A stretch of DNA of 64,000 nucleotides, taken from positions 1-64,000 of IMG/VR virus record IMGVR_UViG_3300040810_000833; one strand, given 5' to 3'. This document shows positions 1-64,000 of this stretch, piece by piece; positions within the stretch are counted from its first letter, which is position 1; each line of letters opens with the position of its first letter. The DNA comes from a virus (taxonomy: Duplodnaviria; Heunggongvirae; Uroviricota; Caudoviricetes). The position numbers were made by a program, and so were the translations under genes. The notes beneath the pieces were generated by a model. That model had not been told where the DNA came from, made no database searches, and was given only the letters and a program-made list of their open reading frames with translations.

Positions 1-58
1 CGTTTTCAACCGGCCGCAGCAATCGGGCGTCTGCGGCCAGCCCATCGAACATAATTCA
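1..58 (-). repeat. Family-A repeat, truncated copy A1: first hairpin segments only (accggccgcagc ... ctgcggccagccc)
   Basis: Matches the core of copies at 476-620, 1168-1311 and 1738-1872; lies immediately downstream of the minus-strand ORF 56..343. Confidence 0.6.
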
Positions 59-343
59 GTAGCAACCCCAGCTTTCATCATCATAATCGTCATCATCAAA
101 AAGCCTATTTTCTCGACAGTCCATAGATGGATCAAGTCGAATTCCGCCAGATAGGCCAACATCTTTACCAGTCACAACGTGCATGTGTGAACCAGACGCC
201 CATTCTTTCGCCTTTTCTAGGGAAGTAAATACGGCAACTGGCTCTCCGTAGCCGTCATGGCAATAGCCCTCAAAGACAATGAATACTTCGACCGTTTCTT
301 TCACGGTGAGTTCGCGAATTATCTGTTCAGTTTTGCTTGACAT
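56..343 (-). CDS. hypothetical small protein (95 aa), acidic C-terminus
   Basis: ORF on the strand shared by neighbouring genes; family-A repeat directly downstream of its stop. Confidence 0.4.
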   Translation of the reverse strand: MSSKTEQIIRELTVKETVEVFIVFEGYCHDGYGEPVAVFTSLEKAKEWASGSHMHVVTGKDVGLSGGIRLDPSMDCRENRLFDDDDYDDESWGCY

Positions 344-475
344 AAAGACATTTCCCTCGACAAGATTTTTTGTATCCGTGGTTCAATCATACTCCTATTA
401 TCGGATATTGTCAACTACAATATTGAATGTTTTCTACTGAATTCTTATTTCATAAAAAGCCAGAGTTCTTGATTT

Positions 476-620
476 TGAGAATTTCTGGCGTCGTCTCGCT
501 GCGGCCGGTCCTTCGGCCGTTTTTCACCGGCCGCAGCGATCAAGCGTCTGCGGCCAGCCCATTCCCAGAATTGAGAAAATCCCCGCCGCTTTTCTCGGCG
601 GCGGGAATTCTGAATCTTAG
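476..620 (-). repeat. Family-A structured repeat copy A2 (~145 bp)
   Basis: Three mutually complementary segments gctgcggccgg (498-508) / ccggccgcagc (527-537) / ctgcggcc (548-555), then a GC hairpin ccccgccgcttttctcggcggcggg; the stop of gene 617..1018 lies at the repeat end. Confidence 0.8.
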
Positions 621-1018
621 AACAGCCTTTTCGGACGTCCCTTCGATACCGCACCGTCGACAAATTCTTCAAACTCGATCGATCCGGAGGATTCCACTTG
701 CTGGGCATAAATCGCAATTCTACGCTCACGTTCCTCACGGTGAGAAACGGAAGCCCTGTCACTGTTCAGCTTTTCCAGTCTCCGGAAAACCCGGTTTCCA
801 CTTACCAGCTCTCCGCTATTGTCCCGGATATCTTCCGGGAGATATTCCTGAGGAAAGTCGAGAGAAGCGAGAAAAACCAGTCCGGTATCTGCCATTAATG
901 CAGAGTAACTTCCGAAGCCCAAGTATGGCTGGCTTGAATCACCACGGACATCATCAATGGTTTTGATCAATTGTGTCATTTTCGTTTTCCCGTCAGGAGC
1001 AAAAGAAACAAAATTCAA
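617..1018 (-). CDS. hypothetical protein (133 aa)
   Basis: Minus-strand ORF whose stop codon abuts repeat A2; the overlapping plus-strand ORF 427..966 is judged spurious. Confidence 0.5.
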   Translation of the reverse strand: MNFVSFAPDGKTKMTQLIKTIDDVRGDSSQPYLGFGSYSALMADTGLVFLASLDFPQEYLPEDIRDNSGELVSGNRVFRRLEKLNSDRASVSHREERERRIAIYAQQVESSGSIEFEEFVDGAVSKGRPKRLF

Positions 1019-1167
1019 CTAAGGGGAGTCTATGCTATGTATCGACATAATGGAATGCCGAAAGCATCATTTTCGGAAAGTTTTCTGGAAAAGTACAAGC
1101 CACATCAGCCGGATTTTATGTCAAGCATCTTTTTTGATTTTTCCCATTTATGGGAGAGTTTTCCGGT

Positions 1168-1311
1168 TTCTGAGAATTTCGTTGTTCTGTCCTGCTGCGG
1201 CCGACTATCGGCCTTCTTTCAGTCGGCCGCAGCAATCAGGCGTCTGCGGCCAGCCTATCCCCAAGATTGAGAAAATCCCCGCCGCTTTTCTCGGCGGCGG
1301 GAATTAAGTCA
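1168..1311 (-). repeat. Family-A structured repeat copy A3
   Basis: gctgcggccga (1192-1202) / tcggccgcagc (1221-1231) / ctgcggcc (1242-1249) plus hairpin 1275-1299; the stop TGA of the upstream minus gene is at 1309-1311. Confidence 0.8.
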
Positions 1312-1566
1312 GAACCCGCTATGATCTTCCCAGAACTGAGAGCGGCACCCTGCGTCGACATACGCCCCGTATGTTTCTGTAGCCGACTCCTCGTTGTTAC
1401 TTTCAGGAACTTTCCCGTCATCATAGCAGAATCGACAGTAATGATCTTTACGAGTCCTTCCTCGTTTTCCAGGGTATTCGTCGACGTAACATGATTCGCC
1501 GAAATTGATACGCTCGCCACAGTTGACACACATACGGGAACGTTCTGCAGAAACTTTACGAGCCAT
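1309..1566 (-). CDS. small zinc-ribbon protein (C-x2-C ... C-x2-C), ~85 aa
   Basis: ATG at 1566 is preceded by TGGAG at 7-nt spacing; sequence CVNCGERINFGESCYVDEY...CRFCYDDG; the longer ORF 1309..1641 lacks an RBS. Confidence 0.5.
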   Translation of the reverse strand: MARKVSAERSRMCVNCGERINFGESCYVDEYPGKRGRTRKDHYCRFCYDDGKVPESNNEESATETYGAYVDAGCRSQFWEDHSGF

Positions 1567-1568
1567 CA

Positions 1569-1737
1569 ATTCGCTCCAAAAAGAACAGGGGGAAACACAA
1601 ACCACCGAGAATATACCATACATATCGACAGAACACCACAACGAATAAACAAAAAACTCAATATTATCAAATTATTCCAATAATTCAGAGCTTGAAATAT
1701 TCCCAAACATAAGACAAGTTTCCCGAGTCTGGGAATT
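1569..1737 (-). promoter_or_regulatory. AT-rich putative promoter/leader region for the zinc-ribbon gene
   Basis: ~170 bp of AT-rich non-coding DNA between repeat A4 and the gene start; no precise -35/-10 assignment possible. Confidence 0.25.
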
Positions 1738-1872
1738 TTGAATTTTCTCTTGTTCTGTCCTGCTGCGGCCGACCATCGGCCTTCTTTCAGTCGGCCGCAG
1801 CAATCAGGCGTCTGCGGCCAGCCTATCCCCAGAATTGAGAAAATCCCCACCGCTTTTCTCAGCGGCTGGGCG
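1738..1872 (-). repeat. Family-A structured repeat copy A4 (second hairpin degenerate)
   Basis: Near-identical to A3 over ~110 bp. Confidence 0.8.
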
Positions 1873-1926
1873 GGTGCTGACAATCAGCAACACACAACGA
1901 ACGAAAAGGCCGCACAGCCTTAACGA

Positions 1927-2055
1927 TTAACAACGTCGTGTACTTTGCCGCACAACCAAACGCCACAAATCAGGGCGTTCAGAACGCAGGCCGGGCAACC
2001 CGACACGCTTGATAATTTCCCGTATTTCCTTTTTTTGTCTTGATCGTATGTCCAT
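1927..2055 (-). CDS. hypothetical small basic protein (~42 aa)
   Basis: Internal ATG at 2055 is preceded by GGAAG at 7 nt; the ORF table gives a longer version, 1927..2118. Confidence 0.3.
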   Translation of the reverse strand: MDIRSRQKKEIREIIKRVGLPGLRSERPDLWRLVVRQSTRRC

Positions 2056-2328
2056 GCTGCAACTTCCTATAAAGTAAACTTGGCAATGGGATTGTACTTG
2101 TTTATCGGCAGGACACAACTCATTTATTCAGGGAAATCTCTTTTTTACTGGAAAAGTGGGGTCAATAGATAATAAGCAATTTCCCGAAAATTAGAGAGTT
2201 TTCTTGGTTTTGATAATCCACGCCGTCTCGCGGCGGCTGACACAGCAGCTTACACGGGTCAGCCGCTGCGATGAGGCATATTCGGGCACACCACATAATG
2301 GAGAGTCTTGTTGTATTGATCGTTCACG

Positions 2329-2399
2329 TACCGTTCCGTTGCGGTTATTTTCTTCAGCCTCCCATCCTGCTGGCTGATCGGCCGAATGCAGGAAACTCA
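2329..2399 (-). repeat. Family-B repeat copy B1 (degenerate stem)
   Basis: gttgcggttatttt-cttcagcc...ctgctggctgatcggccgaatgcaggaaactca; the upstream gene's stop (tca, 2397-2399) lies inside the conserved 'gaaactca' end. Confidence 0.7.
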
Positions 2400-2681
2400 G
2401 CCCTTGGAGACGTCCCAGTGTCGGCATTCCCACGTTGACTGGGTTGTGTATGGATTTCCGTGCTGTTTTGTAACAGCCAGCCTCTGGATGCTTTCTCTGC
2501 TGCTATTCAGTTTCTGACCCCTCAGTAGAAACGAGAAAGCACTCGGATTGATTTCGCGACGTTCCTTACCACGCATAATGAAGAATTCCGGAGGATCAGA
2601 AACCCCATTCCACTGATGAACTGACCAGAGAAGAATGAAGTCGTCAAAATGGAAGAACCGCATTTTGTAGATGCTGTGCAT
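2397..2681 (-). CDS. hypothetical protein (94 aa)
   Basis: ORF ending in repeat B1 in the same way as other B-associated genes. Confidence 0.4.
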   Translation of the reverse strand: MHSIYKMRFFHFDDFILLWSVHQWNGVSDPPEFFIMRGKERREINPSAFSFLLRGQKLNSSRESIQRLAVTKQHGNPYTTQSTWECRHWDVSKG

Positions 2682-2766
2682 GATAAACCCTCAAGAGTTA
2701 GACAACAGAAAACCACCAACGGGACCTTACCGGAAGTATCGGCAAATGTCCAGGCCTAACTTAAAA

Positions 2767-2782
2767 GAATTCTGCAGAATTC
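2767..2782. promoter_or_regulatory. Perfect 16-bp palindrome GAATTCTGCAGAATTC (operator-like)
   Basis: Read directly from sequence; a second identical copy is at 3638-3653 and related copies sit in C-family leaders. Confidence 0.5.
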
Positions 2783-2801
2783 TCGGTTTTGTCTGAATTG
2801 T

Positions 2802-2869
2802 CGTTTCGTTGCGGTTATTTGCTTCAGCCGACCAGCCTGCTGGCTGATCGGCCGAATGCGGGAAACTCA
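2802..2869 (-). repeat. Family-B repeat copy B2
   Basis: Imperfect hairpin gccgaccagcc-tgc-tggctgatcggc; stop of gene 2867..3052 is at the 'aactca' end. Confidence 0.8.
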
Positions 2870-3052
2870 TTTGCTATCCATCATTTGCTGATGGATATTG
2901 TCTCGGTGATCCGCATCGTCCCTGATTTCCTGCCAGAACTCTTCCCAGTCGTTCGCAAGCTGTTGTTCACGCTGGCGTTCTGCAAGCCATTCTGAATATG
3001 CTACGCACTCTTCCAGGTCTTCACACTGCAGGGAGATATCGAAACTCGACAT
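2867..3052 (-). CDS. small acidic protein (61 aa), paralog of 3739..3939
   Basis: ~70% aa identity to the 66-aa paralog (FDISLQCEDL..AYSEWLAER...DWEEFWQEIRD...NIH.QMMDSK). Confidence 0.6.
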   Translation of the reverse strand: MSSFDISLQCEDLEECVAYSEWLAERQREQQLANDWEEFWQEIRDDADHRDNIHQQMMDSK

Positions 3053-3185
3053 TCTTACAACTCCTTCAGAATTTCAATCGGGTACTGACGATCAGTACCA
3101 ACAACAGCATCATGACTAACATCGGCAGGCCTTGCAATCCATCTGGACACAATTCCGGGAGATTTTTGAGATTTGGGAATAGTTT

Positions 3186-3254
3186 CCGCCCCGTTGCGGT
3201 TATTTGCTTCAGCCGACCAGCCTGCTGGCTGATCGGCCGAATGCAGGAAACTCA
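3186..3254 (-). repeat. Family-B repeat copy B3
   Basis: Same core as B2; stop of gene 3252..3563 is inside the 'aactca' end. Confidence 0.8.
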
Positions 3255-3563
3255 ATCTAGTTCGATCGTGTACTCTACTGCACGGATATATCTGTGAAGT
3301 TTGTCCCCGATCTCTGTAATCGTTCTGCCGGTTACTCTACCGACAGACAGGAAACGTTTGATTGAGTCAGCAGCACGATTCCTGACCGTCCCATGCGTAC
3401 CGTCTTCGCTTTCAAGCAGGGAAGTGTTCGCTGCTTCATACTGTCGGACGCTTTTCGAATACCATCCATCGTTTTCTGTCCCGCAGAAGATTCTCGCAAG
3501 AGTCTCCCCGGCAGAATTCACAACAGTAACACGCAGAGCCATTGAGTACATGGTTAACTCCAT
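3252..3563 (-). CDS. hypothetical protein (103 aa)
   Basis: ORF on the minus strand between the duplicated B modules. Confidence 0.45.
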   Translation of the reverse strand: MELTMYSMALRVTVVNSAGETLARIFCGTENDGWYSKSVRQYEAANTSLLESEDGTHGTVRNRAADSIKRFLSVGRVTGRTITEIGDKLHRYIRAVEYTIELD

Positions 3564-3637
3564 TCTGGATTTTTAACAAAAGGCCACATGCAGGAACTTA
3601 CCAGAAGTATCGGCAGCTGTCCAGGCCTAGCTTGAAA

Positions 3638-3653
3638 GAATTCTGCAGAATTC
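3638..3653. promoter_or_regulatory. Second copy of the 16-bp palindrome GAATTCTGCAGAATTC
   Basis: Read directly. Confidence 0.5.
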
Positions 3654-3671
3654 CAGATCCTAGAAATTGTT

Positions 3672-3741
3672 TCCGTTTCGTTGCGGTTATTTGCTTCAGC
3701 CGACCAGCCTGCTGGCTGATCGGCCGAATGCGGGAAACTCA
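3672..3741 (-). repeat. Family-B repeat copy B4
   Basis: Identical core to B2. Confidence 0.8.
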
Positions 3742-3939
3742 TTTGCTATCCATCATCTGCCGATGGATGTTGTCTTCGTGCTCTGATTGGTCCCTGATTT
3801 CCTGCCAGAATTCCTCCCAGTCTGTAGCGAGCCGTTCCTGCCTTTTCCGTTCAGCGAGCCATTCGGAATAAGCTTCGCAATCAGACAGATCTTCACACTG
3901 CAATGAGATATCAAACGTACACAAACCGAGCATATCCAA
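3739..3939 (-). CDS. small acidic protein (66 aa), paralog of 2867..3052
   Basis: Paralogy plus the same downstream B repeat. Confidence 0.6.
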   Translation of the reverse strand: MDMLGLCTFDISLQCEDLSDCEAYSEWLAERKRQERLATDWEEFWQEIRDQSEHEDNIHRQMMDSK

Positions 3940-4063
3940 ACTCCGTTAGGGTTTCAGAATGTTGCTTACAATCAGCAACAGGATCAGCATTAGAATCAAC
4001 ATCGACCAACCTTGCAATCCACCTTGACACAATCCCGGAGAATTCCAGAGATTGGAAATTGTC

Positions 4064-4128
4064 TCCGCTTCGTGGCGGTTATTTGCTTCAGCCGACCAGC
4101 CTGATGGCTGATCGGCCGAATACAGGGG
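4064..4128 (-). repeat. Family-B repeat copy B5 (3' end diverged)
   Basis: gtggcggttatttgcttcagccgaccagcctgatggctgatcggccgaat. Confidence 0.7.
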
Positions 4129-4167
4129 TTACAATCATCACGAGCCTTGTGGTATTTTCAAATTACA

Positions 4168-4239
4168 CTCCGCTCCGTTCCGGCTTGCATCATCCAGACT
4201 GCCTGGGCAGGCAATCCGGCTTCTGCGGCTAACTCACTA
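4168..4239 (-). repeat. Family-C repeat copy C1
   Basis: ccggcttgcatca.ccagactgcc-NNG-ggcaggcaatccggc, i.e. outer stem ccggcttgc/gcaatccgg with inner stem ctgcc/ggcag and a 3-nt loop; stop of gene 4237..4443 at the 'aactca' end. Confidence 0.8.
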
Positions 4240-4443
4240 TCCGTTATTCAGTTCCTTCAGTGTCTCTCGCAACCGGGCGATCAGTAGGGGGCTGACTGGG
4301 ATTCTGATGCTTACCTGTGTCCCGTCCTCCTCGATGAAATCCAGGTGGATGCCAGGCCCGTCAGAACCACTCATCGACTCGAACACATAAGGACTGTACT
4401 CACTTGGTAACTCAACCGTCTTCTGGACTTTCACCTTCGCCAT
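4237..4443 (-). CDS. 68-aa protein, family-C gene copy 1
   Basis: Paralogs at 4612..4818 and 5412..5621 (VELPS.YSPYVFESM.GSDG.G..LDF.EEDGT.V..RIP..P.LIA.L...L). Confidence 0.6.
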   Translation of the reverse strand: MAKVKVQKTVELPSEYSPYVFESMSGSDGPGIHLDFIEEDGTQVSIRIPVSPLLIARLRETLKELNNG

Positions 4444-4506
4444 TTCGCTTGCTCCCGTAGGTAGGTTATCGTCGGGACTGCCTGAAGTCCAGGCTGTTCC
4501 CAGGGT

Positions 4507-4540
4507 GAATCCTGCAGAATCTCACAATTGAGAATCTGCG
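4507..4540. promoter_or_regulatory. Operator-like imperfect inverted repeat gaatcctgcagaatctcacaattgagaatctgc in the leader of the family-C gene
   Basis: Recurs at 4883-4912, 5310-5340 and 5684-5712; PstI-core palindrome related to the B-unit 16-mer. Confidence 0.45.
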
Positions 4541-4544
4541 GTCG

Positions 4545-4614
4545 TCGTCTCGTTCCGGCTTGCATCAGCCAGACTGCCTCGGCAGGCAATCCGGCCTTTG
4601 CAGCTAACTCACTA
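4545..4614 (-). repeat. Family-C repeat copy C2
   Basis: As C1, loop tcg. Confidence 0.8.
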
Positions 4615-4818
4615 TCCGTTGTTCAGTTCCTTCAGGGTGTCTTGGAGTCGGGCAATCAGTAGGGGGCTGACTGGGATTCTAACGCTTACCTGCGTTCCAT
4701 CCTCCTCGATGAAATCCAGGTGGATTCCAGGTCCATCAGAACCGCTCATCGACTCAAACACGTAAGGATTGTAGTCTCCGGGCATGTCCACGATCTTTTG
4801 CACTCTCATCTTCGCCAT
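4612..4818 (-). CDS. 68-aa protein, family-C gene copy 2
   Basis: ~80% identity to copy 1. Confidence 0.6.
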   Translation of the reverse strand: MAKMRVQKIVDMPGDYNPYVFESMSGSDGPGIHLDFIEEDGTQVSVRIPVSPLLIARLQDTLKELNNG

Positions 4819-4920
4819 TCGCTCGCTCCCGTAGGTAGGTTATCGTCGGGACTGCCTGAAGTCCAGGCTAGTCTCCGGGAAAGTTCTGCAGAATCTCACA
4901 ATTGAGAACCTGCAATCATC

Positions 4921-4996
4921 GTGCCGTTCCGGCCTTGCATCAGCCAGACTGCCCCGGCAGGCAATCCGGCCTCTGCGGCCAACTCAATTCAGTCTA
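4921..4996 (-). repeat. Family-C repeat copy C3
   Basis: As C1, loop ccg; follows the unrelated gene 4994..5209. Confidence 0.8.
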
Positions 4997-5209
4997 GTGC
5001 TGGCACCGATTTTCAAACTCAGTAATGAACCAGCCACGAGCGTTTAGGGCTTCGTCTGCGGTGCATCCGTCGGCAAGGCAACCGTCTTGCACGTTCAGAG
5101 AATAAGACGCCATGCACTCTTCAGGGCTTTCGTAGCAGTCGATCTGGTCCAGTGCTATTAGCAGGTTGCTGTCGACATGCTGTTGAATTGTCTGCTCGTG
5201 CCTGCTCAT
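4994..5209 (-). CDS. hypothetical acidic Cys-containing protein (71 aa) inserted in the C array
   Basis: ORF with its stop at the start of C3; no similarity to the 68-aa family. Confidence 0.45.
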   Translation of the reverse strand: MSRHEQTIQQHVDSNLLIALDQIDCYESPEECMASYSLNVQDGCLADGCTADEALNARGWFITEFENRCQH

Positions 5210-5349
5210 TGCTGTCGCCTTTCGTGGTTTGTGTTTGCTTTGGTGTTCGTGCCTCGCATGTACGCACTATATCGTCGGGACCGCTTGAAGTCCAAGCCGT
5301 TCCCCGGTTGAATCCTGCAGAATCTTACAATTGAGAACCTGCAATCGTC

Positions 5350-5414
5350 GTGTCGTTCCGGCTTGCATCAGCCAGACTGCCCCGGCAGGCAATCCGGCTT
5401 CTGCGGCTGACTCA
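5350..5414 (-). repeat. Family-C repeat copy C4
   Basis: As C3. Confidence 0.8.
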
Positions 5415-5621
5415 GTCATTCTCTGTGGATGTTCTCAGTTTCTCTTTCAATAGGGCAATCAACTCCGGCGTGATCGGGATTCTGACATTGACCGTTGTAC
5501 CGTCTTCCTCGGTGAAGTCTAGGCTGACGCCCATCCCGTCGCTGCCGTGCATCGATTCGAAGACATAGGGGCTGTAATCGCTGGGTAGCTCAACCATCTT
5601 GTGGATTTTGATTTTTGACAC
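5412..5621 (-). CDS. ~69-aa protein, family-C gene copy 3 (GTG start inferred)
   Basis: Aligns with the paralogs from a GTG at 5619-5621 (VSKIKIHKMVELPSDY vs MAKVKVQKTVELPSEY); an ATG at 5596 is the alternative start; the longer ORF 5412..5786 runs through repeat C5 and is rejected. Confidence 0.5.
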   Translation of the reverse strand: MSKIKIHKMVELPSDYSPYVFESMHGSDGMGVSLDFTEEDGTTVNVRIPITPELIALLKEKLRTSTEND

Positions 5622-5714
5622 TCGTTGCTCCCGTATGTAAGTTATCGTCGGGACCGCCTGAAGTCCAGGCTGTTCCCCGGTTGAATCCTGCAGAATCTCA
5701 CAATTGAGAAACTG

Positions 5715-5770
5715 CGATCGTCGTTTCGTTCCGGCTTGCATCAGCCAGACTGCCCCGGCAGGCAATCGGG
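5715..5770 (-). repeat. Family-C repeat copy C5 (3' part diverged)
   Basis: cgtttcgttccggcttgcatcagccagactgccccggcaggcaatcgggc. Confidence 0.7.
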
Positions 5771-6230
5771 CTAGTAGGGGAGGCACGGACGAGAGGGTGG
5801 TGGTTTTTCGTTCAAATTCAGTACCGTATTGGTCAGTATTTTCTCCGAGGGGGGTTCACCCACCACTCCCCCACCAAAATCAAATTGTACTACCCAAACT
5901 AGCCTACTCACCTACAAAGCATAAATCAGGCTATTACCGTCCCATGAGACTATTCAAGTCCCGATGGTTCGCAAAGTGCTAACTGGTAAGCGACGTTTCA
6001 ATAGTGTCTCATTACGTTGCGGTGACAAGCCTAAGTCACGATATTCGCGGTCTACGGCGACATATCCTCTATTACTAGAACGCCCTATTGCCCTGTCTCG
6101 CCGGATTGATTAGTTCCGGCGTACCAACTTCCAGCCATCCTCTAGCTCTGTCCTGCTCACTCTGAGAGGCCCGAATGCGGTCAACACGGGAAAGCTTAAC
6201 GCCGCATATTTCAGAACAGTCCTTCGATTC

Positions 6231-6656
6231 TTAGCACTCTTTTGGGGCGAGAATTGCCGCCCACGCAGGAACTCCTCGACGGAGTCTGCCTCTTAGTACA
6301 TCATAGCTAACAACGCATCGTTCGTCTCTGCTCCACTCTGAAATTGTCTTACTTTCTCCAAAACATTCAATAAATACGTTATCGACTCTATTGTTTGCAT
6401 TTTCAAGCAGGCTGACAACTCTAAGATTCTCGCGAGTATTATTGAGTCGATCTTTATCGATATGGTCTACAATCAAATCCGGGTCTGTAACGCCCAGGAC
6501 AAATCGATGCATCCGAACTTCTTTTCCTCGAACCTTAGTTAAGGCATATCCTTGGCGGTAATACCAGCTATGTCTTTTCACAGATTCGTAGTCTTGAGTA
6601 CTAACTTTTGCGAATTTTCCACCCGCATTTGCTCCATTTAAACGAATTTCAAGCAT
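6231..6656 (-). CDS. HNH homing-type endonuclease (HNH_3/AP2-like)
   Basis: HRFVLG...DHIDKDRLNNTRENLRVV...ENANN motif pattern. Confidence 0.75.
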   Translation of the reverse strand: MLEIRLNGANAGGKFAKVSTQDYESVKRHSWYYRQGYALTKVRGKEVRMHRFVLGVTDPDLIVDHIDKDRLNNTRENLRVVSLLENANNRVDNVFIECFGESKTISEWSRDERCVVSYDVLRGRLRRGVPAWAAILAPKEC

Positions 6657-6805
6657 TTTATTTTCCTTCTTGGGGGTATAATACTTTATCTTTTACTGAA
6701 AGTGGAAAAACATGAAAGCAATTCCAGAAAGCGGCGTCTCTGAAATGGTTAAAGCAGATTTATCTGTTCCAGACCCGCCAACAAATATAGCAATGGGAAT
6801 AATTA

Positions 6806-7303
6806 ATGAGCCCAACACAAGAGCAGATAAAGACGATCCTAAGAGTAATTGATAGGATTGCTCCGTCTTACGTATTTGGATTCTACGAAGTTGACGACAT
6901 AAAACAGGAGTCATACATTATATGCCATGAAGCACTACAGAGGTGGGATCAAATCCGTCCTTTGGAAAATTTCTTATCAAAAAACCTATCAAATCGACTG
7001 AAAACGCTGATTAGGGATAGGTACTCAAGGGCGACGACTACGTCGGCAAGGCATGCTGAGCTTAATGAAAGAAAGAAACGACTTGTTGACTTGAGACCGG
7101 CAAGCGGAAATTATGAACCTGTTAAAGACTTTGAGAGCGTAATGTTGACAAGAGAAGCAATTGAGCATGCGAGAACAAAAGTTGACCCAAAAACAAGGAA
7201 CGACTTAGATCGAGTACTTAGCGGGGTTTCAATCCCAGCAGTAAAAAGAAGAAGACTTTACAACAAAATACGGGAGATCTTAGGTGAAAGTTGGACGCCT
7301 TAG
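6806..7303 (+). CDS. sigma-70-family-like protein (putative phage sigma factor)
   Basis: Region-2-like IKQESYIICHEALQRWD; C-terminal segment AVKRRRLYNKIREIL is possibly HTH-like. Confidence 0.4.
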   Translation: MSPTQEQIKTILRVIDRIAPSYVFGFYEVDDIKQESYIICHEALQRWDQIRPLENFLSKNLSNRLKTLIRDRYSRATTTSARHAELNERKKRLVDLRPASGNYEPVKDFESVMLTREAIEHARTKVDPKTRNDLDRVLSGVSIPAVKRRRLYNKIREILGESWTP

Positions 7304-8075
7304 TAAGGAAGAATGGAAGTTCATAGAAGATAATGCTGATGGACTTGCCGCCTCCGCAATAGCACACCACCTTAACAGATCTGTTGAGTCGATTGAGAAA
7401 CATCTAGCAAAAATTGGGAAAACCCCAGACAAAACACAGAATTTTGCTGTCCAAGCAGAATACGACATAAAGTCGCGTGCCTACTGGCGGGAGATTCGCA
7501 GTCAGTTCTCTGCGGATGAGATTGAGCTGTTCTTGTCATTGTGGACTGAAATCGTTGCTCAGTTTAGAAAAGACGTCCTGCCGACAGAAGAGCTTCAGAT
7601 CATCGACTTGATTAAACTCGAAATTCTCATGAATAGAGACCTTCGAGAACAAAGCGAGACCATGGAGAGCGTCAGACGCTATGAGGCTGAGTGTGACGCA
7701 GAGAAAGCCAAGCCCCCAGGGGAAAAGGACGCCGAAAGAATCTTCGTCTTAGAGAGGCAAATAGCGAGCCTCAGAGCGGGCAGAGAAGCCTTAGCTAGAG
7801 ACTATAAGGATCTTCACAGCAAAAAGGCCTCACTAAACAAAGACCTGAAAGCTACTCGTGAGCAACGTATTGAAAAACTTGAAAATAACAGAGAAACTCT
7901 AGCGGCACTTGTTACTAGAATATTGAGAGATCCAGACTTCTTTGAAGAAGAGGGGAAGTTAATTGAGAAGATGAGACTAGCTATGGAGCAGGAAAGGGAC
8001 AGACTTTCTGATTATCATACATATGAAGACGGAACTGTTGACCAACCTTTTCTGACGCCGGATACTGTTAAATGA
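7284..8075 (+). CDS. HTH plus long coiled-coil protein (263 aa), unknown function
   Basis: GTG start with a GGGAGA RBS; N-terminal LSKEEWKFIEDNADGLAASAIAHHLNRSVESIEKHLAKI is HTH-like, the rest is charged coiled-coil. Confidence 0.45.
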   Translation: MKVGRLSKEEWKFIEDNADGLAASAIAHHLNRSVESIEKHLAKIGKTPDKTQNFAVQAEYDIKSRAYWREIRSQFSADEIELFLSLWTEIVAQFRKDVLPTEELQIIDLIKLEILMNRDLREQSETMESVRRYEAECDAEKAKPPGEKDAERIFVLERQIASLRAGREALARDYKDLHSKKASLNKDLKATREQRIEKLENNRETLAALVTRILRDPDFFEEEGKLIEKMRLAMEQERDRLSDYHTYEDGTVDQPFLTPDTVK

Positions 8076-8349
8076 GACTTCTCTTTTTACAGAATTGTGG
8101 GATGATGGATTTTATGAGGAGTGAGATGAGTAGAACGCCATCAGGCAGGCAGGAGGCAAGAGTTCGCAGTACGTGTGACGGTTTTTCTTTATCCGAAGAC
8201 AGCCGAACTCCCATAACAAAGAAATCGTCTATATTTTATTTCCCCCTTGTGAGTATGTAGAGAAGCCAGCCGATCTCCTTTACTTGTTTAACAATGCATA
8301 GAAGAAGAAATGAAACTTCAGTCTAGTATCGCTTTAGAGAGGTTGCAGA

Positions 8350-8958
8350 ATGGCTCGCGTGTTAGTAGCTTGTGAATTTAGCGGAATTGTAAGAGACGCC
8401 TTTCGCAAACGAGGTCATGATGCATGGTCTTGCGACTTAGAACCAGCAAGCGAATCGCAATACAGTCAATTTCATCTTCATCAAGACGTAAAGGGGGTTC
8501 TTGATCAGAAGTGGGATATTATCATTGCCCATCCTCCATGCACATATCTTTCTAATTCTGGAGTATGTCATCTACATACGCAAGAAGGAAGATGGGAGCG
8601 GATGAATGATGGTTGTGATTTCTTTAGCCTGTTTCTAAACCTAGACTGCGAAAAGGTTTGCATTGAGAACCCAATTCAGCACAGGTATGCTAGAGAGAGA
8701 ATAAGAAAATACGATCAGATAATACAGCCCTACCACTTTGGGCATCCAGAAAGTAAGGCTATTTGTTTATGGCTCAAGGGTCTTCCTCCATTAGTTCATA
8801 CTAATGATGTAAAAGCCTATATGATGACTCTTCCAAAAAAAGATCGTCAAAGAAATCATTACATGAGTCCAGGTAAAGACCGTGGCAAGTTGCGAAGTAT
8901 CTTTTTCACCGGAATAGCAGATGCTATGGCAGAACAATGGGGAGGTCAAAATGAATGA
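8350..8958 (+). CDS. minimal C5-cytosine-methyltransferase-like protein (motifs FSG / PPC / ENP)
   Basis: VLVACEFSGIVRDAF (motif I-like), IIIAHPPCTYLSNSG (PC motif IV-like), CIENPIQH (ENV motif VI-like); 202 aa with no evident target-recognition domain. Confidence 0.45.
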   Translation: MARVLVACEFSGIVRDAFRKRGHDAWSCDLEPASESQYSQFHLHQDVKGVLDQKWDIIIAHPPCTYLSNSGVCHLHTQEGRWERMNDGCDFFSLFLNLDCEKVCIENPIQHRYARERIRKYDQIIQPYHFGHPESKAICLWLKGLPPLVHTNDVKAYMMTLPKKDRQRNHYMSPGKDRGKLRSIFFTGIADAMAEQWGGQNE

Positions 8959-10228
8959 TTTTTCAGTAAAAATAGGAAGGCGAAGTTTACTAAAGGCTGG
9001 ATTTCTTGCTGCTGCAATGCCAAAGATTTTCGCGGACATTAAGGATTTTGAGAGCGTTGAGGGTCCAGCCAAAAGTGTAATCTTTATCTATCTACCTGGC
9101 GGTATTGCCGCACAAGAAAGTTTTGACCCGAAACCATTAGCCCCTACTGAGTACAAGGGTGCTATGAGTAGCATCCAAACAAGTATTCCGGGTGTGTTTT
9201 TCAATGAAAAACTCGCAATGACATCAAAGCTTGCTGATAAGCTCACGATAATTCGAAGCATGACTCATGGAGAGGCTGCACATGAGCGTGGAACGCATAA
9301 TGTTTTTACTGGCTACAGACCGAGTCCAGCACTCAGCTATCCATCGATCGGCTCAGTTGTTAGTCATGAATTTGGCTCTAGAAACAATCTTCCCCCTTAT
9401 ATTTGCATTCCTAACAAACCAAATGAATTCGCTGGCACTGGTTATCTCAGTAGTTCCTATGGTGCTTTCAGTTTAGGTTCTGACCCCGCTAGAGATGACT
9501 TTAAAGTTAGGGATCTTGCAAGCGAAATTGGAAATGCGAGGTTCTCAAGACGTCGAAGCACGCTGGATTTGATAAACGGCGGCTTCATAGAAGAGAACAA
9601 AAACGCCGACAATGTCAACGCCATGAATTCATTTTACGAAAGGGCGTATGAGCTTATCTCAAGCGTGGAGGCACAAGAGGCATTTAAGCTAGAGAAAGAG
9701 TCCGCAGAGACGCGAGAAAGATACGGGAAAAACACAGCTGGAGCAAGAATGCTTCTTGCCCGCAGACTTGTAGAAGCTGGTGCAAGGTTTGTGACACTAA
9801 CATACGGAAGTTGGGATATGCATGACGATATCGCCAACGGAATTAACAAACAGATGCCGTCATTCGACCAAGGGTTTTCTGCCCTAATCTCCGATCTCTC
9901 TGATAGAGGTATGTTTGACTCTACGATGGTTTGTGTTGTTTCTGAGTTTGGCAGGACTCCAAAGATTAATAACACTTCTGGGAGAGATCATTGGCCCCGA
10001 GTATTTAGTTCAGTCCTCGCGGGCGGTGGATTTAAGGGCGGGATGGTGTATGGTAAATCAGACTCTACTGGTTCAGAGCCAGAAGAGAACGCCGTGGAAA
10101 TACCGCACTGGGCCGGAACTATCTACAGTCAAATTGGAATAAATCCAGATAAAGAGTTGATGGCTCCTGGTGATAGACCTATCGAAATAGTTGACTTCGC
10201 CAAGGTCATTAAAGAAATAATTCAATGA
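8951..10228 (+). CDS. DUF1501-family protein with a twin-arginine (Tat) signal
   Basis: RBS GGGAGG then ATG 8951; GRRSLLKAGFLAAAMP Tat motif; C-terminal RDHWP...GGGFKGGMVYGKSDSTGSEP typical of DUF1501 (sulfatase-like fold). Confidence 0.7.
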   Translation: MNDFSVKIGRRSLLKAGFLAAAMPKIFADIKDFESVEGPAKSVIFIYLPGGIAAQESFDPKPLAPTEYKGAMSSIQTSIPGVFFNEKLAMTSKLADKLTIIRSMTHGEAAHERGTHNVFTGYRPSPALSYPSIGSVVSHEFGSRNNLPPYICIPNKPNEFAGTGYLSSSYGAFSLGSDPARDDFKVRDLASEIGNARFSRRRSTLDLINGGFIEENKNADNVNAMNSFYERAYELISSVEAQEAFKLEKESAETRERYGKNTAGARMLLARRLVEAGARFVTLTYGSWDMHDDIANGINKQMPSFDQGFSALISDLSDRGMFDSTMVCVVSEFGRTPKINNTSGRDHWPRVFSSVLAGGGFKGGMVYGKSDSTGSEPEENAVEIPHWAGTIYSQIGINPDKELMAPGDRPIEIVDFAKVIKEIIQ

Positions 10229-10494
10229 GAAATTACAACTGCCCAGCATATAAAACGGCAAGATCTAAATCCCTAAGGAGGGACGGTAAATCTTGTCAAA
10301 TGCCGGGATGTTCCTCAAAAAAAAGGCTGCAGTCTCATCATATTATGACTTGGTCTGAAGCACCCTCACTTAGATTTGATGCTGATAACTTGATAACCCT
10401 ATGTAAGTCGTGCCATGATTCAATTAAGGGCCAAGAAGGCCACTATCAAGCACTTTTTATGGGTATAGTTCATGCAAATAATAAGAGACACTAG
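10225..10494 (+). CDS. HNH endonuclease (small)
   Basis: CQMPGC...SHHIMTWSE...DNLITLCKSCHDSIKG. Confidence 0.8.
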   Translation: MRNYNCPAYKTARSKSLRRDGKSCQMPGCSSKKRLQSHHIMTWSEAPSLRFDADNLITLCKSCHDSIKGQEGHYQALFMGIVHANNKRH

Positions 10495-10975
10495 AGAAAA
10501 GCAAGGCTGGGAATTTGTTTTCTACGACGACGTAGAATCAATAGTTTCAAAAAAGATAGACTGCGGAGACTACACGACAGCCTTACTAAAAGACGAGGTT
10601 GTGTTCGAAAGAAAGGCATCCGTTGTTGAAATTGCCACAAATTTAGGCATAACATCCAACAGGGAAAGATTCTACAGAGAGTGCGAAAGGATGAAGTCGT
10701 TAAAGCGGGCATACATCATTTGCGAATTCCAAGAGAATCAAGTTCTTTCATTTCCAACAGAGGATGACCGTGCCGTTATTGAAAGAGAGCGGAAGTTTTC
10801 AAAAAACAAAGAAGGGGTAAAGGTAAGATTAAACGGAAGATACCTAAGAAAACTCCTAGCAGACCTTGAGCGTAGCTACCCAAATATAGAAGTGGTATTT
10901 GCCGGTAGTAGAGATGCTGCGGAAAAGTTTACCCACGACATGCTAAAGTACTGGGAAAAAAGAAAGCTCTCCTAA
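10472..10975 (+). CDS. ERCC4-type (XPF/Mus81/Hef-like) nuclease domain protein
   Basis: IRDTREK ... DCGDY ... VVFERKAS ... NRERFYRECERM, matching the ERCC4 D-x-RE / GDY / ERK signature. Confidence 0.55.
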   Translation: MQIIRDTREKQGWEFVFYDDVESIVSKKIDCGDYTTALLKDEVVFERKASVVEIATNLGITSNRERFYRECERMKSLKRAYIICEFQENQVLSFPTEDDRAVIERERKFSKNKEGVKVRLNGRYLRKLLADLERSYPNIEVVFAGSRDAAEKFTHDMLKYWEKRKLS

Positions 10976-10976
10976 A

Positions 10977-11504
10977 ATGGAATGGATCTCTTCTTTATTC
11001 TATTCCCTCGCCAATTTTCTTCCTCGTCTTCTCAATCTAACAGAAGATATGGTATGTATAAGAATGAATGGCTCTAAACATAAAAGATTAAAGCCAGGAT
11101 ATCACATATACACCCCACTCATTCATGAAATAAGAACAGCGTACATAACTAGACAAGAACTAGACTTACCAGAGCAAATTCTTACCACTAAGGATCAACA
11201 GGCAGTACTGGTATCTGCCTCCCTTGTTTACCGTGTAGTAGATCCAGTTAAGGCACTGATTCAAACACAAAATTACTCAGATACCGTCATAGAAGTAGCA
11301 CAAAAGAGTGTTAAGTCCATGGTGACGCATAGCGATTTAAGAGACGTCATAGTGGAAAATGAAGACTTCGACGAAGAGTTTAGGTCTCGCATTATGTCCG
11401 ATATAGAGGAGTACGGACTGGAGATAGACGAGGCGTTCTTAACTTCAGCAGTTGCAACAAATCCATATCATGTATCTGGGCTATACATTAACATGAGTTC
11501 ATAA
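10977..11504 (+). CDS. SPFH/band-7 domain protein
   Basis: LKPGYHIYTPLIHEIR...TKDQQAVLVSASLVYRVVDPVKAL...VTHSDLRDVI pattern typical of stomatin/prohibitin-like domains. Confidence 0.5.
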   Translation: MEWISSLFYSLANFLPRLLNLTEDMVCIRMNGSKHKRLKPGYHIYTPLIHEIRTAYITRQELDLPEQILTTKDQQAVLVSASLVYRVVDPVKALIQTQNYSDTVIEVAQKSVKSMVTHSDLRDVIVENEDFDEEFRSRIMSDIEEYGLEIDEAFLTSAVATNPYHVSGLYINMSS

Positions 11505-13522
11505 TGTCAAAAAACAAACACAACCATAAGGCTGTAATCAGGCAGCTAAATGACGCTTGGTTGAATCTTAATGTTTCTCACGATTTAGTAATTAACCCAT
11601 TTGATAGACTGAGAACAGACGATCCTGATGAATTCTACAAGAGGCTGACCTGCCTCTTTATGAATCCTGATTACTTTTGTTTTGTCTGCAAGCATGTGCT
11701 AAACGTCGAGCTGTTGCCGATGCAGGCCTTGATACTGAGGGAAATGTGGATCAGAAAATTCCCGATGCTTGTCGGGAGTCGAGGTCTTGGAAAGACGTTC
11801 TTGCTGTCCCTATACTGCATGCTCCGTGCAGCACTAATGCCCGGAAGAAAAATTGTGGTCGTTGGTGCTGCCTTCCGTCAGTCGAAGTTTCTTCACGATT
11901 ACATGGAAACGATCTGGAAGAATGCTCCTGTACTCAGGGATATGTGCGACGGTAACAGCGGCCCTAGACGCGATGTCGACATGTGCAAAATGACTATCAA
12001 TGGCAGCACGATCGTCGCCCTGCCCATTGGTGATGGTCAGAAGATTAGAGGTCAGCGAGCTAATGATATCGTCGCTGACGAATTTGCTAGTATGTCAAGG
12101 GAAATCTTCGAGAATGTTATTGCTGGCTTTGCTGCTGTTTCTGCGTCTCCGGTGAGTAACGTGAAAATGATCGCGAAGGAGAAAATGGCTCAGGAAATAG
12201 GTTTTGATCTTTCTACTTTAACGTCAAAAAAACCAGAGCTTCAGAATGTAAGCAATCAAATCATACTGTCGGGAACCGCTTACTATGATTTCAATCACTT
12301 CTCTGAATACTGGAAAAGATGGAAGGCTATCATAGAGACTAAGGGTGATTACAAGGCTATATCAAACTCTGTCTTTAATGGAGAGCCTGTGCCCGAATCT
12401 TTTAATTGGCGTGATTATTCCATAATGAGAATACCTGTTGACCTTATCCCTAACGGCTTTATGGATGAAGGGCAAATCGCTAGATCTAAGGCCACTGTCC
12501 ATAATGGTATTTATCTTATGGAGTTTGGTGCGGTATTCACAAAAGACAGTCAAGGGTTCTTCAAAAGAAGCTTGATTGAGTCCTGCATTGGTACAGATCA
12601 GAGGCCTATACAGCTTCCTTCTGGGTCAGTATATTTTGACCCCCTTCTAAGGGGCGGTAAAGGCAAGAAGTATGTGATGGCTATTGACCCAGCCTCGGAA
12701 GTTGACAACTTTAGCATCATCATACTTGAGGTTCATCCAGACCATAGAAGGATTGTATATTGCTGGACAACGACGAGGAAAGACCACACAGAGAGAGTCA
12801 AGAAAGGTTTGACTAAAGATAATAACTTCTACTCTTACTGTGCTAGAAAAATAAGGGACTTGATGAAGCTGTTCTCAGTTGTCCATATTGCGATGGACTC
12901 GCAGGGCGGTGGCTACCAAGTTTCTGAGGCATTGCATGATTCATCCAAAATAGGTGATGGAGAATCGCCAATCTGGCCAGTTATAGATCCGGACGACCCG
13001 AAAGATACAGATGATGAGCAGGGACTTCATCTCTTAGAATTATGCCAGTTCGCAAAATATGATTGGTATAGGGAAGCCAATCACGGACTAAGGAAAGACT
13101 TTGAGGATCGAATATTGTTATTTCCAAGATTCGATCCAGTCACTATTGGGTTGTCTATAGAGCAGGACAAGGCAAATGATCGCGTTTACGATACGCTTGA
13201 AGACTGTGTACTTGAGATAGAGGACCTAAAAGACGAACTATCCCTTATCGAGATCACGCAGAGCGTTAACGGGAGAGAGCGATGGGATACTCCCGAAGTC
13301 AAGGTTGGTGTTGGCAAGAAAGAACGCATGAGAAAAGACAGGTACTCTGCTCTCATGATGGCAAACATGGCCGCAAGAACTATAAACTTCTATGAGAAAC
13401 CGGCAGAATACATTTCTTATGGTGGTTTTGCAAGACAGGAAAGCAGTAACTCAGACAAGGAACGCTCAACTTACAGTGGGCCACTGTGGTTTACACAGCA
13501 CATGAATGGGCTGTATGATTAA
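11504..13522 (+). CDS. terL: terminase large subunit
   Basis: Walker A VGSRGLGKTFL, Walker B IVADEFASM; 672 aa; directly upstream of the portal. Confidence 0.85.
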   Translation: MSKNKHNHKAVIRQLNDAWLNLNVSHDLVINPFDRLRTDDPDEFYKRLTCLFMNPDYFCFVCKHVLNVELLPMQALILREMWIRKFPMLVGSRGLGKTFLLSLYCMLRAALMPGRKIVVVGAAFRQSKFLHDYMETIWKNAPVLRDMCDGNSGPRRDVDMCKMTINGSTIVALPIGDGQKIRGQRANDIVADEFASMSREIFENVIAGFAAVSASPVSNVKMIAKEKMAQEIGFDLSTLTSKKPELQNVSNQIILSGTAYYDFNHFSEYWKRWKAIIETKGDYKAISNSVFNGEPVPESFNWRDYSIMRIPVDLIPNGFMDEGQIARSKATVHNGIYLMEFGAVFTKDSQGFFKRSLIESCIGTDQRPIQLPSGSVYFDPLLRGGKGKKYVMAIDPASEVDNFSIIILEVHPDHRRIVYCWTTTRKDHTERVKKGLTKDNNFYSYCARKIRDLMKLFSVVHIAMDSQGGGYQVSEALHDSSKIGDGESPIWPVIDPDDPKDTDDEQGLHLLELCQFAKYDWYREANHGLRKDFEDRILLFPRFDPVTIGLSIEQDKANDRVYDTLEDCVLEIEDLKDELSLIEITQSVNGRERWDTPEVKVGVGKKERMRKDRYSALMMANMAARTINFYEKPAEYISYGGFARQESSNSDKERSTYSGPLWFTQHMNGLYD

Positions 13523-13583
13523 TTTGTGGAGTATACATTCCTATAATTCAAATGTAATTCAAATTCATTTAATTTAGGAATAT

Positions 13584-15710
13584 TTGATGTCAAGCAAAAG
13601 CCCAGTACAGACACGAGAGCAAGAACCTCCCTATTTTATGTTCACCAAACCGGAGGATTTGTCTCGTGCTTTTGGAAATATTGAAAGCTATCAAGGAATT
13701 GTAAGAAACCCGAGCGAGCGTTCATTCCTGTCGACAGCTGCGTCGAGGCGTTCATACATAGATATTGAACCAAACATATCTGTAAGAACGGATTTCAACA
13801 AGAACGACTACTATAGATTTAGGCCTCTTGAGCAGCCAGGGACTCAACATCTTCAGTCCATGGCAATGTCCATGAATGCCTATGACAAAGTCGGAATCAT
13901 TAAAAATGTGATCGACTTGATGGGCGATTTCGGTTCTCAAGGTATCAGCCTAAATCATCAAAATAAGAGTATTGAAAGATTCTATAGGCGGTGGTGGCAT
14001 AAGATAGGTGGTGTTGAGCGTTCAGAACGCTTCTTGAATAACCTATATCGATGCGGCAATGTAGTTATTTACCGCAGATACGCAAAGCTAACGGCAACAA
14101 TGCGGAAGCAAATGACTAAAGCTGCGGACATTGTTGTTCCCGAGAAACAAGCCGTTATAAAAAGGCATATTCCCGTTGTTTATGACTTCCTAAACCCAAT
14201 GACGATTGATGTTGTTGGAGGACAAGCTGCTGCGTTTGCCGGTCATAAAAAATACAAGATGAGAATATCTCGCAACGTCTTGCGTCAATTACATGCTGAC
14301 AAATCCATGCTGGGGCAGTTGCCGGAATATCTAAGGCGTGCAATACAAAGTGAAAAGCCAGACGTTGAGCTTGATTCCAACGACATTCGCGTATTTCATT
14401 ACAAAAAAGACGATTGGAGTCTGTGGGCAAATCCATTAGTTAGCCCAATCCTAGACGACATAATCATGCTGGAAAAGATGAAGTTGGCTGATATGAGTGC
14501 CTTGGATGGTGCGATATCAAGCATTCGTCTGTGGAGATTAGGAAACCTTGAACACAAGATTCTTCCAAGTAAGGGATCTATTAATAAACTCAGGGATGTA
14601 TTAGCCGCAAATACTGGTGGTGGAACAATGGACTTAGTTTGGGGTCCAGAAATTGACTTCAAAGAATCTAATAGTCAGGTTTATAAGTTCCTCGGCAGCG
14701 AAAAGTATCAGCCTGTACTTAACAGTATCTATGCAGGTCTTGGAATTCCCCCAACACTAACAGGAATTGCTGGTCAGTCTGGCGGGTATACAAATAACTT
14801 CATATCGCTGAAGACACTAATAGACCGCCTTGAATATGGAAGATCGTTGCTGAATCAGTTTTGGCAAGCTGAGATTGAGTACATACAAAAGGCAATGGGT
14901 TTCGCTAAACCGGCAACAATACACTATGACCATATGATGCTATCTGATGAAACGGCAGAAAAGAATCTTCTAGTCCGGCTTGCCGAGGAAGACATCATCT
15001 CAATAGAAACGCTGAGAGAACGAATCGGCGAAGACAACGCGATTGAAGAAAAGAGGATTTCGCAAGAACGCAAAAAGAGAGAGTCGGGTAAAATTCCTCC
15101 CAAGGCAGATCCATATCACAATGCGAATACGGAGTCGGAATATAAGAAGATCGCCCTACAGCGTGGAGAAATATCTATCACGGATGTCGTAGATATCGTT
15201 CCAACGGCACCAAAAATTCACAACCAAGAAGGTTCTAGAGATCCTAACAAAACAAACAGGACATCTCCAAACCCAGATGGTGGCCGACCACAGTTTCAAA
15301 AAGACCAAGAAAAGAGAAAGCGTAAAGAGGTTAAACCGAAGACCACCCCAACGACGACGGCGGAGGTTATTGTCTGGAGTCAAGAAGCACAAAGAACAAT
15401 ATCGAATCTAATAAACCCAGCAATTCTTGCACAATACGGAAAAACAGATCTTAGGTCACTCACTAGATCAGAACTCACGCAGCTGGAAAATATTAAATTC
15501 CGTGTGCTTTGCAGCCTTAATCCTTTCGAGCAGATAAATGAACAGAGGGTGTTTGATATTCTTAATTCTGGTGCCCGTATTGACTCTTCTTTTACTGAAT
15601 TGAAGGCTAGTACTGTTGCCTCGTTCCTAGAAAGAAACGGTAGACAGCCAACAGTAGAAGACATAAGGTCAATCAACTCCACGGCATACGCATTTATTGT
15701 TCTGTTGTAA
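13584..15710 (+). CDS. portal protein (putative)
   Basis: 708-aa ORF immediately after terL; synteny; no motif diagnostic by eye. Confidence 0.55.
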   Translation: MMSSKSPVQTREQEPPYFMFTKPEDLSRAFGNIESYQGIVRNPSERSFLSTAASRRSYIDIEPNISVRTDFNKNDYYRFRPLEQPGTQHLQSMAMSMNAYDKVGIIKNVIDLMGDFGSQGISLNHQNKSIERFYRRWWHKIGGVERSERFLNNLYRCGNVVIYRRYAKLTATMRKQMTKAADIVVPEKQAVIKRHIPVVYDFLNPMTIDVVGGQAAAFAGHKKYKMRISRNVLRQLHADKSMLGQLPEYLRRAIQSEKPDVELDSNDIRVFHYKKDDWSLWANPLVSPILDDIIMLEKMKLADMSALDGAISSIRLWRLGNLEHKILPSKGSINKLRDVLAANTGGGTMDLVWGPEIDFKESNSQVYKFLGSEKYQPVLNSIYAGLGIPPTLTGIAGQSGGYTNNFISLKTLIDRLEYGRSLLNQFWQAEIEYIQKAMGFAKPATIHYDHMMLSDETAEKNLLVRLAEEDIISIETLRERIGEDNAIEEKRISQERKKRESGKIPPKADPYHNANTESEYKKIALQRGEISITDVVDIVPTAPKIHNQEGSRDPNKTNRTSPNPDGGRPQFQKDQEKRKRKEVKPKTTPTTTAEVIVWSQEAQRTISNLINPAILAQYGKTDLRSLTRSELTQLENIKFRVLCSLNPFEQINEQRVFDILNSGARIDSSFTELKASTVASFLERNGRQPTVEDIRSINSTAYAFIVLL

Positions 15711-15772
15711 AATCTCAAAAAAAACAGATAATAATATTTTTTTGGAGTATTAAGCACTTAGAAAGGTTAATT

Positions 15773-17191
15773 ATGAGCATAAATTTGTTCCAGCACGAAA
15801 TAAATGACGGTCTTGGTGATCGTTTATCTAAAGAAAATTCGGTAGCCTTCGAGTGCGAAATACTTGGTTCGGCTTCTGAAGTCCCGGTTGATCAATCAGA
15901 GGTTAATCAAGCCTTGGCTTTTCTTGATGTTGATCAAGGGGCGGATCTTTACCGACTTAATTCAGTGTTGGTTTCTTCCGGCTGGAATAAAAACGATGAT
16001 GTTTTTTCTGCCGCTGATTTGTGGAAGGCAAGAAAAACCCCAATCCACAAACCTTTCAATTACATGCATGATGATTCTGATATCATTGGTCATATTGTCG
16101 CTTCTATGGCTATGGACGAATCTGGGCTTCGTCTTAGTGAAGAGATGTCAGACGAAGATATTCCAGAGCATATAGACATAATTACAAGTGCCGTTATATA
16201 CAAAACGCGAGCAAGTGCAGAGCAGCGACAAAGAATCGCTGAGTTAATTTCTGGGATAGAGCAGGGCAAATGGTCTGTCTCCATGGAGTGCTTTTTTAAT
16301 CATTTTGATTATGCAATTACCAGTCCCGATGAATCACAAAGAGTTCTAGCACGAAGCGAAGAATCCGCCTTCTTAACGAAGCATCTTAGGGTTTATGGCG
16401 GAACCGGAGAATTTCAAGGCCACAAAATTGGCAGACTTCTTAGGGGGTTTGCCTTTTCTGGTAAAGGGCTTGTTTCTAAACCAGCAAATCCCAGAAGTAT
16501 CATATTTAATCGAAAAACTAACCCCTTTGATACAAAGGCAGAGTTAGAAATAAACACATTCTTAAGTGCTACGGAGGTTGATATGGCAGATCCACAAGAG
16601 CAGACAGAAGAGCTTGGCCGACTACAGTCAGAAATTACAACTCTGAATGAGTCGATTCAAGCCACTGCTGATGCTCACAATTCTACAGTCGCAGATCTTA
16701 CGCAGAGGATTTCAGATCTTGAGCAGACGCTTGCGGCAATGGAAGATGAAAAGAAGAAAATGAAAAAAAAGCAAGATGAAACAGAAGAAGAAAATACCGC
16801 CCTTAAAAAAGGGATGAAAGGTATGCAGAGAAGAGCAAAACTAGAAAAAGCCGGTGCCTCGGACGAAGAACTGGAATCTGTTCTTGCTCAGTTTGAGGAT
16901 TCTTCTGATGAACAATTCGACGCAGTCGTTGCATTAATACAAAAGAATTCAGACGCATCAGCAGCTATCGCGGATTCGCCAGAGCAATCCTCTGACGCTT
17001 CTGAGTCCTCTGCGTCTGAAATTTCTGACGATGAAGACGAAGAAGTTGTTGTTGCTTCAGACCTTGATGACGCCGAGTCCATTGAGTCTCCGTCATTCGC
17101 TAATCCTAGTGACGAAAACCAAGAGGAGCAAAGTATTGCTACTGCGGCCGAATGGTTTAGTTCAAACATTCTTAGAACAACTCGAAAGTGA
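15773..17191 (+). CDS. scaffolding protein (possibly with an N-terminal prohead-protease-like region)
   Basis: Central coiled coil (LQSEITTLNESIQ...EDEKKKMKKKQDETEEEN) and a highly acidic Ser/Asp/Glu C-terminus; position between portal and capsid. Confidence 0.5.
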   Translation: MSINLFQHEINDGLGDRLSKENSVAFECEILGSASEVPVDQSEVNQALAFLDVDQGADLYRLNSVLVSSGWNKNDDVFSAADLWKARKTPIHKPFNYMHDDSDIIGHIVASMAMDESGLRLSEEMSDEDIPEHIDIITSAVIYKTRASAEQRQRIAELISGIEQGKWSVSMECFFNHFDYAITSPDESQRVLARSEESAFLTKHLRVYGGTGEFQGHKIGRLLRGFAFSGKGLVSKPANPRSIIFNRKTNPFDTKAELEINTFLSATEVDMADPQEQTEELGRLQSEITTLNESIQATADAHNSTVADLTQRISDLEQTLAAMEDEKKKMKKKQDETEEENTALKKGMKGMQRRAKLEKAGASDEELESVLAQFEDSSDEQFDAVVALIQKNSDASAAIADSPEQSSDASESSASEISDDEDEEVVVASDLDDAESIESPSFANPSDENQEEQSIATAAEWFSSNILRTTRK

Positions 17192-17206
17192 TAAAGGGGT
17201 AAAGTT

Positions 17207-17659
17207 ATGGCTTTAAAAGGTGATCGTCACGAGCTAGATACAGATATTTCATACTTCATGAATGAAACGGCTACTCGTGGGGTTATGGTGTCCGTAAGCA
17301 CTCAGGGTTCTGGTGCTGCTATGGACAGTTCTTCTTCTGTCGCGACTGTAGCGGCTGAAGCTTCCGGTTCAAAACCGCTTGGTATTCTCCTTAATGACGT
17401 TGTGAACATCGACCAAACTCGACAACACATCAACTGGCATAAGGACGAAGTCCAGCAGGGTAGCAAGGTCACTATCTTGACAAAAGGGTTTGTTGTTACC
17501 GATCAAATCGACGGAACACCAACTGCTGGTCAGGTAGCTTACATTGCTGATAGTGGTAAAATTTCTGGCAGCCAAGATGGTACGGCGTCAGCGATCGGTA
17601 GATTCCTTTCCACGAAGGATGCCGATGGTTATGCCAAAGTTTCAATTAACCTTCCTTGA
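17207..17659 (+). CDS. head decoration / small capsid-associated protein (putative)
   Basis: 150-aa ORF with a strong RBS between the scaffold and MCP genes. Confidence 0.3.
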   Translation: MALKGDRHELDTDISYFMNETATRGVMVSVSTQGSGAAMDSSSSVATVAAEASGSKPLGILLNDVVNIDQTRQHINWHKDEVQQGSKVTILTKGFVVTDQIDGTPTAGQVAYIADSGKISGSQDGTASAIGRFLSTKDADGYAKVSINLP

Positions 17660-17680
17660 TGAAATCGGGAGAAATCATAA

Positions 17681-18691
17681 ATGACACTACAGACTAAACC
17701 TAGTCCAGAAGTTCTGGACATGATTCAAAGATCAGCATCTTCTGATCGTGCTGTTGCTACTCAGGCGATGAATGAGTTGGCTATGGCTATCCAAACTCCT
17801 TTGCGACAGGGCGTTCTTGTTGGAGATATTGCCTCTAACATTTATGAACGTGTTCAGGTTGCTCCTGGTGCTTCTACAGAATTTCCTTTAGACCTTCTGT
17901 CTCCAGGGGAAGAATCTGACTTTGTCGCGTACGTTGCACCGTCTCACGGTAGAATCCCTGAACGAACGGTTGAGGGCGACTATGTGATGATCCCAACCTA
18001 CACGATTACCAACTCCGTTGACTGGCTGCAGCGATATGCTCGCGAAGCTAGATGGGACATTGTTGGGCGTGCTACTCAGGTTCTTGAGGCTGGGTTTGTC
18101 AAGAAAATGAATGATGATGGTTGGCATACAGTACTTGCTGCTGGTGTTGACAGAAACATTCTCGTCTATGACGCCGACGCTCAGGCTGGTCAGTTCACCA
18201 AGCGTCTCGTTTCTCTAATGAAGGTCGTTATGCGAAGAAACGCTGGGGGTAACAGTGCCTCCGTTAAGCGTGGTCAGCTTACCGACATCTACATCTCTCC
18301 AGAAGGTGTGGAAGAAATGAGAAACTGGGGTATCGATCAGCTGGACGAGGTTTCTCGAAGAGAAATCTATGTCGCCAACGATGCCGCTGGCTCTGTTTCT
18401 CGCGTGTTTGGTGTTAACCTGCATGCGATTGATGAACTTGGCGAAGGTCAAGAATATCAAACATACTTCTCTAATAGTCTAAGTGGTACTCTCGGCCCTA
18501 ATAGTGACGTAGAGCTTGTTGTCGGACTTGACCTGTCTGCAAATGACTCGTTCATGATGCCGATCAAGCAGGAAGTTACTGTTTATGACGCTGACGACCT
18601 CCGTAGACAGCAGAGAGCTGGTCTGTATGGTTTTGCAGAGCTTGGCTTTGGCGTTCTCGACAATCGTCGAGTTCTGCTTGGTAGCTTCTGA
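17681..18691 (+). CDS. major capsid protein (putative)
   Basis: 336 aa, RBS present, synteny, followed by a strong intrinsic terminator. Confidence 0.55.
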   Translation: MTLQTKPSPEVLDMIQRSASSDRAVATQAMNELAMAIQTPLRQGVLVGDIASNIYERVQVAPGASTEFPLDLLSPGEESDFVAYVAPSHGRIPERTVEGDYVMIPTYTITNSVDWLQRYAREARWDIVGRATQVLEAGFVKKMNDDGWHTVLAAGVDRNILVYDADAQAGQFTKRLVSLMKVVMRRNAGGNSASVKRGQLTDIYISPEGVEEMRNWGIDQLDEVSRREIYVANDAAGSVSRVFGVNLHAIDELGEGQEYQTYFSNSLSGTLGPNSDVELVVGLDLSANDSFMMPIKQEVTVYDADDLRRQQRAGLYGFAELGFGVLDNRRVLLGSF

Positions 18692-18713
18692 GGTTCAGAA
18701 TATAGAGCATATG

Positions 18714-18747
18714 AAGGCGGGCAAGTTTTTTGCCCGCCTTTTCTTTT
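18714..18747 (+). terminator. Rho-independent terminator after the MCP gene
   Basis: aaGGCGGGCAAgttttTTGCCCGCCttttctttt: 9-bp GC stem plus T-tract. Confidence 0.8.
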
Positions 18748-18795
18748 GGATGGTGTATAGACAAATAGAATCCGTCGCATCTAAAAGGGTACAGA

Positions 18796-21204
18796 ATGAC
18801 AGTAAAATTAGGTAATAGAGTCAAAGAATCAACCCTCACGTCTGGCACCGAGAGCATTGTTCTTGCTGGAGCAATCCCTGGGTATCAAGCGTTTTCTTCT
18901 GTTCTTTCTAGCGGCGATCAAACCTTTTACACGATTGAAAACACTCCCAACTGGGAGGTTGGCGTCGGTACATTCCTTGGAGGGGTAATTTCCCGAGATG
19001 AGGTCCTTAGCAGCTCCTCTGGCGGCTCCAAGATTTCATTATCAGGTCAGAGTTATATCTTCATCGCTTATCCGTCAGAAAGATCAGTTCGCCTTGACTC
19101 TAACGGTGCCGTTTTTGCGAAAGACGGTATTTATTTAGAAACAGGGGTGCCTATAGGCACAGGAAACGCTCTGTACAATAACCAAGGAAATCTGTACTTT
19201 AATGGGTCTCTTATTGGTGGCTCTGGGACAGCTTATAGTGCTGGCGACGGGATTGATCTCTCCGGCACGCAGTTTAGCGTAGACGGTACAGTAGCTAGGT
19301 CTGGTGACAGCATCAGCATATTTTCAAATGATTCTAGGTACACCGTTTTGCCAGCCGGTGGCACAGCGGGTCAAGAATTGTATAAGGTTGCAGACACAGG
19401 CGTTGATGTTGCTTGGAAAGACAACTATTCTGTCGAGCTAAGAGAGGTGGCTCAAAACGATACAGCCAGCGATATAACCAGGGGTACACTTGTTATGTCA
19501 GACGGTGCTTCTGGCGATACAATAAAAATCGCACCGGCTGTTACAAATGGGTCTGTTGAAGCTAGGTATATCCTTGGTCTTGCCACTGAAACAATCCCAG
19601 CCAACGGTGGTCGGGGTGATGTTACATTTTTTGGCCCGTTTAAAGGATACGACACAAGCCTGTACAGCGTTGGCACCGTGCTTTATAACGACCCGAACAA
19701 CGACGGCCAACTAAGTTCTTCGGTTCCAACCTCGCCAGAACTCTCTATGTCTGTGGCTATAGTTACTAAGGTCGGGAATAGCTCTTCTGGTAGATTGTTT
19801 GTTAGGATGTGGACGCAACAAGAAGGGCTTCATGAACTACATGATGTTGCGATCGATGCGGCTTCTAGTGGGGACGGCATTAAGTACACAGGATCAACCT
19901 GGGTTCCTGATTCCAACTTGATTCACAGCGGAGACAACGTTAGCGTGCTCAACAATGACGCCGGGTACCTGACTTCGCATCCGTCGGTTTCTGCCGCAAG
20001 CGGCAGCGACAACTCCGGCAGAACATATATACAGGACGTATTCCTCGACCAATACGGGCACGTAACCGAGCTTGTAACAGCGACAGAGACCGTGGTAGAC
20101 ACAGACACGACCTATACTGCAGGCACCGGACTGTCGCTGGTCGGGACTGAATTCAATATCGACCAAACAGTCGTGCAGTCCGGAGACAACGTTAGCGTGC
20201 TCAACAATGACGCCGGGTACCTGACTTCGCATCCGTCGGTTTCTGCCGCAAGCGGCAGCGACAACTCCGGCAGAACATATATACAGGACGTATTCCTCGA
20301 CCAATACGGGCATGTAACCGGGCTTGTAACAGCGACAGAGACCGTGGTAGACACAGACACGACCTACACTGCAGGCACTGGACTGTCGTTGGTCGGGACT
20401 GAGTTTAGTATTGACTCTTCAGTTCTTCAGTTTTCTGACTTGACTTCTGGATCTATTACTTCAGGCACAGGAGATATAGATTTATCCCAAGGGTCTACAG
20501 GAGATGTATTAACTCAACAGAGCGACGGATCATTAGCTATGTCCGCTCCCGCAGGCGGTGGAATCGGCGGCAGCACTGGGGCCACGGATAACGCAGTGTT
20601 GCGGGCTGATGGCACTGATGACAAAACGCTACAGGGGTCGGTGGCCACGATTGATGACGCCGGAAATCTGACAGCGGCAAAGTTATCTGCGGTTAGTTTT
20701 GTGCAGACAAACTGGGGCTGGTTTTATCGCGGAACCACCGCAATGATGACGCTTGATCCTAATCGAGTTAGGGTAAACAACTTCCCAATCACCGGGCTGT
20801 CGCAGCTCAATTGGAGCACTCCGGGCCAGGTTGATCTGCAACCAGTCGCAGCGGATCATCTGTCACAGCATCGCAGCACCAACCCCCAGACGTTTTCGAT
20901 CGCCAACACCTACACCAGCACCACAAGTTATGAACGTCTAGAAATCGGCTGGGATACGAACGTTGCGACAATCAACACGACGGCGGGTAGTGCTGGAGGT
21001 GCAGTTCGAGATCTACACATACAAAACTGTATAAAGATCAACGGTCAAAATGAAGCGGTCGAAGAAATCGTTTTCAAGGTCTATTCTGACGCAACTCGCC
21101 CCGCAGCAGGCACTGCTGGTCGGATAATATACAACTCGGATGATGGCAACCTGAATATCGACAACGGCACCAACTGGATTCTGCCTGACGGAACTACAAC
21201 GTAA
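18796..21204 (+). CDS. fibre protein with tandem repeats (head or tail fibre)
   Basis: 802 aa, Ser/Thr/Gly-rich; contains two near-identical 84-aa units plus older diverged copies (GDGIDLSGTQFSVDG / GTGLSLVGTEFNID). Confidence 0.5.
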   Translation: MTVKLGNRVKESTLTSGTESIVLAGAIPGYQAFSSVLSSGDQTFYTIENTPNWEVGVGTFLGGVISRDEVLSSSSGGSKISLSGQSYIFIAYPSERSVRLDSNGAVFAKDGIYLETGVPIGTGNALYNNQGNLYFNGSLIGGSGTAYSAGDGIDLSGTQFSVDGTVARSGDSISIFSNDSRYTVLPAGGTAGQELYKVADTGVDVAWKDNYSVELREVAQNDTASDITRGTLVMSDGASGDTIKIAPAVTNGSVEARYILGLATETIPANGGRGDVTFFGPFKGYDTSLYSVGTVLYNDPNNDGQLSSSVPTSPELSMSVAIVTKVGNSSSGRLFVRMWTQQEGLHELHDVAIDAASSGDGIKYTGSTWVPDSNLIHSGDNVSVLNNDAGYLTSHPSVSAASGSDNSGRTYIQDVFLDQYGHVTELVTATETVVDTDTTYTAGTGLSLVGTEFNIDQTVVQSGDNVSVLNNDAGYLTSHPSVSAASGSDNSGRTYIQDVFLDQYGHVTGLVTATETVVDTDTTYTAGTGLSLVGTEFSIDSSVLQFSDLTSGSITSGTGDIDLSQGSTGDVLTQQSDGSLAMSAPAGGGIGGSTGATDNAVLRADGTDDKTLQGSVATIDDAGNLTAAKLSAVSFVQTNWGWFYRGTTAMMTLDPNRVRVNNFPITGLSQLNWSTPGQVDLQPVAADHLSQHRSTNPQTFSIANTYTSTTSYERLEIGWDTNVATINTTAGSAGGAVRDLHIQNCIKINGQNEAVEEIVFKVYSDATRPAAGTAGRIIYNSDDGNLNIDNGTNWILPDGTTT
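19930..20433 (+). repeat. Near-perfect 252-bp tandem duplication (2 units) inside the fibre gene
   Basis: Units 19930-20181 and 20182-20433 differ at only a handful of positions. Confidence 0.9.
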
Positions 21205-21283
21205 TTGATTTTTAAAACAACACTCGCAACAGTACTTTTGTGAAAATAAAACTAAGCTTATAAATAAAAAACAGGAGAAGAAA

Positions 21284-21694
21284 ATGCTTTCATCAGCCAA
21301 AGTGGAAGTTTTAGAAAACACAGTAAATTATGAAGAATTTGCAAAAAACAAATGCTTGACAATAAACAGCTGCATCGACAGTATTTACAGAAACTGGGTT
21401 AATTCTTACGAAGAGTTCTATGGGATAAACCCCAATGGGGGAAGCAGGCATTCTAGCGAAGAATTTGAAAGGATATTAAGGTTTATACCAGTCGCAAGCC
21501 TTGTTAAAATTTTAAGAAACTCTTCATCGTTTATTGAACTGATAGACACTATAGCACCAGGTGAACTGCCAAACAAGTACAGATCACCAGCCTTTGAAGT
21601 TTCTTTTTCTAGTTCGGGGGTGGTTGTTGGCCCACTAAAACCCGGATGGCAAGAAAAGGAATCAACGCAGGAAGAAGAGCCAAATGTTTTGTGA
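21284..21694 (+). CDS. hypothetical protein (136 aa)
   Basis: ORF with RBS aggagaag. Confidence 0.4.
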   Translation: MLSSAKVEVLENTVNYEEFAKNKCLTINSCIDSIYRNWVNSYEEFYGINPNGGSRHSSEEFERILRFIPVASLVKILRNSSSFIELIDTIAPGELPNKYRSPAFEVSFSSSGVVVGPLKPGWQEKESTQEEEPNVL

Positions 21695-21768
21695 CTCACC
21701 AATTTGCGACAAGCCGTTTTCGTCCGTGGTATCGGTAATAATACTCAATGGAGAAGTCTTTTATTTTA

Positions 21769-21803
21769 ACTTCGACTTGTCGCTGTCGAAATCCTTTGTT
21801 TTA
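21769..21803 (+). terminator. Possible terminator hairpin (cttcgac-ttgtcgctg-tcgaa + tcctttgtttt)
   Basis: 6-bp stem followed by a T-rich tract. Confidence 0.35.
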
Positions 21804-21849
21804 AACATAACTCCATCTTTTGGAACAGTAGTTTACTTGTGAGGAAATA

Positions 21850-22155
21850 ATGGCAAGCGAAATTCACGTCGGCGACATTGGCACCCAGTTAATCGCAACT
21901 GTAAAAAACGGAACCTCTGTCGTTGATATCTCCTCTGCATCCTCTCTAGTTATAACACTGAGAAAGCCAGACGGCGAATCATATGAAAAAACAGCACTAC
22001 TTCACTCTGACGGAACTGACGGCAAAATGTATTACGTTTCTGTACCCGGGGACTTCAGTGCTCCCGGAAAATACAAAATACAAGGACGTGTATCTATAGA
22101 CGGGGCGACTTATTCAAGCAGCATAGAGTCCTTCACTGTTTACTGCAATATATGA
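21850..22155 (+). CDS. hypothetical structural protein (101 aa), possibly Ig-like
   Basis: Beta-rich composition; RBS gaggaaataATG. Confidence 0.4.
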   Translation: MASEIHVGDIGTQLIATVKNGTSVVDISSASSLVITLRKPDGESYEKTALLHSDGTDGKMYYVSVPGDFSAPGKYKIQGRVSIDGATYSSSIESFTVYCNI

Positions 22156-22163
22156 GGTGATTT

Positions 22164-22691
22164 ATGTCTTGGCAAGGCGAAATGTCCACAATTGTACGAC
22201 ACCTAATCTCCGATTTGGATTCTTCGAATTATACATACAGTGATTCCAGAATAGAGACTTCTATTTTGGTAGCGGCACAGATCGTTTTGGTTGAGGTTCA
22301 ATTTGAAAACACCTACACTGTCGACGTAGAGCAATGCTACTTAAATCCAGACCCGACAGACCCAAAAACAGGTTTGGCGACAGCAAATAAGGATGATGGT
22401 TTCATTAACCTTGTTTCGCTAAAATCGGCATGTATAATTCTTGGTAGCGAAATGAAGACTCAGTCGAGAAACGCTATCAGGATTACTGACGGACCTAGCA
22501 CCATGGACTTTACGGCCGTTGCTGCAAACACAAAGTTTCTTTATGAGTTTGCATGCAAGCAATACGATGAATACAAATTTAACTACGCCGCAGGAAACAC
22601 CCCTGTCGGAAAAGCAATACTTAGCCCTTACTCACCAGGCAGCGACATGATCTATCGTCAAGACAACGTCAGCCGCCAATACATAAGGTAA
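22164..22691 (+). CDS. hypothetical head-tail connector region protein (175 aa)
   Basis: ORF, synteny. Confidence 0.4.
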   Translation: MSWQGEMSTIVRHLISDLDSSNYTYSDSRIETSILVAAQIVLVEVQFENTYTVDVEQCYLNPDPTDPKTGLATANKDDGFINLVSLKSACIILGSEMKTQSRNAIRITDGPSTMDFTAVAANTKFLYEFACKQYDEYKFNYAAGNTPVGKAILSPYSPGSDMIYRQDNVSRQYIR

Positions 22692-22697
22692 TTTATC

Positions 22698-22901
22698 ATG
22701 GCAGACGTCATAACAAAAGCAGTACCAGCAAACGATTACAACAATGGAGGCCTTTTGGTTTCTAACGGCGGGATAGATTTAATAACTGACAATTCAAAGA
22801 TAGATCCGAAGGTTAATAAGGTCGATCAAATCAACGTACAGAGTGGTGTGCTTGACAGCAGATTCGACGACGTAAGATATTATACTGGCGACATTGCATG
22901 A
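22698..22901 (+). CDS. hypothetical small protein (67 aa)
   Basis: ORF translationally coupled to the next gene (ATGA overlap). Confidence 0.35.
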   Translation: MADVITKAVPANDYNNGGLLVSNGGIDLITDNSKIDPKVNKVDQINVQSGVLDSRFDDVRYYTGDIA

Positions 22902-23374
22902 CTTTTGAGATACCCTCAGAGGTTTTATCAAAATACACAGAGGCTGCAGATGCTATGCTAAGCACGAGCGGTTTTGGCACGCCTTGTAAAATAATTTATG
23001 TTGATAAAATATCAACCACGGAAACAAACCTTCCTGATTTTAGGAAAAGAAATAGCATGCACCCGTCAGGCGGCGGTGGGTCTTTTTCTCGCGGGGTTCA
23101 ATCATATAAAACCGTAGAGGTTTCTGACAGTATTACACTTCGCGTCTATTGGGATCAAAAGGATTTCAAGAAGTTTGGAAACGTACAGGTCCCTGACGGA
23201 GCCATTATGACGATAGGTAAATACTCAGACTTAGAGAAAATACAAAAGGCAACCGCATTAGTCATAGACTCCGAAAGAACAAACCATACGGAGTGGAGGT
23301 TTGAAAAAAAATCAGAGCCAACAATTCATGGCTTGACTCAAAATTATTTCATGTGCGTTTGGATTAGAGCATAA
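22898..23374 (+). CDS. hypothetical protein (158 aa)
   Basis: ORF, coupled. Confidence 0.4.
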   Translation: MTFEIPSEVLSKYTEAADAMLSTSGFGTPCKIIYVDKISTTETNLPDFRKRNSMHPSGGGGSFSRGVQSYKTVEVSDSITLRVYWDQKDFKKFGNVQVPDGAIMTIGKYSDLEKIQKATALVIDSERTNHTEWRFEKKSEPTIHGLTQNYFMCVWIRA

Positions 23375-24051
23375 TGTCTAAATTTGCCAGCACAAGAATC
23401 ACCGCAGGAATTTCCCTGAAGAATGGAGGGGCACAACTCCAAGAAATAATAAAGCGTGACATTGCAGACAGGGCATTTAGAAATAAGTCTTTAATAGCAT
23501 CGACGATATCGCCTATCGTTCAACAGCTGGTTTCTCGGCAGATAAGAAATTCCCCTACCGTTACATCGCTGACGTCTGGAATTCTCAGGGATGAATTCGG
23601 ACTGAACGCTGCGGACGCAGAGACAACAACCTCAGACATCATTTCTGAGTTAACATCAAGAATTTCTGTAGCGGCTAATGGAAGATCGGGTCTTTATGCT
23701 CTTGGTTTTTCCATCCGGATGTTTCCAGTGACTGAGGAATTGATCAAAAAAATAACAACAGGGCAGTATGTTAGCAGCAGAGGTAAAAACGTTCAATGGT
23801 TGGAGTGGTTGCTCACTAGAGGTGGAGAGGTTATTCTTCCAGAGTATCGCCTTTTTAATGATGCTGCTGGAAGCACTAGGTCTGGCGGCGACTCGATCAT
23901 GATCGCTAGTGGTCGTAAAAGAGACGCCTTCCGTATTGATCACGAATATTCTGGCACTATTGATGATAATTTTATTACGCGATCAATAGAAGAGGTTCAT
24001 CCGCAGATTATTCAGATAATAGCTAACGCCGTGGTGGGGAGCATAAAATGA
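23374..24051 (+). CDS. hypothetical protein (225 aa), possible tail-completion/neck
   Basis: ORF, coupled. Confidence 0.4.
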   Translation: MSKFASTRITAGISLKNGGAQLQEIIKRDIADRAFRNKSLIASTISPIVQQLVSRQIRNSPTVTSLTSGILRDEFGLNAADAETTTSDIISELTSRISVAANGRSGLYALGFSIRMFPVTEELIKKITTGQYVSSRGKNVQWLEWLLTRGGEVILPEYRLFNDAAGSTRSGGDSIMIASGRKRDAFRIDHEYSGTIDDNFITRSIEEVHPQIIQIIANAVVGSIK

Positions 24052-24983
24052 GTAGATTAAAAGGTTTTGAAGTATTTGGAGACTCCACAGTCACCAATGA
24101 TGTTCGCGAGAATCTAATCTCTCATTTTGACTATGGTTTGTTGGAGAAGGGTGCTTATCAAAACGTTACACTTGGAGAGGCGACCGACTATGGAGGAATT
24201 CCATCTGTTTTACGTTCCGTGTCAGACCCTAGATTTACAGACGGTCAAGTGTGGGAGGGTGCTAGAAGCAACTGGATTTGGGAGTCTGGGCTTGGTGCAT
24301 TTACAAACAGCACCACCGCCTACCCTGGCGTTTCTGGCATTTATGTAAATGATGTGTTTTATGAACCATCAGAGACGGGATCTTACTCATACCATATTAA
24401 TCACCCTCTCGGCAGGGTTGTTTTCGATTCTCCAATATCTGCCGCTTCTAGTGTTAAGTGTGAGTACAGCTATAAATACGTGAATGTGTGTCAGGTTGAT
24501 GGGATTGGCTGGTTTCAGGAAATACAAAGACAGTCCGAGCATTCAGAGGACACACAAACCCCACTTCCATTATCTCAAAATAGAATTCAACTTCCTGCAA
24601 TCGGTATAGAGCTTGTCAATTCCAGAAGTATGAAGCCTTTTGCACTTGGTGGCGGTCAATATGTTCCAACAAACTTTCTGTTTCACTGTGTCGCGGAAAA
24701 CAGTTATATAAGAGATCATTTGCTTGATATAGTTACTCTTCAAAAAGAGAGTATATTTAATACATATAGTTCGGACTTAATAGCTGCCGCCAATGCATTT
24801 CCTTTGGGGTATGATGGCGTTCCTGTGTCTGGGGCTATGTCCTACCCAAGCCTTGTTTCCAGTTACCCCGGACCAAAAATAAGAATAGTTGATGTTTCCA
24901 TTGACTCAAATTATTCTTTGGGAACAAATCTATATGTTGGCACCGCCAAAGTGTCCACTGAGTGTATTCTTTTTGGTGTATAA
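24048..24983 (+). CDS. hypothetical structural protein (311 aa)
   Basis: ORF, coupled. Confidence 0.4.
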   Translation: MSRLKGFEVFGDSTVTNDVRENLISHFDYGLLEKGAYQNVTLGEATDYGGIPSVLRSVSDPRFTDGQVWEGARSNWIWESGLGAFTNSTTAYPGVSGIYVNDVFYEPSETGSYSYHINHPLGRVVFDSPISAASSVKCEYSYKYVNVCQVDGIGWFQEIQRQSEHSEDTQTPLPLSQNRIQLPAIGIELVNSRSMKPFALGGGQYVPTNFLFHCVAENSYIRDHLLDIVTLQKESIFNTYSSDLIAAANAFPLGYDGVPVSGAMSYPSLVSSYPGPKIRIVDVSIDSNYSLGTNLYVGTAKVSTECILFGV

Positions 24984-25026
24984 TAACTTGAATTCTGAAA
25001 AATTTCTCTAATACGGAGTTTGAAAT

Positions 25027-26265
25027 ATGGCTTATCCTACCAACACAAATAATAGGGTTTTTTACGCGACTCAGGCTGTCGCTATTGGCGATCATAACGC
25101 GACTGGCGTCCTTGATAGCTGGCCGGGGTCTGGTGCAACAGCACTAGATGGCAATGGCGAGTTAATGGTGATGCATGGCCTTCAATCTATCGGCGTTTCT
25201 ACAAACTTTAACCTAGACCCAATCTTTGAGCTTGGTCAGCTTTCTCTGTATGAAAACTACGAAGAAATTCCTGATATTGAGCTTACATTCGAAAAGGTTC
25301 TAGACGGGTACACACTTACTTATCATGCGGGCACTGTCTCTGCGGCGAACCCAACACTGACTGGTCGTGCAAACGCAAGAGCGGATATCCGTGCTGTTAT
25401 TGGTTATGATACAGAAAGTGCGATTGTTGCTGGTGGAAGCAACAGCGGCTTGGCAGAGCTTTATTGCCCTGGTATGTACTTGAGTTCCGAATCCATCAGT
25501 CTTTCTACCGATGGAAACTTTACAGAAAGCACAACTTTTGTCGGTAATGATAAACGATGGCTGTCTGACGCTGCAGGCCTTCTGATTCAAGACGCGAACG
25601 GAACGCTTGCTGACGTTTTTGATGCGAACGTTTTTGGCAGCGATACTCCGCAGGGTGTTGGTAATAGTGTCCTAAGACGACAGAACGTTGTGGTTGGGTC
25701 AACCGGAATTGCACTTGGTGCTGCGTCTCAATACTTCAGGACGGTTGTCCCAGACTTCATCGAGGGTACATCTACTGGAGCTATCGGAATTGAAGGTTCG
25801 GCGGCAGGAACCGGGCTGAATCAAAGGTGTTCATACATTCCTGCTGGTGGCGGGGTTTATGTCAACTCTTTCTCTGTCAGTGTTGATCTTGGTAGAGAGT
25901 CTATCAATCAACTTGGAAAGAAAGCACCTTATACTCGATACGTCAATTTTCCAGTAGAAGTTACATCTGAGATCGAGGTAACTGCAACTGCTGGTGATAA
26001 TATCGACGCATACGAAGAAGGCCAACCGTCACTAGGTGGAAAAAACCTTACTGACCACTCGCTTCAGTTTGTTACTGATGACAGTATGGTTGTCTCGCTT
26101 GGAAACAAAAACAAGGTTACGAGCGTCAGCTATGGCGGTGGCGATGCTGGTGGCGGAAATGCTACAAACACTTACTCGATGAGTAACTACAACGACTTCG
26201 TGTTGCTTCATTCCGGCGACCCAATCTCACTCTCCGGTTCTAGTTACTTCAAGAACTGGTTCTGA
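25027..26265 (+). CDS. major tail (tube) protein (putative)
   Basis: 412 aa with a strong RBS, positioned before the chaperone-sized genes and the tape measure; no sheath-sized gene is present. Confidence 0.45.
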   Translation: MAYPTNTNNRVFYATQAVAIGDHNATGVLDSWPGSGATALDGNGELMVMHGLQSIGVSTNFNLDPIFELGQLSLYENYEEIPDIELTFEKVLDGYTLTYHAGTVSAANPTLTGRANARADIRAVIGYDTESAIVAGGSNSGLAELYCPGMYLSSESISLSTDGNFTESTTFVGNDKRWLSDAAGLLIQDANGTLADVFDANVFGSDTPQGVGNSVLRRQNVVVGSTGIALGAASQYFRTVVPDFIEGTSTGAIGIEGSAAGTGLNQRCSYIPAGGGVYVNSFSVSVDLGRESINQLGKKAPYTRYVNFPVEVTSEIEVTATAGDNIDAYEEGQPSLGGKNLTDHSLQFVTDDSMVVSLGNKNKVTSVSYGGGDAGGGNATNTYSMSNYNDFVLLHSGDPISLSGSSYFKNWF

Positions 26266-26278
26266 CGTAAAGACACAT

Positions 26279-26299
26279 AGCCCTAGCTGTTCTAGGGCT
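26279..26299 (+). terminator. Hairpin agccctag-ctgtt-ctagggct (weak terminator candidate)
   Basis: 8-bp stem but no T-tract. Confidence 0.25.
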
Positions 26300-26312
26300 T
26301 AGGAAACCCAAG

Positions 26313-27329
26313 ATGGAAAAGATAGATCTAGCAAATTTGCTAGTTTCTGGAATTGTTATTGTAAGGGCCGGATCAAAATACATACAGATAATTCCAGCAT
26401 CCGCAAGGCGTAAAACCCTTGCGGATTTTTTTGCACAGGAATGTTACGAAGAGTGTTTACTCTCTGGCTTATGGTCTACGCAGGACTCTATTGATTTAGC
26501 TATTGAGAGGGGTATTGTCACCCAAGAAGAAATTGACTCAATAAGCGGTATCGAAAAAACTGTTGAGCAGATGAAGGTTGATTACTTCAAGAAATTCTAC
26601 GATGAGTCAAGAAAGACAGTCATTAAAAGAGCAATTCACGGCGAAATGGAAAAGATAGCTGATATATCTTCCCGAAGGGATAGCTTTGTTGACGTAACCG
26701 CTGAGTATTTAAAGTCTTATGCATACACACAATATTTAGTTGAGCACAGCTCGTTGCTTCTTGATGGATCTCCTGTAAAAGATGGATGCAGCTTTCAATT
26801 GATATCTAGGGCGTACATGAACGCAGTTCAAGATATATCGTCTAGGTTGAGGGATTTAGCCAAGTCTACGGAATGGAGAGTGCTTTGGCAGTGCTTGAAA
26901 GAGGGCATGTTCGACAATAAACCTTCCTCTTTTACTGGGTTTCAGACTTCTATAATCTCTTGGTCACATTACTATGATGGGATTAACCAATCCCCAGATC
27001 GCCCAACGGAAGATGTTATACAGGATGATATTGCTATAGATGGATGGTCTATAAATGAGCGGATAAAGAGGGAAGAAGAAGACAAAAAGAAACAAAACGA
27101 ATCTTCACTATCAGACAGAACGTCTGGTGCCGGAGAAATACTAATACCCGCGAGAACAAAAGAACAAATGAAGAATGTGTATGATATGAACGACGCCCGA
27201 GGCAAGGCGAAATTAAGGTCTTTGGGTAGGGATTTATCATCAAATGGTGTATTAGAAGATAGTCAATTGACTTTTAATAGGAGGGAAATACAAATGGAAT
27301 CTAATCAATTAAATAACAGGAGAAGATAA
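26313..27329 (+). CDS. hypothetical acidic protein (338 aa), possible tail assembly chaperone
   Basis: Position upstream of TMP; acidic C-terminal half. Confidence 0.35.
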   Translation: MEKIDLANLLVSGIVIVRAGSKYIQIIPASARRKTLADFFAQECYEECLLSGLWSTQDSIDLAIERGIVTQEEIDSISGIEKTVEQMKVDYFKKFYDESRKTVIKRAIHGEMEKIADISSRRDSFVDVTAEYLKSYAYTQYLVEHSSLLLDGSPVKDGCSFQLISRAYMNAVQDISSRLRDLAKSTEWRVLWQCLKEGMFDNKPSSFTGFQTSIISWSHYYDGINQSPDRPTEDVIQDDIAIDGWSINERIKREEEDKKKQNESSLSDRTSGAGEILIPARTKEQMKNVYDMNDARGKAKLRSLGRDLSSNGVLEDSQLTFNRREIQMESNQLNNRRR

Positions 27330-27634
27330 TGGAAAGGAAGAATAGAGCCGCTCTGCAAAAATCAAAAAGAAGGTTGCAGTCAGAGGCCTCTAAGCGGATT
27401 ACGACCACGATGATCGGAGCTATAGCTAGTGTCGAAAAACATCTCAAAAGTTTTTGGGATGTGGATAATCCGGATCAAGAACAAATCAGGATGGCGGATG
27501 CGTTTGAAGAAATGCGTACCGAGATTCTTAATAAAGGCAATACTCAGGTAAGAGCCATGAGAGAATTGCTTGATTCTTATGATGTCTCAAGCACAAGAAT
27601 GACATATACAGAACTGCCAGTACGCAGAGTTTGA
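27329..27634 (+). CDS. hypothetical protein (101 aa)
   Basis: ORF, coupled start. Confidence 0.35.
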   Translation: MERKNRAALQKSKRRLQSEASKRITTTMIGAIASVEKHLKSFWDVDNPDQEQIRMADAFEEMRTEILNKGNTQVRAMRELLDSYDVSSTRMTYTELPVRRV

Positions 27635-27670
27635 TTTTCACTAATGGAATTAAAAAGGGGATAAGACAAG

Positions 27671-28522
27671 ATGGATAACAGGTTTACGGTCGATGGAAAA
27701 GATTACTTCATTAAGAGGTCTAATGATTCAGTTGCTACGGCGGCACAGCGTGTCTATGCAAAGTCATTTGCAGAGGCCGTGACTGATGGTGCTTTGCTGC
27801 GGCAAACCCTTGATTCTCACATGAGAAAACAGGGCCTTTGGAGTGACGAAAAGGAAAGTGAGTACAAACAACTCGCCAAAGAAGTTGCTGATCTTGAATA
27901 CGCAATCAAAAGTGGCTCACTCAAAAAAGCATCCGAACTAAGAGAAACCTCCATTAAACTAAAGAGAGTAAGAAACAAGATCGCTTCTCTTCTTCTTCAG
28001 CGTAATGAAATGGACTCGGTTACGGCGGAGGCGATGGCTGAAAACGAAAGGTTTGACTACCTATTATCTCAGTCAATTTATGACTATGAAACACAGAAGC
28101 CGGTGTTTTCTTCCCTCGCAGACTACAAGGAGCGAAAGAATGATCCTGGAGTTTTTGAATTAGCACAGAAATATGCTAATTATGCCTATGGCTTGGACGA
28201 AGACCATGAGTCTGGGCTCGTTGAGAATAGAATGCTTCGCCGCCTTGGACTTCTTAATGAAGACAACCTGCTCACCGACAGGAATGGCAACAGGGTTGAC
28301 TACGATGGTAATAGAATTGACGAAGACGGAATGCGTGTTGGTGAAGATGATGAGAGAGTAGATATAAACAACAGACCTTTTATCGATAACGATGCCGTCG
28401 ATTCAATAGAGTTTGAAGATGACCTTCCTCAGAAAACTGAAGAGGCGGAATCGGTAAACGAGACCAATCAGGAAAGCAAACCCAAAAGAAGAAGATCAAA
28501 AAGAACAACACCTGACTCCTGA
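27671..28522 (+). CDS. hypothetical acidic protein (283 aa)
   Basis: ORF with RBS; Asp/Glu-rich C-terminus. Confidence 0.4.
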   Translation: MDNRFTVDGKDYFIKRSNDSVATAAQRVYAKSFAEAVTDGALLRQTLDSHMRKQGLWSDEKESEYKQLAKEVADLEYAIKSGSLKKASELRETSIKLKRVRNKIASLLLQRNEMDSVTAEAMAENERFDYLLSQSIYDYETQKPVFSSLADYKERKNDPGVFELAQKYANYAYGLDEDHESGLVENRMLRRLGLLNEDNLLTDRNGNRVDYDGNRIDEDGMRVGEDDERVDINNRPFIDNDAVDSIEFEDDLPQKTEEAESVNETNQESKPKRRRSKRTTPDS

Positions 28523-28532
28523 GGGGTTATAA

Positions 28533-31500
28533 ATGGCTGAATACAACCTTAGTGTTGAGATGAATCTCCAAAAACCTAGTGCGGCCAACCTTGCGAAAGT
28601 GAGGCAGTCGCTTGAGGATGCTCTTGGAAATATAGACCTACGGATTACTCCAGGAGGTGCTGCCAAGACAAAGTCGGAAATTCAAGCGATCGACAAGGCT
28701 ATTCAGTCTACCAATAGTTCCGCAAAACAACTGACCGTTAATCTTGGGAGTTTTCAAGAACTTCTCTCAAGAACGATAATGATCACGGTCCTGAATAAAG
28801 TGGTCGGGGCTATTTCGAACGCGAACAGAGAAGCTCTAAGGTTTGAATCCGAGCTTGCTAAGTTGGCACAGGTTACTAGAAAAACAACTAGCGAAATCAA
28901 GGCAAACTCCCAAGAGCTAATCAGTATATCGCGTACTTACAACATCGCTTCATCTAAAGTTGCACAGCTTACAAGAACTCTGTCTCAAACAGGTTTGAGC
29001 CTAAGGGAAGCTACTAAAGGTGCAGAGATATTAGCAAAAACAAGCCTTCTGGCAACATTCGACAGTTTGTCGTCAACTACAGAAGGCTTCATTGCTATCA
29101 TGAACACATTCCAGTTTACTGTACAGCAGACTGGTGATGCATTGGAAGCTATTAACGCAATTTCTAAACGATACGCCGTTGAGTCTTCCGACCTTGTTGC
29201 CGCCGTCGTTAGAACTGGTGGTGTGTTCAGTACTGCTGGTGGTCAAATTAATGAATTACTAGCCGCGATCACGACGGTTAGATCTACAACCCGAGAAAGT
29301 TCCGAGACTATCTCGACTGGTTTCAAAACAATCTTCGGTAGACTTCAAAGACCTAAAACAATCCAATACTTCAGAGATCTTGGAATAGAACTCGAACGTG
29401 GTGGTAAGTTTATTGGTCCTTGGGAAGCTATTATCAAGATTGGTAAAGATCTAGAGTCGCTAAATATTAGGCCGGGTGACCTTAGATTCGCCGAGGTTGT
29501 TGAACAAATCGGTGGTATTCGTCAGCTATCCAAAGTGGTTCCTCTTTTAACGAGAACCGCTACCCTTGAGAGAGCATTGGCAGACGCAAATAATGCAGAG
29601 AAGGAATCTGCGGAGGACTTGGCGAAGGCACGAGAAACCCTTGCGTTCAAACTTGGCCAGCTTCAGAAAAACTTCTCGTCGTTAATTAACGAGATGGTTT
29701 CCAGTGACCAGTTTCAATTTATGGCTAAGGGCTTTATTTCTATCGCGAACGCCGTGATTGAGGTAACAAGAGCATTAACTGCCATGAAGCCATTGATGCC
29801 GCTCTTGGCGTTTGGTGTTGCTCGTGGGGCCTTCCAGTTCTTCTCTGGCGGTGGTGGTCGTGGTGTTAAGTCTTTACTTGGATTCAATCGTGGTGGATTG
29901 GTTCCGGGTGTTGGTGATAGCGATACTGTTCCTGCAATGCTTGCTCCTGGCGAGTTTGTAATTAGGAAGAGGGCCGTCAAGGCTATTGGCGTTGAGAGTC
30001 TTTCTAAAATTAATAAGTACGCCCAAGGCGGACCTGTTGAGGGAATCCCTGCATTGTTGACGCCTGGGGAGTTTGTTGTTAATCAAAAATCTGCCCAAGC
30101 TTATGGATATGGCAAGCTTAACAAAATAAATAAGTACGCACAGGGAGGACCTGTCGAGGTACAGAGATTTAGTACTGGTAATACAGGAGATGGGGTTAAG
30201 CCTAAGAGAAAGAAAAAGAAAGGAAGTAAAAGCGATTGGGTACAGCTTGATAACCCGCGACAAAAAGTCGTTGATATTGGGGATGCTCTGGAAGAAGGCG
30301 TGTACGAGGCTACGATGAGAGGTTTTACAAGAGCCTTTGGCACCGAGGCGGAAAAGGCCCGTATGGAAGGACAAGGGCGGAGAGCCCGCCCGGAAGCAAA
30401 AAATCGAGGGGGATTGCCGGAGCCGAGAGAGGGTGAATCGAGAGCGGCAATTGCCACCGAGAAAAAAATACAGAAGTATGGCTTTAGCAAAAGCAATAGC
30501 CCCTATTTTAACGATATACAACAAATGGAATCGGCGGGCAAATACTTCGATATGGTAAAAGGGAAAGGTGCGTTCACGGAAAAAGAAGCGAAGAGGTTAA
30601 GGAAAAAAGACCCGGTCGGATTTTCCATGTTTGAGAGACTTTCTTCAGAACAGGGGTATGACTATAGCAAAAAGAAAGGATCTGAAAAAAAACCTAAGGG
30701 TGGTCGTGATTATCTAGCTATGTCATTTATGATGTCTAGCTTAGCACAACTAGGAAAGCAATATGATGAAAACGGAAAAGCTCTAGATACCTTTTCGAAC
30801 TCGATGATTGATGCTGTTTCTCAGGTCAGTCTTTTTGTTGGTACTTTATCTTCTGTCGGTATAGATTTTGGCGGGGTGCTGAGCAATACATTTGAAAGAG
30901 TTGGCAAGTTTGGTAGCAAATCTCGTGGACTTGTTTCTTCCGCCCCTGGGGGTAGTGCCTCTTCTGTTGCTGGTTCGCTCCTCGCCGCTGCTGCCGCTGC
31001 CGCTGTGATTGGAACTACATTCAAAGAAATAAGAAAGTGGACTTATGACATCGCTGGGGCAGAGAAAGTAAGACAAAAAGCGATTGAGGCTGGCAATGAA
31101 ACCGTTGCACTTTCTGCCGCTGATGATATCATAGCTAGTAGACAGTTTGGTTCTTCTGCTATGAATATGTCTATAGCAGGTGGTGCTTCGGTCGGTGGAC
31201 TAGCTGGGTTTGCGATAGCGGGTCCGATCGGTGCTGCTGTAGGTGCCTTTGTTGGAGGTCTTACTGCTTCGGCAGATGCAATATCTGCATGGGCCAGTGA
31301 TTCTGATGAGACACTCAGACAGCAAACGATTGCGGGGGTGGCTGTTGCGTCAACAAATCGAGCTATCGCTAAGTCAAATAGACAAAGGGCAGACCTAGAA
31401 AAGCAGGGAAACACAGCTCAGATTGAGAAGAATAGCCTTGATATTATTGCGGCCCAAAGGGATTCTGAGGCTGCGGTAAGCGACCTTGAGGGACAGATTA

Positions 31501-34376
31501 ATAAGCAAGAAGGTTCCACACTAAAAAGTTTGACATTTGGGCTTCTTGGTGGTGCGACTGAAGAAGAAAAGAAGGCACTTGAAGCACTAAAAGGTGCCAC
31601 GGAAGACTCTGCCGGAGCATTTAAGCAGATTGAAGATGATATAATTCGCCAGATCTCTACTGTCCAGTCTCAGACTGGTGCCGTTAAGACTTGGGGTGAT
31701 GCACTCAGTGCTGGCGGTCCAGTCCTTGCTAAATATATTGAATACTTAGAACAATCAGACCCGAAGGTTGCGGAAGAATTCAAAGAAGCTTTGCTTAGTG
31801 CAGCAAAAACGGCCGACGTCGAAAGAACAGCTAGGATTAAGGCTTTTAATGAGTTTCGAGCAGAGCAGAATCTTATTAGAGCCAGGTTCATTGTTCAGTC
31901 TAGATTGAACGACTCTATGATGATGGTTGTTCAATCATCTGATAGACTTAATGAGTCATTCTCTTTAATGAGCAAAGCTGTTGATTTTACAGCACGGTCT
32001 TCATTCTCCGACGAGAGGGCCTCTAGTATATCTGATATTACTCAGATTGACAACCCAAGAAATATGACTAGAGTTTTGTCTATGGTCAGTCGACTATCTA
32101 ACAGAACTCCGGGGATGGGTGCTGCTGTTTCTGAGGTTCAAAGGGCTTCCGCTGTGCAAAAACAGATTGCTGGTGCTGGCGGGATTGCCGACCAGATAGT
32201 TAGCACCATGAGTCAGAATATAGAGGTTAACGAAGGAGAGTTGCAGGCAGAGGTTGATGATGCCGCTAAAAGAATTGCATCTTTTGCGTCTCAAAAAGAG
32301 ATCGACAACTTTAAGATTAGGTATGGAAAATTACTAAAAGAAACCGGAGGTGCAACCTCTCAGTCTGACGTTCAAGATTTACTGGAAGAACTTTTTGTTA
32401 AGCCGATTCAGCCAATAGCTGATAAGGCCGCAGAAACTTATCGACGCCAGATTGATGCACTGAATAAGTTTTCCGAAGGTCTTCGCTCTGTAAGTGAAAT
32501 TTTTGATCAGATGTCAACGAAGCGGGTTGAGGCGTTCTCAAGCCGTGCTGATTTTCGTGCATCGTTTAACAAAATAGCAACTGGGAGAACTGCTGGTCCG
32601 TTGCAGGGTAGAGCAGATGACATCGAACGCCAAAGAATTTCTCTTGGCACGGTAGGTCTTGGTGGTCTTGCTGGTGATACAACTGGGATCGGACAGACGA
32701 TTAGACGGCTTCAGGGCGAAATAGATCAACAGAACACGACTTGGGAAAAGTTTGGAGCAACTACAAAAGAAGATATTTTGCTCCAAGAGCAGAGGCAGAG
32801 AAAAATCGATTTGCTCAACAGAGCATTAGATAGTCAAATTCAGTCTTTTGGAAAGCTAAAAGAGGCTGCACTTGAAGTTGCTGCGGTAGAAAAAGAGATC
32901 GCGAAGCAAAGACAGGAAGAACTTCTTGGTGATATCGGCAAAGACCCGGAGACTTTATTTAAAGAGTCTCAAGCTAGGGTATTGACCGGAAGGGCACTGA
33001 GTGGAAACTTTGACATTAGACAGCTTTCGAGTCAGTTTGCTATGGCTCGCGGAAACATGTTTGGACCAGAAGCGTTTCGCCAAATTAGCGAAATGCAGCG
33101 ACTGGTTCTGGATCAAATCGGTCAGATTGCACAAGGAACAACCCCCGAAGCGGCGAAAGCGTCTGATTTGCTTGCCGCAATAGCCAATCAAGAATCCCTG
33201 TTACGCACACAGAGAGATCTTGGTGTTGCTGGGGGATCTGCATCCGTACTCGGGCGGGGTGCGGCACAAGCACTTGCACAGGATCAAGCGAGGATTCAAG
33301 GAAGAAGATCTGAGGACATTACCATAGGTAGATCAAGAACAACATCCCGTGGATTGGCGGCACTTAGCTTGGCTGGAAGAGCGAACCAAGCCGAGCAAGC
33401 GGCTCGCAACGAAGAGATATTAAACCTCTCGAATCAATCTGCAATACTTATCGATCACTTCAAGAAAATGTCTGTCGAGGTTGAGAACTTGACCGGCCTA
33501 TACGGAAGAATGTCTGGCGTACTAAAGGGCTCTCCACTAGCTCCTGATGGGCAGCAACAACAACAGGGACGGCAACAACAGCCTGCACAGAGAATAGACT
33601 TTGTTTCTGAGTCTATTCGTCAAAATGCACAGCAAAGAAGGAGTGAATCAAATAGGAGTTTCAAGAAATATAACCAAAAAAAACATGAAGGTTTGACGGC
33701 CGAAGATATAAAGGTTTTTCAAAGTCAGTTTGGGGCAATTGCACCAGAGGAATTTGCTAGGCAGACAATTAATAGCCAAGCACGGGGTCGAGTTTTGGGT
33801 CTTATAAACGCACGCCAAGAACAAAGAACGACTAACGTGGATAAGTATTTTGGCAATAAATCAGGGGGAAGATTCCAAGAGGATCAATACCTCGCAATAA
33901 ATCGGCAGGCCGATAAAGAACGCATGATGCTCGATCAGCGTGGTCCTCAAGGATTTATTGAAGGACTTCAGCGTGCAGAGCGAATGCGGCGTGAAATGGA
34001 GACGCGACAAGAGGAGAATCGGCGGAGACAACAAATGACGCAGGGTTATAATCCTAGTGGTGGTCAAGCCCCATCCGCAATAAGACCTGCCGCTCCTGCA
34101 CTTGGCGGGATGTCAAACACCTTTAACGCAGATCAGCTAAGGATGATTCAGTCGGCGTTGGCACCGTTTGTAAATGCGGTGCAGATGTTGAAGCGGATGC
34201 CGACGACTATCGACGTTGCAGTAAACGATGTGAGCGTTTCTGTAAACCACAACGGACTTGAGGTATTCTCGCAAATCGAAACGAAAGTGACCGAGATGAT
34301 TACTCAAAACACGGCAAAAGCCCTGATAGATTATGACAGAAATATTCACTCTGGCGAGGTATTGGCTTTTAGTTAA
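28533..34376 (+). CDS. tail tape measure protein
   Basis: 1947 aa, largely alpha-helical and low-complexity, Gly/Ala-rich hydrophobic segments, internal repeats; canonical position. Confidence 0.8.
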   Translation: MAEYNLSVEMNLQKPSAANLAKVRQSLEDALGNIDLRITPGGAAKTKSEIQAIDKAIQSTNSSAKQLTVNLGSFQELLSRTIMITVLNKVVGAISNANREALRFESELAKLAQVTRKTTSEIKANSQELISISRTYNIASSKVAQLTRTLSQTGLSLREATKGAEILAKTSLLATFDSLSSTTEGFIAIMNTFQFTVQQTGDALEAINAISKRYAVESSDLVAAVVRTGGVFSTAGGQINELLAAITTVRSTTRESSETISTGFKTIFGRLQRPKTIQYFRDLGIELERGGKFIGPWEAIIKIGKDLESLNIRPGDLRFAEVVEQIGGIRQLSKVVPLLTRTATLERALADANNAEKESAEDLAKARETLAFKLGQLQKNFSSLINEMVSSDQFQFMAKGFISIANAVIEVTRALTAMKPLMPLLAFGVARGAFQFFSGGGGRGVKSLLGFNRGGLVPGVGDSDTVPAMLAPGEFVIRKRAVKAIGVESLSKINKYAQGGPVEGIPALLTPGEFVVNQKSAQAYGYGKLNKINKYAQGGPVEVQRFSTGNTGDGVKPKRKKKKGSKSDWVQLDNPRQKVVDIGDALEEGVYEATMRGFTRAFGTEAEKARMEGQGRRARPEAKNRGGLPEPREGESRAAIATEKKIQKYGFSKSNSPYFNDIQQMESAGKYFDMVKGKGAFTEKEAKRLRKKDPVGFSMFERLSSEQGYDYSKKKGSEKKPKGGRDYLAMSFMMSSLAQLGKQYDENGKALDTFSNSMIDAVSQVSLFVGTLSSVGIDFGGVLSNTFERVGKFGSKSRGLVSSAPGGSASSVAGSLLAAAAAAAVIGTTFKEIRKWTYDIAGAEKVRQKAIEAGNETVALSAADDIIASRQFGSSAMNMSIAGGASVGGLAGFAIAGPIGAAVGAFVGGLTASADAISAWASDSDETLRQQTIAGVAVASTNRAIAKSNRQRADLEKQGNTAQIEKNSLDIIAAQRDSEAAVSDLEGQINKQEGSTLKSLTFGLLGGATEEEKKALEALKGATEDSAGAFKQIEDDIIRQISTVQSQTGAVKTWGDALSAGGPVLAKYIEYLEQSDPKVAEEFKEALLSAAKTADVERTARIKAFNEFRAEQNLIRARFIVQSRLNDSMMMVVQSSDRLNESFSLMSKAVDFTARSSFSDERASSISDITQIDNPRNMTRVLSMVSRLSNRTPGMGAAVSEVQRASAVQKQIAGAGGIADQIVSTMSQNIEVNEGELQAEVDDAAKRIASFASQKEIDNFKIRYGKLLKETGGATSQSDVQDLLEELFVKPIQPIADKAAETYRRQIDALNKFSEGLRSVSEIFDQMSTKRVEAFSSRADFRASFNKIATGRTAGPLQGRADDIERQRISLGTVGLGGLAGDTTGIGQTIRRLQGEIDQQNTTWEKFGATTKEDILLQEQRQRKIDLLNRALDSQIQSFGKLKEAALEVAAVEKEIAKQRQEELLGDIGKDPETLFKESQARVLTGRALSGNFDIRQLSSQFAMARGNMFGPEAFRQISEMQRLVLDQIGQIAQGTTPEAAKASDLLAAIANQESLLRTQRDLGVAGGSASVLGRGAAQALAQDQARIQGRRSEDITIGRSRTTSRGLAALSLAGRANQAEQAARNEEILNLSNQSAILIDHFKKMSVEVENLTGLYGRMSGVLKGSPLAPDGQQQQQGRQQQPAQRIDFVSESIRQNAQQRRSESNRSFKKYNQKKHEGLTAEDIKVFQSQFGAIAPEEFARQTINSQARGRVLGLINARQEQRTTNVDKYFGNKSGGRFQEDQYLAINRQADKERMMLDQRGPQGFIEGLQRAERMRREMETRQEENRRRQQMTQGYNPSGGQAPSAIRPAAPALGGMSNTFNADQLRMIQSALAPFVNAVQMLKRMPTTIDVAVNDVSVSVNHNGLEVFSQIETKVTEMITQNTAKALIDYDRNIHSGEVLAFS
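29940..30175 (+). repeat. Two tandem 117-bp (39-aa) repeats inside the TMP (PGEFV...KINKYAQGGPVE)
   Basis: Read directly. Confidence 0.85.
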
Positions 34377-34391
34377 TAAAGGAAAACAAAA

Positions 34392-35912
34392 GTGCCAGTA
34401 AAGATCAACGACATATTTATATCTCCAGCCCCGGTAGTTACAATTGGGAAAACGTATATTCAGAATATGTACTCTGGGCCAATCGGTGCAGAATATAGCA
34501 TATTTCTCAACGGAGACCTTGTCGCTTGGAAGGGAAATCCAGAATCTTCCGGCTCAACACCTACAGTCAGTCAAGAAACTGCAACATCTTATGGCAACTT
34601 CGATTCCGATGACGAGCCAATTAATACATCACTTGGTGTAGATGGATATCTCGGCTCGATAATTAAAAAACAAGAGCATCTTAGGGAGCTTTTGGTTGAC
34701 CATGGTAGTGGTATAAAATTAGAGATCACAGGCTTTGATACCGCTACTGACGAAGCTGACAATAGAGGGATTACCGCCTATTGCACCCTTACTGATCTGA
34801 ATTTCGATGACAAGACAAGATGGACTAACGGGTGCGGATACTCTGTTTCCTTAACTACGTCAAAGCTTACAAAACCTGCAAACGTTGGGTTGTTTGGCGA
34901 TGATTCAACAGAGGACAACTTTGGGTACTACGTATCAGACGCACAAAATGAGTGGTCTATAAGTGAAGATGAAGAGCATACTGCAACCATAGGGAGTTCG
35001 ACAGACCAAAAGAAAATATACTCAGTGTCACATAACGTGTCGGCGATCGGACAGAAGACTTATGAGAACGGGGTCTTAATAAATGCGATTCATGAGGCGA
35101 GTGGCTATGTGCATAATGTCATTGGTTTAGGTTCTGGCGAAATGACCAATCCGAGCGGTCCATTCAGCTTCTTAGGATTCCCAGAAGGGTACTCGGTTTA
35201 CAACAGGAAAGTAACGGAGAGTATCAACCCATTTACCGGCCAGTACGGGATTGATGAACAATTTATCATGGGTCCATCTGGACAAGCAGCCAAGGAGGTA
35301 GTCCAGATCAGTATAGAAAATGACCTCAGCCCATTAACAAAAGTTTCGATTAACGGCACTATTACAGGCTTTAACTCTTCTGGAGTTCAGGATGGTGCTG
35401 TTAACAGGTATGATAATGCTCTTTCGTATTGGGACTCCGTTAGCGGATCAATATACGACAGAGCTAACAGCGAGGCGGGGTCGTGTTCGTTGAATCCTGT
35501 GTTTCTTTCTAGGGCGATTGGGAGAAATCCACAAGAGGGAACTATCTCTTATTCGTTTAATTATGACAATAGACCAGCGAATGTAATAACCAACGCAAGA
35601 ACTGAAGACATACAGGTTTCAGACACTTATCCGGGTCAGATAATAAACGTTGTTCCAGTAATTGGTAGAAGCCAGCCAATAATCCAATACCTAAATTCAC
35701 GCAGTGAATACAAGAGGTCTTTGCAGATTAATGCCACAATGGATATGGGTGCCGACTGTCTTCCACAAAAACCTCCTGCGTCAGAGCTTGCTACAATATT
35801 TGAGACATATAAACCACAAGGAACAAAAGTCTATTATGGACCCCCAACAGACAGTTGGAATCCAAAGACTGGGCAATACTCTTACAATGTAGAATGGACA
35901 TACGAGGGATAA
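34392..35912 (+). CDS. distal tail protein (putative)
   Basis: 506-aa ORF immediately after TMP; GTG start with an aaagga RBS. Confidence 0.4.
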   Translation: MPVKINDIFISPAPVVTIGKTYIQNMYSGPIGAEYSIFLNGDLVAWKGNPESSGSTPTVSQETATSYGNFDSDDEPINTSLGVDGYLGSIIKKQEHLRELLVDHGSGIKLEITGFDTATDEADNRGITAYCTLTDLNFDDKTRWTNGCGYSVSLTTSKLTKPANVGLFGDDSTEDNFGYYVSDAQNEWSISEDEEHTATIGSSTDQKKIYSVSHNVSAIGQKTYENGVLINAIHEASGYVHNVIGLGSGEMTNPSGPFSFLGFPEGYSVYNRKVTESINPFTGQYGIDEQFIMGPSGQAAKEVVQISIENDLSPLTKVSINGTITGFNSSGVQDGAVNRYDNALSYWDSVSGSIYDRANSEAGSCSLNPVFLSRAIGRNPQEGTISYSFNYDNRPANVITNARTEDIQVSDTYPGQIINVVPVIGRSQPIIQYLNSRSEYKRSLQINATMDMGADCLPQKPPASELATIFETYKPQGTKVYYGPPTDSWNPKTGQYSYNVEWTYEG

Positions 35913-35915
35913 AAA

Positions 35916-38900
35916 ATGGTAGAGCCTTTTGGAAGTGACTCCGCAACAGGAACTCCTAATCTTGACGTACAGAAGTTTTTAGGCTTGACGGTTCTTGAGA
36001 TTAGAACAAATTCAAGCTGGGATTCGCAAGGTGGAGATTGCACAATAACTCTCATACAAGATGATGGCGAAACACTGGAAAACGCCATCGTTGGCTCCCC
36101 GAGATATTTTGAAATTGTCGACAAAGATCAGAACCCTATTTTCCGCTTTTACGGAATATTGGATGAACTAAACAGGAACTCGTCTCCTAACTCAAAGACG
36201 TATACAGCCACACTTCGATCTCCGACACTTCTCCTTGAGTCCTGCCCCGTGATCACAGAGGGGTTTACCGGGCATGGCGGTGCTCAAGAAGCGTATGGCC
36301 CAAATATTTCATCCAAGCTTGATTTTGGCTCAAATAATTCAAACGTAAATGCGTCGAATATGTTCAATGTATTCAATGTGTTTGGGCTTTACGAAAATTC
36401 TGAATACGGGGCAATCCCAAGTGCATTATCGGTAAATGGAAAAACTACAGGGTTTGGCTCTTCCGCAATAACGAGCGACGGGATTAGCGTCAACTACTTT
36501 GGTTATGCCATCGACCACTTAGTTAATGGGGGTGCAGGGTCTCCAGAGCTTGGTGGTAATATTCTATACGGTGCAACAACATACAACGGAGTTGGAGATC
36601 CAAGCAGTGCCTATGCCTACAACTTTGACATACTAGGCTTCTTAGATCAGATAAAAGACTTTATACCAAATGATTATAGAGTCACCGCCACTGACCTTAT
36701 GGGGTTCATATCAGAGATATGCGATACCATCAATCATGTATTTTATGTGGACTTATTAAAGCCTTCAGGGGAAGGCAGTCAATATTTTGGTGATGGTCAT
36801 ACCTCAACAAAGATTCCAGTGCTGACGCACAACAATACAATTTATGGTGGGCAAATTGTCGTAATTACACAAAACAGGAATGTCACCAGCCCCAAAAAAT
36901 TCCCACTCGCCGGATATGTCATCGGCAAAGAGATATCAGACAAGAGTTCGGGTAGTGGCCAACTTGCTGATCTACCACTCGATATAGGGCTTTCTGGCTC
37001 TGTTCACCCAGATGGACCTCCAGTCGCCAGTGCTCCGTTTGGTGGTAATTATCCAACAGAAGAAATATCTGTGGATGATACCGAAAGATTGAAGTCCTCA
37101 AACCTAACCGTCAATCTAAATAAAGGTGCTTCGTGTTCCAAATTTATCGTTGGTGGATTTCAGTCTAGAGTAAACTACATAAAGAGCGTTAATACAGACA
37201 ATGTTTCACCACCAGGTACTTGGCAGGCGGAGGGCGTAGATTCCGACCCTAGTCATGATGTTTATTGCTACTGGGGAGACATCAATGTGCAGGCAAGAAA
37301 TATAGCTACCCCAAACAATCCGATGCAGAGGAATGTTCCTGTATTGACGCCACTGATAAGCCCGCATGTAATTCAGTATTCGTCACAGCCAAATTCTAAC
37401 ATTAGGTATATCAGTGACATTGTTGTTGTTGATTGCTTCGATATCTTTGGAAGATTCACTTCAGATTCGTCGGCCGGTTATCCACCAGTGTTTGAGGATG
37501 GATTGTATTTGGCGAGCGTTGGAGAGCTGGAGGCGGCAGCTAGGTCCTATCCATCATGGGAAGATTGGATGAGTACCAACAAGGGGTCTAAACTAGGAAG
37601 GCTGTCTAGTATCTTCCCCGCCGCGATTAGGACTAGGTATCGGGACTTCAGGGGTGTTGGTTATACATACCTTGGGAAATCTGTTCAGTCACAGGCTAAT
37701 CACTGGATAGGATTATACAATACGAGTTCATCAAGTACTGGCAGGAAGCCTATATGTGATACCTCGGAACTCTCTGGCGTTGCCGGTGGAATCGCTGGTG
37801 TGGGGTTTGTTGCTTTTACCGAGCTGTTGGTGCAGAGGTTAAGAGAGATATACGACACCCATTACGGAAAAACGTATGCGGTCAAGATGCCAGCCTATTC
37901 CCTTCGCAGCAACCCAGAGTATACACCTGGAGAAGTTCAGGACTACGTTGTCCCATCATGGGATATTAGCCAAGATGGTTATCTAGATCCTTCAAAGTGG
38001 GATGAATATCAAACGCCACAAGGGGAATTCCTATCTGGCGGAAGGATCAAAGCCTATGCCAATTTTGAAACAAACTCATCCACAGTTCGAGAAATACATT
38101 GCAATAATTATATAGATTACGTTCCAGACTCTAGAGTTTGGAGTCCGACAAACCAGACGAGATTTTTCAAAAAATTCACAGAATATTCGAACAATACATA
38201 CACTAGGCCAGTTAGTTACGACGGGGTATTCAATGTAGTATCTGTCCCTGTAACTGTAAGAGAGGACTATGTTACATTGCCTAGTGCGTACTTCTCTATT
38301 TACAGTCCTCACACAGCAATACAGCCAGGGTTTAAGACTTTCGCTCAATCTATAGACATCGATTCAGAAATGGGTAATGTTCGACCGTTTTTGCTGGGGC
38401 TTGAACTCTCCTACTTAGACGCCGGAGGGATTCCGTTTGCTGTTGTTGAGCTACAAAACAGAGTTTATTCTCCGCTTGCAGACATAAATCAGATGGAAGA
38501 GTCTCCAACCTGCTCATTCGGCGATGAACCCAACGATGCTAGGAGGCTCAAGCAATATAAAAAATCACTGAACAGTGCAGCAAATACAAACGAAGTTACT
38601 TCCAACTCGACACCATTTGTTTCCCATCCTTCGGGTTTTGGAATACCTCAAGAGTCAACTAGATATGTTTATGGACCTTGGATTACTCAAACCTCTTTGG
38701 CTTACGGGGCAAAAGTTGAGTATGAGCAAATTGAAGAACTTAGGCCGGAAAATTACATGAGCTACGACACCATGAACACCGTTGGTCAGCTTCGTGCGAA
38801 TTCAGTGGAAAACTTTGACTTTCTTTATGTTGAGCAGGCATCAATTGCTATACCCGGACTTCCGAAAATCACGAATATAGGCCTTTCGTTGGTTGAGAAT

Positions 38901-39050
38901 GGACCCTTGGTTTCAGACATTTCATTTAGCCTTTCGGCAAACGAAGTCACGACGAATTATGGAATGAAAACATTTGCACCTAAATTTGGTCGAATTGGAA
39001 AATATTATGCGGATAGGATTACAAAGCTTGCGTCAAGGCTCAAGAGTTAA
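35916..39050 (+). CDS. tail hub / tail-associated protein (putative)
   Basis: 1044 aa, position after the distal tail protein. Confidence 0.4.
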   Translation: MVEPFGSDSATGTPNLDVQKFLGLTVLEIRTNSSWDSQGGDCTITLIQDDGETLENAIVGSPRYFEIVDKDQNPIFRFYGILDELNRNSSPNSKTYTATLRSPTLLLESCPVITEGFTGHGGAQEAYGPNISSKLDFGSNNSNVNASNMFNVFNVFGLYENSEYGAIPSALSVNGKTTGFGSSAITSDGISVNYFGYAIDHLVNGGAGSPELGGNILYGATTYNGVGDPSSAYAYNFDILGFLDQIKDFIPNDYRVTATDLMGFISEICDTINHVFYVDLLKPSGEGSQYFGDGHTSTKIPVLTHNNTIYGGQIVVITQNRNVTSPKKFPLAGYVIGKEISDKSSGSGQLADLPLDIGLSGSVHPDGPPVASAPFGGNYPTEEISVDDTERLKSSNLTVNLNKGASCSKFIVGGFQSRVNYIKSVNTDNVSPPGTWQAEGVDSDPSHDVYCYWGDINVQARNIATPNNPMQRNVPVLTPLISPHVIQYSSQPNSNIRYISDIVVVDCFDIFGRFTSDSSAGYPPVFEDGLYLASVGELEAAARSYPSWEDWMSTNKGSKLGRLSSIFPAAIRTRYRDFRGVGYTYLGKSVQSQANHWIGLYNTSSSSTGRKPICDTSELSGVAGGIAGVGFVAFTELLVQRLREIYDTHYGKTYAVKMPAYSLRSNPEYTPGEVQDYVVPSWDISQDGYLDPSKWDEYQTPQGEFLSGGRIKAYANFETNSSTVREIHCNNYIDYVPDSRVWSPTNQTRFFKKFTEYSNNTYTRPVSYDGVFNVVSVPVTVREDYVTLPSAYFSIYSPHTAIQPGFKTFAQSIDIDSEMGNVRPFLLGLELSYLDAGGIPFAVVELQNRVYSPLADINQMEESPTCSFGDEPNDARRLKQYKKSLNSAANTNEVTSNSTPFVSHPSGFGIPQESTRYVYGPWITQTSLAYGAKVEYEQIEELRPENYMSYDTMNTVGQLRANSVENFDFLYVEQASIAIPGLPKITNIGLSLVENGPLVSDISFSLSANEVTTNYGMKTFAPKFGRIGKYYADRITKLASRLKS

Positions 39051-39074
39051 TCTATAATATAATTGAGGAAACAA

Positions 39075-40103
39075 ATGGCAGATACAAACAATATTGATGT
39101 AAATTCTTCATCCCCCGACAATCTATTCATCGTCGGGAAGACTGTTAATATCTATGCGGACTACAATGAAGGCCAGCACTCCAAGTTAGTCAATGGAGTT
39201 TCTGTGTCGATCACTACTCCAGATAATGCCATTTATGACATCGGAGAAGATCACGAAAACGTTGGTTCGGTCAGTCTTGATGCGATATTTTCTCCATACA
39301 CAACGGAAAGCGGACACCAAAGTCTTCCATACTGGGAAAACCCAGACAGTGGAGCCGCTATCCCGACAAACGTGGAGTTGAATCCGTTTTTCCCTCTTGG
39401 CGTCGGGGGTTCGGGGGCGTTAACATATTATGAGTCCGGCTCAAACATAGCAGCATTTAATTCGCTCTCGGCTGTTGGTGACGGAAGTCAAGAAGACATG
39501 TCTCCCTACGCACAGATTCATGACTACGGAACCGTAGGTTCGTTCGCTCGTGGAGTTGGTCTAAGATCTCCTGTTGTAATTACTGGGCCGGGTTATGGGA
39601 TGGATGGAAACCCAGTCCCTCCAGACACTGGGACTATATATTATGACTCTAGCGGAAACCCAGTCGCCACTGGCGACCCCACGAAGTTTTCTCCGGACGC
39701 ATTTACAAACCCGAACAAATGGAAGTCTGGCCCTGTAGATTTGAGATGGGATAACTCAAGAAAAGTATGGTCAGCATCTGGAAAAGAAGGGGTTAAGCAT
39801 ATCGGGTTTCGTATAGACTCAATTTCAGACGGTGCAACTTCCGCACTATGCTCTTATGATACATGGGACGATGGTTATTCAGAATCGGATGTTCCTGGCG
39901 ACTTGAATACAATAGCTGGAATAACACCTCCGCTTGGAGTTGTCGAGGTTCATGATGCGAATGGCTGCTTTTTTGATGAACCAGCAGATGAACTTTTTGA
40001 CAGAAGGGGGTATGCCCATTATGTAAAACCAAGAAATGGAACTGCTAGGTGGGAAGTAACAAGTTTGTGCTGTAGAAGGCTACAGTGCTCTGAAGGAAAT
40101 TAA
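39075..40103 (+). CDS. baseplate/fibre-associated protein (hypothetical)
   Basis: ATG 39075 with a GAGGA RBS; the ORF table's 39063 start is TTG with no RBS. Confidence 0.4.
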   Translation: MADTNNIDVNSSSPDNLFIVGKTVNIYADYNEGQHSKLVNGVSVSITTPDNAIYDIGEDHENVGSVSLDAIFSPYTTESGHQSLPYWENPDSGAAIPTNVELNPFFPLGVGGSGALTYYESGSNIAAFNSLSAVGDGSQEDMSPYAQIHDYGTVGSFARGVGLRSPVVITGPGYGMDGNPVPPDTGTIYYDSSGNPVATGDPTKFSPDAFTNPNKWKSGPVDLRWDNSRKVWSASGKEGVKHIGFRIDSISDGATSALCSYDTWDDGYSESDVPGDLNTIAGITPPLGVVEVHDANGCFFDEPADELFDRRGYAHYVKPRNGTARWEVTSLCCRRLQCSEGN

Positions 40104-40105
40104 TA

Positions 40106-42232
40106 ATGGTAGATAAGGGTAGGGACGAGTATTGCTGCTGTAACGGATGTCAATGCAAACCGGAACCATCGTCACTTTCTGTTTCTGGAGGTACGGACGA
40201 ACAAATAGCACTATCCACTACATGGAGAAGATTTTGCTGCTCCTGTGTTCCTAAGTATGCGTGCGTCACAATCGATGATGGAATTTCAATAAACCAGTAT
40301 GACTACACCCTTTATTACCCCCCGTCATCACCCGCACAAGACTTGGATCAAGCACTTTATGTGCCTGCTAATTCACAGACCGTATACGCTGGGTCATATG
40401 GTGTCATAGATCTTAACTTCCATTTTAAAATAGATAATAACAAGTGTTATTTTGGAATAGTCAGCACATCACTTGGCATTGCTGTAGACGACATAACAAA
40501 CGCTGTGGAAATAGGATCTTCGGCAAGGCAGTCGCCAGATTATTTTTGCAAGACTTTAAGTACGCAGGGGAATGGGTACACATCATTCAGTATAGGCTCT
40601 TTAACGATATCTATTGCTGCGGCAGACCACGAACCAATAGCCGGTAGAAGAAATTGTTATGACGCATCCGGAAATATCGTCTACGACGACAGCCCGTTAA
40701 GAAATATGTGCTGTAACTGTTCCTGTATATGCGATTGTATGTTTTTAGATTATGGCGGTACGCTTCTAATTCTTGATGAAAATGATGAGATTGTAGACAA
40801 TCAAGTAGCAATTCAAGACTTTGCGTGCTTATCTAACAATGAAAATCCATGCACTGCCGAGTGGAGTTTTCCGCTCGGCGTAACTTTGTCAATCAGACCA
40901 GAGTATGACAAGTGCATACTGGAGCGTTTAATTGCATGCTGGAAGATGGAAGAGCTTTCTGGAGTCAGGTATGACTCCTACAAGAACAGAGATCTCGCTG
41001 AGGTTAATCCCGTTGGCCAGACGGTCGGTAAAGTAGGAAATGCGGCAGATTTTGATCCGACACTTAGTGCTTCATTGGTGCTTAATGATACAGAACCACT
41101 TGAAAGAATAAGATTTTACGACAACGATGGATCAATACTTTTATGGTGTAAGATAGACTCAATATCCGAAGATATGTGCATTCTATCCAAGTACACGGAC
41201 GATGTTGCGGAATCACTTTACGAACTTTCGTTTGATTCTACCCAGAATAAGTTTGTTTTTACTGTGTCAAACGGGACTCAAGAATATTCAGTGTCGTCAA
41301 GTTATACAGGCGGAATTTCTTCAGGTGTTTGGTATCAGATATATGTAGAAATTGATAATTCAGAGAAGAAGATTTTAATCAAGGTTGGTGATGATCCATC
41401 AGTCGCAACCTCGTTTACTGGAAATCTTCAGAATGTGAGCCCCTCGCTCTATATTGGCCAGAGTGGAAAAACTTCTCCACGATATCTGAATGGTGCTGTC
41501 GACCAAGTCTTGGTATGGGATAAGTGCTGGAATAAATCTTCTATAGCATGCTGCACAAACATTGATGATTACGCCGCAAGAATAGCTAGTATAGATCAGG
41601 CTGGTGGACAGATAGAACTAAATTTCAACACGTCGTCACCAAATGATATACTAACATGCTCTCAGGATAATAGATGCTATGCACATCTTGACATTGGGGA
41701 ACTCGACATAATCACGACGCCAACCCCGATATTGCTCGGGGAAATACTGCAGAATACAACATGTCCAAAGCCCATTTTGAGATGGGAGCTTACTCATGCG
41801 GCTGATCAATATTCATCAACGCCGTATCCAGTCGTGTTCACAATAATCTGCAAAAGCTGTGGTCAAATACCATCAATTCACATTGATGACTGCTGTCCAA
41901 ACGGAAGAACGAACTACCCAACATCGCTGATAGCCGATATAACGACTGATTGTGAAAACTGTTCATCGATTAGTATGAGTCTTATGTGGAGCGATGTTAA
42001 TCAATATTATTCTGGAACCGCCAAGTTGTGCGGGCAGGATCTTACAATACAGACTATGTGCCCATTCACATCAGCTAGTGTAGACTGGGGCACATGCATA
42101 ACAGGAGCGTCGTTAAGTGGAGGTTCTTGCGATCCAGTTTTAATCTCTGGGTCGGTTGCTTCTTTTGGGTTGGGTTGTTGCCCTTCCGATCCAACACAGT
42201 CGGTCACTCTAAACATCACGATCCATGAATAA
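40106..42232 (+). CDS. Cys-rich receptor-binding / tail fibre protein with a LamG (concanavalin-like lectin) domain
   Basis: SGVWYQIYVEIDNSEKKILIKVGDD...LYIGQSG...YLNGAVDQVLVWDKCW is a typical LamG_3 pattern; CCCNGCQCKP and other Cys clusters. Confidence 0.6.
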   Translation: MVDKGRDEYCCCNGCQCKPEPSSLSVSGGTDEQIALSTTWRRFCCSCVPKYACVTIDDGISINQYDYTLYYPPSSPAQDLDQALYVPANSQTVYAGSYGVIDLNFHFKIDNNKCYFGIVSTSLGIAVDDITNAVEIGSSARQSPDYFCKTLSTQGNGYTSFSIGSLTISIAAADHEPIAGRRNCYDASGNIVYDDSPLRNMCCNCSCICDCMFLDYGGTLLILDENDEIVDNQVAIQDFACLSNNENPCTAEWSFPLGVTLSIRPEYDKCILERLIACWKMEELSGVRYDSYKNRDLAEVNPVGQTVGKVGNAADFDPTLSASLVLNDTEPLERIRFYDNDGSILLWCKIDSISEDMCILSKYTDDVAESLYELSFDSTQNKFVFTVSNGTQEYSVSSSYTGGISSGVWYQIYVEIDNSEKKILIKVGDDPSVATSFTGNLQNVSPSLYIGQSGKTSPRYLNGAVDQVLVWDKCWNKSSIACCTNIDDYAARIASIDQAGGQIELNFNTSSPNDILTCSQDNRCYAHLDIGELDIITTPTPILLGEILQNTTCPKPILRWELTHAADQYSSTPYPVVFTIICKSCGQIPSIHIDDCCPNGRTNYPTSLIADITTDCENCSSISMSLMWSDVNQYYSGTAKLCGQDLTIQTMCPFTSASVDWGTCITGASLSGGSCDPVLISGSVASFGLGCCPSDPTQSVTLNITIHE

Positions 42233-42515
42233 ATATTGTGAATGTGAAGAGCCGGGGTTTTGCGAAAGACATCAAATTTATAAAAATGATCATTACTTTT
42301 CTATATGTCAAGGCAATGCAATGGATTTAGATTGTGGTGCTAAATTTTGGATAGGGTGGGAGCGTGGGAGGCTTGGTGCGGTAGCACCCAAGAATCCAAT
42401 ATTAAATGTATCTTCCTTCTGTGTCGATACGGATAAACCAATAAGCACACCGTGCAAACCATGCCAAGGAAATAATAAGGAGGTACTTTATGCCAAAAAA
42501 GCAAACACCTTGTGA
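42225..42515 (+). CDS. small Cys-rich protein (96 aa), paralogous N-terminus with the next gene
   Basis: CECEEPGFCERHQIYKNDHYFSIC vs CECPLSGYCNRHGVEKNESEYRLC. Confidence 0.45.
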   Translation: MNKYCECEEPGFCERHQIYKNDHYFSICQGNAMDLDCGAKFWIGWERGRLGAVAPKNPILNVSSFCVDTDKPISTPCKPCQGNNKEVLYAKKANTL

Positions 42516-42861
42516 GTGCCCACTATCTGGGTACTGCAATAGGCATGGGGTTGAAAAGAACGAGTCCGAGTATAGGCTTTGTTCTCGTGATCTTAGGTAT
42601 TTCAATTTATGGGAATCAAGAGCTGGCGGAAAATCTTATCCACCAGTCCGTAAACAAGCGACAAACTTTATTAAGTCTGCCACCAAGCACCTGCTCCACG
42701 GAATGAAAAAAGCCGATGAGGAACTTACTAACTCAAGAATGTCTATCTGTCTATCTTGCAGCAAATATGACAAAACAAAAGAGAGATGCATGGAATGCGG
42801 ATGCGTCGTTCCACTCAAAGCAGCTTGGTTAAGCTCTTCATGCCCAGATGGCAAATGGTAG
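42490..42861 (+). CDS. small Cys-rich protein (123 aa) with a C-terminal C-x2-C...C-x-C cluster
   Basis: See the previous entry; CLSCSKYDKTKERCMECGC. Confidence 0.45.
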   Translation: MPKKQTPCECPLSGYCNRHGVEKNESEYRLCSRDLRYFNLWESRAGGKSYPPVRKQATNFIKSATKHLLHGMKKADEELTNSRMSICLSCSKYDKTKERCMECGCVVPLKAAWLSSSCPDGKW

Positions 42862-42905
42862 AACTAAATAGAAAACTCGGGGTTCACATTTGAGGTTTTA
42901 TACTT

Positions 42906-43139
42906 TTATTCTTTCTTCTCCGCCTCCTCCAATTCCGAGTTTAGGTAGGATTGGAAAAGGCTTGAGGATGCTATTGAATACAGCCTCAAAAAATAAACAG
43001 CATCACTCTGCTTTTCCGTCAGGTCACCCCCATTGGCCACAGCCTCTAAATCCTCAGAAAAAGCAACCAAACGCTCAGTCACCTGACTCACCTCGTGCAA
43101 AACCTCCTCCCATTCTTGGGAGAATTTCTGTGTGTTCAT
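42906..43139 (-). CDS. hypothetical acidic protein (77 aa)
   Basis: ORF at the convergent junction. Confidence 0.3.
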   Translation of the reverse strand: MNTQKFSQEWEEVLHEVSQVTERLVAFSEDLEAVANGGDLTEKQSDAVYFLRLYSIASSSLFQSYLNSELEEAEKKE

Positions 43140-43377
43140 TGCTTCCGGTCTCTATTCAAAAACAAAAACGAAAAAATCAAAATAATAGCGGATATGAAAA
43201 TTGACGCAAGCACACTTTCAATTACATCATTTCCCACAATTCCGACCTCCACCCCTCTACCCTGTCCGGCCGCTGTCCATCGCAGCGACCGGAAAGCAAT
43301 CAAAACACATATCAGTCACGATCGTGACGACGGTTGACCCCGCATAATGCGGCGGTCAGTCCAACACCCCTTTTGCG

Positions 43378-43767
43378 TCAGGGGCCGAATGTGTAATTCT
43401 TACCTAAACGCATCCAATCCATCCCGTCTGGATTTTTCAAAAATTCCCAGTGACGCTCCAGATTCTCTAGGTACTCGTCGTGCCCAAGCGGCTCAGGCGT
43501 CCACGGATCAATTTCCCAGAAATTGTTGGGGGGCCAAGGTTCCTCAACGATCCAGTCCTCTGGGTTGTATGGAACAAGATCAACCCATGTCGATGGCCCA
43601 TACGGGTCGTATGAGACAACAAAGTCAGAAATCGGTGGCTCTGGGACATAGTTGTAGACATCGTACCCATTACCCATAAATAATTCAAGAACTAACCCAG
43701 CACTTGCACTGCCGGTACTAACAGGCAGTAAACTCAACATCAACATCAACACTCTCCACGATTTCAT
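43378..43767 (-). CDS. secreted small protein (signal peptide)
   Basis: MKSWRVLMLMLSLLPVSTGSASAG signal-peptide-like N-terminus; Trp/Pro-rich mature part. Confidence 0.5.
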   Translation of the reverse strand: MKSWRVLMLMLSLLPVSTGSASAGLVLELFMGNGYDVYNYVPEPPISDFVVSYDPYGPSTWVDLVPYNPEDWIVEEPWPPNNFWEIDPWTPEPLGHDEYLENLERHWEFLKNPDGMDWMRLGKNYTFGP

Positions 43768-43845
43768 TTTCTAACCCCTTTTATAGAACTAAAACCAAAA
43801 AATAAGAGTCACAGCAACTCAGACGAACGACAAACTGATTTTTAT

Positions 43846-44268
43846 TTACTGCGAACCTCTTCCACGACTGTACTTGTGCCATCCGTTATGACCGAGAGTG
43901 ATTGTGTCACCTCTGTTTCTTGCGGCCTCTACTTCGTCCGGCGTTGGTCTTTTGGGAAACAGGTTATCCGTTCCATCGTCGAGTACGCCATAAGTCTTTT
44001 TGAACCACTGTAGCGGCCCGTCTGTCACCACCTTCTCAAAGAACTCAGCCTCTTTCTCTTTTCCTGTATTCGGGTCCGTGTACTTGCTGCGTCTTGTCCT
44101 ATAAGAAACATTTCCGCCAGAAACAAGCTTACCATCGATAACCGCCGATGGAGTGTCTTCATAAATCTCTTGAAAAGAAGAAAGTTTTCTAAACGCATCC
44201 TTGTCGTTTGAGGCCTCAAACTCAGTTGTGATTCTTCCGTCTGCAGTTGTATAAACAAACTTTTTCAT
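43846..44268 (-). CDS. hypothetical protein (140 aa)
   Basis: ORF. Confidence 0.4.
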   Translation of the reverse strand: MKKFVYTTADGRITTEFEASNDKDAFRKLSSFQEIYEDTPSAVIDGKLVSGGNVSYRTRRSKYTDPNTGKEKEAEFFEKVVTDGPLQWFKKTYGVLDDGTDNLFPKRPTPDEVEAARNRGDTITLGHNGWHKYSRGRGSQ

Positions 44269-44984
44269 TCTTTACCTTTCTTTATTTCTTCTGGAATTGG
44301 CTTTACGCCCTGCTTGTATTCATTGATTCTCTGTGTCATTTTCTTGGCGATTTCATGTGGTACGGCTTTTATTGTTGGGTATGTGTTTTCTCCGCTATTG
44401 ATAAACTGAACAACATCTACACCCAGCTTTTCGCACTGGCTTGTAATGTATCTTTCCTGATCCGCATTGATCAATCTATGGTCATCATCTGGTGATCTAT
44501 TGCTTCTAGCTCCCTCTTTTTCTGAGTGCTTCTTGTCTGTTAGTTTAGAGCATTCTTCTGCAGCCACTTGCCGTAATTTTAGTGCTTTTCTTAACGCTCT
44601 GGCTTCTGCCCTAGTGACCGCCATCGCAGCACCAAACACCTCAAAAGGAGAGTCTGTGTTATGGGCAGAGGAGTCGGCAGCGTCCGAGTAGACAACGGGT
44701 AGCGATTTATTGTCTGTCTGTATGGTAACTTCGTAAACGGCGAAGGTTTTTCCTATTGGTGTATCATCAGGATGATGAAATAGATTTTTAACTTCGCCTT
44801 TGACGATCGTACCAATCAGTAGTTCTGTAACCCTCCTCAATCCAGCGACTTTGGGTTTTGCGTCCCTTCCTTCCCCCACGAGTTCATCCGGAGCGAAAAA
44901 ACTCATTACGTGATCATTCCACTCCGGATCTGTCTGCAATATTTCCTTTTTGTTCTCTTCGTCAGATTCTGACTGCTTGCCCAT
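44265..44984 (-). CDS. hypothetical protein (239 aa)
   Basis: ORF, coupled. Confidence 0.4.
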   Translation of the reverse strand: MGKQSESDEENKKEILQTDPEWNDHVMSFFAPDELVGEGRDAKPKVAGLRRVTELLIGTIVKGEVKNLFHHPDDTPIGKTFAVYEVTIQTDNKSLPVVYSDAADSSAHNTDSPFEVFGAAMAVTRAEARALRKALKLRQVAAEECSKLTDKKHSEKEGARSNRSPDDDHRLINADQERYITSQCEKLGVDVVQFINSGENTYPTIKAVPHEIAKKMTQRINEYKQGVKPIPEEIKKGKE

Positions 44985-45813
44985 CCTTTACCTCGATTTC
45001 TATTAAACTGTCCTGTTCCTTCCCATCTGCAATAGCAGACACCTCTTGTATAATACATTGTAGCAGAATTGACATCTTTGTTCTTGAAATACTTTTGTCA
45101 ATTTGCCTGACTCTAAGTATTTTATATCCATGGCTTATCAGAATACCCTGTTTCGCCACGTCCGCTTGTTGTTGTTTTGTTAACTTTTCTTGGCCCCAGA
45201 TCGGCTCAAAGTGCTGCGGTCCATCAATCTCAATTGCGGTTCTTATTTCCGGAATGAATATGTCAACTTCAAGATTGCTACCGGGGGCGAGGCCTGACTT
45301 ATGAAATTCTACTTGATAGCCGTTATCCCGAAGACCCTCCATAATGAAACGCTCTGTTTTTGATCCTTCTTTACTCGCCCTTCTAACTTGCTCTAGTGCC
45401 AAAGCTCTAATTTCAGCCTGTTTTTCTGGACCTAGTTTTTTCCAGTTGTCTTTGCTGATCTGAGCCATTCGTTCCTTTTCGGCGTCAGTCATCCTGCTGT
45501 AGGCTTCTGCCCTAGCAGATCCTATGCTGTCCTTATGTTCTTGTGACAGCTTTTTTCCTTCCGTTGGATGCATGGCAGCACCAGACTCTAGGGCGACCTT
45601 TTGTGCGTCAGAGTAGCTTCTTCGATCGATACCCAAAAAGTTTAGTGCCCGCAATACTTTTTGCGGGTAGGTGTTAAGCTTCTTGGCGATTTGGTAGCTG
45701 CTCATGTTTTGATGAACATACATCTCTGTAATAACTAATCTGTTTTTTCTAGCAAATTCCATAACTTCTCCAGTTCGAATGATTCTAATATTCCATGAGG
45801 CAATCGCCCACAA
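44962..45813 (-). CDS. HTH + DUF559/Vsr-like (PD-(D/E)xK) endonuclease domain protein, homing-endonuclease-like
   Basis: N-terminal HTH (SSYQIAKKLNTYPQKVLRALNFLGI); C-terminal EVDIFIPEIRTAIEIDGPQHF ... GYKILRVRQ, which resembles the DUF559 pattern D..IP....aIE.DG..H / ..V.R. Confidence 0.45.
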   Translation of the reverse strand: MWAIASWNIRIIRTGEVMEFARKNRLVITEMYVHQNMSSYQIAKKLNTYPQKVLRALNFLGIDRRSYSDAQKVALESGAAMHPTEGKKLSQEHKDSIGSARAEAYSRMTDAEKERMAQISKDNWKKLGPEKQAEIRALALEQVRRASKEGSKTERFIMEGLRDNGYQVEFHKSGLAPGSNLEVDIFIPEIRTAIEIDGPQHFEPIWGQEKLTKQQQADVAKQGILISHGYKILRVRQIDKSISRTKMSILLQCIIQEVSAIADGKEQDSLIEIEVKDGQAVRI

Positions 45814-46214
45814 AGTCTGTAAAAGGGAGTGACATGGTCTTCTGACCTAAGAAAGACAGTGAGTCTTTCGTCGGTTAGTAATGAGTGCATAAACTCATAA
45901 TTTAACTCAGTAAACATCCAGTCAAGATCATAAAGGTATAGCACTTTCCTAGATGACGCAGCAGACCCGACTACTTTAGCCGCATTATTTATTGTTGTGC
46001 CTATTAATACACCATCGCAAAACGAGTGTACCTCTTCAGGGTTAACAATCGCCGTGTTTACATGAATAAATTCATTGGTAATATCTGCCGATGTTACTGA
46101 AATTTCCTCCAATGTCGAGGAGGTTATTCTCTCGATAGATTTGAACAACTCTCGATTTGCTTGAGAGAATCCAGTGTTGTCTAGAAAAATCATCGTTTTC
46201 ATTTTGTTCCCCAT
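45735..46214 (-). CDS. hypothetical protein (159 aa)
   Basis: ORF. Confidence 0.4.
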   Translation of the reverse strand: MGNKMKTMIFLDNTGFSQANRELFKSIERITSSTLEEISVTSADITNEFIHVNTAIVNPEEVHSFCDGVLIGTTINNAAKVVGSAASSRKVLYLYDLDWMFTELNYEFMHSLLTDERLTVFLRSEDHVTPFYRLCGRLPHGILESFELEKLWNLLEKTD

Positions 46215-46948
46215 GCACTCTTTTTGTTTTCGATTACAGTGCTTACCATATTACTCAAACCTACCCGCCTAAGGAATTCGATCATTCTGTCGTGACTTGT
46301 ATGAGCATCTTTGACGTCATCCCTAGATATTCCCGCAAAGAATTTGTCCCCTTTTATCGCTTTTGCTATATCTTGGTAAAATTGCCCTGGGTTTTGAAAC
46401 ACCACGGGGTTTCCGCCGGACGCGATGATGTTAAGTAGCCTGTACTTATCTGTAGGCATTGTGACGGCAGCTTTTGCCGATCTAATAATTACATCTTGAC
46501 TCACTGACGCCCCATTAAGTGATCCGCAATATCCGGAAACAAATGCCGGTCTCTTCTCGAAGAATTTAAACACAAATTCAGATTCTGTAAGTATCTTCAA
46601 TCCTTCCCCAAAAACCATTGGGTTACCTATATACACGACATCGCAAAAATAAATCGGAGATAATTCTTGCTGTTTTGACTGTGGCAAATAGGCAAACGGT
46701 TCTATTTTAGCGACATCTAGGTATAAAGACCGAGCATTGCTTTTGCTTGGTAGCTGTGTCTTTTTGTTAAAAATAACAACATCTGGTTTAGTTGCTTTAA
46801 GGATGCTTCTTGTTGCTTTTGTGTCACTTGATCTTTCTTGATTCGAGAATAACACTTGATGCTGTCCATTCGCCTCTAAGCACGAGGCTAGTCGGTTAAA
46901 TAAACTATACATAGGTTGGTCTTTAAATCCATGCACAAGCAATTTCAT
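46199..46948 (-). CDS. hypothetical protein, possibly a glycosyltransferase-like (GT-B C-terminal-like) domain
   Basis: Weak RLLNIIASGGNPVVF motif; uncertain. Confidence 0.3.
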   Translation of the reverse strand: MKLLVHGFKDQPMYSLFNRLASCLEANGQHQVLFSNQERSSDTKATRSILKATKPDVVIFNKKTQLPSKSNARSLYLDVAKIEPFAYLPQSKQQELSPIYFCDVVYIGNPMVFGEGLKILTESEFVFKFFEKRPAFVSGYCGSLNGASVSQDVIIRSAKAAVTMPTDKYRLLNIIASGGNPVVFQNPGQFYQDIAKAIKGDKFFAGISRDDVKDAHTSHDRMIEFLRRVGLSNMVSTVIENKKSAWGTK

Positions 46949-47673
46949 TCCAGTCCTCCTATCGGTTTTATGTTTATGCTATCCCTATTGTCAATGTAAA
47001 AATCAAAGACTTCAGACGCTTTGTTTAGTAGTTCGTAAATACTTAAAAATCCATACTCTGGCGAGTTGCATAACAGCTTAAAAACGTCATAGTTCTCTGA
47101 CGATATGTATGCAATCTCCGACCAAACATCCTCTAGCCCGTAAGATATATTTACTACCGATCCGTTGTTGTGGCAAATTCCAAGATTTTGATGGGAACGC
47201 ATCCTGCAGTGACTGTAAAGAAAAGACTTGGTAGTTTTTATCGGGGATAGCGTGCTTTCGTTAAAAGTTCTATCACCGTGGATGATGTATGTTGGGCCTT
47301 TTGTAGAAGCATTAATTCCAAGCCTCAGGCTTTCTAGCGAGCTGGTAGTTTCGTGACATTGGTTTTCGACAAGCCTAATGTCCCTATGTCTAGATATCGC
47401 ATAAGCAATTGTATCGCTAGAGTCAAACCCAACGACAAGTATAATTTCGGAGCGTGGATATTTTTTTCTTATTGTCTCTATCTGTCTATCGATTACGCAT
47501 TGATTTGGTCCATCGGTGCATAATGCTGGCGAGCACTGTCTTCCATTCTGTGTCACATAACCGGCAGAAAGTATAACAAAACTCAATTCTCTTTCTGTTT
47601 CATTTCTTCTAGTACCGCAAATATGCATTGATTTTCGCACACTAAAAAACCCTAGAAAGAACCTTCGGGACAT
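46945..47673 (-). CDS. putative sugar-phosphate nucleotidyltransferase-like protein
   Basis: FVILSAGY..NGRQ (L-x-x-G-x-G-x-R-like) and YIIHGD motifs; low certainty; true start may be internal. Confidence 0.35.
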   Translation of the reverse strand: MSRRFFLGFFSVRKSMHICGTRRNETERELSFVILSAGYVTQNGRQCSPALCTDGPNQCVIDRQIETIRKKYPRSEIILVVGFDSSDTIAYAISRHRDIRLVENQCHETTSSLESLRLGINASTKGPTYIIHGDRTFNESTLSPIKTTKSFLYSHCRMRSHQNLGICHNNGSVVNISYGLEDVWSEIAYISSENYDVFKLLCNSPEYGFLSIYELLNKASEVFDFYIDNRDSINIKPIGGLE

Positions 47674-48220
47674 GTATTGTTCTGACGCATGACGAAAAAA
47701 TCACACCAAGATCTTCTTCGGAAACCTCTTCTTTTGATAAAACTTCTGACGTTATGAGTCTTTTTGACATAAATAATGCAGGTGTGCTCATGTTCACTAC
47801 TGGCGGGGACCTTCTATACATCCTAATGCCACCCTGTGTATGGTCTCCGTACACAATGTCGTTTTCTAGGTTAGAAAACCAGTCCTCTATCGCCGACAAT
47901 TCCACCAGATGATTAGCTCTTAGAATACAGAATCCAGAGGTCTTATAATGGTTATCATCACCATTAAAAACGCTTTGAAGTACAGACTTAACGGCAGAGT
48001 CTTTGGTGGTTTCCACGCACCCGACTCCGTTCGGGATTTCAAGTTTTTCGCCGCTCGCATTGAATACATTTATGACCACGCTAACGTCGGCAGCAGCAGG
48101 GCGAATGAGTCCCAGTATTTTACCCCAGTCCTCCGCCGATTCAATGATGTAGTCAAGAGCTATAGGATTCATTAATCTGCTCCCATTTCCTAATGAACTC
48201 GTCGCCACCCCCCTGAACAC
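47642..48220 (-). CDS. hypothetical protein (192 aa)
   Basis: ORF. Confidence 0.4.
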   Translation of the reverse strand: MFRGVATSSLGNGSRLMNPIALDYIIESAEDWGKILGLIRPAAADVSVVINVFNASGEKLEIPNGVGCVETTKDSAVKSVLQSVFNGDDNHYKTSGFCILRANHLVELSAIEDWFSNLENDIVYGDHTQGGIRMYRRSPPVVNMSTPALFMSKRLITSEVLSKEEVSEEDLGVIFSSCVRTIHVPKVLSRVF

Positions 48221-48899
48221 TCCTTAGTTTTTCAGCGATCGACATTCCGATGTCTCCACGAAAGGCCTTATATGCTATCGCTGACGTAACTGCCATATGA
48301 TAGCTGTCATCAATCGGTTCTACATGAAGGATACGTTCAAGATTTAAATTCACCGCACAATTGACCTTATCGATCATTAATGGATCTATCTCCATCGAAG
48401 ATCTAACGACGAACATATAGCCGTTTTTACAACGCTTAAATGCCTCTTTGATTATCTGCTCTGGTTCAAAAACAAAGCATTTAACGCAAGAATACTCAGC
48501 AAACGAAAGTTCTTTTTTACAGATTTCTTGTATTCTAGAAGGCTTTATCTGTGAATGTGCAACAACGATCTTGAATCTTGAGATATTTTTTGTGACAGAA
48601 AGAGCCTTGGCGGTATTGACTAGACTGTCTTCGTCTTCTGCGACGATAATGATGCATCCGCGAATATAAACTTCTTTTTTTAATTCGCTAAGCGTCAAGT
48701 CTAAATCATCAGGGTAAGAACCTTTATTTCTTCTGTACTGACAGACTCTATGTATTACCGGACCTTCTCCATCTATTGATGGCGTAACCTTGGCACCGGC
48801 CTGTATAAACCTTTCCAGTATGCCAATGCTGCAGTCACTCGTTTTTGAGTCATAAAAATCACAGTTTCTGCAAACTGTGGCTAGTTTTAATTCAGCCAT
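48153..48899 (-). CDS. putative GT-A-like glycosyltransferase with an N-terminal zinc ribbon
   Basis: CRNCDFYDSKTSDC...C; GCIIIVAEDEDS resembles a GT2 N-terminal beta-strand plus acidic motif; uncertain. Confidence 0.3.
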   Translation of the reverse strand: MAELKLATVCRNCDFYDSKTSDCSIGILERFIQAGAKVTPSIDGEGPVIHRVCQYRRNKGSYPDDLDLTLSELKKEVYIRGCIIIVAEDEDSLVNTAKALSVTKNISRFKIVVAHSQIKPSRIQEICKKELSFAEYSCVKCFVFEPEQIIKEAFKRCKNGYMFVVRSSMEIDPLMIDKVNCAVNLNLERILHVEPIDDSYHMAVTSAIAYKAFRGDIGMSIAEKLRSVQGGGDEFIRKWEQINESYSS

Positions 48900-50542
48900 T
48901 TCTCCTCGCAGTCTATAAGTTTTGATCTATCGTTTCTTACTGATTCCCAGATGTTGTAATTATCAAGCCTTCTTCTAAAGAAGTTAAGTAGCTTTTCTCT
49001 TGTTAGCGGAGTTTTTACTGAGTCCGAAATTGGTGAGTTTTCTGTCGAAAAGAATCCGTCAAAAGACCCTCCAGTAACCCCTCTATTGAGATCCCTATGA
49101 AGGGACGCGACAAACTGAGAATTTTTATGCGACTCATTATATAGATAATTGTCAGACACGAACTGCATAAACGCAGCATTTGATAATTCATTCACAGGAT
49201 TGTTTGGCGTCTGAATGATCCGAGTCGGCTGCTTCCAATCGGCATACTCAGAACGATCTATTATATCAGACCAAACCCCCGCTGATTTTTCCCAGCTGTA
49301 GTTTTCTTCAAATTGACGCCTAGTTGATCTCGCTAGTTCTATCTGCTGATCTTTTGTCTTTTTTAAGAAGAACAACCTAAATGTATTCAGAATCGATTCT
49401 TTTTCTGGAGTCGCTCTATAACACCCCGTCTCTAATTCTTTGTATAGGGATTGTACCTTTAGGGGATATGCACCAGCCCTGTAAATAAGGTCATCCATCG
49501 CTGAATATTCAACAGATGCTAATGGAATTCCACAAGCCGCTGCTTCAACCTGCGGCAGGCCAAACCCTTCAGAGTTAGCACATTGAATATAGAAGTCGAA
49601 CAAGTTATAGATCTTTGCCAGCGTCTCATCGCTAACTCCAGACCCGACACTGGATGGTCTTGAGTCAAACTTTTTACATTTCCCGCACCGCCTTGCGGCA
49701 TCTCTAAAGTAGCAAACCTCTAAGTTTTTGCACGAACTGCAAACATAAGAAAACAAAACGCGAGACGAGATATTGTATTCGTTTAGTAGACTAGCTATAT
49801 TCCAGCCGTTATCAGGATAGCTTGTATGGCAGTATAAATAAGTGTTGGTCAACCCTGATGAATGAATGTATTCGGAAAAAGCTTCAAACAGTAAAGGATA
49901 GAGTTTCCGTCTTTGGTTACGCATGACGGTGCCAATTATTTTAACATTATTGTCAACGCCGAATTCTTCACGTATAGACGCCTTGTCCATAGGCCTGAAA
50001 CAATCAGATGCTGACGGAGAGGCCACTCCACATAGGTTCAGAGAGCTTCCAGCTTGTTTTTTTAGGACGTTGCTCGCCCATTCTGAATAGGTTAGTAGGT
50101 AATCAACATCACTAAATACACTCAGCCACTCATTATTTTGGGGGGCTGCGTCGACAGTAGGCATCCATGCCCACTGAAAGATTCGCCTAAACGGAGAGTG
50201 GTATATGAATGAATCCATCCAGTAATCACGGATCGAAAGAACAATATCTGGTTCAAAGTCTAGGCACACCCTCTCAAAACGCCAAGACCCGAACTGGTTA
50301 ACCTTTGACGAGTCGTATACACTGCAATGCTCTTTGTTGGACCCCTCTGGCATATTTGGGTAGTTACGCCATTTTATTGAACTTCTTCTGTCGTCATCAA
50401 CGCCGCCATAGCCAGAAAGCTCTGCCAGGTCGTATTTGCCAGAGTCGTGCAACCTATTCATGATTTCTCTTGTATAGGTCGCATAACCCGTACTAAGATA
50501 ACTAGCCTCTGTAACAAAGAGTACTCGTTTTTTTCTAGGCAT
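48887..50542 (-). CDS. glycosyltransferase family 1/4 (GT-B) with an inserted Cys-rich segment
   Basis: EGFGLPQVEAAACGIPLASV (E-x7-E motif), KRVLFVTEASYLSTGYATYT N-terminus; CSSCKNLEVC...CGKCKKF insertion. Confidence 0.75.
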   Translation of the reverse strand: MPRKKRVLFVTEASYLSTGYATYTREIMNRLHDSGKYDLAELSGYGGVDDDRRSSIKWRNYPNMPEGSNKEHCSVYDSSKVNQFGSWRFERVCLDFEPDIVLSIRDYWMDSFIYHSPFRRIFQWAWMPTVDAAPQNNEWLSVFSDVDYLLTYSEWASNVLKKQAGSSLNLCGVASPSASDCFRPMDKASIREEFGVDNNVKIIGTVMRNQRRKLYPLLFEAFSEYIHSSGLTNTYLYCHTSYPDNGWNIASLLNEYNISSRVLFSYVCSSCKNLEVCYFRDAARRCGKCKKFDSRPSSVGSGVSDETLAKIYNLFDFYIQCANSEGFGLPQVEAAACGIPLASVEYSAMDDLIYRAGAYPLKVQSLYKELETGCYRATPEKESILNTFRLFFLKKTKDQQIELARSTRRQFEENYSWEKSAGVWSDIIDRSEYADWKQPTRIIQTPNNPVNELSNAAFMQFVSDNYLYNESHKNSQFVASLHRDLNRGVTGGSFDGFFSTENSPISDSVKTPLTREKLLNFFRRRLDNYNIWESVRNDRSKLIDCEEKWLN

Positions 50543-51005
50543 GTTGCTTGATTCTTATCTTTGCTCTCTTGATTAATTGCGAAACTCTTGTATTGCTTAT
50601 CCCAAGGTTTGAAGCTACTTCTCTATGCGTGAGCCCGTTGTATTTCATAGTCACCACACGCCTTAGATCCGGTTCGGCGTCAGGGCCAACAAAATCTTCA
50701 AGATCGAGATGCTCTTCCGAATAACCACAATTAAAGGCGGATTCGATTGATAAAATTTTCTTGGAAGATTTGCCTGCTCTTGCAATTTCTTTGAGCATCG
50801 CGTTTCTAGATACATGGTAAACAAATGTTGTTTCTGCCCCCCTCGATCTGTCATATTTTTCCACGTTTTCAATTAAAGCCAAAAAGCCAGACTGGGCCAA
50901 GTCGTCGGGATGGTTCGAGTCATCACTTAGCTTGTGTGCAATACTCCATACTAGGTCACTATGTCTTTCAATTAACTCATGTGATTTCATTAAAAATCTC
51001 CTCAA
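50535..51005 (-). CDS. ECF-type sigma-70 family sigma factor
   Basis: Region 2 (DLAQSGFLALIENVEKYD) and region 4 HTH (REVASNLGISNTRVSQLIKRAKIRIK). Confidence 0.75.
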   Translation of the reverse strand: MRRFLMKSHELIERHSDLVWSIAHKLSDDSNHPDDLAQSGFLALIENVEKYDRSRGAETTFVYHVSRNAMLKEIARAGKSSKKILSIESAFNCGYSEEHLDLEDFVGPDAEPDLRRVVTMKYNGLTHREVASNLGISNTRVSQLIKRAKIRIKQHA

Positions 51006-51322
51006 ATAATTTCAAAATCATTTATCCTGAAGGTAACTATTCCTTCTTCAACTTTTGCCGTAGCATCTTTTATCAATATCCTGTCTCCCGGAATCAAATT
51101 TTCCTCGATAAAATCTGCTGCTGAACCCCAAATCGTGCAATCTATAATAGACTCGTCGGTTCTTCTTGCTTGATTTGCCCGTTTATTGAAAACCCTTACC
51201 GAAAACAATAGCCCGTCACACTGCTCTCCCTGTGCAAGCTCTTCATCTGATAGCGGTGTTCCATCTCCATGGATGGCTGTTTGACTCCCAACATGTTCAC
51301 CAAAAAATGTACATCTGTTCAT
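51002..51322 (-). CDS. OB-fold nucleic-acid-binding protein (SSB-like or detached polymerase OB domain)
   Basis: IDCTIWGSAADFIEENLIPGDRILIKDA layout resembles an SSB OB core; own RBS (TAGGAGGctgatATG). Confidence 0.35.
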   Translation of the reverse strand: MNRCTFFGEHVGSQTAIHGDGTPLSDEELAQGEQCDGLLFSVRVFNKRANQARRTDESIIDCTIWGSAADFIEENLIPGDRILIKDATAKVEEGIVTFRINDFEII

Positions 51323-51331
51323 ATCAGCCTC

Positions 51332-52894
51332 CTAAATTTCAAAAATGCGATCAACTATGAATGAATTTCTTTCGGCGTCCTTTATCTCGCCAGAGAGTAG
51401 CACGGTAGACCTCTCGTATATTATAGCCTTGTTCTGCTCGTACAAGTCTGGAAATATTACAATATTCTCCAGTTCTCCAGAATTGTCTTCCGCAGAAGCA
51501 AAAGCCATCAAATCCCCATTGCTTGTTCTGTGCTCTCGGAGTCTTGTAATCATTGCGGCGACGATGCAATTTCCACGTCTACCTTCGTTCACCTGTAGAC
51601 ATGTAGCGTTTGCGTGAGACGCATTTGAGCACGCCGTTAACTCCGAGTAGTTTATTGCATGACCTAAAAGACGTTCTTCTTCTCGGGCGTAAGTAACTGG
51701 ACTATCGCTCAGGTCTCTTCCGGGATTCTGGAGTCTCAACAGAATCTCTTGAACCTTATTCATTCTGCTGATACGTGAGATAAATCCACCCTCTTTCTTT
51801 AGACCTTTCCCTAAGAAACGCTCAACAAGTTCAGTTACAGACATGTCAAGGACGTTGAAGTATTCGCGAATGGAATTAATTTCTCCGTTAGTTAAGCCTT
51901 CGCTTATGCACTCAAAATCATGAAGCATTCGTGTCCTACTCTGACCAAAACCAGAAAATGCACCAGAGGAGATAAGACTTTTGACAGCCCGTTTATTTAC
52001 ATCTGTAAGGACGTGCATTAAAAGGAGGGTCCAATTGAATCTTTCTACCGGAATTCCAATGTCTTTAATTTTTTTTCTCAATTTGGCAACGTCTGAAGAC
52101 CCAACGTTTTTTATATTGCATAAACCAAAGGATATTATATGCTCGCCATCCTCGATCGACATCGTGAAATCTTCTTCGAGAAGTCTAATACTTGGACCTC
52201 TAAACAAAATCCCCTCCGACATAGCCGCGAGGATAAGCTGTCTTTTCTCAAGGTCTGGGTTGATTTTTTCCTTTGCGTCACGTAGCCACTCCCTAGTAAA
52301 TTTAAGAAACCTATAGTATCTTAGATATGCTGACCAGTAAGAAATTTTTGCATAAGCCACTGCGTGTGATTTATTGAATGAGTATCTAGCTGATTTCTCA
52401 ATCATGTCAAACACTTTGGTAGAAACATCGTTCGGTATACCATTTGAGGAGGCACCCTCTAGAAATTTAACCCTGATTTGACTCATTAGGTCAGCTTTCT
52501 TTTTACCGATCGCCTTTCTGAGATCATCCGCCTCCTTTAGGTTAAAACCAGCCATTTTCACGGCGATTTCCATCGCTTGCTCCTGATACACAATGACCCC
52601 ATATGTATTATCTACAACAGAGTCAATTGACGGGTGCAGTGATGGAACTTCATCCTTACCGTTCTTTCTGTCGGCGTAATGCTGCGTCATGGACTTTCCG
52701 TCCTGCTTCGCCTTTAATGTTCCAGGCCTTATGACACTAATTACATCCGCTAGTTCAAGTATTGATGTCGGCTTGATTGCTTTGCACCAGTGCTTACCAA
52801 GGCTCCCCTCAATTTGAAAACAGCCTTTTACGCGACCCTCGCCAAACATTCTCCATACATCTTGATTAGATTCATCTGCTTCGGTAATATTCAT
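51332..52894 (-). CDS. dnaE: DNA polymerase III alpha subunit (DnaE), C-terminal fragment (fingers / beta-binding region)
   Basis: KGCFQIEGSLGK...VISVIRPGTLKAK...TYGVIVYQEQAMEIA...LRKAIGKKK aligns with E. coli DnaE AVFQLESRGMKDL...ALFRPGP...YGIILYQEQVMQIA...LRRAMGKKK. Confidence 0.85.
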   Translation of the reverse strand: MNITEADESNQDVWRMFGEGRVKGCFQIEGSLGKHWCKAIKPTSILELADVISVIRPGTLKAKQDGKSMTQHYADRKNGKDEVPSLHPSIDSVVDNTYGVIVYQEQAMEIAVKMAGFNLKEADDLRKAIGKKKADLMSQIRVKFLEGASSNGIPNDVSTKVFDMIEKSARYSFNKSHAVAYAKISYWSAYLRYYRFLKFTREWLRDAKEKINPDLEKRQLILAAMSEGILFRGPSIRLLEEDFTMSIEDGEHIISFGLCNIKNVGSSDVAKLRKKIKDIGIPVERFNWTLLLMHVLTDVNKRAVKSLISSGAFSGFGQSRTRMLHDFECISEGLTNGEINSIREYFNVLDMSVTELVERFLGKGLKKEGGFISRISRMNKVQEILLRLQNPGRDLSDSPVTYAREEERLLGHAINYSELTACSNASHANATCLQVNEGRRGNCIVAAMITRLREHRTSNGDLMAFASAEDNSGELENIVIFPDLYEQNKAIIYERSTVLLSGEIKDAERNSFIVDRIFEI

Positions 52895-53562
52895 TTAATC
52901 GCCCTGAGTGAATTCTTAAAGGTAAGCCCGGATGCAAATCTTCTCAGATGGTGTTGCGTTCTACAAAAAACTTCTGCGGTCATTATTACGTCAGACATTG
53001 CGTCATGTGCAACACCCTTCGCATAACCCATATGTCCGCGAATCAGGTTATCGGCAGATAGCGAGTTTACTTCCTTGTTGTTTTCGAACAGGCAAAACAT
53101 AATTGACAAAAGGTCAACGCTATAAAACCTATTGAAGATATTTGGCCTTCCGTCCTTCTCTGGACCAAACTCTCTACACAACCTAGCTGCAATTACGGAG
53201 TCAAACTTATCTATATTGTACCCAACGGAAATTGGAGTATTCCAGTCGTTTTTCTTATAATTGTGTTCATCCACATAGGCCGCAAAGTTTTGCCAAACAG
53301 ACTTTGGTGACGGTGCATCCCTGAGCATCTCCTCCGTCTTTCCATGTATATTTATCGACTCTTGTGTGAGTGGATCAACACCCATTTCTGAACATTTCGC
53401 ATGATCAAACTCTGGTCTGATTAAAGACTGGAACTCAGACGCCTGTTTAATTTCAAGTTTTCGCCCATTTATCGCAACTGCTGCAATTTGCACCGCTTGG
53501 GTTGTGCTTGGGTTCGCTGATGTAGTTTCAAAGTCGTAAACAATATAATCTCTGTAATTCAC
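52891..53562 (-). CDS. DnaQ-like 3'-5' exonuclease (DEDDh, epsilon-like)
   Basis: Exo I YDFETT; Exo III H-x-A-x-x-D (GVAHDAMSDV); 223 aa. Confidence 0.8.
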   Translation of the reverse strand: MNYRDYIVYDFETTSANPSTTQAVQIAAVAINGRKLEIKQASEFQSLIRPEFDHAKCSEMGVDPLTQESINIHGKTEEMLRDAPSPKSVWQNFAAYVDEHNYKKNDWNTPISVGYNIDKFDSVIAARLCREFGPEKDGRPNIFNRFYSVDLLSIMFCLFENNKEVNSLSADNLIRGHMGYAKGVAHDAMSDVIMTAEVFCRTQHHLRRFASGLTFKNSLRAIK

Positions 53563-53572
53563 AAATTACCCC

Positions 53573-55390
53573 TTATTCTTCTGATGTTCTTGCTATCTTT
53601 CCAAGTATTGATAACCCGAGGATATCAAACTTAACACAACCAATAGATTCTAAGTCGTTCATTTCCATACCGGCAATCTTCTCAGAGCCTCTAGACGCCT
53701 TTACCATTGGACATATATCATCTAAATTGTCTGATGCAATTACAACGCCAGCGGCATGCTTTCCCTGTGTCTTAAAGATGCCTTCCATACGCATGGCTTG
53801 ATTGAACTCTCTTGCATATTGCCCCTCTATGACACCCTCGCTATTGATCCAGCAATAGTCGGCCAATGACTCCCTATCATTTTCTAGCGTCCATCTAATA
53901 ACTGAAGGGTCTTCCATTTCCTCCAGAAGGTCTGAAATGGCAGACTCCGACTGAATAGCCTCTGTTATTCTATTCATTTCGTCGAACGTGCATGACTCGT
54001 TTGTTCTCAAAACCTCTTTTAATATTGATCTTCCAGCAAGCCTTCCAAATGTTAGCATTTGGCAGACCCTTGAGTCTCCGTATTTTCCTCTAAGGTACTT
54101 AATTACTTCGTCTCTATATTCTGGAGGAAAGTCGACATCAATATCAGGAAGTGATACATGATCCTCTGTATTTCTACCCTCATTATAAAACCGCTCAAAA
54201 ATCAAACCATATTCGATTGGATCAATTAACGTAATACCCGTCAGGTAACAAACTAACGATCCACCTCCAGAACCCCTGCCGGGTCCAACTAAGCACCCAA
54301 GACGTTTGAAGTGATTCACGTAGTCTTGTACAATCAGAAAGTACCCAGCCAGTTCCGCCTTCTCAATTACGGAAAGTTCGCTAAGTACCCTGTCCCTATA
54401 GATACTAATCTTTTCCTTGGGTATTTTGTTGAGCAGTAACTTTTTCCATCCATCTCTGCAGAGTTGCTTCAGGTATTCGTTCTCCGATTCGCCGTTCGGC
54501 GTTTCAAAGTGCGGAAGGCGTGGGCGTGAGAGTATTTCAATGTCTTCACACAACCCAACAACCTCTTCAAGGTTTGCTCTTGCTGTCTCGTTGTACCACT
54601 CGGTAATCTGAGCCATTGATTTGATATTGTAAGAACTTCTTCTGATAAACTTCAGTAGGTTTATATCTTGGGTCTCGTCTATTTTTTCAGCCAGTTTTCG
54701 TAGAGTTGTCTTCAGTCTTACACACACAAGAACTCTGTGATCAACAGCGTCTGTTCGATCGGGGTAGTAACTTGACGTATCTGGTATGACGCAATCTAAG
54801 CCATGCAACATGTCGCCAAGAACCGAGATCACTGGAAAGCTATCGTCACCAGGGCTTAAATCTATTTCGACGTAATAGTGTGAGAATATAGATCTTGCAT
54901 TAGAAATATAGGCGTCAAGATCCCATTCGCTGCTTATACAGCCGCTAACAGAGTCTGCGTCTAGTGCGTTGAAGACGCACTCCAAGCTGCTAAACATATT
55001 GTGGAAAAGTCGACTTCCGACATACCCATCGATGCACACAAAATTTGATGGTGTTATCGATGACAGCAGATTATCAAACGGTATTTTTGGGCATTTGTCA
55101 TGATTTTCTTCTGAGTTAGCAATTGAAGTGACGTTGAGTAACTCACGCCACGCCTCTTTATTCCTGCATATCAGCGTGATTGAACCACCGTCAGACAATA
55201 CAATTTCTGACCCTATGATTGGCTTGATTCCGTTCTTTTTACAGCATTGAATAAACTTTACGCAGCCGCTGATTGTCGCGAAGTCTGTCAGACCTGCATA
55301 GCAATACCCAAGCTCTTTGGCTTTCCCAACTATCTGTTCGACCCTTGACGTCGACAACGTTAAAGAGTAGTGACTTTTGTTTCTAAGCAT
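53573..55390 (-). CDS. dnaE: DNA polymerase III alpha subunit (DnaE), N-terminal fragment (PHP + palm/thumb)
   Basis: PHP-like N-terminus (LTDFATISGCVKFIQCCKKNGIKPIIGSEI); catalytic PDIDVDF motif; ends at the conserved KFDILGLSILG segment. Confidence 0.85.
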   Translation of the reverse strand: MLRNKSHYSLTLSTSRVEQIVGKAKELGYCYAGLTDFATISGCVKFIQCCKKNGIKPIIGSEIVLSDGGSITLICRNKEAWRELLNVTSIANSEENHDKCPKIPFDNLLSSITPSNFVCIDGYVGSRLFHNMFSSLECVFNALDADSVSGCISSEWDLDAYISNARSIFSHYYVEIDLSPGDDSFPVISVLGDMLHGLDCVIPDTSSYYPDRTDAVDHRVLVCVRLKTTLRKLAEKIDETQDINLLKFIRRSSYNIKSMAQITEWYNETARANLEEVVGLCEDIEILSRPRLPHFETPNGESENEYLKQLCRDGWKKLLLNKIPKEKISIYRDRVLSELSVIEKAELAGYFLIVQDYVNHFKRLGCLVGPGRGSGGGSLVCYLTGITLIDPIEYGLIFERFYNEGRNTEDHVSLPDIDVDFPPEYRDEVIKYLRGKYGDSRVCQMLTFGRLAGRSILKEVLRTNESCTFDEMNRITEAIQSESAISDLLEEMEDPSVIRWTLENDRESLADYCWINSEGVIEGQYAREFNQAMRMEGIFKTQGKHAAGVVIASDNLDDICPMVKASRGSEKIAGMEMNDLESIGCVKFDILGLSILGKIARTSEE

Positions 55391-55432
55391 AGTTTTCTCG
55401 AATTCTTGTTGGTTTGTACTTTATTGTGTGAT

Positions 55433-56443
55433 TCATTTGTCGCTTTCCTCAAGCCTTCCACCGCCAGCACCATACTTGCCAATTTTATTCAGATTGGCGT
55501 GATTGGCGACTACATAATCCATCCCTTTTGATCGTATCATCCTGTGGAAGTGTTGGCAAGTACTCATTCCAGTATTTTCATATTCTTGGGAAAATCTACA
55601 CAATCGTCGGCACTTGAAGTCAGTATGACTAGGAGATATTTGACTCGGGAGTTTTTTTCTCTTTATTTCTTCGAACTTCTCTCGTAGCATCTGTTCAGCT
55701 TTTTCGTAGTCTTCATCACCAAAAACAATATCGAAAACGCCGCCGTGATTAACATAATAAATGGAAACATAAAACGTCCTATCTGGGAAAATATTTCTTA
55801 ATGCATAGTAGTATAGCAGCAGCTGCTTGTCTTCACACAGGTCTTCATATGTTTTTTCCTTTCCTGTCGCCCAGTTCTTTCTTTGTCCGGTCTTGTAGTC
55901 AAGAACCTGAAAATACATACCTTCTTCGCGTATAATTACGTCAACCGTCCCCTTGAGAGATAAGTATCCATCAAAAACAGTATCGCCAACCTCGTAATGG
56001 TACTTGGCCCAATCTTTTCTTATTTCAAAATCAAAGAATTGCTCTGTCGCCTCTATGTTTTGATTTCTTGGGTCCATCACACCACCATTAAATGCTAACG
56101 CCTTCTCTACCCATCGAACACATTGGCGAAAGTCGGCCTCTTCAAGGCCAACGTCTTCCTCGTGGCTTTTGTAGTAATCAAAACAAACCCTTGTTACAAA
56201 ATCAATATTGTCGCATTCAGAAAAAGTCATATCCTGAATATCGTCGTTTTTTAGTTTTCTCTTCCTGTTTCTCTGGGCTATGGATTTATCTGCAAGAACC
56301 TGCATAACGCGATGAAAAATTGTTCCCATCACCGCCTTTTTGTTGGTTTTGTCTTTCATCCCAAGGACGTATTGGAAAAAGTATTTCATTTGACACATTT
56401 CGTAGGTGCCTAGAGATGAAGACCTATGGTAACAAATTATCAT
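55433..56443 (-). CDS. Cas4/RecB-family PD-(D/E)xK exonuclease with Fe-S cluster cysteines
   Basis: VLDYKTGQRK (DYKTG), QLLLYYYAL (QhxxY motif), N-terminal Cys plus C-terminal C-x4-C-x14-C (CRRLCRFSQEYENTGMSTC). Confidence 0.65.
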   Translation of the reverse strand: MIICYHRSSSLGTYEMCQMKYFFQYVLGMKDKTNKKAVMGTIFHRVMQVLADKSIAQRNRKRKLKNDDIQDMTFSECDNIDFVTRVCFDYYKSHEEDVGLEEADFRQCVRWVEKALAFNGGVMDPRNQNIEATEQFFDFEIRKDWAKYHYEVGDTVFDGYLSLKGTVDVIIREEGMYFQVLDYKTGQRKNWATGKEKTYEDLCEDKQLLLYYYALRNIFPDRTFYVSIYYVNHGGVFDIVFGDEDYEKAEQMLREKFEEIKRKKLPSQISPSHTDFKCRRLCRFSQEYENTGMSTCQHFHRMIRSKGMDYVVANHANLNKIGKYGAGGGRLEESDK

Positions 56444-56458
56444 TTATGTTCCTAACTA

Positions 56459-57352
56459 TTATCTAAGTTCAAATCGTTTTGGGGAAGTTGTAAATTCTCC
56501 ATCCCTATTTCTTTTCTGGCTCCCAAAGTTTTTCATCCTTTGTATACATCCAAGCCTTACGAGTTCATTTAGTAATGACTCGCACGACTCTTCGATCGTC
56601 ATTGATTGGTTTTCGATGACAGCATCAAATTTATCGTATCTGTCTAGCTGTGTCTCGCTCTCGTGAGAGCTTTGGTGTAAAGACCTTTTTAACCTAATGA
56701 CCTTTCCGCCAGCATTTTGGACCGCTTTCGCCTCGTTGACAAATCTGCAGTCAGATATTACAGCGATTGGTGGTGCATCCTCAGCAATCCTAGATATACA
56801 GTTATCAACCCACACCGGCTCATAAATCTTACGCATAACATCTGTACCAAAAAATTGCATGAATTCACGAGCAGTCATTGGGCCTGGGGTATGATACACA
56901 AACCCAAATTCACTTGGGTCTGTATTACCATTCTTAAAAGCAGGTCTGTCAACATAAACGCCCGGCATATTTTCCCACAGTAAATGCTCTTGTAGTTGGT
57001 TCTTTTGCTCGTCAGTTCCGTACAAACATTCGTAAGGAATTCTAAAAAGCGTCATGCAAATCTCTTTCAGTGAATCTGCAAAGTTGTACTCTCTGACAAA
57101 CGGCCATATATTATCCTCGGCATATCTGTAAAACTGGTGACTCCTTTGCGAGAGATCCATAAACCCTTCTGTCGAAGCCTGTTTTCCATTCTCGTCGGTG
57201 TAATCGAATTTAACAAAAAACTCCCCAGTTTCTGGGTGAATCGAAAAGCTATTGATCGATTCGCTTCGAAGCATTTCATAACCATGAATGAAATTAGAAA
57301 GAGTCCCTTTTCCGGACTGCTTTTTCCCGCACAGTGCTATTATCACAGTCAT
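56459..57352 (-). CDS. deoxynucleoside monophosphate kinase-like (T4 gp1-like) P-loop kinase
   Basis: N-terminal IIALCGKKQSGKGTLSNFI vs T4 gp1 IFLSGVKRSGKDTTADFI; ISDCRFVNEAKAVQNAGGKVIRLKR vs T4 VPDTRQDHEMDAARAMGATVIHVVR. Confidence 0.55.
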   Translation of the reverse strand: MTVIIALCGKKQSGKGTLSNFIHGYEMLRSESINSFSIHPETGEFFVKFDYTDENGKQASTEGFMDLSQRSHQFYRYAEDNIWPFVREYNFADSLKEICMTLFRIPYECLYGTDEQKNQLQEHLLWENMPGVYVDRPAFKNGNTDPSEFGFVYHTPGPMTAREFMQFFGTDVMRKIYEPVWVDNCISRIAEDAPPIAVISDCRFVNEAKAVQNAGGKVIRLKRSLHQSSHESETQLDRYDKFDAVIENQSMTIEESCESLLNELVRLGCIQRMKNFGSQKRNRDGEFTTSPKRFELR

Positions 57353-58398
57353 CAGTATTTACCTTTTATCTGAGGCTTTATGTCCGAGTCTATCTCTTCT
57401 ACCGACATATCACCAATATCATTGAATTCGCCTAACGCAACTCTACTCACAGTAAACAACGTTCCGAGTCTATTCTCAATGTCTTGATAGCAGTTATTTC
57501 CAGCATCATCATTGTCTGTTATTACAACGATGTTAGAAACTCCAGTTGACTGTATTAAGAACTCTTGAGAGTCGCTTAGTTTTGACCCAAAAATTCCTAC
57601 CGCGTTTCTTATTCCAGCTTCCCACAATCGTATTACATCACCAGCCCCTTCGACAACTATTATAGTCGCAGTCTCTTTAATTCGTTTTATTGCTTTGCCG
57701 TGATTATACAAAAAGTTTGATTTACTGAACCCCTTCTGATTTATCCACTTGGAGGAATTCTGTCTTGCCGACCTCCCGATACAGCCGACCATATATGTAT
57801 CATCAGAATCATAAACCGGAAACACGATGCGTCCGTACATCTTGCTTTCACGGGCAATACAAAGTCCGACATCAAATTCATTCAGTGCTTCTTCCGTGAA
57901 GCCTCTTGATAGATAGTACTGTGATGGAAAAGTCAGATACCTACGTACACGATCCCTGGTTATTTTTCTCCCCTCAGTTCTTGATTTTCTTTTGGTTTTT
58001 CTTTTTGTGGCGGTCGACTGATTTTTGGTATTCAGTTCTACGCCAGAGCAAAACTCCTCACAGAAATCAATGACTTCGCGAAACACTAACTGCTTCCCTC
58101 TCTTCTTTTCCAGAAGCATCCATGTTAACGATATAACGTCCTTTCCGGGTTTTTCATCATGGCATGACCTTGTATTGCAAAACCAACGACCATACCTACC
58201 CTGTTGGGATTCATCAATATTAATGTTGAACGCCGAAGAATTATCGCCCTCATGAACGGGACAGCACCCAACCAGTAAATCATCGCACTCAAAAAATGAA
58301 TCAGATAAATCAAAGTACTCTAGTAAATCAGAAAAGCGTCTCATCATTTTGATTCGCAGATTGCGAATCTTCTGATTCCGGGAAACCTCTTGTTGCAT
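57352..58398 (-). CDS. DNA primase (DnaG-like zinc-binding + TOPRIM)
   Basis: CPVHEGDNSSAF...CNTRSCH zinc motif; TOPRIM E-G-x-x-D (IIVVEGAGDV) and D-x-D (VVITDNDDAGN). Confidence 0.8.
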   Translation of the reverse strand: MQQEVSRNQKIRNLRIKMMRRFSDLLEYFDLSDSFFECDDLLVGCCPVHEGDNSSAFNINIDESQQGRYGRWFCNTRSCHDEKPGKDVISLTWMLLEKKRGKQLVFREVIDFCEEFCSGVELNTKNQSTATKRKTKRKSRTEGRKITRDRVRRYLTFPSQYYLSRGFTEEALNEFDVGLCIARESKMYGRIVFPVYDSDDTYMVGCIGRSARQNSSKWINQKGFSKSNFLYNHGKAIKRIKETATIIVVEGAGDVIRLWEAGIRNAVGIFGSKLSDSQEFLIQSTGVSNIVVITDNDDAGNNCYQDIENRLGTLFTVSRVALGEFNDIGDMSVEEIDSDIKPQIKGKY

Positions 58399-59800
58399 TT
58401 CTATTTAACTCCCTAATTGTACCAAGTTCTTCAATTCTCGCCAAGGAACCATCCATATTGAGGCATATGTATCCATCATCACCTATACCGGGTCCATGCC
58501 TAGAAACAACAGGGATCAGCTTTTTGTTTCCATTGCTTATTCCGTCTGACATTATTTCTTCTTCGGTTTTGTTCTTAAATATTGAAAATGACGTACATAA
58601 CCAAACAAGCCTATCAGACCCAGAGACGACGTCTGTTGTTTCTTTTGTTATTCCATCCCTGTTTAATTGCACGAACGACAAGCATGGACAGTCGTTCTCA
58701 ACACAGAAGTTATGTAGAGCGGTTATCTGAAACCCAAGTACTTGAAACTCGGCGAGATTGCTGCTAATACTAGAAGACGTCATCAATTTGAGGTAATCAT
58801 AAATAATTACACAATCCTTCAGCCTCCCGTTTTCATCGTACCCGACTTTTTTTAGAAGCCATCTCTTCATTATGGAAAGTGTCTCGTCGAATGGCCTGCC
58901 AGCAATACTCACATAGTCATACGGTATTGAAGACATTTTTTCTACAGCCGAATTGACCGCATCAACATTCGACTGATTCGAAAAGAATGAACCCGAAGCC
59001 ACGCTATTTATTTCAACGCCGCTTAGGTTGGCGGTAATTCTATTCCAATGATCCTCCGTGCTCATTTCTGTATCGAGCATTAAAACTGGTATTCCATACT
59101 TCGTAGTTATGTTCAATGCGACATTGTCTGCTAATACAGACTTGCCAGTTTTTGGTCTAGCAGCTATTAGATCTACACATTTTCGCCTCAAACCTCCGCC
59201 GATAGATTGATCAAAAGCGGCATATCCTGTCGGTATTCCAATCGACTTTCCTTTGTTTTGCTTTACGTGCTCTATGTATTCACGTATTCCATCCCCTATC
59301 GACCGTGGTGAAAAATCATCCTCACGCATAAACGACATGCAAATATCTTGAATTGGAGATTCTACCATAGACAGTATCGATGCTATGGTCTCTTCTCCAG
59401 TAACCGAGTTCTCAAGATCGGTATAAATCCCACGCAGGCTTTGCTGGAGGGTCCTCGCGAACTGCAATCTTTTCAAGATCTTTGCGTGATGTTCCACCGA
59501 CTCAAGTCTGATTGGTGTGTTTATCAGTCCATTGAGGTGATGCAAAACTTCGTCCCGTTCCACGATCTGGTCAAGACCTAGCGTCCTAGCCGAAGAAAGG
59601 ATGTCAGTAAGGGACGTAGATTCTCTCTCATTTAGAGAATGCCTTGCACATTTAAACAGAACCTTGTTTTGTTCAAGGGTGAAGCTCTCTTCATCAACAT
59701 AAAGATCAACCTCAAGCAAGCACTCCCTACCGTGCTGTATTATTCCCGAGAGAACAGATCTTTCTGATGGTATGTTTGATTTTGTGAGTTCTTTACCCAT
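58328..59800 (-). CDS. DnaB-family replicative helicase
   Basis: IPTGYAAFDQSIGGGLRRKCVDLIAARPKTGKSVLADNVALNI (Walker A within the DnaB C-terminal-domain context). Confidence 0.8.
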   Translation of the reverse strand: MGKELTKSNIPSERSVLSGIIQHGRECLLEVDLYVDEESFTLEQNKVLFKCARHSLNERESTSLTDILSSARTLGLDQIVERDEVLHHLNGLINTPIRLESVEHHAKILKRLQFARTLQQSLRGIYTDLENSVTGEETIASILSMVESPIQDICMSFMREDDFSPRSIGDGIREYIEHVKQNKGKSIGIPTGYAAFDQSIGGGLRRKCVDLIAARPKTGKSVLADNVALNITTKYGIPVLMLDTEMSTEDHWNRITANLSGVEINSVASGSFFSNQSNVDAVNSAVEKMSSIPYDYVSIAGRPFDETLSIMKRWLLKKVGYDENGRLKDCVIIYDYLKLMTSSSISSNLAEFQVLGFQITALHNFCVENDCPCLSFVQLNRDGITKETTDVVSGSDRLVWLCTSFSIFKNKTEEEIMSDGISNGNKKLIPVVSRHGPGIGDDGYICLNMDGSLARIEELGTIRELNRNATRGFPESEDSQSANQNDETLF

Positions 59801-59801
59801 A

Positions 59802-60383
59802 TTATCGACCCGATCTTGATTGGCATCGTGTGCATGAATAATTTGCTTTTGCCAGTATAGGGTTTGTTTCCTCAGACCTACCGCAGTTTGTACATGTTGC
59901 CGTGACTGGCTTATAAGCCGGTCGCGGCCGTCTCACGAATTCTTGATTTCTGTCTTGTATTGCATCGTATCCATGCTGGCTTTTTACCTCCCTATCTAGA
60001 CCAGTCATAGAATCAAACTTATTTTCCCTGACCCTCGCCGGTTGATCTTTTATTTTGGTTGTCTCTGTGCGTTTGGCTGTCTTTTTTTTGGTTGCTTTCT
60101 TGGCTCTCTTGGCTTTCTTCTTTGGTGTTTCAGGATTCTTTTCAGCAATGGAATCAACACCCATGATTGATACTTGAAGATCCTTGATGGCACGCATCAC
60201 ATCAGTGTACTGATTGGGAGTTGTTGGTGATGGCTCTTTCTCCAATTCAATTTCTTCTCCACTCAGCTGACAATAGACACACGCCACACTTTCCCAGCAC
60301 TTATTATTTATCGCCTCTCTTAGGGTTGTTATTGAGTTTGTCAAGTCTTCAATTAGTTCATTTAAGTTTGATGTTGTGCTCAT
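59802..60383 (-). CDS. hypothetical basic protein with a C-terminal zinc ribbon
   Basis: Lys-rich centre; CTNCGRSEE...CTRCQ. Confidence 0.4.
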   Translation of the reverse strand: MSTTSNLNELIEDLTNSITTLREAINNKCWESVACVYCQLSGEEIELEKEPSPTTPNQYTDVMRAIKDLQVSIMGVDSIAEKNPETPKKKAKRAKKATKKKTAKRTETTKIKDQPARVRENKFDSMTGLDREVKSQHGYDAIQDRNQEFVRRPRPAYKPVTATCTNCGRSEETNPILAKANYSCTRCQSRSGR

Positions 60384-60883
60384 TGAAATCTCCTAGCGTT
60401 ACCAAAATCCTGAAAAGTATTAACTCTACGTTTTATGTCTTTGCATTCATCTTCAGTTAATTGAATTGCTGCATATATCCTTATTCTTATCTTGTTTAGT
60501 GTTGCGGCGTAAGTGTTTTCTGAAATTATAGCCTGCTTCTTGACTTCGGCTGGCATCCATTTGTCGTAATCCATCCAAGACTTAGAGAATACATAGTTCA
60601 ATCCATCTTCACACCACGAGTACTGACTCCTGAGCGTAGCAACTTTTTTTTGCAAGTAACTTGCATAGTTCATTAGTGTCGCGGCATATGCAAAGCATTC
60701 ACTTTGATCCAGATGCATTATAGTCGAAGTGTCGAGCGACAATATCTCTCTACACCGCTCCTCATCGTAAGAAGAGTAAATTCGATCAGCACAAAATCCT
60801 TCGATCCATTGGGTTATATTCAATAGGCCAGGATAGGATGAAAGATCAATGTCCTCGCCTATGATTTCAACATCTCTGTCCAT
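60380..60883 (-). CDS. hypothetical protein (167 aa)
   Basis: ORF, coupled. Confidence 0.4.
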   Translation of the reverse strand: MDRDVEIIGEDIDLSSYPGLLNITQWIEGFCADRIYSSYDEERCREILSLDTSTIMHLDQSECFAYAATLMNYASYLQKKVATLRSQYSWCEDGLNYVFSKSWMDYDKWMPAEVKKQAIISENTYAATLNKIRIRIYAAIQLTEDECKDIKRRVNTFQDFGNARRFQ

Positions 60884-61275
60884 TTTTTTCTTTCGTTGTA
60901 TGGGAGTACTATCAATCTTATATCGTTAAGATTGCACCAATCCGCTTTGTCGCGATCACGCATCTTCGCGTTTACAAACTCCATCTGACTCCTGTAAAAG
61001 AAGTGGGACATTTTGTAGTGCTGCTCTCCATGAACTTCAATAACTGTCATCAAATCGGGGATAAAAAAATCGGCATAAAGAAGAGACTTCATGCCAAATT
61101 TTTTAGATCCTGGGAGGGTTACTTCCTCGTACACGGAGTTATTAGGCCATACTTGACTTATTATAAGCCTAGCCTCTCTGTGTAATGAGGATGTTTTTTT
61201 CCTGAACTTTCTGTTTCTATTTTTCGCGTAGTTGAATTTGTGTTGCTTTCCGTCAAATCCAGTAACACTAATCAT
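60859..61275 (-). CDS. DUF559/Vsr-like endonuclease domain protein (homing-endonuclease-like)
   Basis: ADFFIPDLMTVIEVHGEQHY ... DIRLIVLPY; shares the [DF]FIP..T.IE[VI].G.QH[YF] motif with 44962..45813. Confidence 0.45.
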   Translation of the reverse strand: MISVTGFDGKQHKFNYAKNRNRKFRKKTSSLHREARLIISQVWPNNSVYEEVTLPGSKKFGMKSLLYADFFIPDLMTVIEVHGEQHYKMSHFFYRSQMEFVNAKMRDRDKADWCNLNDIRLIVLPYNERKKWTEMLKS

Positions 61276-62311
61276 TCTGCAAGAAATCCTGCACTCTTTT
61301 TCTTACTTCCCTATATATGTCTTGACGCTCAGACAAAAAGTCATATATCTTTGACTGCCCTTGAAATTTTGGTGACTGCTCAAACTCTTCCATCTCTGAA
61401 AGAAACGGTATTGAGTACCATGCACCAGCTTTATCGACTATCCCAAAAGACTCGGCAAGTTCTATAACTTCTTTTTCTTTGTCAATACCCTTGCCGTATC
61501 TAATGTAGCTGATACAATCTGTGCCAGAGGCACCTAGTGATGAACACGCAATGTCCCAATGTACCAACTGTCCTATTTTCTTTCCGCCCTCTTCCCATGG
61601 TTCAATTCTAGCAATATCAATACGAGTGTCTGCTTGGTATTGCACCATCTTTCCGCAGTCTGGAACTTTGACTTTTCCATACCCAGAGGTGTTTGTGATA
61701 TAGTGCGTAATTATAAGGACAATGATCCTGTTGTTTACTACAGATTGTGCATTTTTCTTTATCCAGTGAGATAAAAGCTTGGGGAGACTCGCACGTATTG
61801 TAGCGGAAGCACTTTCGTCAAGCTCCGCCCTTGGTACTAAGCTTGAGCATGAATCTATAACTAGGACAGAACCAGCATTTTCTTTTCTTTTGATCAACCC
61901 CTCGGCGATATTTAGGAAGTCCTCCGCAGAAAGCTGCTCGCCATCATCTGGGCTATGCACGATGTTAATTTTTTCTATATCGAGCCCATCAATACCGACA
62001 AGATTATAGGCCTTTAGCCTACTCTCTCCGTCGAGGTATATCACATTTCGACCATCCTTCTGTGCATTGCTGCATATCTGGAGGCATGTAGTTGTTTTTC
62101 CAGTTTTAGGGTCTCCTGATACTATTGTCCAGCTTCCCTCAAGAATGCCACCATTTAGTGCAATATCAAGTCGTGGGCCAACGCTTAAAACACCTAAGTC
62201 CTTCTTTGCTTCTATCAGTTCAGATCCGCGAGAGACAACATGCCCAAAAGCCTTTCTTATTTTTTCATCAGTGCTTAGGTCAAGTCTTTTATCTTTTTTG
62301 TCTTTTGGCAT
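61268..62311 (-). CDS. RecA-family recombinase (UvsX/Sak4-like)
   Basis: LDIALNGGILEGSWTIVSGDPKTGKTTTCLQICSNAQKDGRNVIYLDGE aligns with the RecA L2 / Walker A region. Confidence 0.7.
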   Translation of the reverse strand: MPKDKKDKRLDLSTDEKIRKAFGHVVSRGSELIEAKKDLGVLSVGPRLDIALNGGILEGSWTIVSGDPKTGKTTTCLQICSNAQKDGRNVIYLDGESRLKAYNLVGIDGLDIEKINIVHSPDDGEQLSAEDFLNIAEGLIKRKENAGSVLVIDSCSSLVPRAELDESASATIRASLPKLLSHWIKKNAQSVVNNRIIVLIITHYITNTSGYGKVKVPDCGKMVQYQADTRIDIARIEPWEEGGKKIGQLVHWDIACSSLGASGTDCISYIRYGKGIDKEKEVIELAESFGIVDKAGAWYSIPFLSEMEEFEQSPKFQGQSKIYDFLSERQDIYREVRKRVQDFLQND

Positions 62312-62775
62312 TATAGGCCTTTCATCTTGTTTTTACCTTTACTGAATGGCTTAGAAATTTCTTGCCTCTGAGAATCTTGAGTTTGTATCAATACTCTATC
62401 GGCGTAATATCTTTCAAACCTCTCAATAATTGGTATCAATTTCTTGTCTTGTAGTTTGAATATAAACCTAGCTTCTGGAGATTGAAGTGCTTGAGATACG
62501 CACTGTACTCTATACCTTTGTAAGAGCCTAGACGCCTGTATTACCTGCCCCTTATACGCTCCGTTCAGCTTGTTTCCCGTTAGCCAAAACTGTTCAGGGT
62601 TTCTACCTGAATTAAAGTGATTGCTACGCTTTTCAAAAATCAATTCAGCTAAATAATTGGGCGGCGTTATGTAGCCGCCCTTGAACTTGGATTTGAATGG
62701 ATGCGTTTCGCTCTGAGGGTGCTCCCTAGTCGTCCGCCTTTTTGAGTGGGGTGTGGATGTGCCCTCTTTTGTCAT
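62311..62775 (-). CDS. hypothetical protein (154 aa)
   Basis: ORF; no recognisable motif. Confidence 0.35.
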   Translation of the reverse strand: MTKEGTSTPHSKRRTTREHPQSETHPFKSKFKGGYITPPNYLAELIFEKRSNHFNSGRNPEQFWLTGNKLNGAYKGQVIQASRLLQRYRVQCVSQALQSPEARFIFKLQDKKLIPIIERFERYYADRVLIQTQDSQRQEISKPFSKGKNKMKGL

Positions 62776-63112
62776 AACCCTTTTTAACCCCTTTCGGATT
62801 TTCTTGTTCTGCCGCAGCCCGTGTCATCACAGCGAATCCTTTTTTTGGATCTCTAACCATAAAGTTTGTGTTTTGTTCGGCAGATGCCTTGTTGATGACA
62901 ACCATATCTAGGCTCACTCCTAGTTCTTCAGCTTTCATTTTATCTGTGTCTTGTGAGTTTTGTAGATAAAACAGCTCTGCCTTAGTTAGAGTTCTTTTGC
63001 TGTCATCATTTTCTGCGGGTGTTTTATCTAGATTGGATGTGTCATTAACACTCGCTTGATTTTCTTCTGGCTGTTCTTTCTTCTTCCTGTTGGTTGTTTT
63101 CCTTGGTGGCAT
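62726..63112 (-). CDS. hypothetical protein with a basic N-terminus (128 aa)
   Basis: ORF. Confidence 0.35.
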   Translation of the reverse strand: MPPRKTTNRKKKEQPEENQASVNDTSNLDKTPAENDDSKRTLTKAELFYLQNSQDTDKMKAEELGVSLDMVVINKASAEQNTNFMVRDPKKGFAVMTRAAAEQENPKGVKKGYDKRGHIHTPLKKADD

Positions 63113-63238
63113 ATTTTATATTCCTTCCGTTAGGTATTGATATTTTTACGTCGGCGTATGCATGACGTATTGATTGATTTTTTTCTGCACGACTCTGTGC
63201 TGCTTCATTCAGCATGACGATTGTTTCTAGACACCACA

Positions 63239-63580
63239 TTATGCACCCCTTATAAATCTGTCCTTTTGTTTTTCATTCATTGAGTTGATTTTGCGATGCA
63301 TTTCTCTTCTCGCCTGCTTCATCGGGTCTTTTTTCTGATCAGCTTCTCTGAGTCTTCGCTCCTCAACTTCGCTAGAACCTAGCCGTTTCGCGTTTCTCTC
63401 AGACAGCTGCCCTATTGTTGTTGGATCGCCCCGAACAAATACCATCGGTGCAGATATCAACCTTTCCATGGATGCAGAACCGCACCTTTCGCAATCTATT
63501 ATAGGAGGTTCTGTCAGCCCCTGACTGACGTCTTTTAATTGGAACTGACAGTTTTCACAAAAATAATCATAACAAGGCAT
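63239..63580 (-). CDS. FmdB-family zinc-ribbon protein
   Basis: MPCYDYFCENCQF...CERCGS matches the FmdB MP-x-Y-x-Y-x-C-x2-C ... C-x2-CG pattern. Confidence 0.55.
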   Translation of the reverse strand: MPCYDYFCENCQFQLKDVSQGLTEPPIIDCERCGSASMERLISAPMVFVRGDPTTIGQLSERNAKRLGSSEVEERRLREADQKKDPMKQARREMHRKINSMNEKQKDRFIRGA

Positions 63581-63582
63581 TA

Positions 63583-64000
63583 CTAAAAATCTCCATGTTC
63601 CAGTGCTCTCAAGACTCTGCCAATAATACCGTTTCTTTGTATATCCTCGTAGCTCAGGGTGCAGACTCCGACACCCTCCACCGTTTTTAGTTTATTCGTT
63701 AAAACAGATAGACCATTCTGTCCACCAATGTCTGACTGCTTAACGTCGCCATTGATAACTATTTTAGAGTCTCTACCCATTCGTGTTATGAACATTTTTA
63801 ATTGTTCTAGGGTACAGTTTTGAGCTTCGTCAAGGATCATGCATGATCGATTAAAGGTCGCACCACGCATGACCTCTAAAGGCTCATACCGGATTCTTCC
63901 ATTGTTTAGGTGATTTCCATAATTTGCCTGACCAAGAAAAGACCTTATATTTTCTTCTATAGGTTTTAGGTATGGGGCTATCTTCTCATGCATCTCTCCA
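63583..64000 (-). CDS. phoH: PhoH-like ATPase, C-terminal part (gene start lies beyond the window end)
   Basis: ILDEAQNCTLEQLKMFITRMGRDSKIVINGDVKQSD is a PhoH signature. Confidence 0.75.
   Translation of the reverse strand, partial: GEMHEKIAPYLKPIEENIRSFLGQANYGNHLNNGRIRYEPLEVMRGATFNRSCMILDEAQNCTLEQLKMFITRMGRDSKIVINGDVKQSDIGGQNGLSVLTNKLKTVEGVGVCTLSYEDIQRNGIIGRVLRALEHGDF

What the first reader, a model, noticed from the sequence alone, without database searches (positions are those of the whole stretch)
1..5790. Repeat-punctuated array of 12 or more tiny minus-strand genes: a candidate host-takeover / anti-defence locus with its own cis-regulatory grammar
Three unrelated families of 65-145-bp conserved non-coding elements (A x4, B x5, C x5) each sit immediately 3' of a small minus-strand gene (42-133 aa). 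In most copies the stop codon of the upstream gene falls inside the conserved end of the element, ...aactca, where tca reads TGA on the minus strand. Each family carries a conserved stem-loop and each family is tied to a different set of genes. Gene families are duplicated (61/66-aa acidic pair; 68-aa triplet), and an unrelated gene is inserted between units. This looks like a rapidly evolving early region, anti-defence or host shut-off, in which every gene is its own terminator/processing-site-bounded cassette. I do not recognise any of the encoded proteins or the repeat families.
Basis: partly seen in the sequence, partly recalled or inferred. Interest (0 to 1): 0.75.

Follow-up and report, generated by a model that had tools for sequence, protein, structure and literature searches.

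The report
Repeat-bounded early gene cassettes of phage
This is the start of a 16-kb early region of an uncultured phage. Dozens of tiny orphan genes are separated by very conserved hairpin-plus-promoter blocks, and related strains differ by gene cassettes gained, lost or moved at those blocks, much like the promoter/stem-loop cassettes (PeSLs) known from T4-type phages.

Summary
The repeats are real, statistically secure and confined to window 1-5790. That stretch is only the first third of an array of at least 16 kb and more than 30 genes, which runs on beyond window position 1.

The three families are not unrelated. B and C are homologous: they share 28 invariant columns and the same hairpin, with three compensatory pairs. 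A shares a motif with C.

Each 170-360-nt spacer is composite. It holds a stop codon, a 12-14-bp GC hairpin, a shared ATTCTCA or palindromic box, a sigma-70-type promoter and a ribosome-binding site. Family A has a canonical terminator before its hairpin. The promoters match the consensus in the distal array and are degenerate in B and C.

The hairpins are supported by covariation. Their G.U pairs fit only the gene-sense strand.

The spacers are 92-98% identical between strains, against 78-92% for the genes (dS 0.3-1.8). The 70-nt A core also recurs in phages that carry entirely different genes.

Strains differ by cassette deletion, translocation and replacement. The two junctions I traced lie inside A cores.

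Best reading: these are terminator/attenuator-promoter cassettes that also serve as recombination substrates, functionally like T4 PeSLs, in an unrelated phage lineage. All the proteins are ORFans under purifying selection, and an anti-defence role remains untested.

The parts
5622..5790 (-). C copy 1. It follows a 440-nt leader, not a small gene. Hairpin core 5728-5771; second hairpin/palindrome 5690-5715; promoter-like TGGACT-17-TAACTT 5639-5667; then SD and the GTG start of g68c.
5412..5621 (-). g68c, 69 aa, a member of the triplicated family.
5210..5411 (-). C copy 2. Core 5355-5398; hairpin 2 at 5317-5342; promoter-like TGGACT-17-TATAGT 5266-5294.
4994..5209 (-). g71, an unrelated 71-aa ORFan between C copies. 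It is absent from strain L140.
4819..4993 (-). C copy 3. It has a 1-nt insertion and an in-frame stop, which break the open frame that runs through the other C copies, so the element is non-coding.
4612..4818 (-). g68b, 68 aa.
4444..4611 (-). C copy 4. Core 4552-4595: a 12-bp hairpin AGCCGGAUUGCC/GGCAGUCUGGCU with two G.U pairs. Hairpin 2 at 4514-4539; promoter-like site 4463-4491.
4237..4443 (-). g68a, 68 aa.
3940..4236 (-). Compound spacer: the 5' half of a C copy (4176-4236, core 4177-4220) fused to B copy 5 (core 4075-4120), an ATTCTC box at 4030-4046, and a tiny hydrophobic ORF at 3946-4002.
3739..3939 (-). g66 (probable ATG at 3930), acidic helical family.
3564..3738 (-). B copy 4. Invariant 46-nt core 3683-3728: a 12-bp hairpin GGCCGAUCAGCC/GGCUGGUCGGCU. 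Perfect palindrome GAATTCTGCAGAATTC 3638-3653; promoter-like TGGACA-17-TAAGTT 3595-3623.
3252..3563 (-). g103, ORFan, dN/dS 0.19 against L140.
3053..3251 (-). B copy 3. Core 3196-3241, plus a tiny hydrophobic ORF at 3066-3122 (MLVMMLLLVLIVSTRLKF) that ends just before the SD of g61.
2867..3052 (-). g61, acidic. The model is a single long helix (pLDDT 82.6).
2682..2866 (-). B copy 2. Core 2811-2856; palindrome 2767-2782; promoter-like TGGACA-17-TAAGGT 2724-2752.
2397..2681 (-). g94, ORFan.
2056..2396 (-). Spacer holding a diverged B copy 1 (2289-2396) and a degenerate A-like hairpin (2222-2293).
1927..2055 (-). g42. In strain L140 a 149-aa gene sits between the same flanks.
1750..1926 (-). A copy 4: intrinsic terminator T1 at 1845-1869 (its wobble pairs work only on the sense strand) and A core at 1754-1825.
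1309..1566 (-). g85, zinc-ribbon-like (CxxC...CxxC), dN/dS 0.12.
1182..1308 (-). A copy 3: T1 at 1277-1301 and A core at 1186-1257.
617..1018 (-). g133 (or 120 aa from the ATG at 979).
486..616 (-). A copy 2: T1 at 581-605 and A core at 490-561.
386..414 (-). Sigma-70 consensus promoter TTGACA-17-TATGAT (11/12), 42 nt upstream of the g95 start.
56..343 (-). g95. This cassette is absent from strains L002 and L133, and the junction lies inside the flanking A cores.
1..55 (-). A copy 1. It has a core only, no T1, and is cut by the window edge. The array continues at least 10 kb beyond it.

Best explanation
Window 1-5790 is the promoter-proximal third of a hyperplastic early region of at least 16 kb, an 'ORFanage', in an uncultured phage. 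The phage has a genome well over 64 kb, possibly about 146 kb, and has DnaE, RecA, RNR and its own sigma factor.

Almost every small gene or gene pair is followed by a composite regulatory cassette of 170-360 nt.
- The 5' part is transcribed as the 3' end of the upstream message. It folds into a very stable GC-rich hairpin: a 12-bp stem in B and C, and a 13-14-bp stem in the A core, which in most A copies is preceded by a canonical intrinsic terminator. This part is inferred to stop or attenuate read-through and to stabilise or process the upstream message.
- The middle carries a box shared by all families (ATTCTCA, or the palindromes GAATTCTGCAGAATTC and GCAGATTCTCA-ATTG-TGAGATTCTGC). This is inferred to be a regulator site.
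- The 3' part is a sigma-70-type promoter, then a Shine-Dalgarno sequence and the start codon. It is inferred to restart transcription by host RNA polymerase.

Because the cassettes are long, near-identical direct repeats, homologous recombination between them duplicates, deletes, moves and replaces the genes they flank. That exchange is shown by comparing strains.

In function this matches the promoter-early/stem-loop (PeSL) cassettes of T4-type phages, but it has arisen in an unrelated lineage and in a more elaborate form.
For: Shown:
- The repeats are confined to the array and all lie in one orientation.
- Hairpin z-scores are -4.2 to -5.0.
- In the A core, the helix formed by segments 2 and 3 is 97.8% paired. 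It has 4 pairs and 15 cells with compensatory changes, against 0 for every slid control within 2 columns (one pair at +3). The alternative helix of segments 1 and 2 shows no covariation, and it breaks exactly where segment 2 varies.
- The B and C hairpins are homologous and show 3 compensatory pairs.
- All wobble pairs in B, C and the variant T1 are G.U on the gene-sense strand.
- T1 sites are canonical terminators.
- In the distal array, 14 of 14 promoter sites scoring at least 11/12 are on the gene strand, most of them about 34-43 nt from a start codon.
- The B1 spacers (those before g103 and g94) carry a degenerate but homologous promoter, TGGACA-nnTGCCGATAC-TAAGKT.
- TTCTCA occurs in 15 of 26 long spacers across all families. 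ATTCTC is about 5 times more frequent there than in the rest of the window.
- 46% of the array is non-coding.
- Between the window strain and L140, spacers are 86-98% identical and their hairpin cores 92-98%, while coding sequences are 78-92% identical with dS 0.3-1.8.
- The A core is near-invariant in L126, L111 and L129, which share no flanking genes with the window phage.
- The g95 cassette is missing from two independent contigs, with the junction in an A core and a chimeric flank. The g83 cassette is translocated in L002. In L140, g76, g105 and g149 stand in place of g71, two g68 copies and g42.
- Relatives with 78% TerL identity have non-homologous but analogous 128-nt units of hairpin plus TTGACT-TATAAT promoter.
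- PeSLs are described as running from a stop codon through a stem-loop and a sigma-70 promoter to the SD, as lying in hyperplastic regions, and as mediating indels (PMC2839356 and PMC4122927).
Against: - There are no transcript data, so termination, processing and promoter activity are all inferred.
- The B, C and A-core hairpins have no U-run on the sense strand, so they are not canonical terminators.
- In most A copies a good terminator already precedes the A core, so the core needs another explanation.
- Promoter-like sites in B and C score at most 9/12, and by the scan's thresholds they are no more frequent than chance in 1-7000 (9 found against 7.0 +/- 2.8).
- In the B2 spacers (those before g61 and g66) the candidate promoter overlaps the start of a conserved tiny ORF. 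Both cannot be used as annotated.
- Sequence conservation of the cores, near 100% across copies and phages, is far tighter than a generic terminator needs. This points to a sequence-specific partner or to ongoing gene conversion.
- The host and its promoter and terminator rules are unknown.
Confidence: 0.6

Rival explanations
1. The B and C blocks, and perhaps all blocks, are transcribed as long polycistronic early RNAs. The conserved hairpins would then be endonuclease (RNase III or RNase E type) processing sites that cut the RNA into stable single-gene messages ending in a 3' hairpin, as in the T7 early operon. They would not be terminator-promoter units.
For: - The hairpins lack U-runs.
- B and C lack consensus promoters.
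- The tiny ORFs overlap the candidate B2 promoters, which implies transcription coming from upstream.
- The tight sequence conservation would fit recognition by a specific nuclease.
- The resemblance to the T7 R sites is from my own knowledge and was not tested.
Against: - The stems are 12-14 perfect base pairs. That is shorter than the roughly 20 bp, with internal loops, typical of RNase III substrates (own knowledge).
- No phage RNase III was found among the ORFs scanned.
- The distal array clearly has one strong promoter per unit.
- This reading does not explain why A carries a separate canonical terminator.
Confidence: 0.2
2. The ultra-conserved cores are recognition sites for a dedicated trans-acting factor, or are themselves functional RNAs. 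Candidates are an operator or RNA-binding site used to shut early genes off together, a cis-acting RNA switch that uses the alternative pairing of A-core segments 1:2 versus 2:3, or abundant decoy RNAs.
For: - The cores evolve roughly ten times more slowly than synonymous sites.
- The cores are conserved in phages with different cargo genes.
- The A core has two nearly isoenergetic folds. The minimum-energy fold picks segments 1:2 plus a small hairpin in one variant and segments 2:3 in another.
- Segment 1 is invariant although it is unpaired in the fold that covariation supports.
- Palindromic boxes are shared next to the promoters.
Against: - No candidate factor was identified.
- No Rfam family matches.
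- Gene conversion among repeats could produce the same conservation without any specific partner.
Confidence: 0.12
3. The repeats are selfish mobile DNA of the MITE, REP/BIME or homing-target type that has spread between genes. The adjacent HNH endonuclease might be involved.
For: - There are many near-identical copies.
- An HNH_3 endonuclease gene sits at the head of the array in the three strains where that end was seen.
- The A core occurs in unrelated gene contexts.
Against: - All copies are in one orientation, lie at the same place relative to stop and start codons, and are restricted to one region.
- None occurs elsewhere in the 64-kb window or in the replication-module loci.
- No terminal inverted repeats or target duplications were seen.
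- No transposase or RAYT was found among the ORFs scanned.
- None of the 120 stored hits to a loose A-core pattern in bacterial and archaeal genomes carries the rest of the element. That scan was noisy and capped.
Confidence: 0.05
4. An integron-like array in which the repeats are attC-type recombination sites for a site-specific recombinase.
For: - Small cassettes are each followed by a 60-140-nt element that forms a hairpin.
- A stop codon lies inside the conserved element end, which contains GTT.
- Cassette content varies between strains.
Against: - No tyrosine recombinase was found among the ORFs scanned.
- The element ends do not form the RYYYAAC/GTTRRRY inverse-core pairing (sequence inspection).
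- The cassettes carry their own promoters.
- The two traced junctions lie within long homologous cores, as expected for homologous rather than site-specific exchange.
Confidence: 0.02

Closest known systems
PeSL (promoter-early stem-loop) regulatory cassettes of T4-type phages (Arbiol et al. 2010, PMC2839356; Comeau et al. 2014, PMC4122927)
   Same: - Repeated intergenic motifs run from the stop codon of the upstream gene through a stable stem-loop and a sigma-70-like early promoter to the SD and start of a downstream ORFan.
- They are concentrated in hyperplastic regions.
- Indels, replacements and shuffling between related phages have their endpoints in the motifs.
   Different: - The phage lineage is unrelated: TerL is at most 28% identical to any cultured phage.
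- The units are 170-360 nt, much longer than PeSLs (from memory some tens of nt; the length was not checked in the papers).
- The hairpin is a separate module, at least 50 nt and often more than 100 nt upstream of the -35 element, rather than overlapping the promoter.
- There are extra modules: a separate terminator T1, a three-segment A core, and palindromic boxes.
- The hairpins belong to sequence families that are nearly invariant, even between phages with different genes.
- The units form one contiguous array of at least 16 kb that is 46% non-coding.
- Neither promoter nor terminator activity has been tested here.
Host-takeover module of Bacillus phage SPO1 (described in PMC6873191, which cites Stewart et al. 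1998)
   Same: A terminal cluster of about 12 kb holding about 26 small early genes, with strong promoters and ribosome-binding sites typical of highly expressed genes. Many of their functions are unknown.
   Different: - No conserved repeat families or hairpin cores between the genes are described in the passages I read.
- SPO1 genes are grouped into operons.
- The toxic or takeover functions of SPO1 genes were shown by experiment. Here nothing is known about function.
RNase III processing sites of the T7 early operon
   Same: Mutually similar hairpins lie between consecutive small early genes that are transcribed by host RNA polymerase. They leave each message with a stabilising 3' stem.
   Different: - T7 sites are longer, irregular stems in one polycistronic RNA made from three upstream promoters.
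- Here the stems are 12-14 perfect base pairs, and most units in the distal array have their own promoter.
- Cleavage has not been tested.
Integron cassette arrays (attC sites)
   Same: Arrays of small, mostly orphan genes, each followed by a structured repeat of 60-140 nt, with cassette content that varies between strains.
   Different: - No integrase was found.
- There are no attC core sites.
- The cassettes have promoters.
- The traced exchange junctions look homologous rather than site-specific.

Membership tests
PeSL-type regulatory cassette | The repeated intergenic motif contains a sigma-70-like early promoter. | tested here: inconclusive
   Met in the A-type and distal spacers: 14 sites score at least 11/12, all on the gene strand, most about 34-43 nt from a start codon, and window 386-414 scores 11/12. 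In B and C only degenerate sites were found (TGGACA-17-TAAGTT and TGGACT-17-TAACCT, at most 9/12), which by count do not exceed chance. Activity was not tested.
PeSL-type regulatory cassette | The motif contains a stable stem-loop able to terminate or attenuate upstream transcription. | tested here: inconclusive
   The stem-loops are present and supported by covariation. T1 in family A is a canonical terminator. The B, C and A-core stems lack a U-run. Termination cannot be measured with these tools.
PeSL-type regulatory cassette | Located between the stop codon of one gene and the SD and start of an ORFan, in a hyperplastic region. | tested here: met
   Every protein scanned lacks an informative Pfam or PHROG assignment.
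PeSL-type regulatory cassette | Insertions, deletions and replacements between related phages have their endpoints in the motifs. | tested here: met
   The g95 deletion in L002 and L133 and the g83 translocation in L002 have junctions within A cores. For the replacements in L140, the homology blocks begin and end in or next to repeat-bearing spacers.
PeSL-type regulatory cassette | Occurs in T4-type myoviruses, as a compact unit in which the stem-loop overlaps or abuts the promoter. | tested here: not met
   TerL is at most 28% identical to any cultured phage, and none of the listed matches is T4-like. The hairpins lie at least 50 nt and often more than 100 nt upstream of the -35 element, and the units are 170-360 nt.
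Intrinsic (Rho-independent) terminator | A GC-rich stem-loop immediately followed by a U-run on the transcribed strand. | tested here: met
   Met for T1 of A copies 2-4 (581-605, 1277-1301, 1845-1869) and for more copies in L096. Not met for the B, C and A-core hairpins on the sense strand. The A core does carry a small hairpin plus U5 on the antisense strand.
Integron / attC cassette array | A tyrosine recombinase (IntI) with attI next to the array. | tested here: not met
   The gene at the head of the array is an HNH_3 endonuclease. No integrase domain was found in the ORFs scanned, though not every ORF of the window was scanned.
Integron / attC cassette array | attC with complementary R'' (RYYYAAC) and R' (GTTRRRY) core sites at its two ends. 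| tested here: not met
   By inspection of the spacers, TGAGTT at the 5' end has no complementary partner at the 3' end, and the sequences do not fit the core consensus.
MITE / REP-BIME type mobile repeat | Dispersed copies in both orientations across a genome, with terminal inverted repeats, target duplications or an associated transposase (RAYT). | tested here: not met
   The copies lie in one orientation and one region only. There are no terminal inverted repeats or target duplications. The hits in genome contigs were chance matches.
RNase III processing site (T7 early type) | A double-stranded stem of about two helical turns that is cleaved by RNase III in a polycistronic transcript. | not testable with these tools
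   The stems are 12-14 bp. Cleavage and transcript structure need experiments.
Known RNA families (Rfam 15) | A match at the gathering score. | tested here: not met
   There are no matches in the window at gathering score. At E<=1 there are only two weak chance-level hits.

The most novel reading that the evidence does not exclude
On this reading the nearly invariant hairpin cores are not generic terminators. The strongest case is the 70-nt, three-segment A core, which is kept in phages that share none of the flanking genes and which changes about ten times more slowly than synonymous sites. The cores would be recognition sites of a dedicated system. One possibility is an RNA switch or protein-binding site that times and shuts off the whole early programme. 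Another is a gene-conversion or recombination mechanism that actively mobilises orphan-gene cassettes, making this a viral, integrase-independent counterpart of an integron.
Probability: 0.15. Interest if true: 0.75.

Novelty: new variant of a known kind. Interest (0 to 1): 0.45.

Why it matters
Modular early regions bounded by promoter/stem-loop repeats have been documented in detail mainly for T4-type phages. This locus shows the same evolutionary device in an unrelated, uncultured phage lineage, and in an extreme form:
- the region is at least 16 kb and nearly half of it is non-coding;
- the regulatory blocks are better conserved than the genes they flank;
- the blocks are shared between phages with different cargo genes.

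This suggests that repeat-mediated cassette exchange is a general way for large phages to turn over accessory early genes, a class that often includes host-takeover and anti-defence genes.

The locus also offers a defined set of short elements (T1, A core, B/C hairpin, ATTCTCA box, promoter) that can be synthesised and tested.

The unexplained sequence-level conservation of the cores is the part most likely to hide new biology.

Tried and rejected
- **tRNA and Rfam.** There are no tRNAs and no Rfam family in the window.
- **DNA searches of the phage collection.** Both blastn and megablast against the cultured and deposited phage collection gave no match.
- **Core patterns in IMG/VR.** Three scans gave no match. 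The arrays were reached instead through exact-protein look-ups and one metagenome scan.
- **Genome-contig scan.** I scanned for a loose A-core pattern. It says only that no multi-copy array turned up.
- **A coding frame through C.** An open frame runs through four C copies. I rejected it because copy 3 has a frameshift and an in-frame stop.
- **Integron/attC reading.** Rejected: no integrase, no core sites, and the cassettes have their own promoters.
- **CRISPR-like or solitary-repeat reading.** Rejected because the 'spacers' are 200-400-nt genes and the stems are far longer than those of CRISPR repeats. It was not tested against host arrays, because the host is unknown.
- **Helix of A-core segments 1:2.** It shows no covariation, and it breaks where segment 2 varies.
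- **Structure prediction.** g68 gave a low-confidence model (pLDDT 60.7) and g61 a single long helix. Neither is suitable for a fold search, so none was run.
- **The 440-nt leader (5791-6230).** It is not unusually structured (z = 0.33).
- **Host identification.** This failed. The only hint is a DUF1501 gene; that this family is typical of Planctomycetota is my own knowledge.

Full report
**1. The observation**

- Twelve credible genes lie on the minus strand of window 1-5790. They are g68c, g71, g68b, g68a, g66, g103, g61, g94, g42, g85, g133 and g95.
- Between them lie three families of direct repeats.
- Core patterns of each family match four times at up to 3 mismatches. All matches are on the minus strand and none appears in 100 shuffles.
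- A repeat search of the whole window finds these families nowhere else in the 64 kb.
So are the 61/66-aa pair, the 68-aa triplet and the 71-aa gene inserted between C copies.
- There is no tRNA and no Rfam family.

**2.

- Exact-protein look-ups recovered contigs of the same phage population.
- L001, L096 and L094 are 99.97-100% identical to the window where they overlap. They extend the array about 10 kb beyond window position 1.
- A composite built from the reverse complement of window 1-6300 plus L096 is 16.2 kb. It holds 33 called genes and is 46% non-coding.
- At least eleven A elements occur in this one phage.
- The window ends inside a module of minus-strand replication and nucleotide-metabolism genes: DnaE, DnaB, primase and RecA, with PhoH and RNR just beyond it. 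A phage sigma factor lies at 50535-51005.
- The plus strand from 6806 carries terminase and structural genes.
- So the array occupies the place of an early region. It is read away from the late operon.
- I could not join the array to the replication module by sequence overlap.
- The phage has no cultured relative. TerL identity is at most 28%, and DNA searches gave no match.

**3. Anatomy of the spacers**

Read on the gene strand, every long spacer has the same order of parts.

(a) *The stop codon.* In B and some C copies it lies inside or next to a conserved TGAGTT.

(b) *A GC-rich hairpin.*
- B has a 12-bp stem, GGCCGAUCAGCC/GGCUGGUCGGCU. It sits in a 46-nt core that is identical in three copies and has one mismatch in a fourth.
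- C has a 12-bp stem, AGCCGGAUUGCC/GGCAGUCUGGCU.
- A first has, in most copies, a canonical intrinsic terminator, CCCGCCGCC-GAGAAAA-GCGGCGGGG-AUUUUCUC. A 70-nt core follows.
- That core has three segments, GGCCGCAG...CUGCGGCC...GGCCGCAG.

(c) *A box shared by all families.*
- The forms are ATTCTCA, the perfect palindrome GAATTCTGCAGAATTC in B, and the hairpin/palindrome GCAGATTCTCA-ATTG-TGAGATTCTGC in C.
- TTCTCA is found in 15 of 26 long spacers. ATTCTC is about five times more frequent there than in the rest of the window.

(d) *A sigma-70-type promoter.*
- In the distal array the consensus is TTGACAATG(A/C)CGATAAnnATTGTATA(A/C)T.
- Fourteen sites score at least 11/12, all on the gene strand, and most lie about 34-43 nt from a start codon.
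- Window 386-414 is one such site.
- The B spacers before g103 and g94 (B1 type) keep a recognisable but weakened version, TGGACA-nnTGCCGATAC-TAAGKT.
- C has TGGACT-17-TAnnnT.
- By count, the weak sites in 1-7000 do not exceed chance. Promoter function in B and C is therefore only inferred.

(e) *A Shine-Dalgarno sequence and the start codon.*

**4. Are the hairpins real structures, and on which strand?**

- RNA folding gives z-scores of -4.2 to -5.0 against shuffles.
- For the A core I aligned 21 distinct copies from several phages.
  - The helix of segments 2 and 3 is 97.8% paired.
  - It has four pairs and 15 cells with changes on both sides.
  - Slid controls within 2 columns have none, and a slide of +3 has one pair.
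  - The four-base extension of the stem occurs as GACU/AGUC, GGU/ACC, GAUA/UAUC, GAUC/GAUC and GGUC/GACC.
- The alternative helix of segments 1 and 2 never covaries. It loses a pair exactly where segment 2 changes. It is nevertheless nearly as stable, and it is the minimum-energy fold of one variant.
- Segment 1 is invariant and remains unexplained.
- B and C align with each other over 28 invariant columns, so they are diverged versions of one element. Their stems differ by three compensatory pairs.
- A shares GCCGCAGAnGCCnGAT with C, and the A model detects C copies weakly.
- All wobble pairs in B, C and the variant T1 are G.U on the gene-sense strand. On the other strand they would be C.A mismatches. 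The structures therefore act in the sense RNA or, less likely, in that DNA strand.
- On the antisense strand each A core also reads as a small hairpin followed by U5. The A element may therefore insulate against transcription from both directions.

**5. Conservation**

- I compared the window strain with L140, a strain 82-95% identical in its homologous blocks.
- The hairpin cores are 92-98% identical and the rest of the spacers 86-98%. The coding sequences are 78-92% identical.
- The genes have dN/dS of 0.11-0.24 and dS of 0.3-1.8.
- So the genes are real and under purifying selection. The spacers change roughly ten times more slowly than synonymous sites.
- A metagenome scan for the A core found arrays in other phages. 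L126, for example, has 11 copies.
- In L126 only the repeats align to the composite array by blastn, and the genes between them do not. L126 also has its own B-like family.
- A covariance model of the A core found copies only in these arrays. It found none in the rest of the window, in the replication-module loci, or in 80 IMG/VR loci of TerL relatives. Most of those IMG/VR loci do not reach the early region.
- Two relatives with 78% TerL identity that do reach it have analogous but non-homologous units of about 128 nt, made of a hairpin plus TTGACT-N16-TATAAT.

**6. Recombination**

- The g95 cassette is absent from L002 and L133. The two homology blocks overlap by about 98 nt, which is the A core. 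The single remaining element joins the upstream flank of one A copy to the downstream flank of the next.
- In L002 the g83 cassette sits at a different place in the order, again with A cores at the junctions.
- L140 has one g68-type gene instead of three. It lacks g71, has g76 and g105 instead, and has a 149-aa gene where the window has g42. Each of these sits between conserved spacers.
- This is the behaviour described for PeSLs in T4-type phages (PMC2839356, PMC4122927).

**7. The proteins**

- The window proteins and ten distal proteins have no informative Pfam or PHROG hit. The only hits are a borderline zinc-ribbon hit, a borderline hit of g95 to a PHROG of unknown function, and three PHROG hits among the distal proteins. 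Two of those three are to families of unknown function.
- Homologues of g68 and g61 exist only in this phage group: four each among 5.8 billion sequences.
- The g61/g66 family has further very acidic paralogues in the distal array. Its model is one long helix.
- The g68 model is of low confidence.
- Nothing supports or excludes an anti-defence role. The analogy with the SPO1 host-takeover module (PMC6873191) is only positional.

**8. Verdict**

- The best-supported reading is a PeSL-like system of composite terminator/attenuator-promoter cassettes, which also drive cassette shuffling by homologous recombination.
- It occurs in a new phage lineage and in a more elaborate, more sequence-constrained form.
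- The main open point is why the cores are conserved at the sequence level, and what segment 1 of the A core and the shared ATTCTCA box bind.
- The rival readings are RNA processing sites, sites for a trans-acting factor, mobile repeats and attC-like sites. I rank them in that order.

Noticed in passing
window 3066-3122 (-) and 3946-4002 (-); L140 2317-2370, 2938-2994, 3806-3862: There are tiny hydrophobic ORFs of 17-18 aa (MLVMMLLLVLIVSTRLKF, MLILMLILLLIVSNILKP, MTALMLLLMLMFSVKYN). Each ends at a stop followed directly by the SD, 8-10 nt before the start of an acidic g61/g66-family gene or of g105. Differences between strains are conservative. Shuffles of the 16-kb array give 0.6 such ORFs. 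They may be small membrane peptides or leader peptides paired with the acidic proteins, and they overlap the candidate B2 promoters.
   Followed up: partly
window 2222-2293 (-): A degenerate fifth A-like hairpin (covariance model score 38 bits) lies in the long spacer between the last B copy and g42, at the boundary between the B and A blocks.
   Followed up: partly
window 490-561, 1186-1257, 1754-1825 (+ strand reading); L096 A cores: On the antisense strand every A core reads as a small GC hairpin followed by a U-run (CGGUCCUUCGGCCG-UUUUUAA or GGCCGACUAUCGGCC-UUCUUUC). This looks like a terminator for antisense transcription, so the A element may be a bidirectional insulator.
   Followed up: partly
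window 5791-6230: A 440-nt non-coding leader lies between the HNH endonuclease gene and the first C copy. It is 95% conserved in strain L140, is not unusually structured (z = 0.33), and has no clear consensus promoter.
   Followed up: partly
window 6231-6656 (-): An HNH_3-type endonuclease gene sits at the head of the array in the three strains where that end was seen (this phage, L140 and L142). Any link to the repeats is unknown.
   Followed up: no
window 50535-51005 (-): The phage encodes an ECF-type sigma factor (Sigma70_r2 plus r4) within the replication module. This would fit a switch from host-sigma early promoters to phage-sigma later promoters.
   Followed up: no
window 51332-55390 (-): The DnaE-type polymerase is split into two ORFs. 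One carries PHP plus the NTPase domain (53573-55390) and the other the finger plus HHH domains (51332-52894). An RNase_T-family exonuclease ORF (52891-53562) lies between them.
   Followed up: no
window 8921-10228 (+): A full-length DUF1501 gene (E = 2e-107) lies between the small-terminase region and the large terminase. It may be a host-derived auxiliary gene, and it is the only hint to the host (possibly Planctomycetota, from my own knowledge).
   Followed up: no
window 19929-20431 (+): There is a 252-bp tandem duplication at 94% identity inside the 802-aa ORF at 18796-21204. It gives an in-frame repeat of 84 aa in a probable structural protein.
   Followed up: no
L096 8400-10900 (distal array, outside the window): The distal early region contains a tRNA-Lys (9289-9361) and a 144-nt tRNA match with an insert of about 70 nt (9736-9879, found by Rfam only). 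Several more GGTTCGAATCC-type tRNA-like fragments lie between strong promoters, but neither tool calls them.
   Followed up: partly
L094 10508-10630 vs L096 8449-8456; L142 (146-kb contig ends 116 nt after the g69 gene): Several assemblies of this phage break inside the array or differ there by about 100-nt indels. Repeat-induced assembly errors are therefore possible, and cassette orders should be confirmed with long reads.
   Followed up: no

What the first reader, a model, noticed from the sequence alone, without database searches (positions are those of the whole stretch)
476..1872. Family-A element has three mutually complementary segments (alternative hairpins) with compensatory covariation
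Take copy A3 as the example. Segment 1 gctgcggccga (1192-1202) and segment 2 tcggccgcagc (1221-1231) form a perfect 11-bp stem. Segment 2 can instead pair with segment 3 ctgcggcc (1242-1249), so the two hairpins are mutually exclusive, as in attenuator or switch architectures. In copy A2 the closing pair of stem 1-2 changes from A/T to G/C on both arms (gctgcggccgG 498-508 / Ccggccgcagc 527-537). This is a compensatory double change, and it argues for selection on the structure rather than the sequence. A second GC hairpin (ccccgccgc-ttttctc-ggcggcggg) follows.
Basis: seen in the sequence. Interest (0 to 1): 0.65.

Follow-up and report, generated by a model that had tools for sequence, protein, structure and literature searches.

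The report
Conserved hairpin linker between phage cassettes
A roughly 70-base repeat lies between small, separately promoted early genes of an uncultured estuarine phage; it folds into a 15-bp hairpin preserved by compensatory mutations and looks like a transcription-unit boundary and recombination linker, not an attenuator switch.

Summary
The A copies carry perfect inverted repeats of 13-14 nt (496-509/526-539, 1193-1206/1221-1234, 1761-1773/1790-1802), a third complementary segment, and a second GC hairpin. The A3 coordinates in the finding are 2 nt too low.

The window is a tailed-phage genome. Bases 1-5800 are the end of a >16-kb array of about 35 small ORFan genes, all on the minus strand. 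Most of the cassettes that follow an A core have their own consensus sigma-70 promoter.

I collected 30 distinct A cores from related metagenome contigs. The seg1:seg2 stem extends to 15 bp. It is 97.5% paired, and five of its pairs show changes on both sides. The seg2:seg3 pairing and the inner hairpin show no covariation. A divergent A-like copy at 2226-2292 lacks seg3 altogether.

The element lies after the upstream stop codon, often after a true terminator, and before the next promoter. It is therefore not in a 5' leader, and the long stem has no U-tract on the coding strand. An attenuator or riboswitch is not supported.

A cores are 99% identical between two phages whose flanks are 91-92% identical. 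Cassette deletions, replacements and one circular junction all have breakpoints in them.

Best reading: a structured boundary and linker element resembling the T4-type PeSL cassettes. Its exact function is unproven.

The parts
1..47 (-). A1. Partial A core, cut by the window edge. The full copy is seen in L134 from about 3792. It has no T1 hairpin.
   Evidence: Covariance-model hit at 1-43, 47 bits, truncated; alignment.
56..343 (-). 95-aa ORFan cassette gene, between A2 and A1.
   Evidence: ORF list. The identical protein occurs on 11 metagenome contigs. No Pfam or PHROG family.
386..414 (-). Sigma-70-type early promoter of the 95-aa cassette (TTGACA-17-TATGAT). It lies between A2 and the ORF.
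   Evidence: 11 of 12 matches.
494..560 (-). A2 core. Stem arms at 496-509 and 526-539. Inner GGCCG repeat at 514-519. Seg3 at 548-555.
   Evidence: Covariance-model hit, 94.6 bits; inverted repeat I3; folds.
571..605 (-). T1. Intrinsic terminator on the coding strand: stem CCCGCCGC/GCGGCGGG (581-605) followed by AUUUUCUCAA.
   Evidence: Terminator scan; fold.
617..1018 (-). 133-aa ORFan cassette gene.
1190..1256 (-). A3 core. Stem arms at 1193-1206 and 1221-1234. Seg3 at 1244-1251.
   Evidence: Covariance-model hit, 81.2 bits; inverted repeat I4; folds.
1267..1301 (-). T1 terminator of the A3 linker (hairpin 1277-1301 plus U-tract).
1309..1641 (-). 110-aa ORFan cassette gene.
1758..1824 (-). 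A4 core. Stem arms at 1761-1773 and 1790-1802. Seg3 at 1812-1819.
   Evidence: Covariance-model hit, 80.4 bits; inverted repeat I5.
1835..1870 (-). Variant T1 terminator of the A4 linker (CCAGCCGCUGAGAAAAGCGGUGGGG plus U-tract).
2226..2292 (-). Divergent A-like core. It has a 14-bp stem (2228-2241 / 2258-2271) with one A.C mismatch and one further compensatory pair. It has the same GAGACGG tail but no seg3 motif.
   Evidence: Covariance-model hit, 34.5 bits, E 9e-6; inverted repeat I7; folds.
2289..4126 (-). Family B linkers (2289-2392, 2759-2862, 3144-3247, 3631-3734, 4023-4126) with their ORFan cassettes. The 11-bp hairpin contains a G.U pair on the coding strand.
   Evidence: Repeat family D3; folds.
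4176..5770 (-). Family C linkers (about 4176-4240, 4551-4615, 4926-4990, 5354-5418, 5727-5770) with their cassettes. They share the 5' motif GAGTTRGCCGCAGA with family A. The 13-bp stem has three G.U pairs on the coding strand only.
   Evidence: Repeat families D1, D2 and D6; weak covariance-model hits; folds.

Best explanation
What it is. The family-A element is the conserved linker between neighbouring gene cassettes in the early, hyperplastic ORFan region of an uncultured tailed phage. Read on the coding (window minus) strand, each unit runs in this order: ORF stop; often an intrinsic terminator T1; a motif GGCYGGCCGCAGACGC; a 15-bp GC-rich hairpin with an A-rich loop containing GGCCGA; a tail GRGACGR; TTCTCA-type palindromes; and, 65-100 nt further on, the next cassette's own sigma-70-type promoter, Shine-Dalgarno sequence and ORF.

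How it most likely works (inferred, not shown).
(a) The hairpin is made in the sense-strand RNA at the 3' end of each early transcript. There it marks or insulates the unit boundary, acting as a back-up terminator or roadblock, as protection against 3' exonucleases, or as a processing site.
(b) Its near-identical sequence in many copies provides the homology through which cassettes are deleted, duplicated and swapped. T4-type PeSL cassettes work in this way.

Status of each step.
- Shown: the anatomy, the covariation in the long stem, the conservation, and the breakpoints.
- Inferred: the RNA-level role and the consequence for recombination.
For: Context.
- Phage identity: terminase, tape-measure protein, DNA polymerase, helicase, primase, RecA and sigma factors.
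- All array ORFs are on the minus strand and have no known family.
- The array continues more than 10 kb beyond window position 1 in contigs L134-L136 of the same phage.
- In 150-kb relatives the same interval is only about 3 kb.

Separate transcription units.
- There are 20 matches to TTGACN-N16-18-TANNNT on the sense strand of the 20.3-kb composite, against 1.1 in shuffles.
- Most of them end 34-44 nt before a start codon, and 8 of the 11 A cores are followed by one.
- T1 is a canonical terminator on the minus strand.

Structure.
- The 15-bp helix is 97.5% paired, with 5 pairs changed on both sides (19 cells). 0 of 500 shuffles reach the score, and slid controls give 0-2 such pairs.
- The divergent copy at 2226-2292 adds one more compensated pair.
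- U.G wobbles at the two helix ends fit the sense strand.
- The equivalent B and C linkers fold much better on the sense strand because of G.U pairs: C is -33.6 versus -22.1 kcal/mol, and B is -31.6 versus -28.7.

Constraint.
- A cores are 99.2% identical between two phages whose ORFs are 91.0% and other intergenic DNA 92.0% identical.

Shuffling.
- L160 lacks the 95-aa cassette, with the junction in an A core.
- L155 replaces a cassette between the 3' edge of an A core and the next promoter.
- L137 is a 1257-bp assembler circle closed through a chimeric A copy.

Orientation.
- All of the roughly 40 distinct copies lie in one orientation relative to the genes.
Against: - No U-tract follows the long hairpin on the sense strand, so it is not a canonical intrinsic terminator.
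- Where T1 is present and efficient, the hairpin would rarely be transcribed from upstream.
- The central 12 bp are perfect Watson-Crick pairs, so the helix fits DNA as well as RNA. Seven A.C cells on the sense strand would be G.U on the other strand.
- The invariant 5' motif, the GGCCGA in the loop and the GRGACGR tail are not explained by a plain hairpin.
- The covarying pairs come from few haplotypes (about 5-6 events). Template-switch repair of quasi-palindromes could produce them without selection.
- No expression data are available.
Confidence: 0.5

Rival explanations
1. DNA-level regulatory site. The GC-rich inverted repeat, with the three GGCCGCAG/CTGCGGCC copies and the flanking TTCTCA-N4-TGAGAA palindromes, is bound as duplex or cruciform by a phage or host protein. 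That protein switches all the early promoters on or off together, like an array-wide operator or stoperator.
For: - The element lies 65-100 nt upstream of consensus early promoters, and after a terminator, so it is largely outside transcripts.
- The sequence, not only the pairing, is very highly conserved: 99.2%.
- The 8-mer occurs three times per core, and short palindromes flank the core.
- The central stem has no wobble pairs.
Against: - Copies within one genome differ by compensated changes in both arms. A single binding protein would not require that.
- Many equally good early promoters in the same array have no A core.
- The B and C linkers in the same position need G.U pairs, which points to RNA.
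- No candidate regulator was identified.
Confidence: 0.17
2. A selfish or neutral repeat. Either it is a small non-autonomous mobile element of REP or MITE type that spread through the array, or it is a quasi-palindrome kept uniform by gene conversion and template switching, with no function of its own.
For: - The conserved block has sharp boundaries against unrelated flanks.
- Copies within one genome are more alike than copies in the related genome: type 2 here, types 2b and 3 in the L153 phage.
- The cores are near-identical while the flanks have diverged.
Against: - All copies share one orientation, and all sit at the same place relative to the stop codon and promoter.
- There are no terminal inverted repeats and no target-site duplications.
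- No transposase or RAYT was found among the window ORFs scanned.
- None was found outside this phage lineage in viral contigs.
- Three unrelated linker families occupy the same position, which argues for a positional function.
Confidence: 0.13
3. Site-specific recombination site. The hairpin is the recognition structure of a recombinase that captures and excises cassettes, as attC sites do in integrons.
For: - The layout is an array of small, unrelated ORFs separated by structured repeats of several families.
- Cassettes are present or absent between related phages, and there is a circular two-cassette junction.
- The boundaries of the core are sharp.
Against: - There are no RYYYAAC...GTTRRRY boxes. 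The B and C ends read GTT...AAC, the reverse order (read).
- Most cassettes in the A-linked part of the array carry their own promoters.
- One replacement ends at a promoter, not at a second core. The chimeric L137 junction crosses over inside a 36-nt identical stretch, as homologous exchange would.
- No integrase was found in the window or the loci.
Confidence: 0.07
4. A two-state RNA switch. The long hairpin (seg1:seg2) and the two-hairpin fold (seg2:seg3 plus inner:seg1) alternate to control termination or RNA fate.
For: - The two folds are mutually exclusive.
- For the commonest subtype the two-hairpin fold is predicted 3-4 kcal/mol better, and for subtype 2b the two are nearly equal.
- On the + strand the seg1:inner hairpin is followed by a T-run.
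- Seg3 and the loop motif GGCCGA are conserved.
Against: - The element is not in the leader of any gene.
- No U-tract is present on the coding strand.
- Seg2:seg3 and inner:seg1 show no covariation, and seg3 does not follow a change in seg2.
- Subtypes 1 and 3 strongly favour the long hairpin.
- The divergent member lacks seg3.
- There is no Rfam family match.
Confidence: 0.08

Closest known systems
PeSL (promoter-early stem-loop) cassettes of T4-type phages (Arbiol et al. 2010, PMC2839356; Comeau et al. 2014, PMC4122927)
   Same: - Repeated intergenic regulatory modules in a hyperplastic region full of ORFans.
- Strong sigma-70-like early promoters combined with stable stem-loops that separate the units.
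- Indels and replacements between related phages end in the motifs.
- Exchange between nearby copies gives small circles. Compare the 1257-bp circular assembly L137.
   Different: - In PeSLs the stem-loop lies within or right next to the promoter, and the motif is short. Here the hairpin is a separate, roughly 70-nt, highly conserved core 65-100 nt upstream of the -35 box, with extra invariant motifs.
- There are at least three unrelated linker families (A, B, C).
- The host phage is a siphovirus-like, uncultured estuarine lineage with no sequence similarity to T4-type phages.
- Terminator activity has not been tested.
Intrinsic (Rho-independent) terminators
   Same: The neighbouring T1 hairpin (581-605, 1277-1301) is a textbook case on the minus strand: a GC stem followed by a U-tract. 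The A hairpin occupies a 3'-UTR position.
   Different: The A hairpin itself has no U-tract on the coding strand. It is longer (15 bp) and has a 12-16-nt loop.
RNase III processing hairpins between phage T7 early genes, and REP-type 3' stabiliser hairpins of enterobacteria (from general knowledge, not tested here)
   Same: These are repeated, structured elements between cistrons. They define or protect mRNA 3' ends without being terminators.
   Different: There is no sequence relation. No cleavage or stability data exist. REPs occur in both orientations and genome-wide, whereas the A copies lie in one orientation and only in the array.
Integron attC sites
   Same: These are structured, imperfectly conserved repeats of several sequence families that separate small, unrelated gene cassettes.
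   Different: There are no R/L boxes and no integrase. Most cassettes in the A-linked part of the array have their own promoters, and the breakpoints look homologous rather than site-specific.
Transcription attenuators and riboswitch expression platforms
   Same: They have mutually exclusive helices built from three or four complementary segments.
   Different: The position is wrong (3' of a gene and upstream of the next promoter). There is no U-tract on the coding strand, and only one of the alternative helices covaries.

Membership tests
PeSL-type promoter/terminator cassettes | A strong sigma-70-like early promoter in each unit | tested here: met
   20 matches on the sense strand against 1.1 in shuffles, most ending 34-44 nt before a start codon. 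The promoter at 414-386 matches 11 of 12 positions. Only one of the strict-pattern matches lies inside the window; A3, A4, B and C cassettes have at best weaker promoter-like sequences.
PeSL-type promoter/terminator cassettes | A stable stem-loop within or directly adjoining the promoter motif | tested here: inconclusive
   Stable hairpins are present, but the A hairpin lies 65-100 nt upstream of the -35 box as a separate conserved block. PeSL subclasses place the stem-loop from the upstream AT-rich region to just after the -10 box (PMC2839356).
PeSL-type promoter/terminator cassettes | Location between ORFans in a hyperplastic region | tested here: met
   The ORFs have no Pfam or PHROG family. 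The interval is >16 kb here and about 3 kb in relatives.
PeSL-type promoter/terminator cassettes | Indels and replacements between related phages end in the motifs | tested here: met
   L160 deletion, L155 replacement and L137 junction.
PeSL-type promoter/terminator cassettes | Formation of mini-circles | tested here: inconclusive
   L137 has an exact 99-nt terminal overlap. A circle and a tandem duplication cannot be told apart from an assembly.
PeSL-type promoter/terminator cassettes | The stem-loop terminates or attenuates transcription | not testable with these tools
   This needs reporter or Term-seq data.
Attenuator / riboswitch | Lies in the 5' leader, between the promoter and the regulated ORF | tested here: not met
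   The promoter lies between the element and the downstream ORF (shown in the window for A2; 8 of 11 cores in the composite), and the element follows the upstream stop codon.
Attenuator / riboswitch | A terminator hairpin plus U-tract that competes with an earlier-formed antiterminator | tested here: not met
   There is no U-tract on the coding strand. On the + strand the hairpin followed by the T-run is the first structure transcribed.
Attenuator / riboswitch | Evolutionary support for both alternative helices | tested here: not met
   Only the long helix covaries. Seg2:seg3 and inner:seg1 do not.
Attenuator / riboswitch | A match to a described RNA family | tested here: not met
   Rfam 15 at the E-value threshold gave only two weak, unrelated hits.
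Integron attC | RYYYAAC ... GTTRRRY core sites in that order | tested here: not met
   Read directly. The A ends carry neither box, and the B and C ends read GTT...AAC on both strands.
Integron attC | An associated IntI tyrosine recombinase | tested here: inconclusive
   None among the window ORFs scanned or the called genes of the loci. About a dozen of the 46 window ORFs of at least 150 aa were not scanned, and the roughly 150-kb genome is not fully in hand.
REP/BIME or MITE | Dispersed copies in both orientations, with TIR/TSD or a cognate RAYT or transposase | tested here: not met
   One orientation, array only. No TIR or TSD was seen, and no transposase was found.
Intrinsic terminator (applied to the A hairpin itself) | A GC-rich stem immediately followed by a U-tract on the transcribed strand | tested here: not met
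   The sense strand continues GAGACGAC or AGGACAGA. The separate T1 hairpin does meet the criterion.

The most novel reading that the evidence does not exclude
The A, B and C linkers could be a new class of phage cassette-boundary RNA or DNA structures with an active role. One possibility is a bistable sense-strand RNA (long hairpin versus two hairpins) that a phage or host nuclease or RNA-binding protein reads to time the decay or processing of early ORFan transcripts. Another is a structured site used by an unidentified enzyme to excise and capture promoter-bearing cassettes as circles, making the array a phage counterpart of an integron.
Probability: 0.12. Interest if true: 0.7.

Novelty: new variant of a known kind. 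Interest (0 to 1): 0.45.

Why it matters
Phage ORFan arrays are where host-takeover and anti-defence genes turn over fastest, and how they are rearranged is known in detail only for T4-type phages. This case shows the same logic in an unrelated, uncultured estuarine phage: self-contained promoter-gene units joined by conserved structured linkers. Here the linker is longer, under stronger constraint, and has real base-pair covariation. It also comes with direct metagenomic evidence of cassette loss, replacement and a circular or duplicated junction. The result is a concrete, testable element for studying transcription insulation and modular gene exchange in environmental phages. It also removes a false lead for a riboswitch or attenuator.

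Tried and rejected
- Integron attC reading. No AAC...GTT boxes, no integrase, and most cassettes in the A-linked part have promoters, so I rejected it.
- Rfam scan of 1-7000 on both strands at the E-value threshold. Nothing relevant.
- tRNA scan of the window. None found.
- blastn of 1-6000 against 50,697 phage records. No match.
- IMG/VR pattern scan for seg2-N10-seg3. 13 loci, all chance matches in unrelated GC-rich DNA.
- Genome-contig scan with an A/C-shared 17-base pattern.
- The search for related loci with the 68-aa cassette protein in viral contigs. Nothing.
- An outer helix closing the whole core (CUGGC with GCCAG in the tail). It is only 66.5% paired and has no clear covariation, so I do not claim it.
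- N4-type hairpin promoter idea. The phage has no virion RNA polymerase (the 1947-aa protein is a tape measure), and the loop size is not conserved.
- Small-RNA gene on the + strand. No promoter-like site lies upstream.
- Search for B and C copies in related contigs, to test their G.U pairs by covariation. They occur only in the same phage.
- tblastn of TerL against cultured phages. The best hit is 25-28% identical, so no cultured relative or annotated analogue exists.
Full report
**Observation.** The sequence is as described.
- An independent inverted-repeat scan finds perfect arms at 496-509/526-539 (A2), 1193-1206/1221-1234 (A3) and 1761-1773/1790-1802 (A4). A 93% pair lies at 2228-2241/2258-2271. 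Together these four are the longest spaced (non-overlapping-arm) inverted repeats within 40 nt in the 64-kb window.
The A3 coordinates are 2 nt too low.
- Seg3 (ctgcggcc) is at 548-555, 1244-1251 and 1812-1819.
- The second GC hairpin is at 581-605 and 1277-1301, with a variant at 1845-1870. A1 (1-47) is cut by the window edge and lacks it.
- The core 16-mer occurs 4 times against 0.16 expected. Both strands fold far better than shuffles, with z from -3.7 to -5.0.

**Context.** The window is a tailed-phage genome.
- It encodes a large terminase, a tape-measure protein, a split DNA polymerase, a DnaB-like helicase, a primase, RecA and two sigma factors. It has no close cultured relative.
- Bases 1-5800 are an array of small ORFs, all on the minus strand, with no Pfam or PHROG family.
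- The ORFs are separated by repeats of three families (A, B, C) plus one divergent copy.
- Looking up the 95-aa ORF returned contigs of the same phage at 99.9% identity (L134-L136). They show that the array continues more than 10 kb beyond window position 1, up to a DUF7227 gene.
- In 150-kb relatives (65% identity on the neighbouring 263-aa protein) the same interval is only about 3 kb and carries different repeats. This is therefore a hyperplastic region.

**Anatomy on the coding strand.** I printed every intergenic region of a 20.3-kb composite. The order is:
1. ORF stop.
2. Often a canonical terminator, T1 (CCCGCCGC..GCGGCGGG followed by AUUUUCUCAA).
3. The A core.
4. TTCTCA-type palindromes.
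5. A near-consensus promoter, TTGACA-atgcCGATAa-N-TAtAAT.
6. A GGAG Shine-Dalgarno sequence and the next ORF.

The promoter pattern occurs 20 times on the sense strand against 1.1 in shuffles. Most matches end 34-44 nt before a start codon, and 8 of the 11 A cores are followed by one 65-100 nt downstream. Only one strict-pattern match lies inside the window, after A2; the cassettes after A3, A4 and in families B and C have weaker promoter-like sequences. Most cassettes are therefore their own transcription units. The A element lies at the boundary, 3' of one gene and upstream of the next promoter.

**More copies and covariation.** One metagenome scan with a pattern that left the distal stem free returned 15 further contigs from related phages. 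That gave 40 distinct 92-nt cores and 30 distinct 61-68-nt cores.

| Helix (alignment A2 columns) | Cells paired | Pairs changed on both sides | Shuffles reaching the score |
|---|---|---|---|
| Long stem seg2:seg1, 15 bp (22-36 with 51-66) | 97.5% | 5 (19 cells) | 0 of 500 |
| Seg3:seg2 (6-13 with 25-32) | 98.3% | 0 | not above shuffles |
| Inner hairpin (43-48 with 54-59) | 82.2% | 0 | not above shuffles |

- In the long stem the five pairs are CG/UA, UA/GC, GC/AU, UA/CG and CG/UA. Slid controls give 0-2 such pairs.
- In seg3:seg2, the two sequences in which seg2 has T to G carry the compensating change in seg1 and not in seg3.
- A covariance model built from the alignment finds the four window copies, the divergent copy at 2226-2292 (34.5 bits) and weak hits on family C. 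It finds nothing in the 150-kb relatives.
- The divergent copy and its two relatives keep the hairpin with a further compensated pair, and they keep the GAGACGG tail. They have no seg3.

**Which strand, RNA or DNA.**
- The central 12 bp are perfect Watson-Crick pairs, so they do not discriminate.
- Wobbles at the helix ends (U.G in 12 and 9 sequences) fit the coding strand. Seven A.C cells would fit the other strand.
- The B and C linkers occupy the same position, and in B the upstream TGA stop lies inside the repeat. They fold clearly better on the coding strand because of G.U pairs: C is -33.6 (z -4.6) versus -22.1 (z -2.1), and B is -31.6 versus -28.7.
- This points to sense-strand RNA, but it is indirect evidence for family A.

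**Alternative folds.**
- For subtype 2, the commonest in this phage and the subtype of A2, the two-hairpin fold (seg3:seg2 plus inner:seg1) is predicted 3-4 kcal/mol better than the long hairpin on both strands.
- Subtype 2b is nearly degenerate.
- Subtypes 1 (A3, A4) and 3 favour the long hairpin.
They are not conserved across the family and are not supported by covariation.
- On the + strand the seg1:inner hairpin is followed by a T-run and scores as terminator-like. It is the first structure transcribed and has no competitor upstream, so it cannot act as a regulated attenuator.

**Constraint and turnover.**
- Between this phage and a 92% relative (L155), six orthologous A cores are 99.2% identical. 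ORFs are 91.0% identical and other intergenic DNA 92.0%.
- Copies within a genome resemble each other more than copies in the related genome: type 2 here, types 2b and 3 in L153. This indicates selection, gene conversion, or both.
- L160 lacks the 95-aa cassette, with the junction in an A core.
- L155 replaces an 83-aa cassette by an unrelated small ORF, between the 3' edge of an A core and the next promoter.
- L137 is a 1356-bp contig with an exact 99-nt terminal overlap. It represents a 1257-bp cycle of two cassettes closed through a chimeric A copy. The crossover lies in a 36-nt identical stretch, too short to be a k=99 graph artefact.
- No integrase or transposase was found among the ORFs scanned.

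**Interpretation.** The closest described system is the PeSL cassette of T4-type phages. PeSLs combine strong early promoters with stem-loops between ORFans in hyperplastic regions, and they mediate modular shuffling and form mini-circles (PMC2839356, PMC4122927). The element here works like that in layout and in its evolutionary consequences. It differs in three ways:
- it is a separate, longer, highly constrained core upstream of the promoter;
- it carries invariant motifs that a plain hairpin does not explain (the seg3 motif, GGCCGA in the loop, and the GRGACGR tail);
- it occurs in three families.

I commit to a boundary and insulator hairpin in early transcripts that also serves as recombination homology (0.5). 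The rivals are a DNA operator or cruciform (0.17), a selfish or neutral repeat (0.13), a two-state switch (0.08) and a site-specific recombination site (0.07). The attenuator reading fails on position, on the lack of a U-tract on the coding strand, and on covariation.

Noticed in passing
window 8921-10228 (+): A full-length DUF1501 gene (Pfam E 2e-107) lies among the packaging genes of the phage. It looks like a host-derived auxiliary gene. From general knowledge, this family is typical of Planctomycetota and Verrucomicrobiota, which hints at the host.
   Followed up: no
window 6806-7303 (+) and 50535-51005 (-): The phage carries two ECF-type sigma factor genes. The second has clear Sigma70_r2 and r4 domains. 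The first is homologous to ORFs flagged Sigma70_r2 (weak) in relatives. This fits host sigma-70 driving the early array and phage sigma factors driving later genes.
   Followed up: partly
window 51332-55390 (-): The DNA polymerase is split into two ORFs, matching the N and C halves of phrog_405. An RNase_T/DnaQ-like exonuclease ORF (52891-53562) lies between them.
   Followed up: no
composite of L135+L134 (sense strand); in the window 386-414 (-): The early promoters share a conserved spacer motif (TTGACA-atgc-CGATAa-...-TAtAAT) and a fixed gap of about 40 nt to the start codon. The CGATA element is unexplained.
   Followed up: partly
L137 1-1356: This contig has an exact 99-nt terminal overlap, giving a 1257-bp cycle of the 133-aa and 95-aa cassettes closed by a chimeric A copy. 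It could be a mini-circle or a tandem duplication in that sample.
   Followed up: partly
window 2397, 2867, 3252, 3739 (minus-strand stops): In family B the TGA stop codon of the upstream ORF lies inside the conserved repeat (TGAGTTTCC), so unrelated ORFs end at the same repeat position.
   Followed up: no
window 4237-4443, 4612-4818, 5412-5618 (-); 2867-3052 and 3739-3939 (-): There are paralogous cassette genes within the linker runs: three 68-aa-type copies in family C and two 61/66-aa copies in family B. Parts of the array therefore grew by tandem duplication.
   Followed up: no
window 2766-2783 and 3638-3653: Perfect palindromes GAATTCTGCAGAATTC lie downstream of B linkers. They are related to the TTCTCA-N4-TGAGAA palindromes that flank the A cores and may be operators.
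   Followed up: no
L134 11463-11536 (+), beyond window position 1: A tRNA-Lys(ttt) gene lies inside the cassette array. The window itself has no tRNA.
   Followed up: no
L140 5945-6056, 7512-7603; L141 8634-8741: The 150-kb relatives carry a different 92-113-nt intergenic repeat. It has a GAGCGGCC..GGCCGCTC hairpin and back-to-back sigma-54-like TGGCAC-N5-TTGC motifs. There are also five 18-nt tandem repeats near the divergent promoter region.
   Followed up: no

What the first reader, a model, noticed from the sequence alone, without database searches (positions are those of the whole stretch)
45735..51005. Sigma-factor-headed glycosyltransferase / nucleotidyltransferase cluster: a candidate glycosylation or hypermodification module
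Six co-oriented, translationally coupled genes lie behind an ECF-type sigma. They include a confident GT4/GT-B glycosyltransferase with an unusual Cys-rich insertion, a probable GT-A enzyme with a zinc ribbon, a sugar-nucleotidyltransferase-like protein and further unknowns. In phages such clusters either glycosylate virion proteins, remodel the host surface for superinfection exclusion, or glycosylate DNA bases. The nearby T4-gp1-like dNMP kinase (56459-57352) and the MTase-like gene (8350-8958) are the kinds of enzymes seen with DNA hypermodification pathways. I cannot assign the target, and I recognise none of the unknowns.
Basis: partly seen in the sequence, partly recalled or inferred. 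Interest (0 to 1): 0.65.

Follow-up and report, generated by a model that had tools for sequence, protein, structure and literature searches.

The report
Phage glycan-building gene cassette, target unknown
This uncultured aquatic phage carries, right behind its DNA polymerase genes, a small set of soluble sugar-transferring enzymes that is conserved across a very large family of related environmental phages; it most likely decorates a phage-made molecule with sugars (virion protein more likely than DNA), but the target cannot be read from sequence.

Summary

The block is not "sigma-headed". It is the tail of a roughly 19-kb gapless replication array. The order PolC - SSB-like - (sigma in only 37 loci) - GTZ ... 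GT-A ... NT recurs in about 60-70 of 84 related metagenomic loci. GTZ alone has at least 2,354 protein clusters. Relatives add up to about ten further GTs, an epimerase/dehydratase and an FkbM methyltransferase.

My reading is a cytoplasmic glycan-assembly cassette whose acceptor is probably virion protein (about 0.4). DNA glycosylation is less likely (about 0.2).

The parts
50535..50990 (-). Two-domain (sigma2 + sigma4) ECF-type sigma factor, 151 aa from ATG 50990; the ORF is open from TTG 51005. It is probably the phage late sigma, not a functional part of the glycosylation set.
   Evidence: Pfam Sigma70_r2 8e-16 and r4_2 6e-8. TIGR02937 77 bits against cut-off 42.9. RBS and ATG read. Present in only 37 related loci. 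dN/dS 1.15 against L001.
48887..50542 (-). GTZ: GT4-type, GT-B-fold glycosyltransferase of 551 aa. It is the lineage-wide core gene and is predicted to be active. A helical C-terminal extension spans about residues 430-551.
49676..49741 (-). Zinc-ribbon-like insertion in the C-terminal Rossmann domain of GTZ: C268-x2-C271-x14-C286-x2-C289.
   Evidence: The four Cys are invariant in 57 sequences and in locus homologues. Extra strands E262-268, E274-278 and E292-296 appear in the model.
49544..49570 (-). EX7E motif of GTZ (E325 ... E333, 'SEGFGLPQVEA'), the signature of retaining GT4 enzymes.
   Evidence: E325, G326, G328 and E333 are invariant. Upstream R208 and K213 are also invariant.
48153..48899 (-). 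g248: a 248-aa protein with an N-terminal Cys4 module (residues about 8-57) and a GT-A-fold domain that lacks a DXD motif. It is the second core gene of the lineage.
48729..48872 (-). Cys4 module of g248 (C10, C13, C23, C53, plus R57).
   Evidence: Invariant in 40 locus homologues and in 75 database sequences. It is the best-conserved part of the protein.
47642..48172 (-). g192: an ORFan of 176 aa (192 aa from GTG 48220). It sits where relatives carry a GT2 or a small unknown protein.
   Evidence: Only one cluster matched in 1.84 billion representatives. Found only in the window and L001 among the loci. No profile-profile match to any locus family. dN/dS 0.12.
46945..47673 (-). NT: LicC/IspD/MobA-like nucleotidyltransferase of 242 aa, the third core gene. 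In this phage the signature loop is degenerate (A37-G-Y-V-T-Q-N-G-R-Q instead of A-G-x-G-x-R-M-K-S).
   Evidence: Homologous to L002 15338-16081 (7.6e-20), which hits NTP_transf_3 at 2.1e-15 and IspD at 2.7e-9. The family profile hits LicC 1jyk at 2.4e-15, GlmU at 3.9e-10 and IspD at 4.9e-7. The loop was read in alignment A7. Present in 54 loci. dN/dS 0.08.
46199..46948 (-). g249: a Glyco_trans_1_2-like (GT-B C-domain type) protein of 249 aa.
   Evidence: hhalign probability 98.1%, E 1.4e-13, over residues 1-245 to locus family f14. The L006 member of f14 hits PF13524 at 1.4e-21. dN/dS 0.17.
45735..46214 (-). g159: an alpha/beta protein of unknown function, 155-159 aa.
   Evidence: Family present in 28 loci. 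W99 is invariant. No Pfam, PHROG, NCBIfam or PDB match and no profile match to other locus families. dN/dS 0.11.
44962..45762 (-). Flanking gene, probably not part of the cassette: a DUF559/Vsr-like endonuclease of 266 aa, homing-endonuclease type.
   Evidence: phrog_559 4e-16; DUF559 8e-4. Profile-related endonuclease ORFs interrupt the PolC gene in L014, L037, L038 and L077.
51332..52894 (-). Upstream anchor: the C-terminal half of the split DnaE polymerase (PolC), followed by a small SSB-like gene at 51002-51322. These always lie directly upstream of GTZ.
   Evidence: phrog_405 4.4e-91. PolC lies two or three ORFs upstream of GTZ in every related locus where both were called. PolC was found in 83 of the 85 sequences searched (84 loci plus the window).

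Best explanation
The six genes form a reduced version of a soluble, cytoplasmic glycan-assembly cassette. The cassette is a core feature of a very large, so far uncultured lineage of aquatic tailed phages.

Shown:
- The window version has three glycosyltransferase-fold proteins: a retaining-type GT4 with intact EX7E and a Cys4 ribbon, a DXD-less GT-A with a Cys4 module, and a Glyco_trans_1_2-like protein.
- It also has a LicC/IspD-like nucleotidyltransferase and two proteins of unknown fold.
- All are under purifying selection and all overlap as one translational unit at the end of the replication-gene array.

Inferred:
- The nucleotidyltransferase, or host pools, supplies an activated sugar or phospho-alcohol.
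- GTZ, the only transferase present in every relative, starts the glycan on the acceptor. The other transferases extend or decorate it.
- Relatives swap in up to about ten further GTs, a sugar epimerase/dehydratase and an FkbM methyltransferase, so the glycan differs between phages.
- The acceptor is most probably a phage virion protein made in the same cell. Candidates are the cement protein (17207-17659), the capsid protein (17681-18691) and the Ser/Thr-rich 802-aa protein (18796-21204). This would resemble chloroviruses and some mycobacteriophages, with the glycan shielding or tuning the particle surface.
- The two Cys4 modules would serve acceptor or partner binding.
For: Enzyme identities.

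Catalytic residues of GTZ are invariant (E325, E333, R208, K213).

Purifying selection on all six genes: dN/dS 0.08-0.31.

Lineage-wide synteny with a variable GT complement:
- Relatives carry GT4 (several copies), GT2, GT8, GT47/RXYLT1-like, DUF6492, DUF5672, Glyco_trans_1_2, NAD-epimerase/dehydratase and FkbM methyltransferase.
- That is the make-up of a heteroglycan pathway, not a one- or two-sugar DNA tag.

No membrane segment in any cluster protein: maximum 19-residue Kyte-Doolittle mean is 1.67 or less. No flippase or polyprenyl-phosphate transferase appears in any locus. The acceptor is therefore soluble and intracellular.

GTZ and g248 are near-neutral (pI 6.45 and 6.46).

Precedent for a Cys4 metal finger in a protein-glycosylating GT-B enzyme: TibC (PMC4358343).

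Evidence against DNA as the target is listed under the rival.
Against: - No glycosylated protein is shown, and no sequence feature marks any virion protein as an acceptor.
- The acceptor of B736L itself is unproven.
- The cassette sits in, and is contiguous with, the replication module rather than the structural module. It abuts DNA polymerase in every relative. That position is what one expects for a DNA-directed function.
- The known virion-glycosylation genes of mycobacteriophages are accessory, whereas GTZ, g248 and NT are core here.
- In this particular phage the nucleotidyltransferase lacks the canonical Arg/Lys loop and g248 lacks DXD, so two of the parts may not act as classical enzymes.
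Confidence: 0.4

Rival explanations
1. DNA glycosylation or hypermodification. GTZ and g248 add sugars (or a CDP-activated group made by NT) to bases of replicating phage DNA to block host nucleases, as in T4, RB69/DLP3/HY126 or the methyltransferase-dioxygenase-GT pathways.
For: - The cassette lies directly downstream of the DNA polymerase and SSB-like genes in every relative and is contiguous with the replication array.
- The dNMP kinase is conserved in the lineage.
- A C5-methyltransferase-like gene lies at 8350-8958.
- The three core genes are universal in the lineage, as DNA-modification genes usually are.
- T4 itself has a-gt a few genes downstream of its late sigma gene 55.
- Two Cys4 ribbons could bind nucleic acid.
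Against: - No thymidylate-synthase homologue or 5-methylpyrimidine dioxygenase appears in the window or in 10-kb flanks on both sides, by precomputed Pfam.
- A ThyA tblastn over 1.6 Mb of the window plus 94 loci gave a best E of 0.17. Known pathways are normally clustered (10.1101/2023.12.21.572611).
- GCGC is absent from the whole window (0 seen, 117 expected; z -19) and from its flanks and close relative. Other members have eliminated GATC (0/66) or CCGG (0/27). In all, 24 of 84 loci lack one 4-mer palindrome entirely.
- In T4, whose cytosines are glucosylated, G/C-only palindromes sit at expectation (GCGC 44/47, CCGG 50/45, GGCC 37/31).
- Up to about ten GTs plus a methyltransferase in relatives far exceeds any known DNA glycan.
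- GTZ and g248 are not basic.
- Structural similarity to DNA GTs is only generic.
Confidence: 0.2
2. Host-directed or small-molecule glycosylation. The soluble GT4 and its partners act on a host lipid, cell-wall precursor or metabolite. Examples would be a glycolipid or teichoic-acid-type decoration for superinfection exclusion, or phosphorus-sparing lipid remodelling during replication.
For: - The next-best structural and HMM neighbours of GTZ use lipid or small-molecule acceptors: BshA, sucrose-phosphate synthase, PimA, MshA and GlcN-phosphatidylglycerol synthase.
- The NT family is nearest to enzymes that activate phospho-alcohols (LicC, IspD/TarI, PntC, inositol-1-phosphate cytidylyltransferase).
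- The phage carries other metabolic genes, PhoH and a class I ribonucleotide reductase.
- Peripheral GT4 enzymes need no membrane segment.
Against: - No flippase, polyprenyl-phosphate transferase or membrane protein is in any of 84 loci.
- The phage looks lytic (no integrase seen), so serotype conversion has no obvious use.
- A variable set of up to ten GTs is hard to reconcile with one metabolite.
- Strict linkage to the polymerase genes and universal conservation are not typical of auxiliary metabolic genes.
Confidence: 0.15
3. A decaying or non-catalytic remnant. In this phage the cassette has lost most transferases found in relatives, and the remaining NT and GT-A-like proteins are inactive, so the block no longer makes a glycan.
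For: - The window lacks the two extra GT4 genes and the ~140-aa gene present in most relatives.
- The NT signature loop is degenerate.
- g248 has K where 85% of relatives have D151, and it has no DXD.
- g192 is an ORFan in the place of a GT2.
Against: - All six genes, including NT (0.08) and g192 (0.12), show strong purifying selection against a relative with dS of 0.1-0.2.
- The GTZ catalytic motifs are intact.
- Even smaller versions (GTZ + g248 + NT only) are stably kept in L034, L061 and L017.
Confidence: 0.05

Closest known systems
Chlorovirus glycosyltransferase B736L (PDB 3oy2) and the autonomous capsid-glycosylation machinery of chloroviruses and other giant viruses
   Different: Sequence identity is only 15%. 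B736L has neither the Cys4 ribbon nor the ~120-residue C-terminal extension. Its own acceptor is unproven. The host here is a prokaryote and the cassette lies in the replication module.
Virion glycosylation operons of mycobacteriophages (Che8, Corndog, Myrna; Freeman et al. 2023, cited in PMC12619734)
   Same: Tailed phages that encode several GTs (with methyltransferases) which glycosylate capsid and tail-tube subunits in the cytoplasm. The make-up of the relatives' cassettes is similar in kind.
   Different: No sequence relationship was shown. A tblastn of GTZ against 50,697 phage records found four matches, none in a mycobacteriophage. Those genes are accessory and not linked to the polymerase. 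No acceptor tail is recognisable on the capsid protein here.
Phage DNA glycosylation: T4 alpha/beta-glucosyltransferases, RB69/DLP3/HY126 arabinosyl-5-hydroxycytosine clusters, and methyltransferase-5mYOX-GT pathways
   Same: GT-B and GT-A transferases with a nucleotidyltransferase next to replication genes. The pyrophosphorylase of the arabinosylation clusters also resembles LicC. T4 has a GT near its late sigma gene.
TibC/AAH autotransporter heptosyltransferases (BAHT family)
   Same: A GT-B-fold enzyme that glycosylates proteins in the cytoplasm and carries a four-Cys metal ('iron-finger') motif (PMC4358343). This is the nearest precedent I know for a Cys4 finger inside a GT-B transferase.
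LicC CTP:phosphocholine cytidylyltransferase, and IspD/TarI cytidylyltransferases
   Same: The NT family profile matches LicC at 2.4e-15 and IspD at 4.9e-7. Most family members keep the A-G-x-G-x-R-M-K-S loop.
   Different: The window protein has Q-N-G-R in place of R-M-K-S and reaches no curated threshold on its own. The substrate is unknown. No LicD-type transferase was recognised nearby.

Membership tests
GT4 retaining glycosyltransferases (GT-B fold) | Two-Rossmann-domain GT-B fold | tested here: met
GT4 retaining glycosyltransferases (GT-B fold) | Match to the Glycos_transf_1 HMM above the curated threshold | tested here: met
   29.9 bits against 26.4, over residues 302-352 only. Homologues carry PF00534 and PF13692.
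GT4 retaining glycosyltransferases (GT-B fold) | EX7E motif and Arg/Lys phosphate binders | tested here: met
   E325 and E333 are invariant, and R208 and K213 are invariant, in 30 and 57 sequences.
GT4 retaining glycosyltransferases (GT-B fold) | Glycosyl transfer from a nucleotide sugar with retention | not testable with these tools
   Needs an enzyme assay.
GT-A fold glycosyltransferases (GT2-like) - for 48153-48899 | GT-A (single Rossmann-like alpha/beta/alpha) fold | tested here: met
GT-A fold glycosyltransferases (GT2-like) - for 48153-48899 | DXD (or equivalent acidic) metal-binding motif after beta-4 | tested here: not met
   The position reads R-S-S-M-E here and S-[AS]-G-E in most relatives. 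No acidic column reaches 90% in the GT-A domain.
GT-A fold glycosyltransferases (GT2-like) - for 48153-48899 | Match to a GT2-type HMM | tested here: not met
   No Pfam, PHROG or NCBIfam family. No PDB sequence match with the family profile.
Sugar / phospho-alcohol nucleotidyltransferases (NTP_transf_3, IspD, LicC) - for 46945-47673 | Family HMM or profile match | tested here: inconclusive
   The window protein alone gives only weak hits (MocA 2.2e-4; Glyco_tranf_2_3 0.036). Its homologues reach 2.1e-15, and the family profile hits LicC at 2.4e-15.
Sugar / phospho-alcohol nucleotidyltransferases (NTP_transf_3, IspD, LicC) - for 46945-47673 | N-terminal G-x-G-x-R-(M/L)-x-S/K nucleotide-binding loop | tested here: not met
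   The window and L001 read A-G-Y-V-T-Q-N-G-R-Q. Most of the 40 aligned relatives read A-G-x-G-x-R-M-K-S.
ECF-type (group 4) sigma factors - for 50535-50990 | Only sigma2 and sigma4 domains, with an HMM match above threshold | tested here: met
   Sigma70_r2 and r4_2. TIGR02937 77.2 bits against 42.9; 151 aa.
ECF-type (group 4) sigma factors - for 50535-50990 | Cognate anti-sigma factor and a defined promoter | not tested
   No anti-sigma candidate was looked for. GGNGTATW is a weak lead only: 5 of 13 matches lie in plus-strand intergenic regions.
Phage DNA hypermodification pathways with glycosylation | An enzyme that makes the hydroxylated base (thymidylate-synthase homologue or 5-methylpyrimidine dioxygenase) | tested here: not met
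   None in the window ORFs scanned, in precomputed Pfam for the flanks and the structural region, or by ThyA tblastn over 1.6 Mb. The genome end regions were not fully recovered.
Phage DNA hypermodification pathways with glycosylation | Transferase specifically related to known DNA GTs | tested here: not met
Phage DNA hypermodification pathways with glycosylation | Relaxed selection against restriction sites that contain the modified base | tested here: not met
   GCGC 0/117, CGCG 62/103, GGCC 127/167 in the window. The T4 control is at expectation for these sites.
Phage DNA hypermodification pathways with glycosylation | Non-canonical bases in virion DNA | not testable with these tools
   Needs LC-MS/MS or sequencing kinetics.
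Virus-encoded virion-protein glycosylation (chlorovirus / mycobacteriophage type) | Soluble viral GTs with no lipid-carrier or export machinery | tested here: met
   No membrane segments. No flippase or polyprenyl-phosphate transferase in 84 loci.
Virus-encoded virion-protein glycosylation (chlorovirus / mycobacteriophage type) | Glycan shown on a structural protein | not testable with these tools
   Needs mass spectrometry of particles or of co-expressed proteins.
Seroconversion (GtrABC-type) O-antigen modification | Membrane GtrA flippase, bactoprenol-linked GtrB, and membrane GtrC | tested here: not met
   No hydrophobic segment of membrane-spanning strength in any cluster protein. No matching families.

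The most novel reading that the evidence does not exclude
The universal triad is a Cys4-ribbon GT4, a Cys4-module DXD-less GT-A-fold protein and a LicC-like nucleotidyltransferase. It is welded to the DNA polymerase genes in thousands of environmental phage genomes. It could be a new kind of nucleic-acid- or replisome-directed modification system that needs no thymidylate-synthase homologue or dioxygenase. For example, it might attach a sugar or a CDP-activated phospho-alcohol to DNA (base, backbone or ends), to an RNA, or to a replication protein, with the two Cys4 modules providing nucleic-acid recognition.
Probability: 0.1. Interest if true: 0.85.

Novelty: new variant of a known kind. Interest (0 to 1): 0.55.

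Why it matters
Virus-encoded glycosylation is known from giant viruses, a few mycobacteriophages and T-even-type DNA modification. It has not been described as a core trait of an abundant aquatic phage lineage. Here one uncharacterised GT4 family (at least 2,354 protein clusters, many from Tara Oceans samples) sits in a fixed position next to the polymerase and is followed by a highly variable set of further transferases.

If the product coats the virion, phage surface glycans could be a widespread and diversifying factor in adsorption, particle stability or grazing and immune recognition in the sea. If the product is on DNA, it would be a modification route outside the known hydroxymethyl/hydroxy-pyrimidine schemes.

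Either way, the three core proteins are small, soluble and easy to express, so the question can be tested without culturing the phage. The Cys4-bearing GT-B and the DXD-less GT-A are also new architectures for glycosyltransferase enzymology.

Tried and rejected
- **Nucleotide and protein searches against cultured phages.**
  - Megablast of 45000-51400 against 50,697 phage records gave no match.
  - tblastn of GTZ gave only four hits at about 20% identity: S-EIVl, TJE1 (two records) and Mae-JY09. The S-EIVl neighbourhood is unrelated.
  - tblastn of the polymerase half gave at most 30% identity to any cultured phage. I found no cultured relative.
- **PDB profile searches.** The g248, g239 and g159 families gave nothing usable.
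- **Profile-profile comparisons.** g192, g159 and g248 against all locus families gave nothing. Only g249 matched f14, and g140 matched f21 weakly at 71%.
- **Exhaustive phmmer of g192.** One cluster only.
- **Promoter and terminator scan of 43-52 kb.** Counts were at shuffle level and uninformative.
- **Late-promoter motif.** GGNGTATW is not enriched overall (13 seen, 9.8 expected), although 5 hits lie in plus-strand intergenic regions. I kept it only as a lead.
- **Literature search for the lineage.** The 'moraphages' of PMC12619734 are T4-like jumbo myoviruses, not this group. Nothing else was relevant.
- **Look-up of 427-966.** Not on record.
- **BFVD fold search of GTZ.** No full-length viral counterpart; best TM-score 0.60 normalised by query length.
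- **General palindrome depletion as proof of unmodified DNA.** I considered this and rejected it, because the T4 control is also depleted overall (mean z -3.4; GATC 59/163). Only the contrast at G/C-only sites and the complete elimination of single sites is used.
- **The endonuclease at 44962-45762 as a T4-EndoII-like host-DNA nuclease tied to the cassette.** I considered this and rejected it, because related ORFs interrupt the polymerase gene in four loci, as homing endonucleases do.

Full report
**1. What is at the coordinates**

The window is part of a tailed-phage genome.
- A plus-strand structural module runs from about 6.8 to 43.7 kb. It holds the large terminase at 11504-13522, the portal at 13584-15710, a cement protein at 17207-17659 and the tape measure at 28533-34376.
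- A minus-strand replication module runs from 64 kb down to 43.8 kb.
  - It holds a RecA-like gene, DnaB, primase, a T4-gp1-type dNMP kinase and a PD-(D/E)XK exonuclease.
  - Its DnaE polymerase is split as PolN 53573-55390 / DnaQ-like exonuclease 52891-53562 / PolC 51332-52894.

The finding's seven ORFs are all present on the minus strand.
- They overlap one another by 4 to 32 nt (68 nt if the annotated GTG start of 47642-48220 is used).
- The array from about 63112 to 43846 has a single gap of 40 nt or more.
- Only 11 nt separate the upstream SSB-like gene from the sigma start at ATG 50990.

The block is therefore the tail of the replication array, not a unit headed by the sigma factor.

**2. 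Identities of the genes**

- **Sigma (50535-50990).** It has sigma2 and sigma4 domains only and clears the curated 'sigma70-ECF' threshold.
- **GTZ (48887-50542).**
  - It clears the Pfam Glycos_transf_1 threshold and hits phrog_2170.
  - The AlphaFold model (pLDDT 87.5) is a GT-B fold.
  - The retaining-GT4 signature E325-x7-E333 and the residues R208 and K213 are invariant in homologues.
It is invariant and is modelled as three extra strands in the C-terminal Rossmann domain.
  - A helical extension of about 120 residues follows.
- **g248 (48153-48899).**
  - It has no sequence-family match anywhere.
  - Its best-conserved part is an N-terminal module with invariant C10, C13, C23, C53 and R57.
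  - The GT-A domain has no DXD and no acidic column above 90%.
  - So 'GT-A with a zinc ribbon' is right as a fold statement. Membership in catalytic GT2 is not established.
- **NT (46945-47673).**
  - It is homologous to proteins that hit NTP_transf_3 and IspD.
  - The family profile is nearest to LicC CTP:phosphocholine cytidylyltransferase (2.4e-15), then GlmU, IspD and PntC.
  - In this phage and its 96% relative the nucleotide-binding loop reads A-G-Y-V-T-Q-N-G-R-Q instead of A-G-x-G-x-R-M-K-S.
- **g249 (46199-46948).** It matches, at hhalign probability 98%, a locus family whose members hit Glyco_trans_1_2 at 1.4e-21.
- **g192 (47642-48172).** It is an ORFan, with one cluster in 1.84 billion representatives.
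- **g159 (45735-46214).** It has a 28-locus family but no recognisable relatives.

Against the 96%-identical contig L001, dN/dS is 0.14 (GTZ), 0.31 (g248), 0.12 (g192), 0.08 (NT), 0.17 (g249) and 0.11 (g159). The sigma gene gives 1.15. All six are real genes under constraint, including the two with degenerate motifs.

**3. Comparative context**

A scan with a GTZ alignment returned 76 viral contigs and 8 contigs binned into unrelated MAGs. These MAG placements are most simply mis-binned phage DNA.

The gene order is strikingly fixed:
- primase - dNMP kinase - exonuclease - PolN - exonuclease subunit - PolC - SSB-like - (sigma) - GTZ - ... - g248 - ... - NT - ...

Presence across the loci:
- GTZ in 72 loci, g248 in 59 and NT in 54. 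Most absences are contig ends.
- The sigma gene in only 37 loci.
- The smallest versions are GTZ + g248 + NT (L034, L061, L017).

Most relatives insert more genes:
- two further GT4 genes, a ~140-aa unknown, a GT2, a GT8, GT47/RXYLT1-like proteins, DUF6492 and DUF5672;
- an NAD-dependent sugar epimerase/dehydratase and an FkbM methyltransferase.

The last protein search found at least 2,354 GTZ clusters, many from Tara Oceans samples and on contigs up to about 148 kb. No cultured phage carries a close relative. The window cassette is thus a reduced member of a lineage-wide, compositionally variable glycan-synthesis cassette.

**4. What is the acceptor?**

*Membrane-linked routes are unlikely.* No cluster protein has a membrane-spanning segment. 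No locus holds a flippase or polyprenyl-phosphate transferase.

*DNA was tested in three ways.*
- **Base-hydroxylating enzyme.** Every known glycosylated-DNA pathway needs a thymidylate-synthase homologue or a 5-methylpyrimidine dioxygenase, usually clustered with the GTs.
  - None is in the window ORFs scanned.
  - None is in 10 kb beyond either end. The right flank holds PhoH and a class I ribonucleotide reductase; the left flank holds small early genes.
  - None is in the precomputed Pfam for the structural region.
  - A ThyA tblastn over 1.6 Mb of the window plus all loci gave nothing.
  - The genome ends are not fully recovered, so this is strong but not complete.
- **Restriction-site content.**
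  - GCGC is entirely absent from the 64-kb window (117 expected, z -19), from its flanks and from L001.
  - Other members lack GATC (L002, 0/66) or CCGG (L018, 0/27). In all, 24 of 84 loci of 10 kb or more have lost one 4-mer palindrome completely.
  - As a control, 50 kb of T4, whose cytosines are glucosyl-hydroxymethylated, has GCGC 44/47, CCGG 50/45 and GGCC 37/31.
  - T4 is depleted in GATC, so I use only the G/C-site contrast and the complete eliminations, not overall palindrome depletion.
  - Elimination of different sites in different members is the signature of DNA that is exposed to cleavage, whether by a host or by a phage nuclease.
- **Structural neighbours.**
  - GTZ and g248 are near-neutral proteins.

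*Points in favour of DNA remain.*
- The cassette abuts the polymerase everywhere.
- The lineage keeps a dNMP kinase.
- 8350-8958 has C5-methyltransferase motifs (FSG, PPC, ENP).
- DNA-arabinosylation clusters also pair GT4-like enzymes with a LicC-like pyrophosphorylase.
- T4 has a-gt just downstream of its late sigma gene.

**5. Mechanism proposed**

Shown:
- a set of soluble glycosyltransferase-fold proteins and a nucleotidyltransferase-fold protein;
- co-translated, conserved, and with an intact GT4 active site.

Inferred:
- GTZ starts a glycan on a soluble intracellular acceptor, and the other transferases extend it.
- NT (or host pools) supplies an activated sugar or phospho-alcohol.
- The Cys4 modules bind the acceptor or hold the enzymes together. 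TibC is a precedent for a Cys4 finger in a protein-glycosylating GT-B enzyme.
- The acceptor is a virion protein, by analogy with chloroviruses and mycobacteriophages.

| Acceptor hypothesis | Probability |
|---|---|
| Virion protein | about 0.4 |
| DNA | about 0.2 |
| Host lipid or small molecule | about 0.15 |
| Inactive remnant | about 0.05 |
| Other acceptors (RNA, replication proteins) | remainder |

**6. Comparison and novelty**

The cassette works like known virus-encoded glycosylation systems, but none of its proteins belongs to a characterised subfamily.
- GTZ is a GT4 with two additions not seen in B736L.
- g248 fails the DXD test for GT2 membership.
- The window NT fails the signature-loop test.
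- The fixed position next to a split DnaE polymerase and the lineage-wide core status differ from both the mycobacteriophage and the giant-virus cases.

I rate it a new variant of a known kind.
- Interest is moderate to fairly high (0.55), because the family is very abundant and the core proteins can be tested without a cultured host.
- It is held down because the target is unresolved and phage GT clusters as such are familiar.

Noticed in passing
whole window 1-64000; also L001, L086, L090, L091; L002, L018 and others: The tetranucleotide GCGC is completely absent (0 seen, 117 expected, z -19). Several 6-mer palindromes are also at zero. Relatives have eliminated GATC (L002, 0/66) or CCGG (L018, 0/27). 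In all, 24 of 84 related loci lack one 4-mer palindrome (GCGC in 21). A T4 control shows no such loss at G/C-only sites. The cause could be a host HhaI-type restriction system or a phage nuclease; this is undecided.
   Followed up: partly
window 51332-55390; L001 6845-9211; L002 6050-8968; L014, L037, L038, L077: The DnaE-type polymerase is split into two ORFs with a DnaQ-like exonuclease gene between them, throughout the lineage. The C-terminal half carries an intein with an HNH domain in L001 and one with a LAGLIDADG domain in L002, but none in the window. In four loci an endonuclease ORF splits it further.
   Followed up: partly
window 50535-50990: Against the 96% relative L001, the sigma-factor gene has 25 non-synonymous and 6 synonymous differences (dN/dS about 1.15). 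Its neighbours are at 0.05-0.31. This suggests fast or relaxed evolution of the sigma factor.
   Followed up: no
window 6806-7303: An ORF at the head of the plus-strand structural module gives a weak Sigma70_r2 match (E 0.0075). It may be a second, divergent sigma-like protein.
   Followed up: no
window 8350-10228: A 202-aa protein with C5-cytosine-methyltransferase motifs (FSG, PPC, ENP; phrog_757 1.6e-56, but no Pfam, NCBIfam or PDB hit) overlaps a 435-aa DUF1501 protein (E 2e-107). DUF1501 is a sulfatase-superfamily family that, from my own knowledge, is typical of Planctomycetes and Verrucomicrobia. This may hint at the host, or it may be an unusual auxiliary gene.
   Followed up: partly
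window 6673, 13528, 15744, 18752, 24975 (plus strand): The motif GGNGTATW occurs in five of the nine plus-strand intergenic regions upstream of structural genes, although it is not enriched in the window as a whole (13 seen, 9.8 expected). It is a candidate late-promoter -10 element. Minus-strand copies lie inside the sigma gene (50940) and g159 (46006).
   Followed up: partly
window 18796-21204: An 802-aa Ser/Thr/Gly-rich protein lies directly after the capsid gene. It contains a near-exact internal duplication of about 70 residues ('VSVLNNDAGYLTSHPSVSAASGSDNSGRTYIQDVFLDQYGHVT...') and has no family match. It may be a head fibre and is a candidate glycan acceptor.
   Followed up: no
window 1-6700 and L090 / L092 (left flank): At least 16 kb of small minus-strand ORFs (50-190 aa) have no family matches and are separated by regular spacers of about 200-300 nt. 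This is an early region with many possible repeated promoters. GC rises to 0.53 at 4-6 kb.
   Followed up: no
window 47642-48172: g192 has a single matching cluster among 1.84 billion protein representatives, yet dN/dS is 0.12. It is a genuine young or fast-diverged gene in the slot where relatives carry a GT2.
   Followed up: yes
window 63583-63993 and L086 (right flank): PhoH is cut by the window end. Upstream of it lie a class I ribonucleotide reductase (large subunit with ATP-cone, plus small subunit) and about ten further unknown genes, so the genome exceeds 84 kb.
   Followed up: partly
L079/L082, L080/L084, L077, L078, L081, L083: Contigs carrying this phage module are binned into MAGs of unrelated phyla (Flavobacteriales, SAR202, Verrucomicrobiales, Roseovarius, Paceibacteria, Dehalococcoidia). 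These are probably binning artefacts, so the MAG labels give no reliable host.
   Followed up: no
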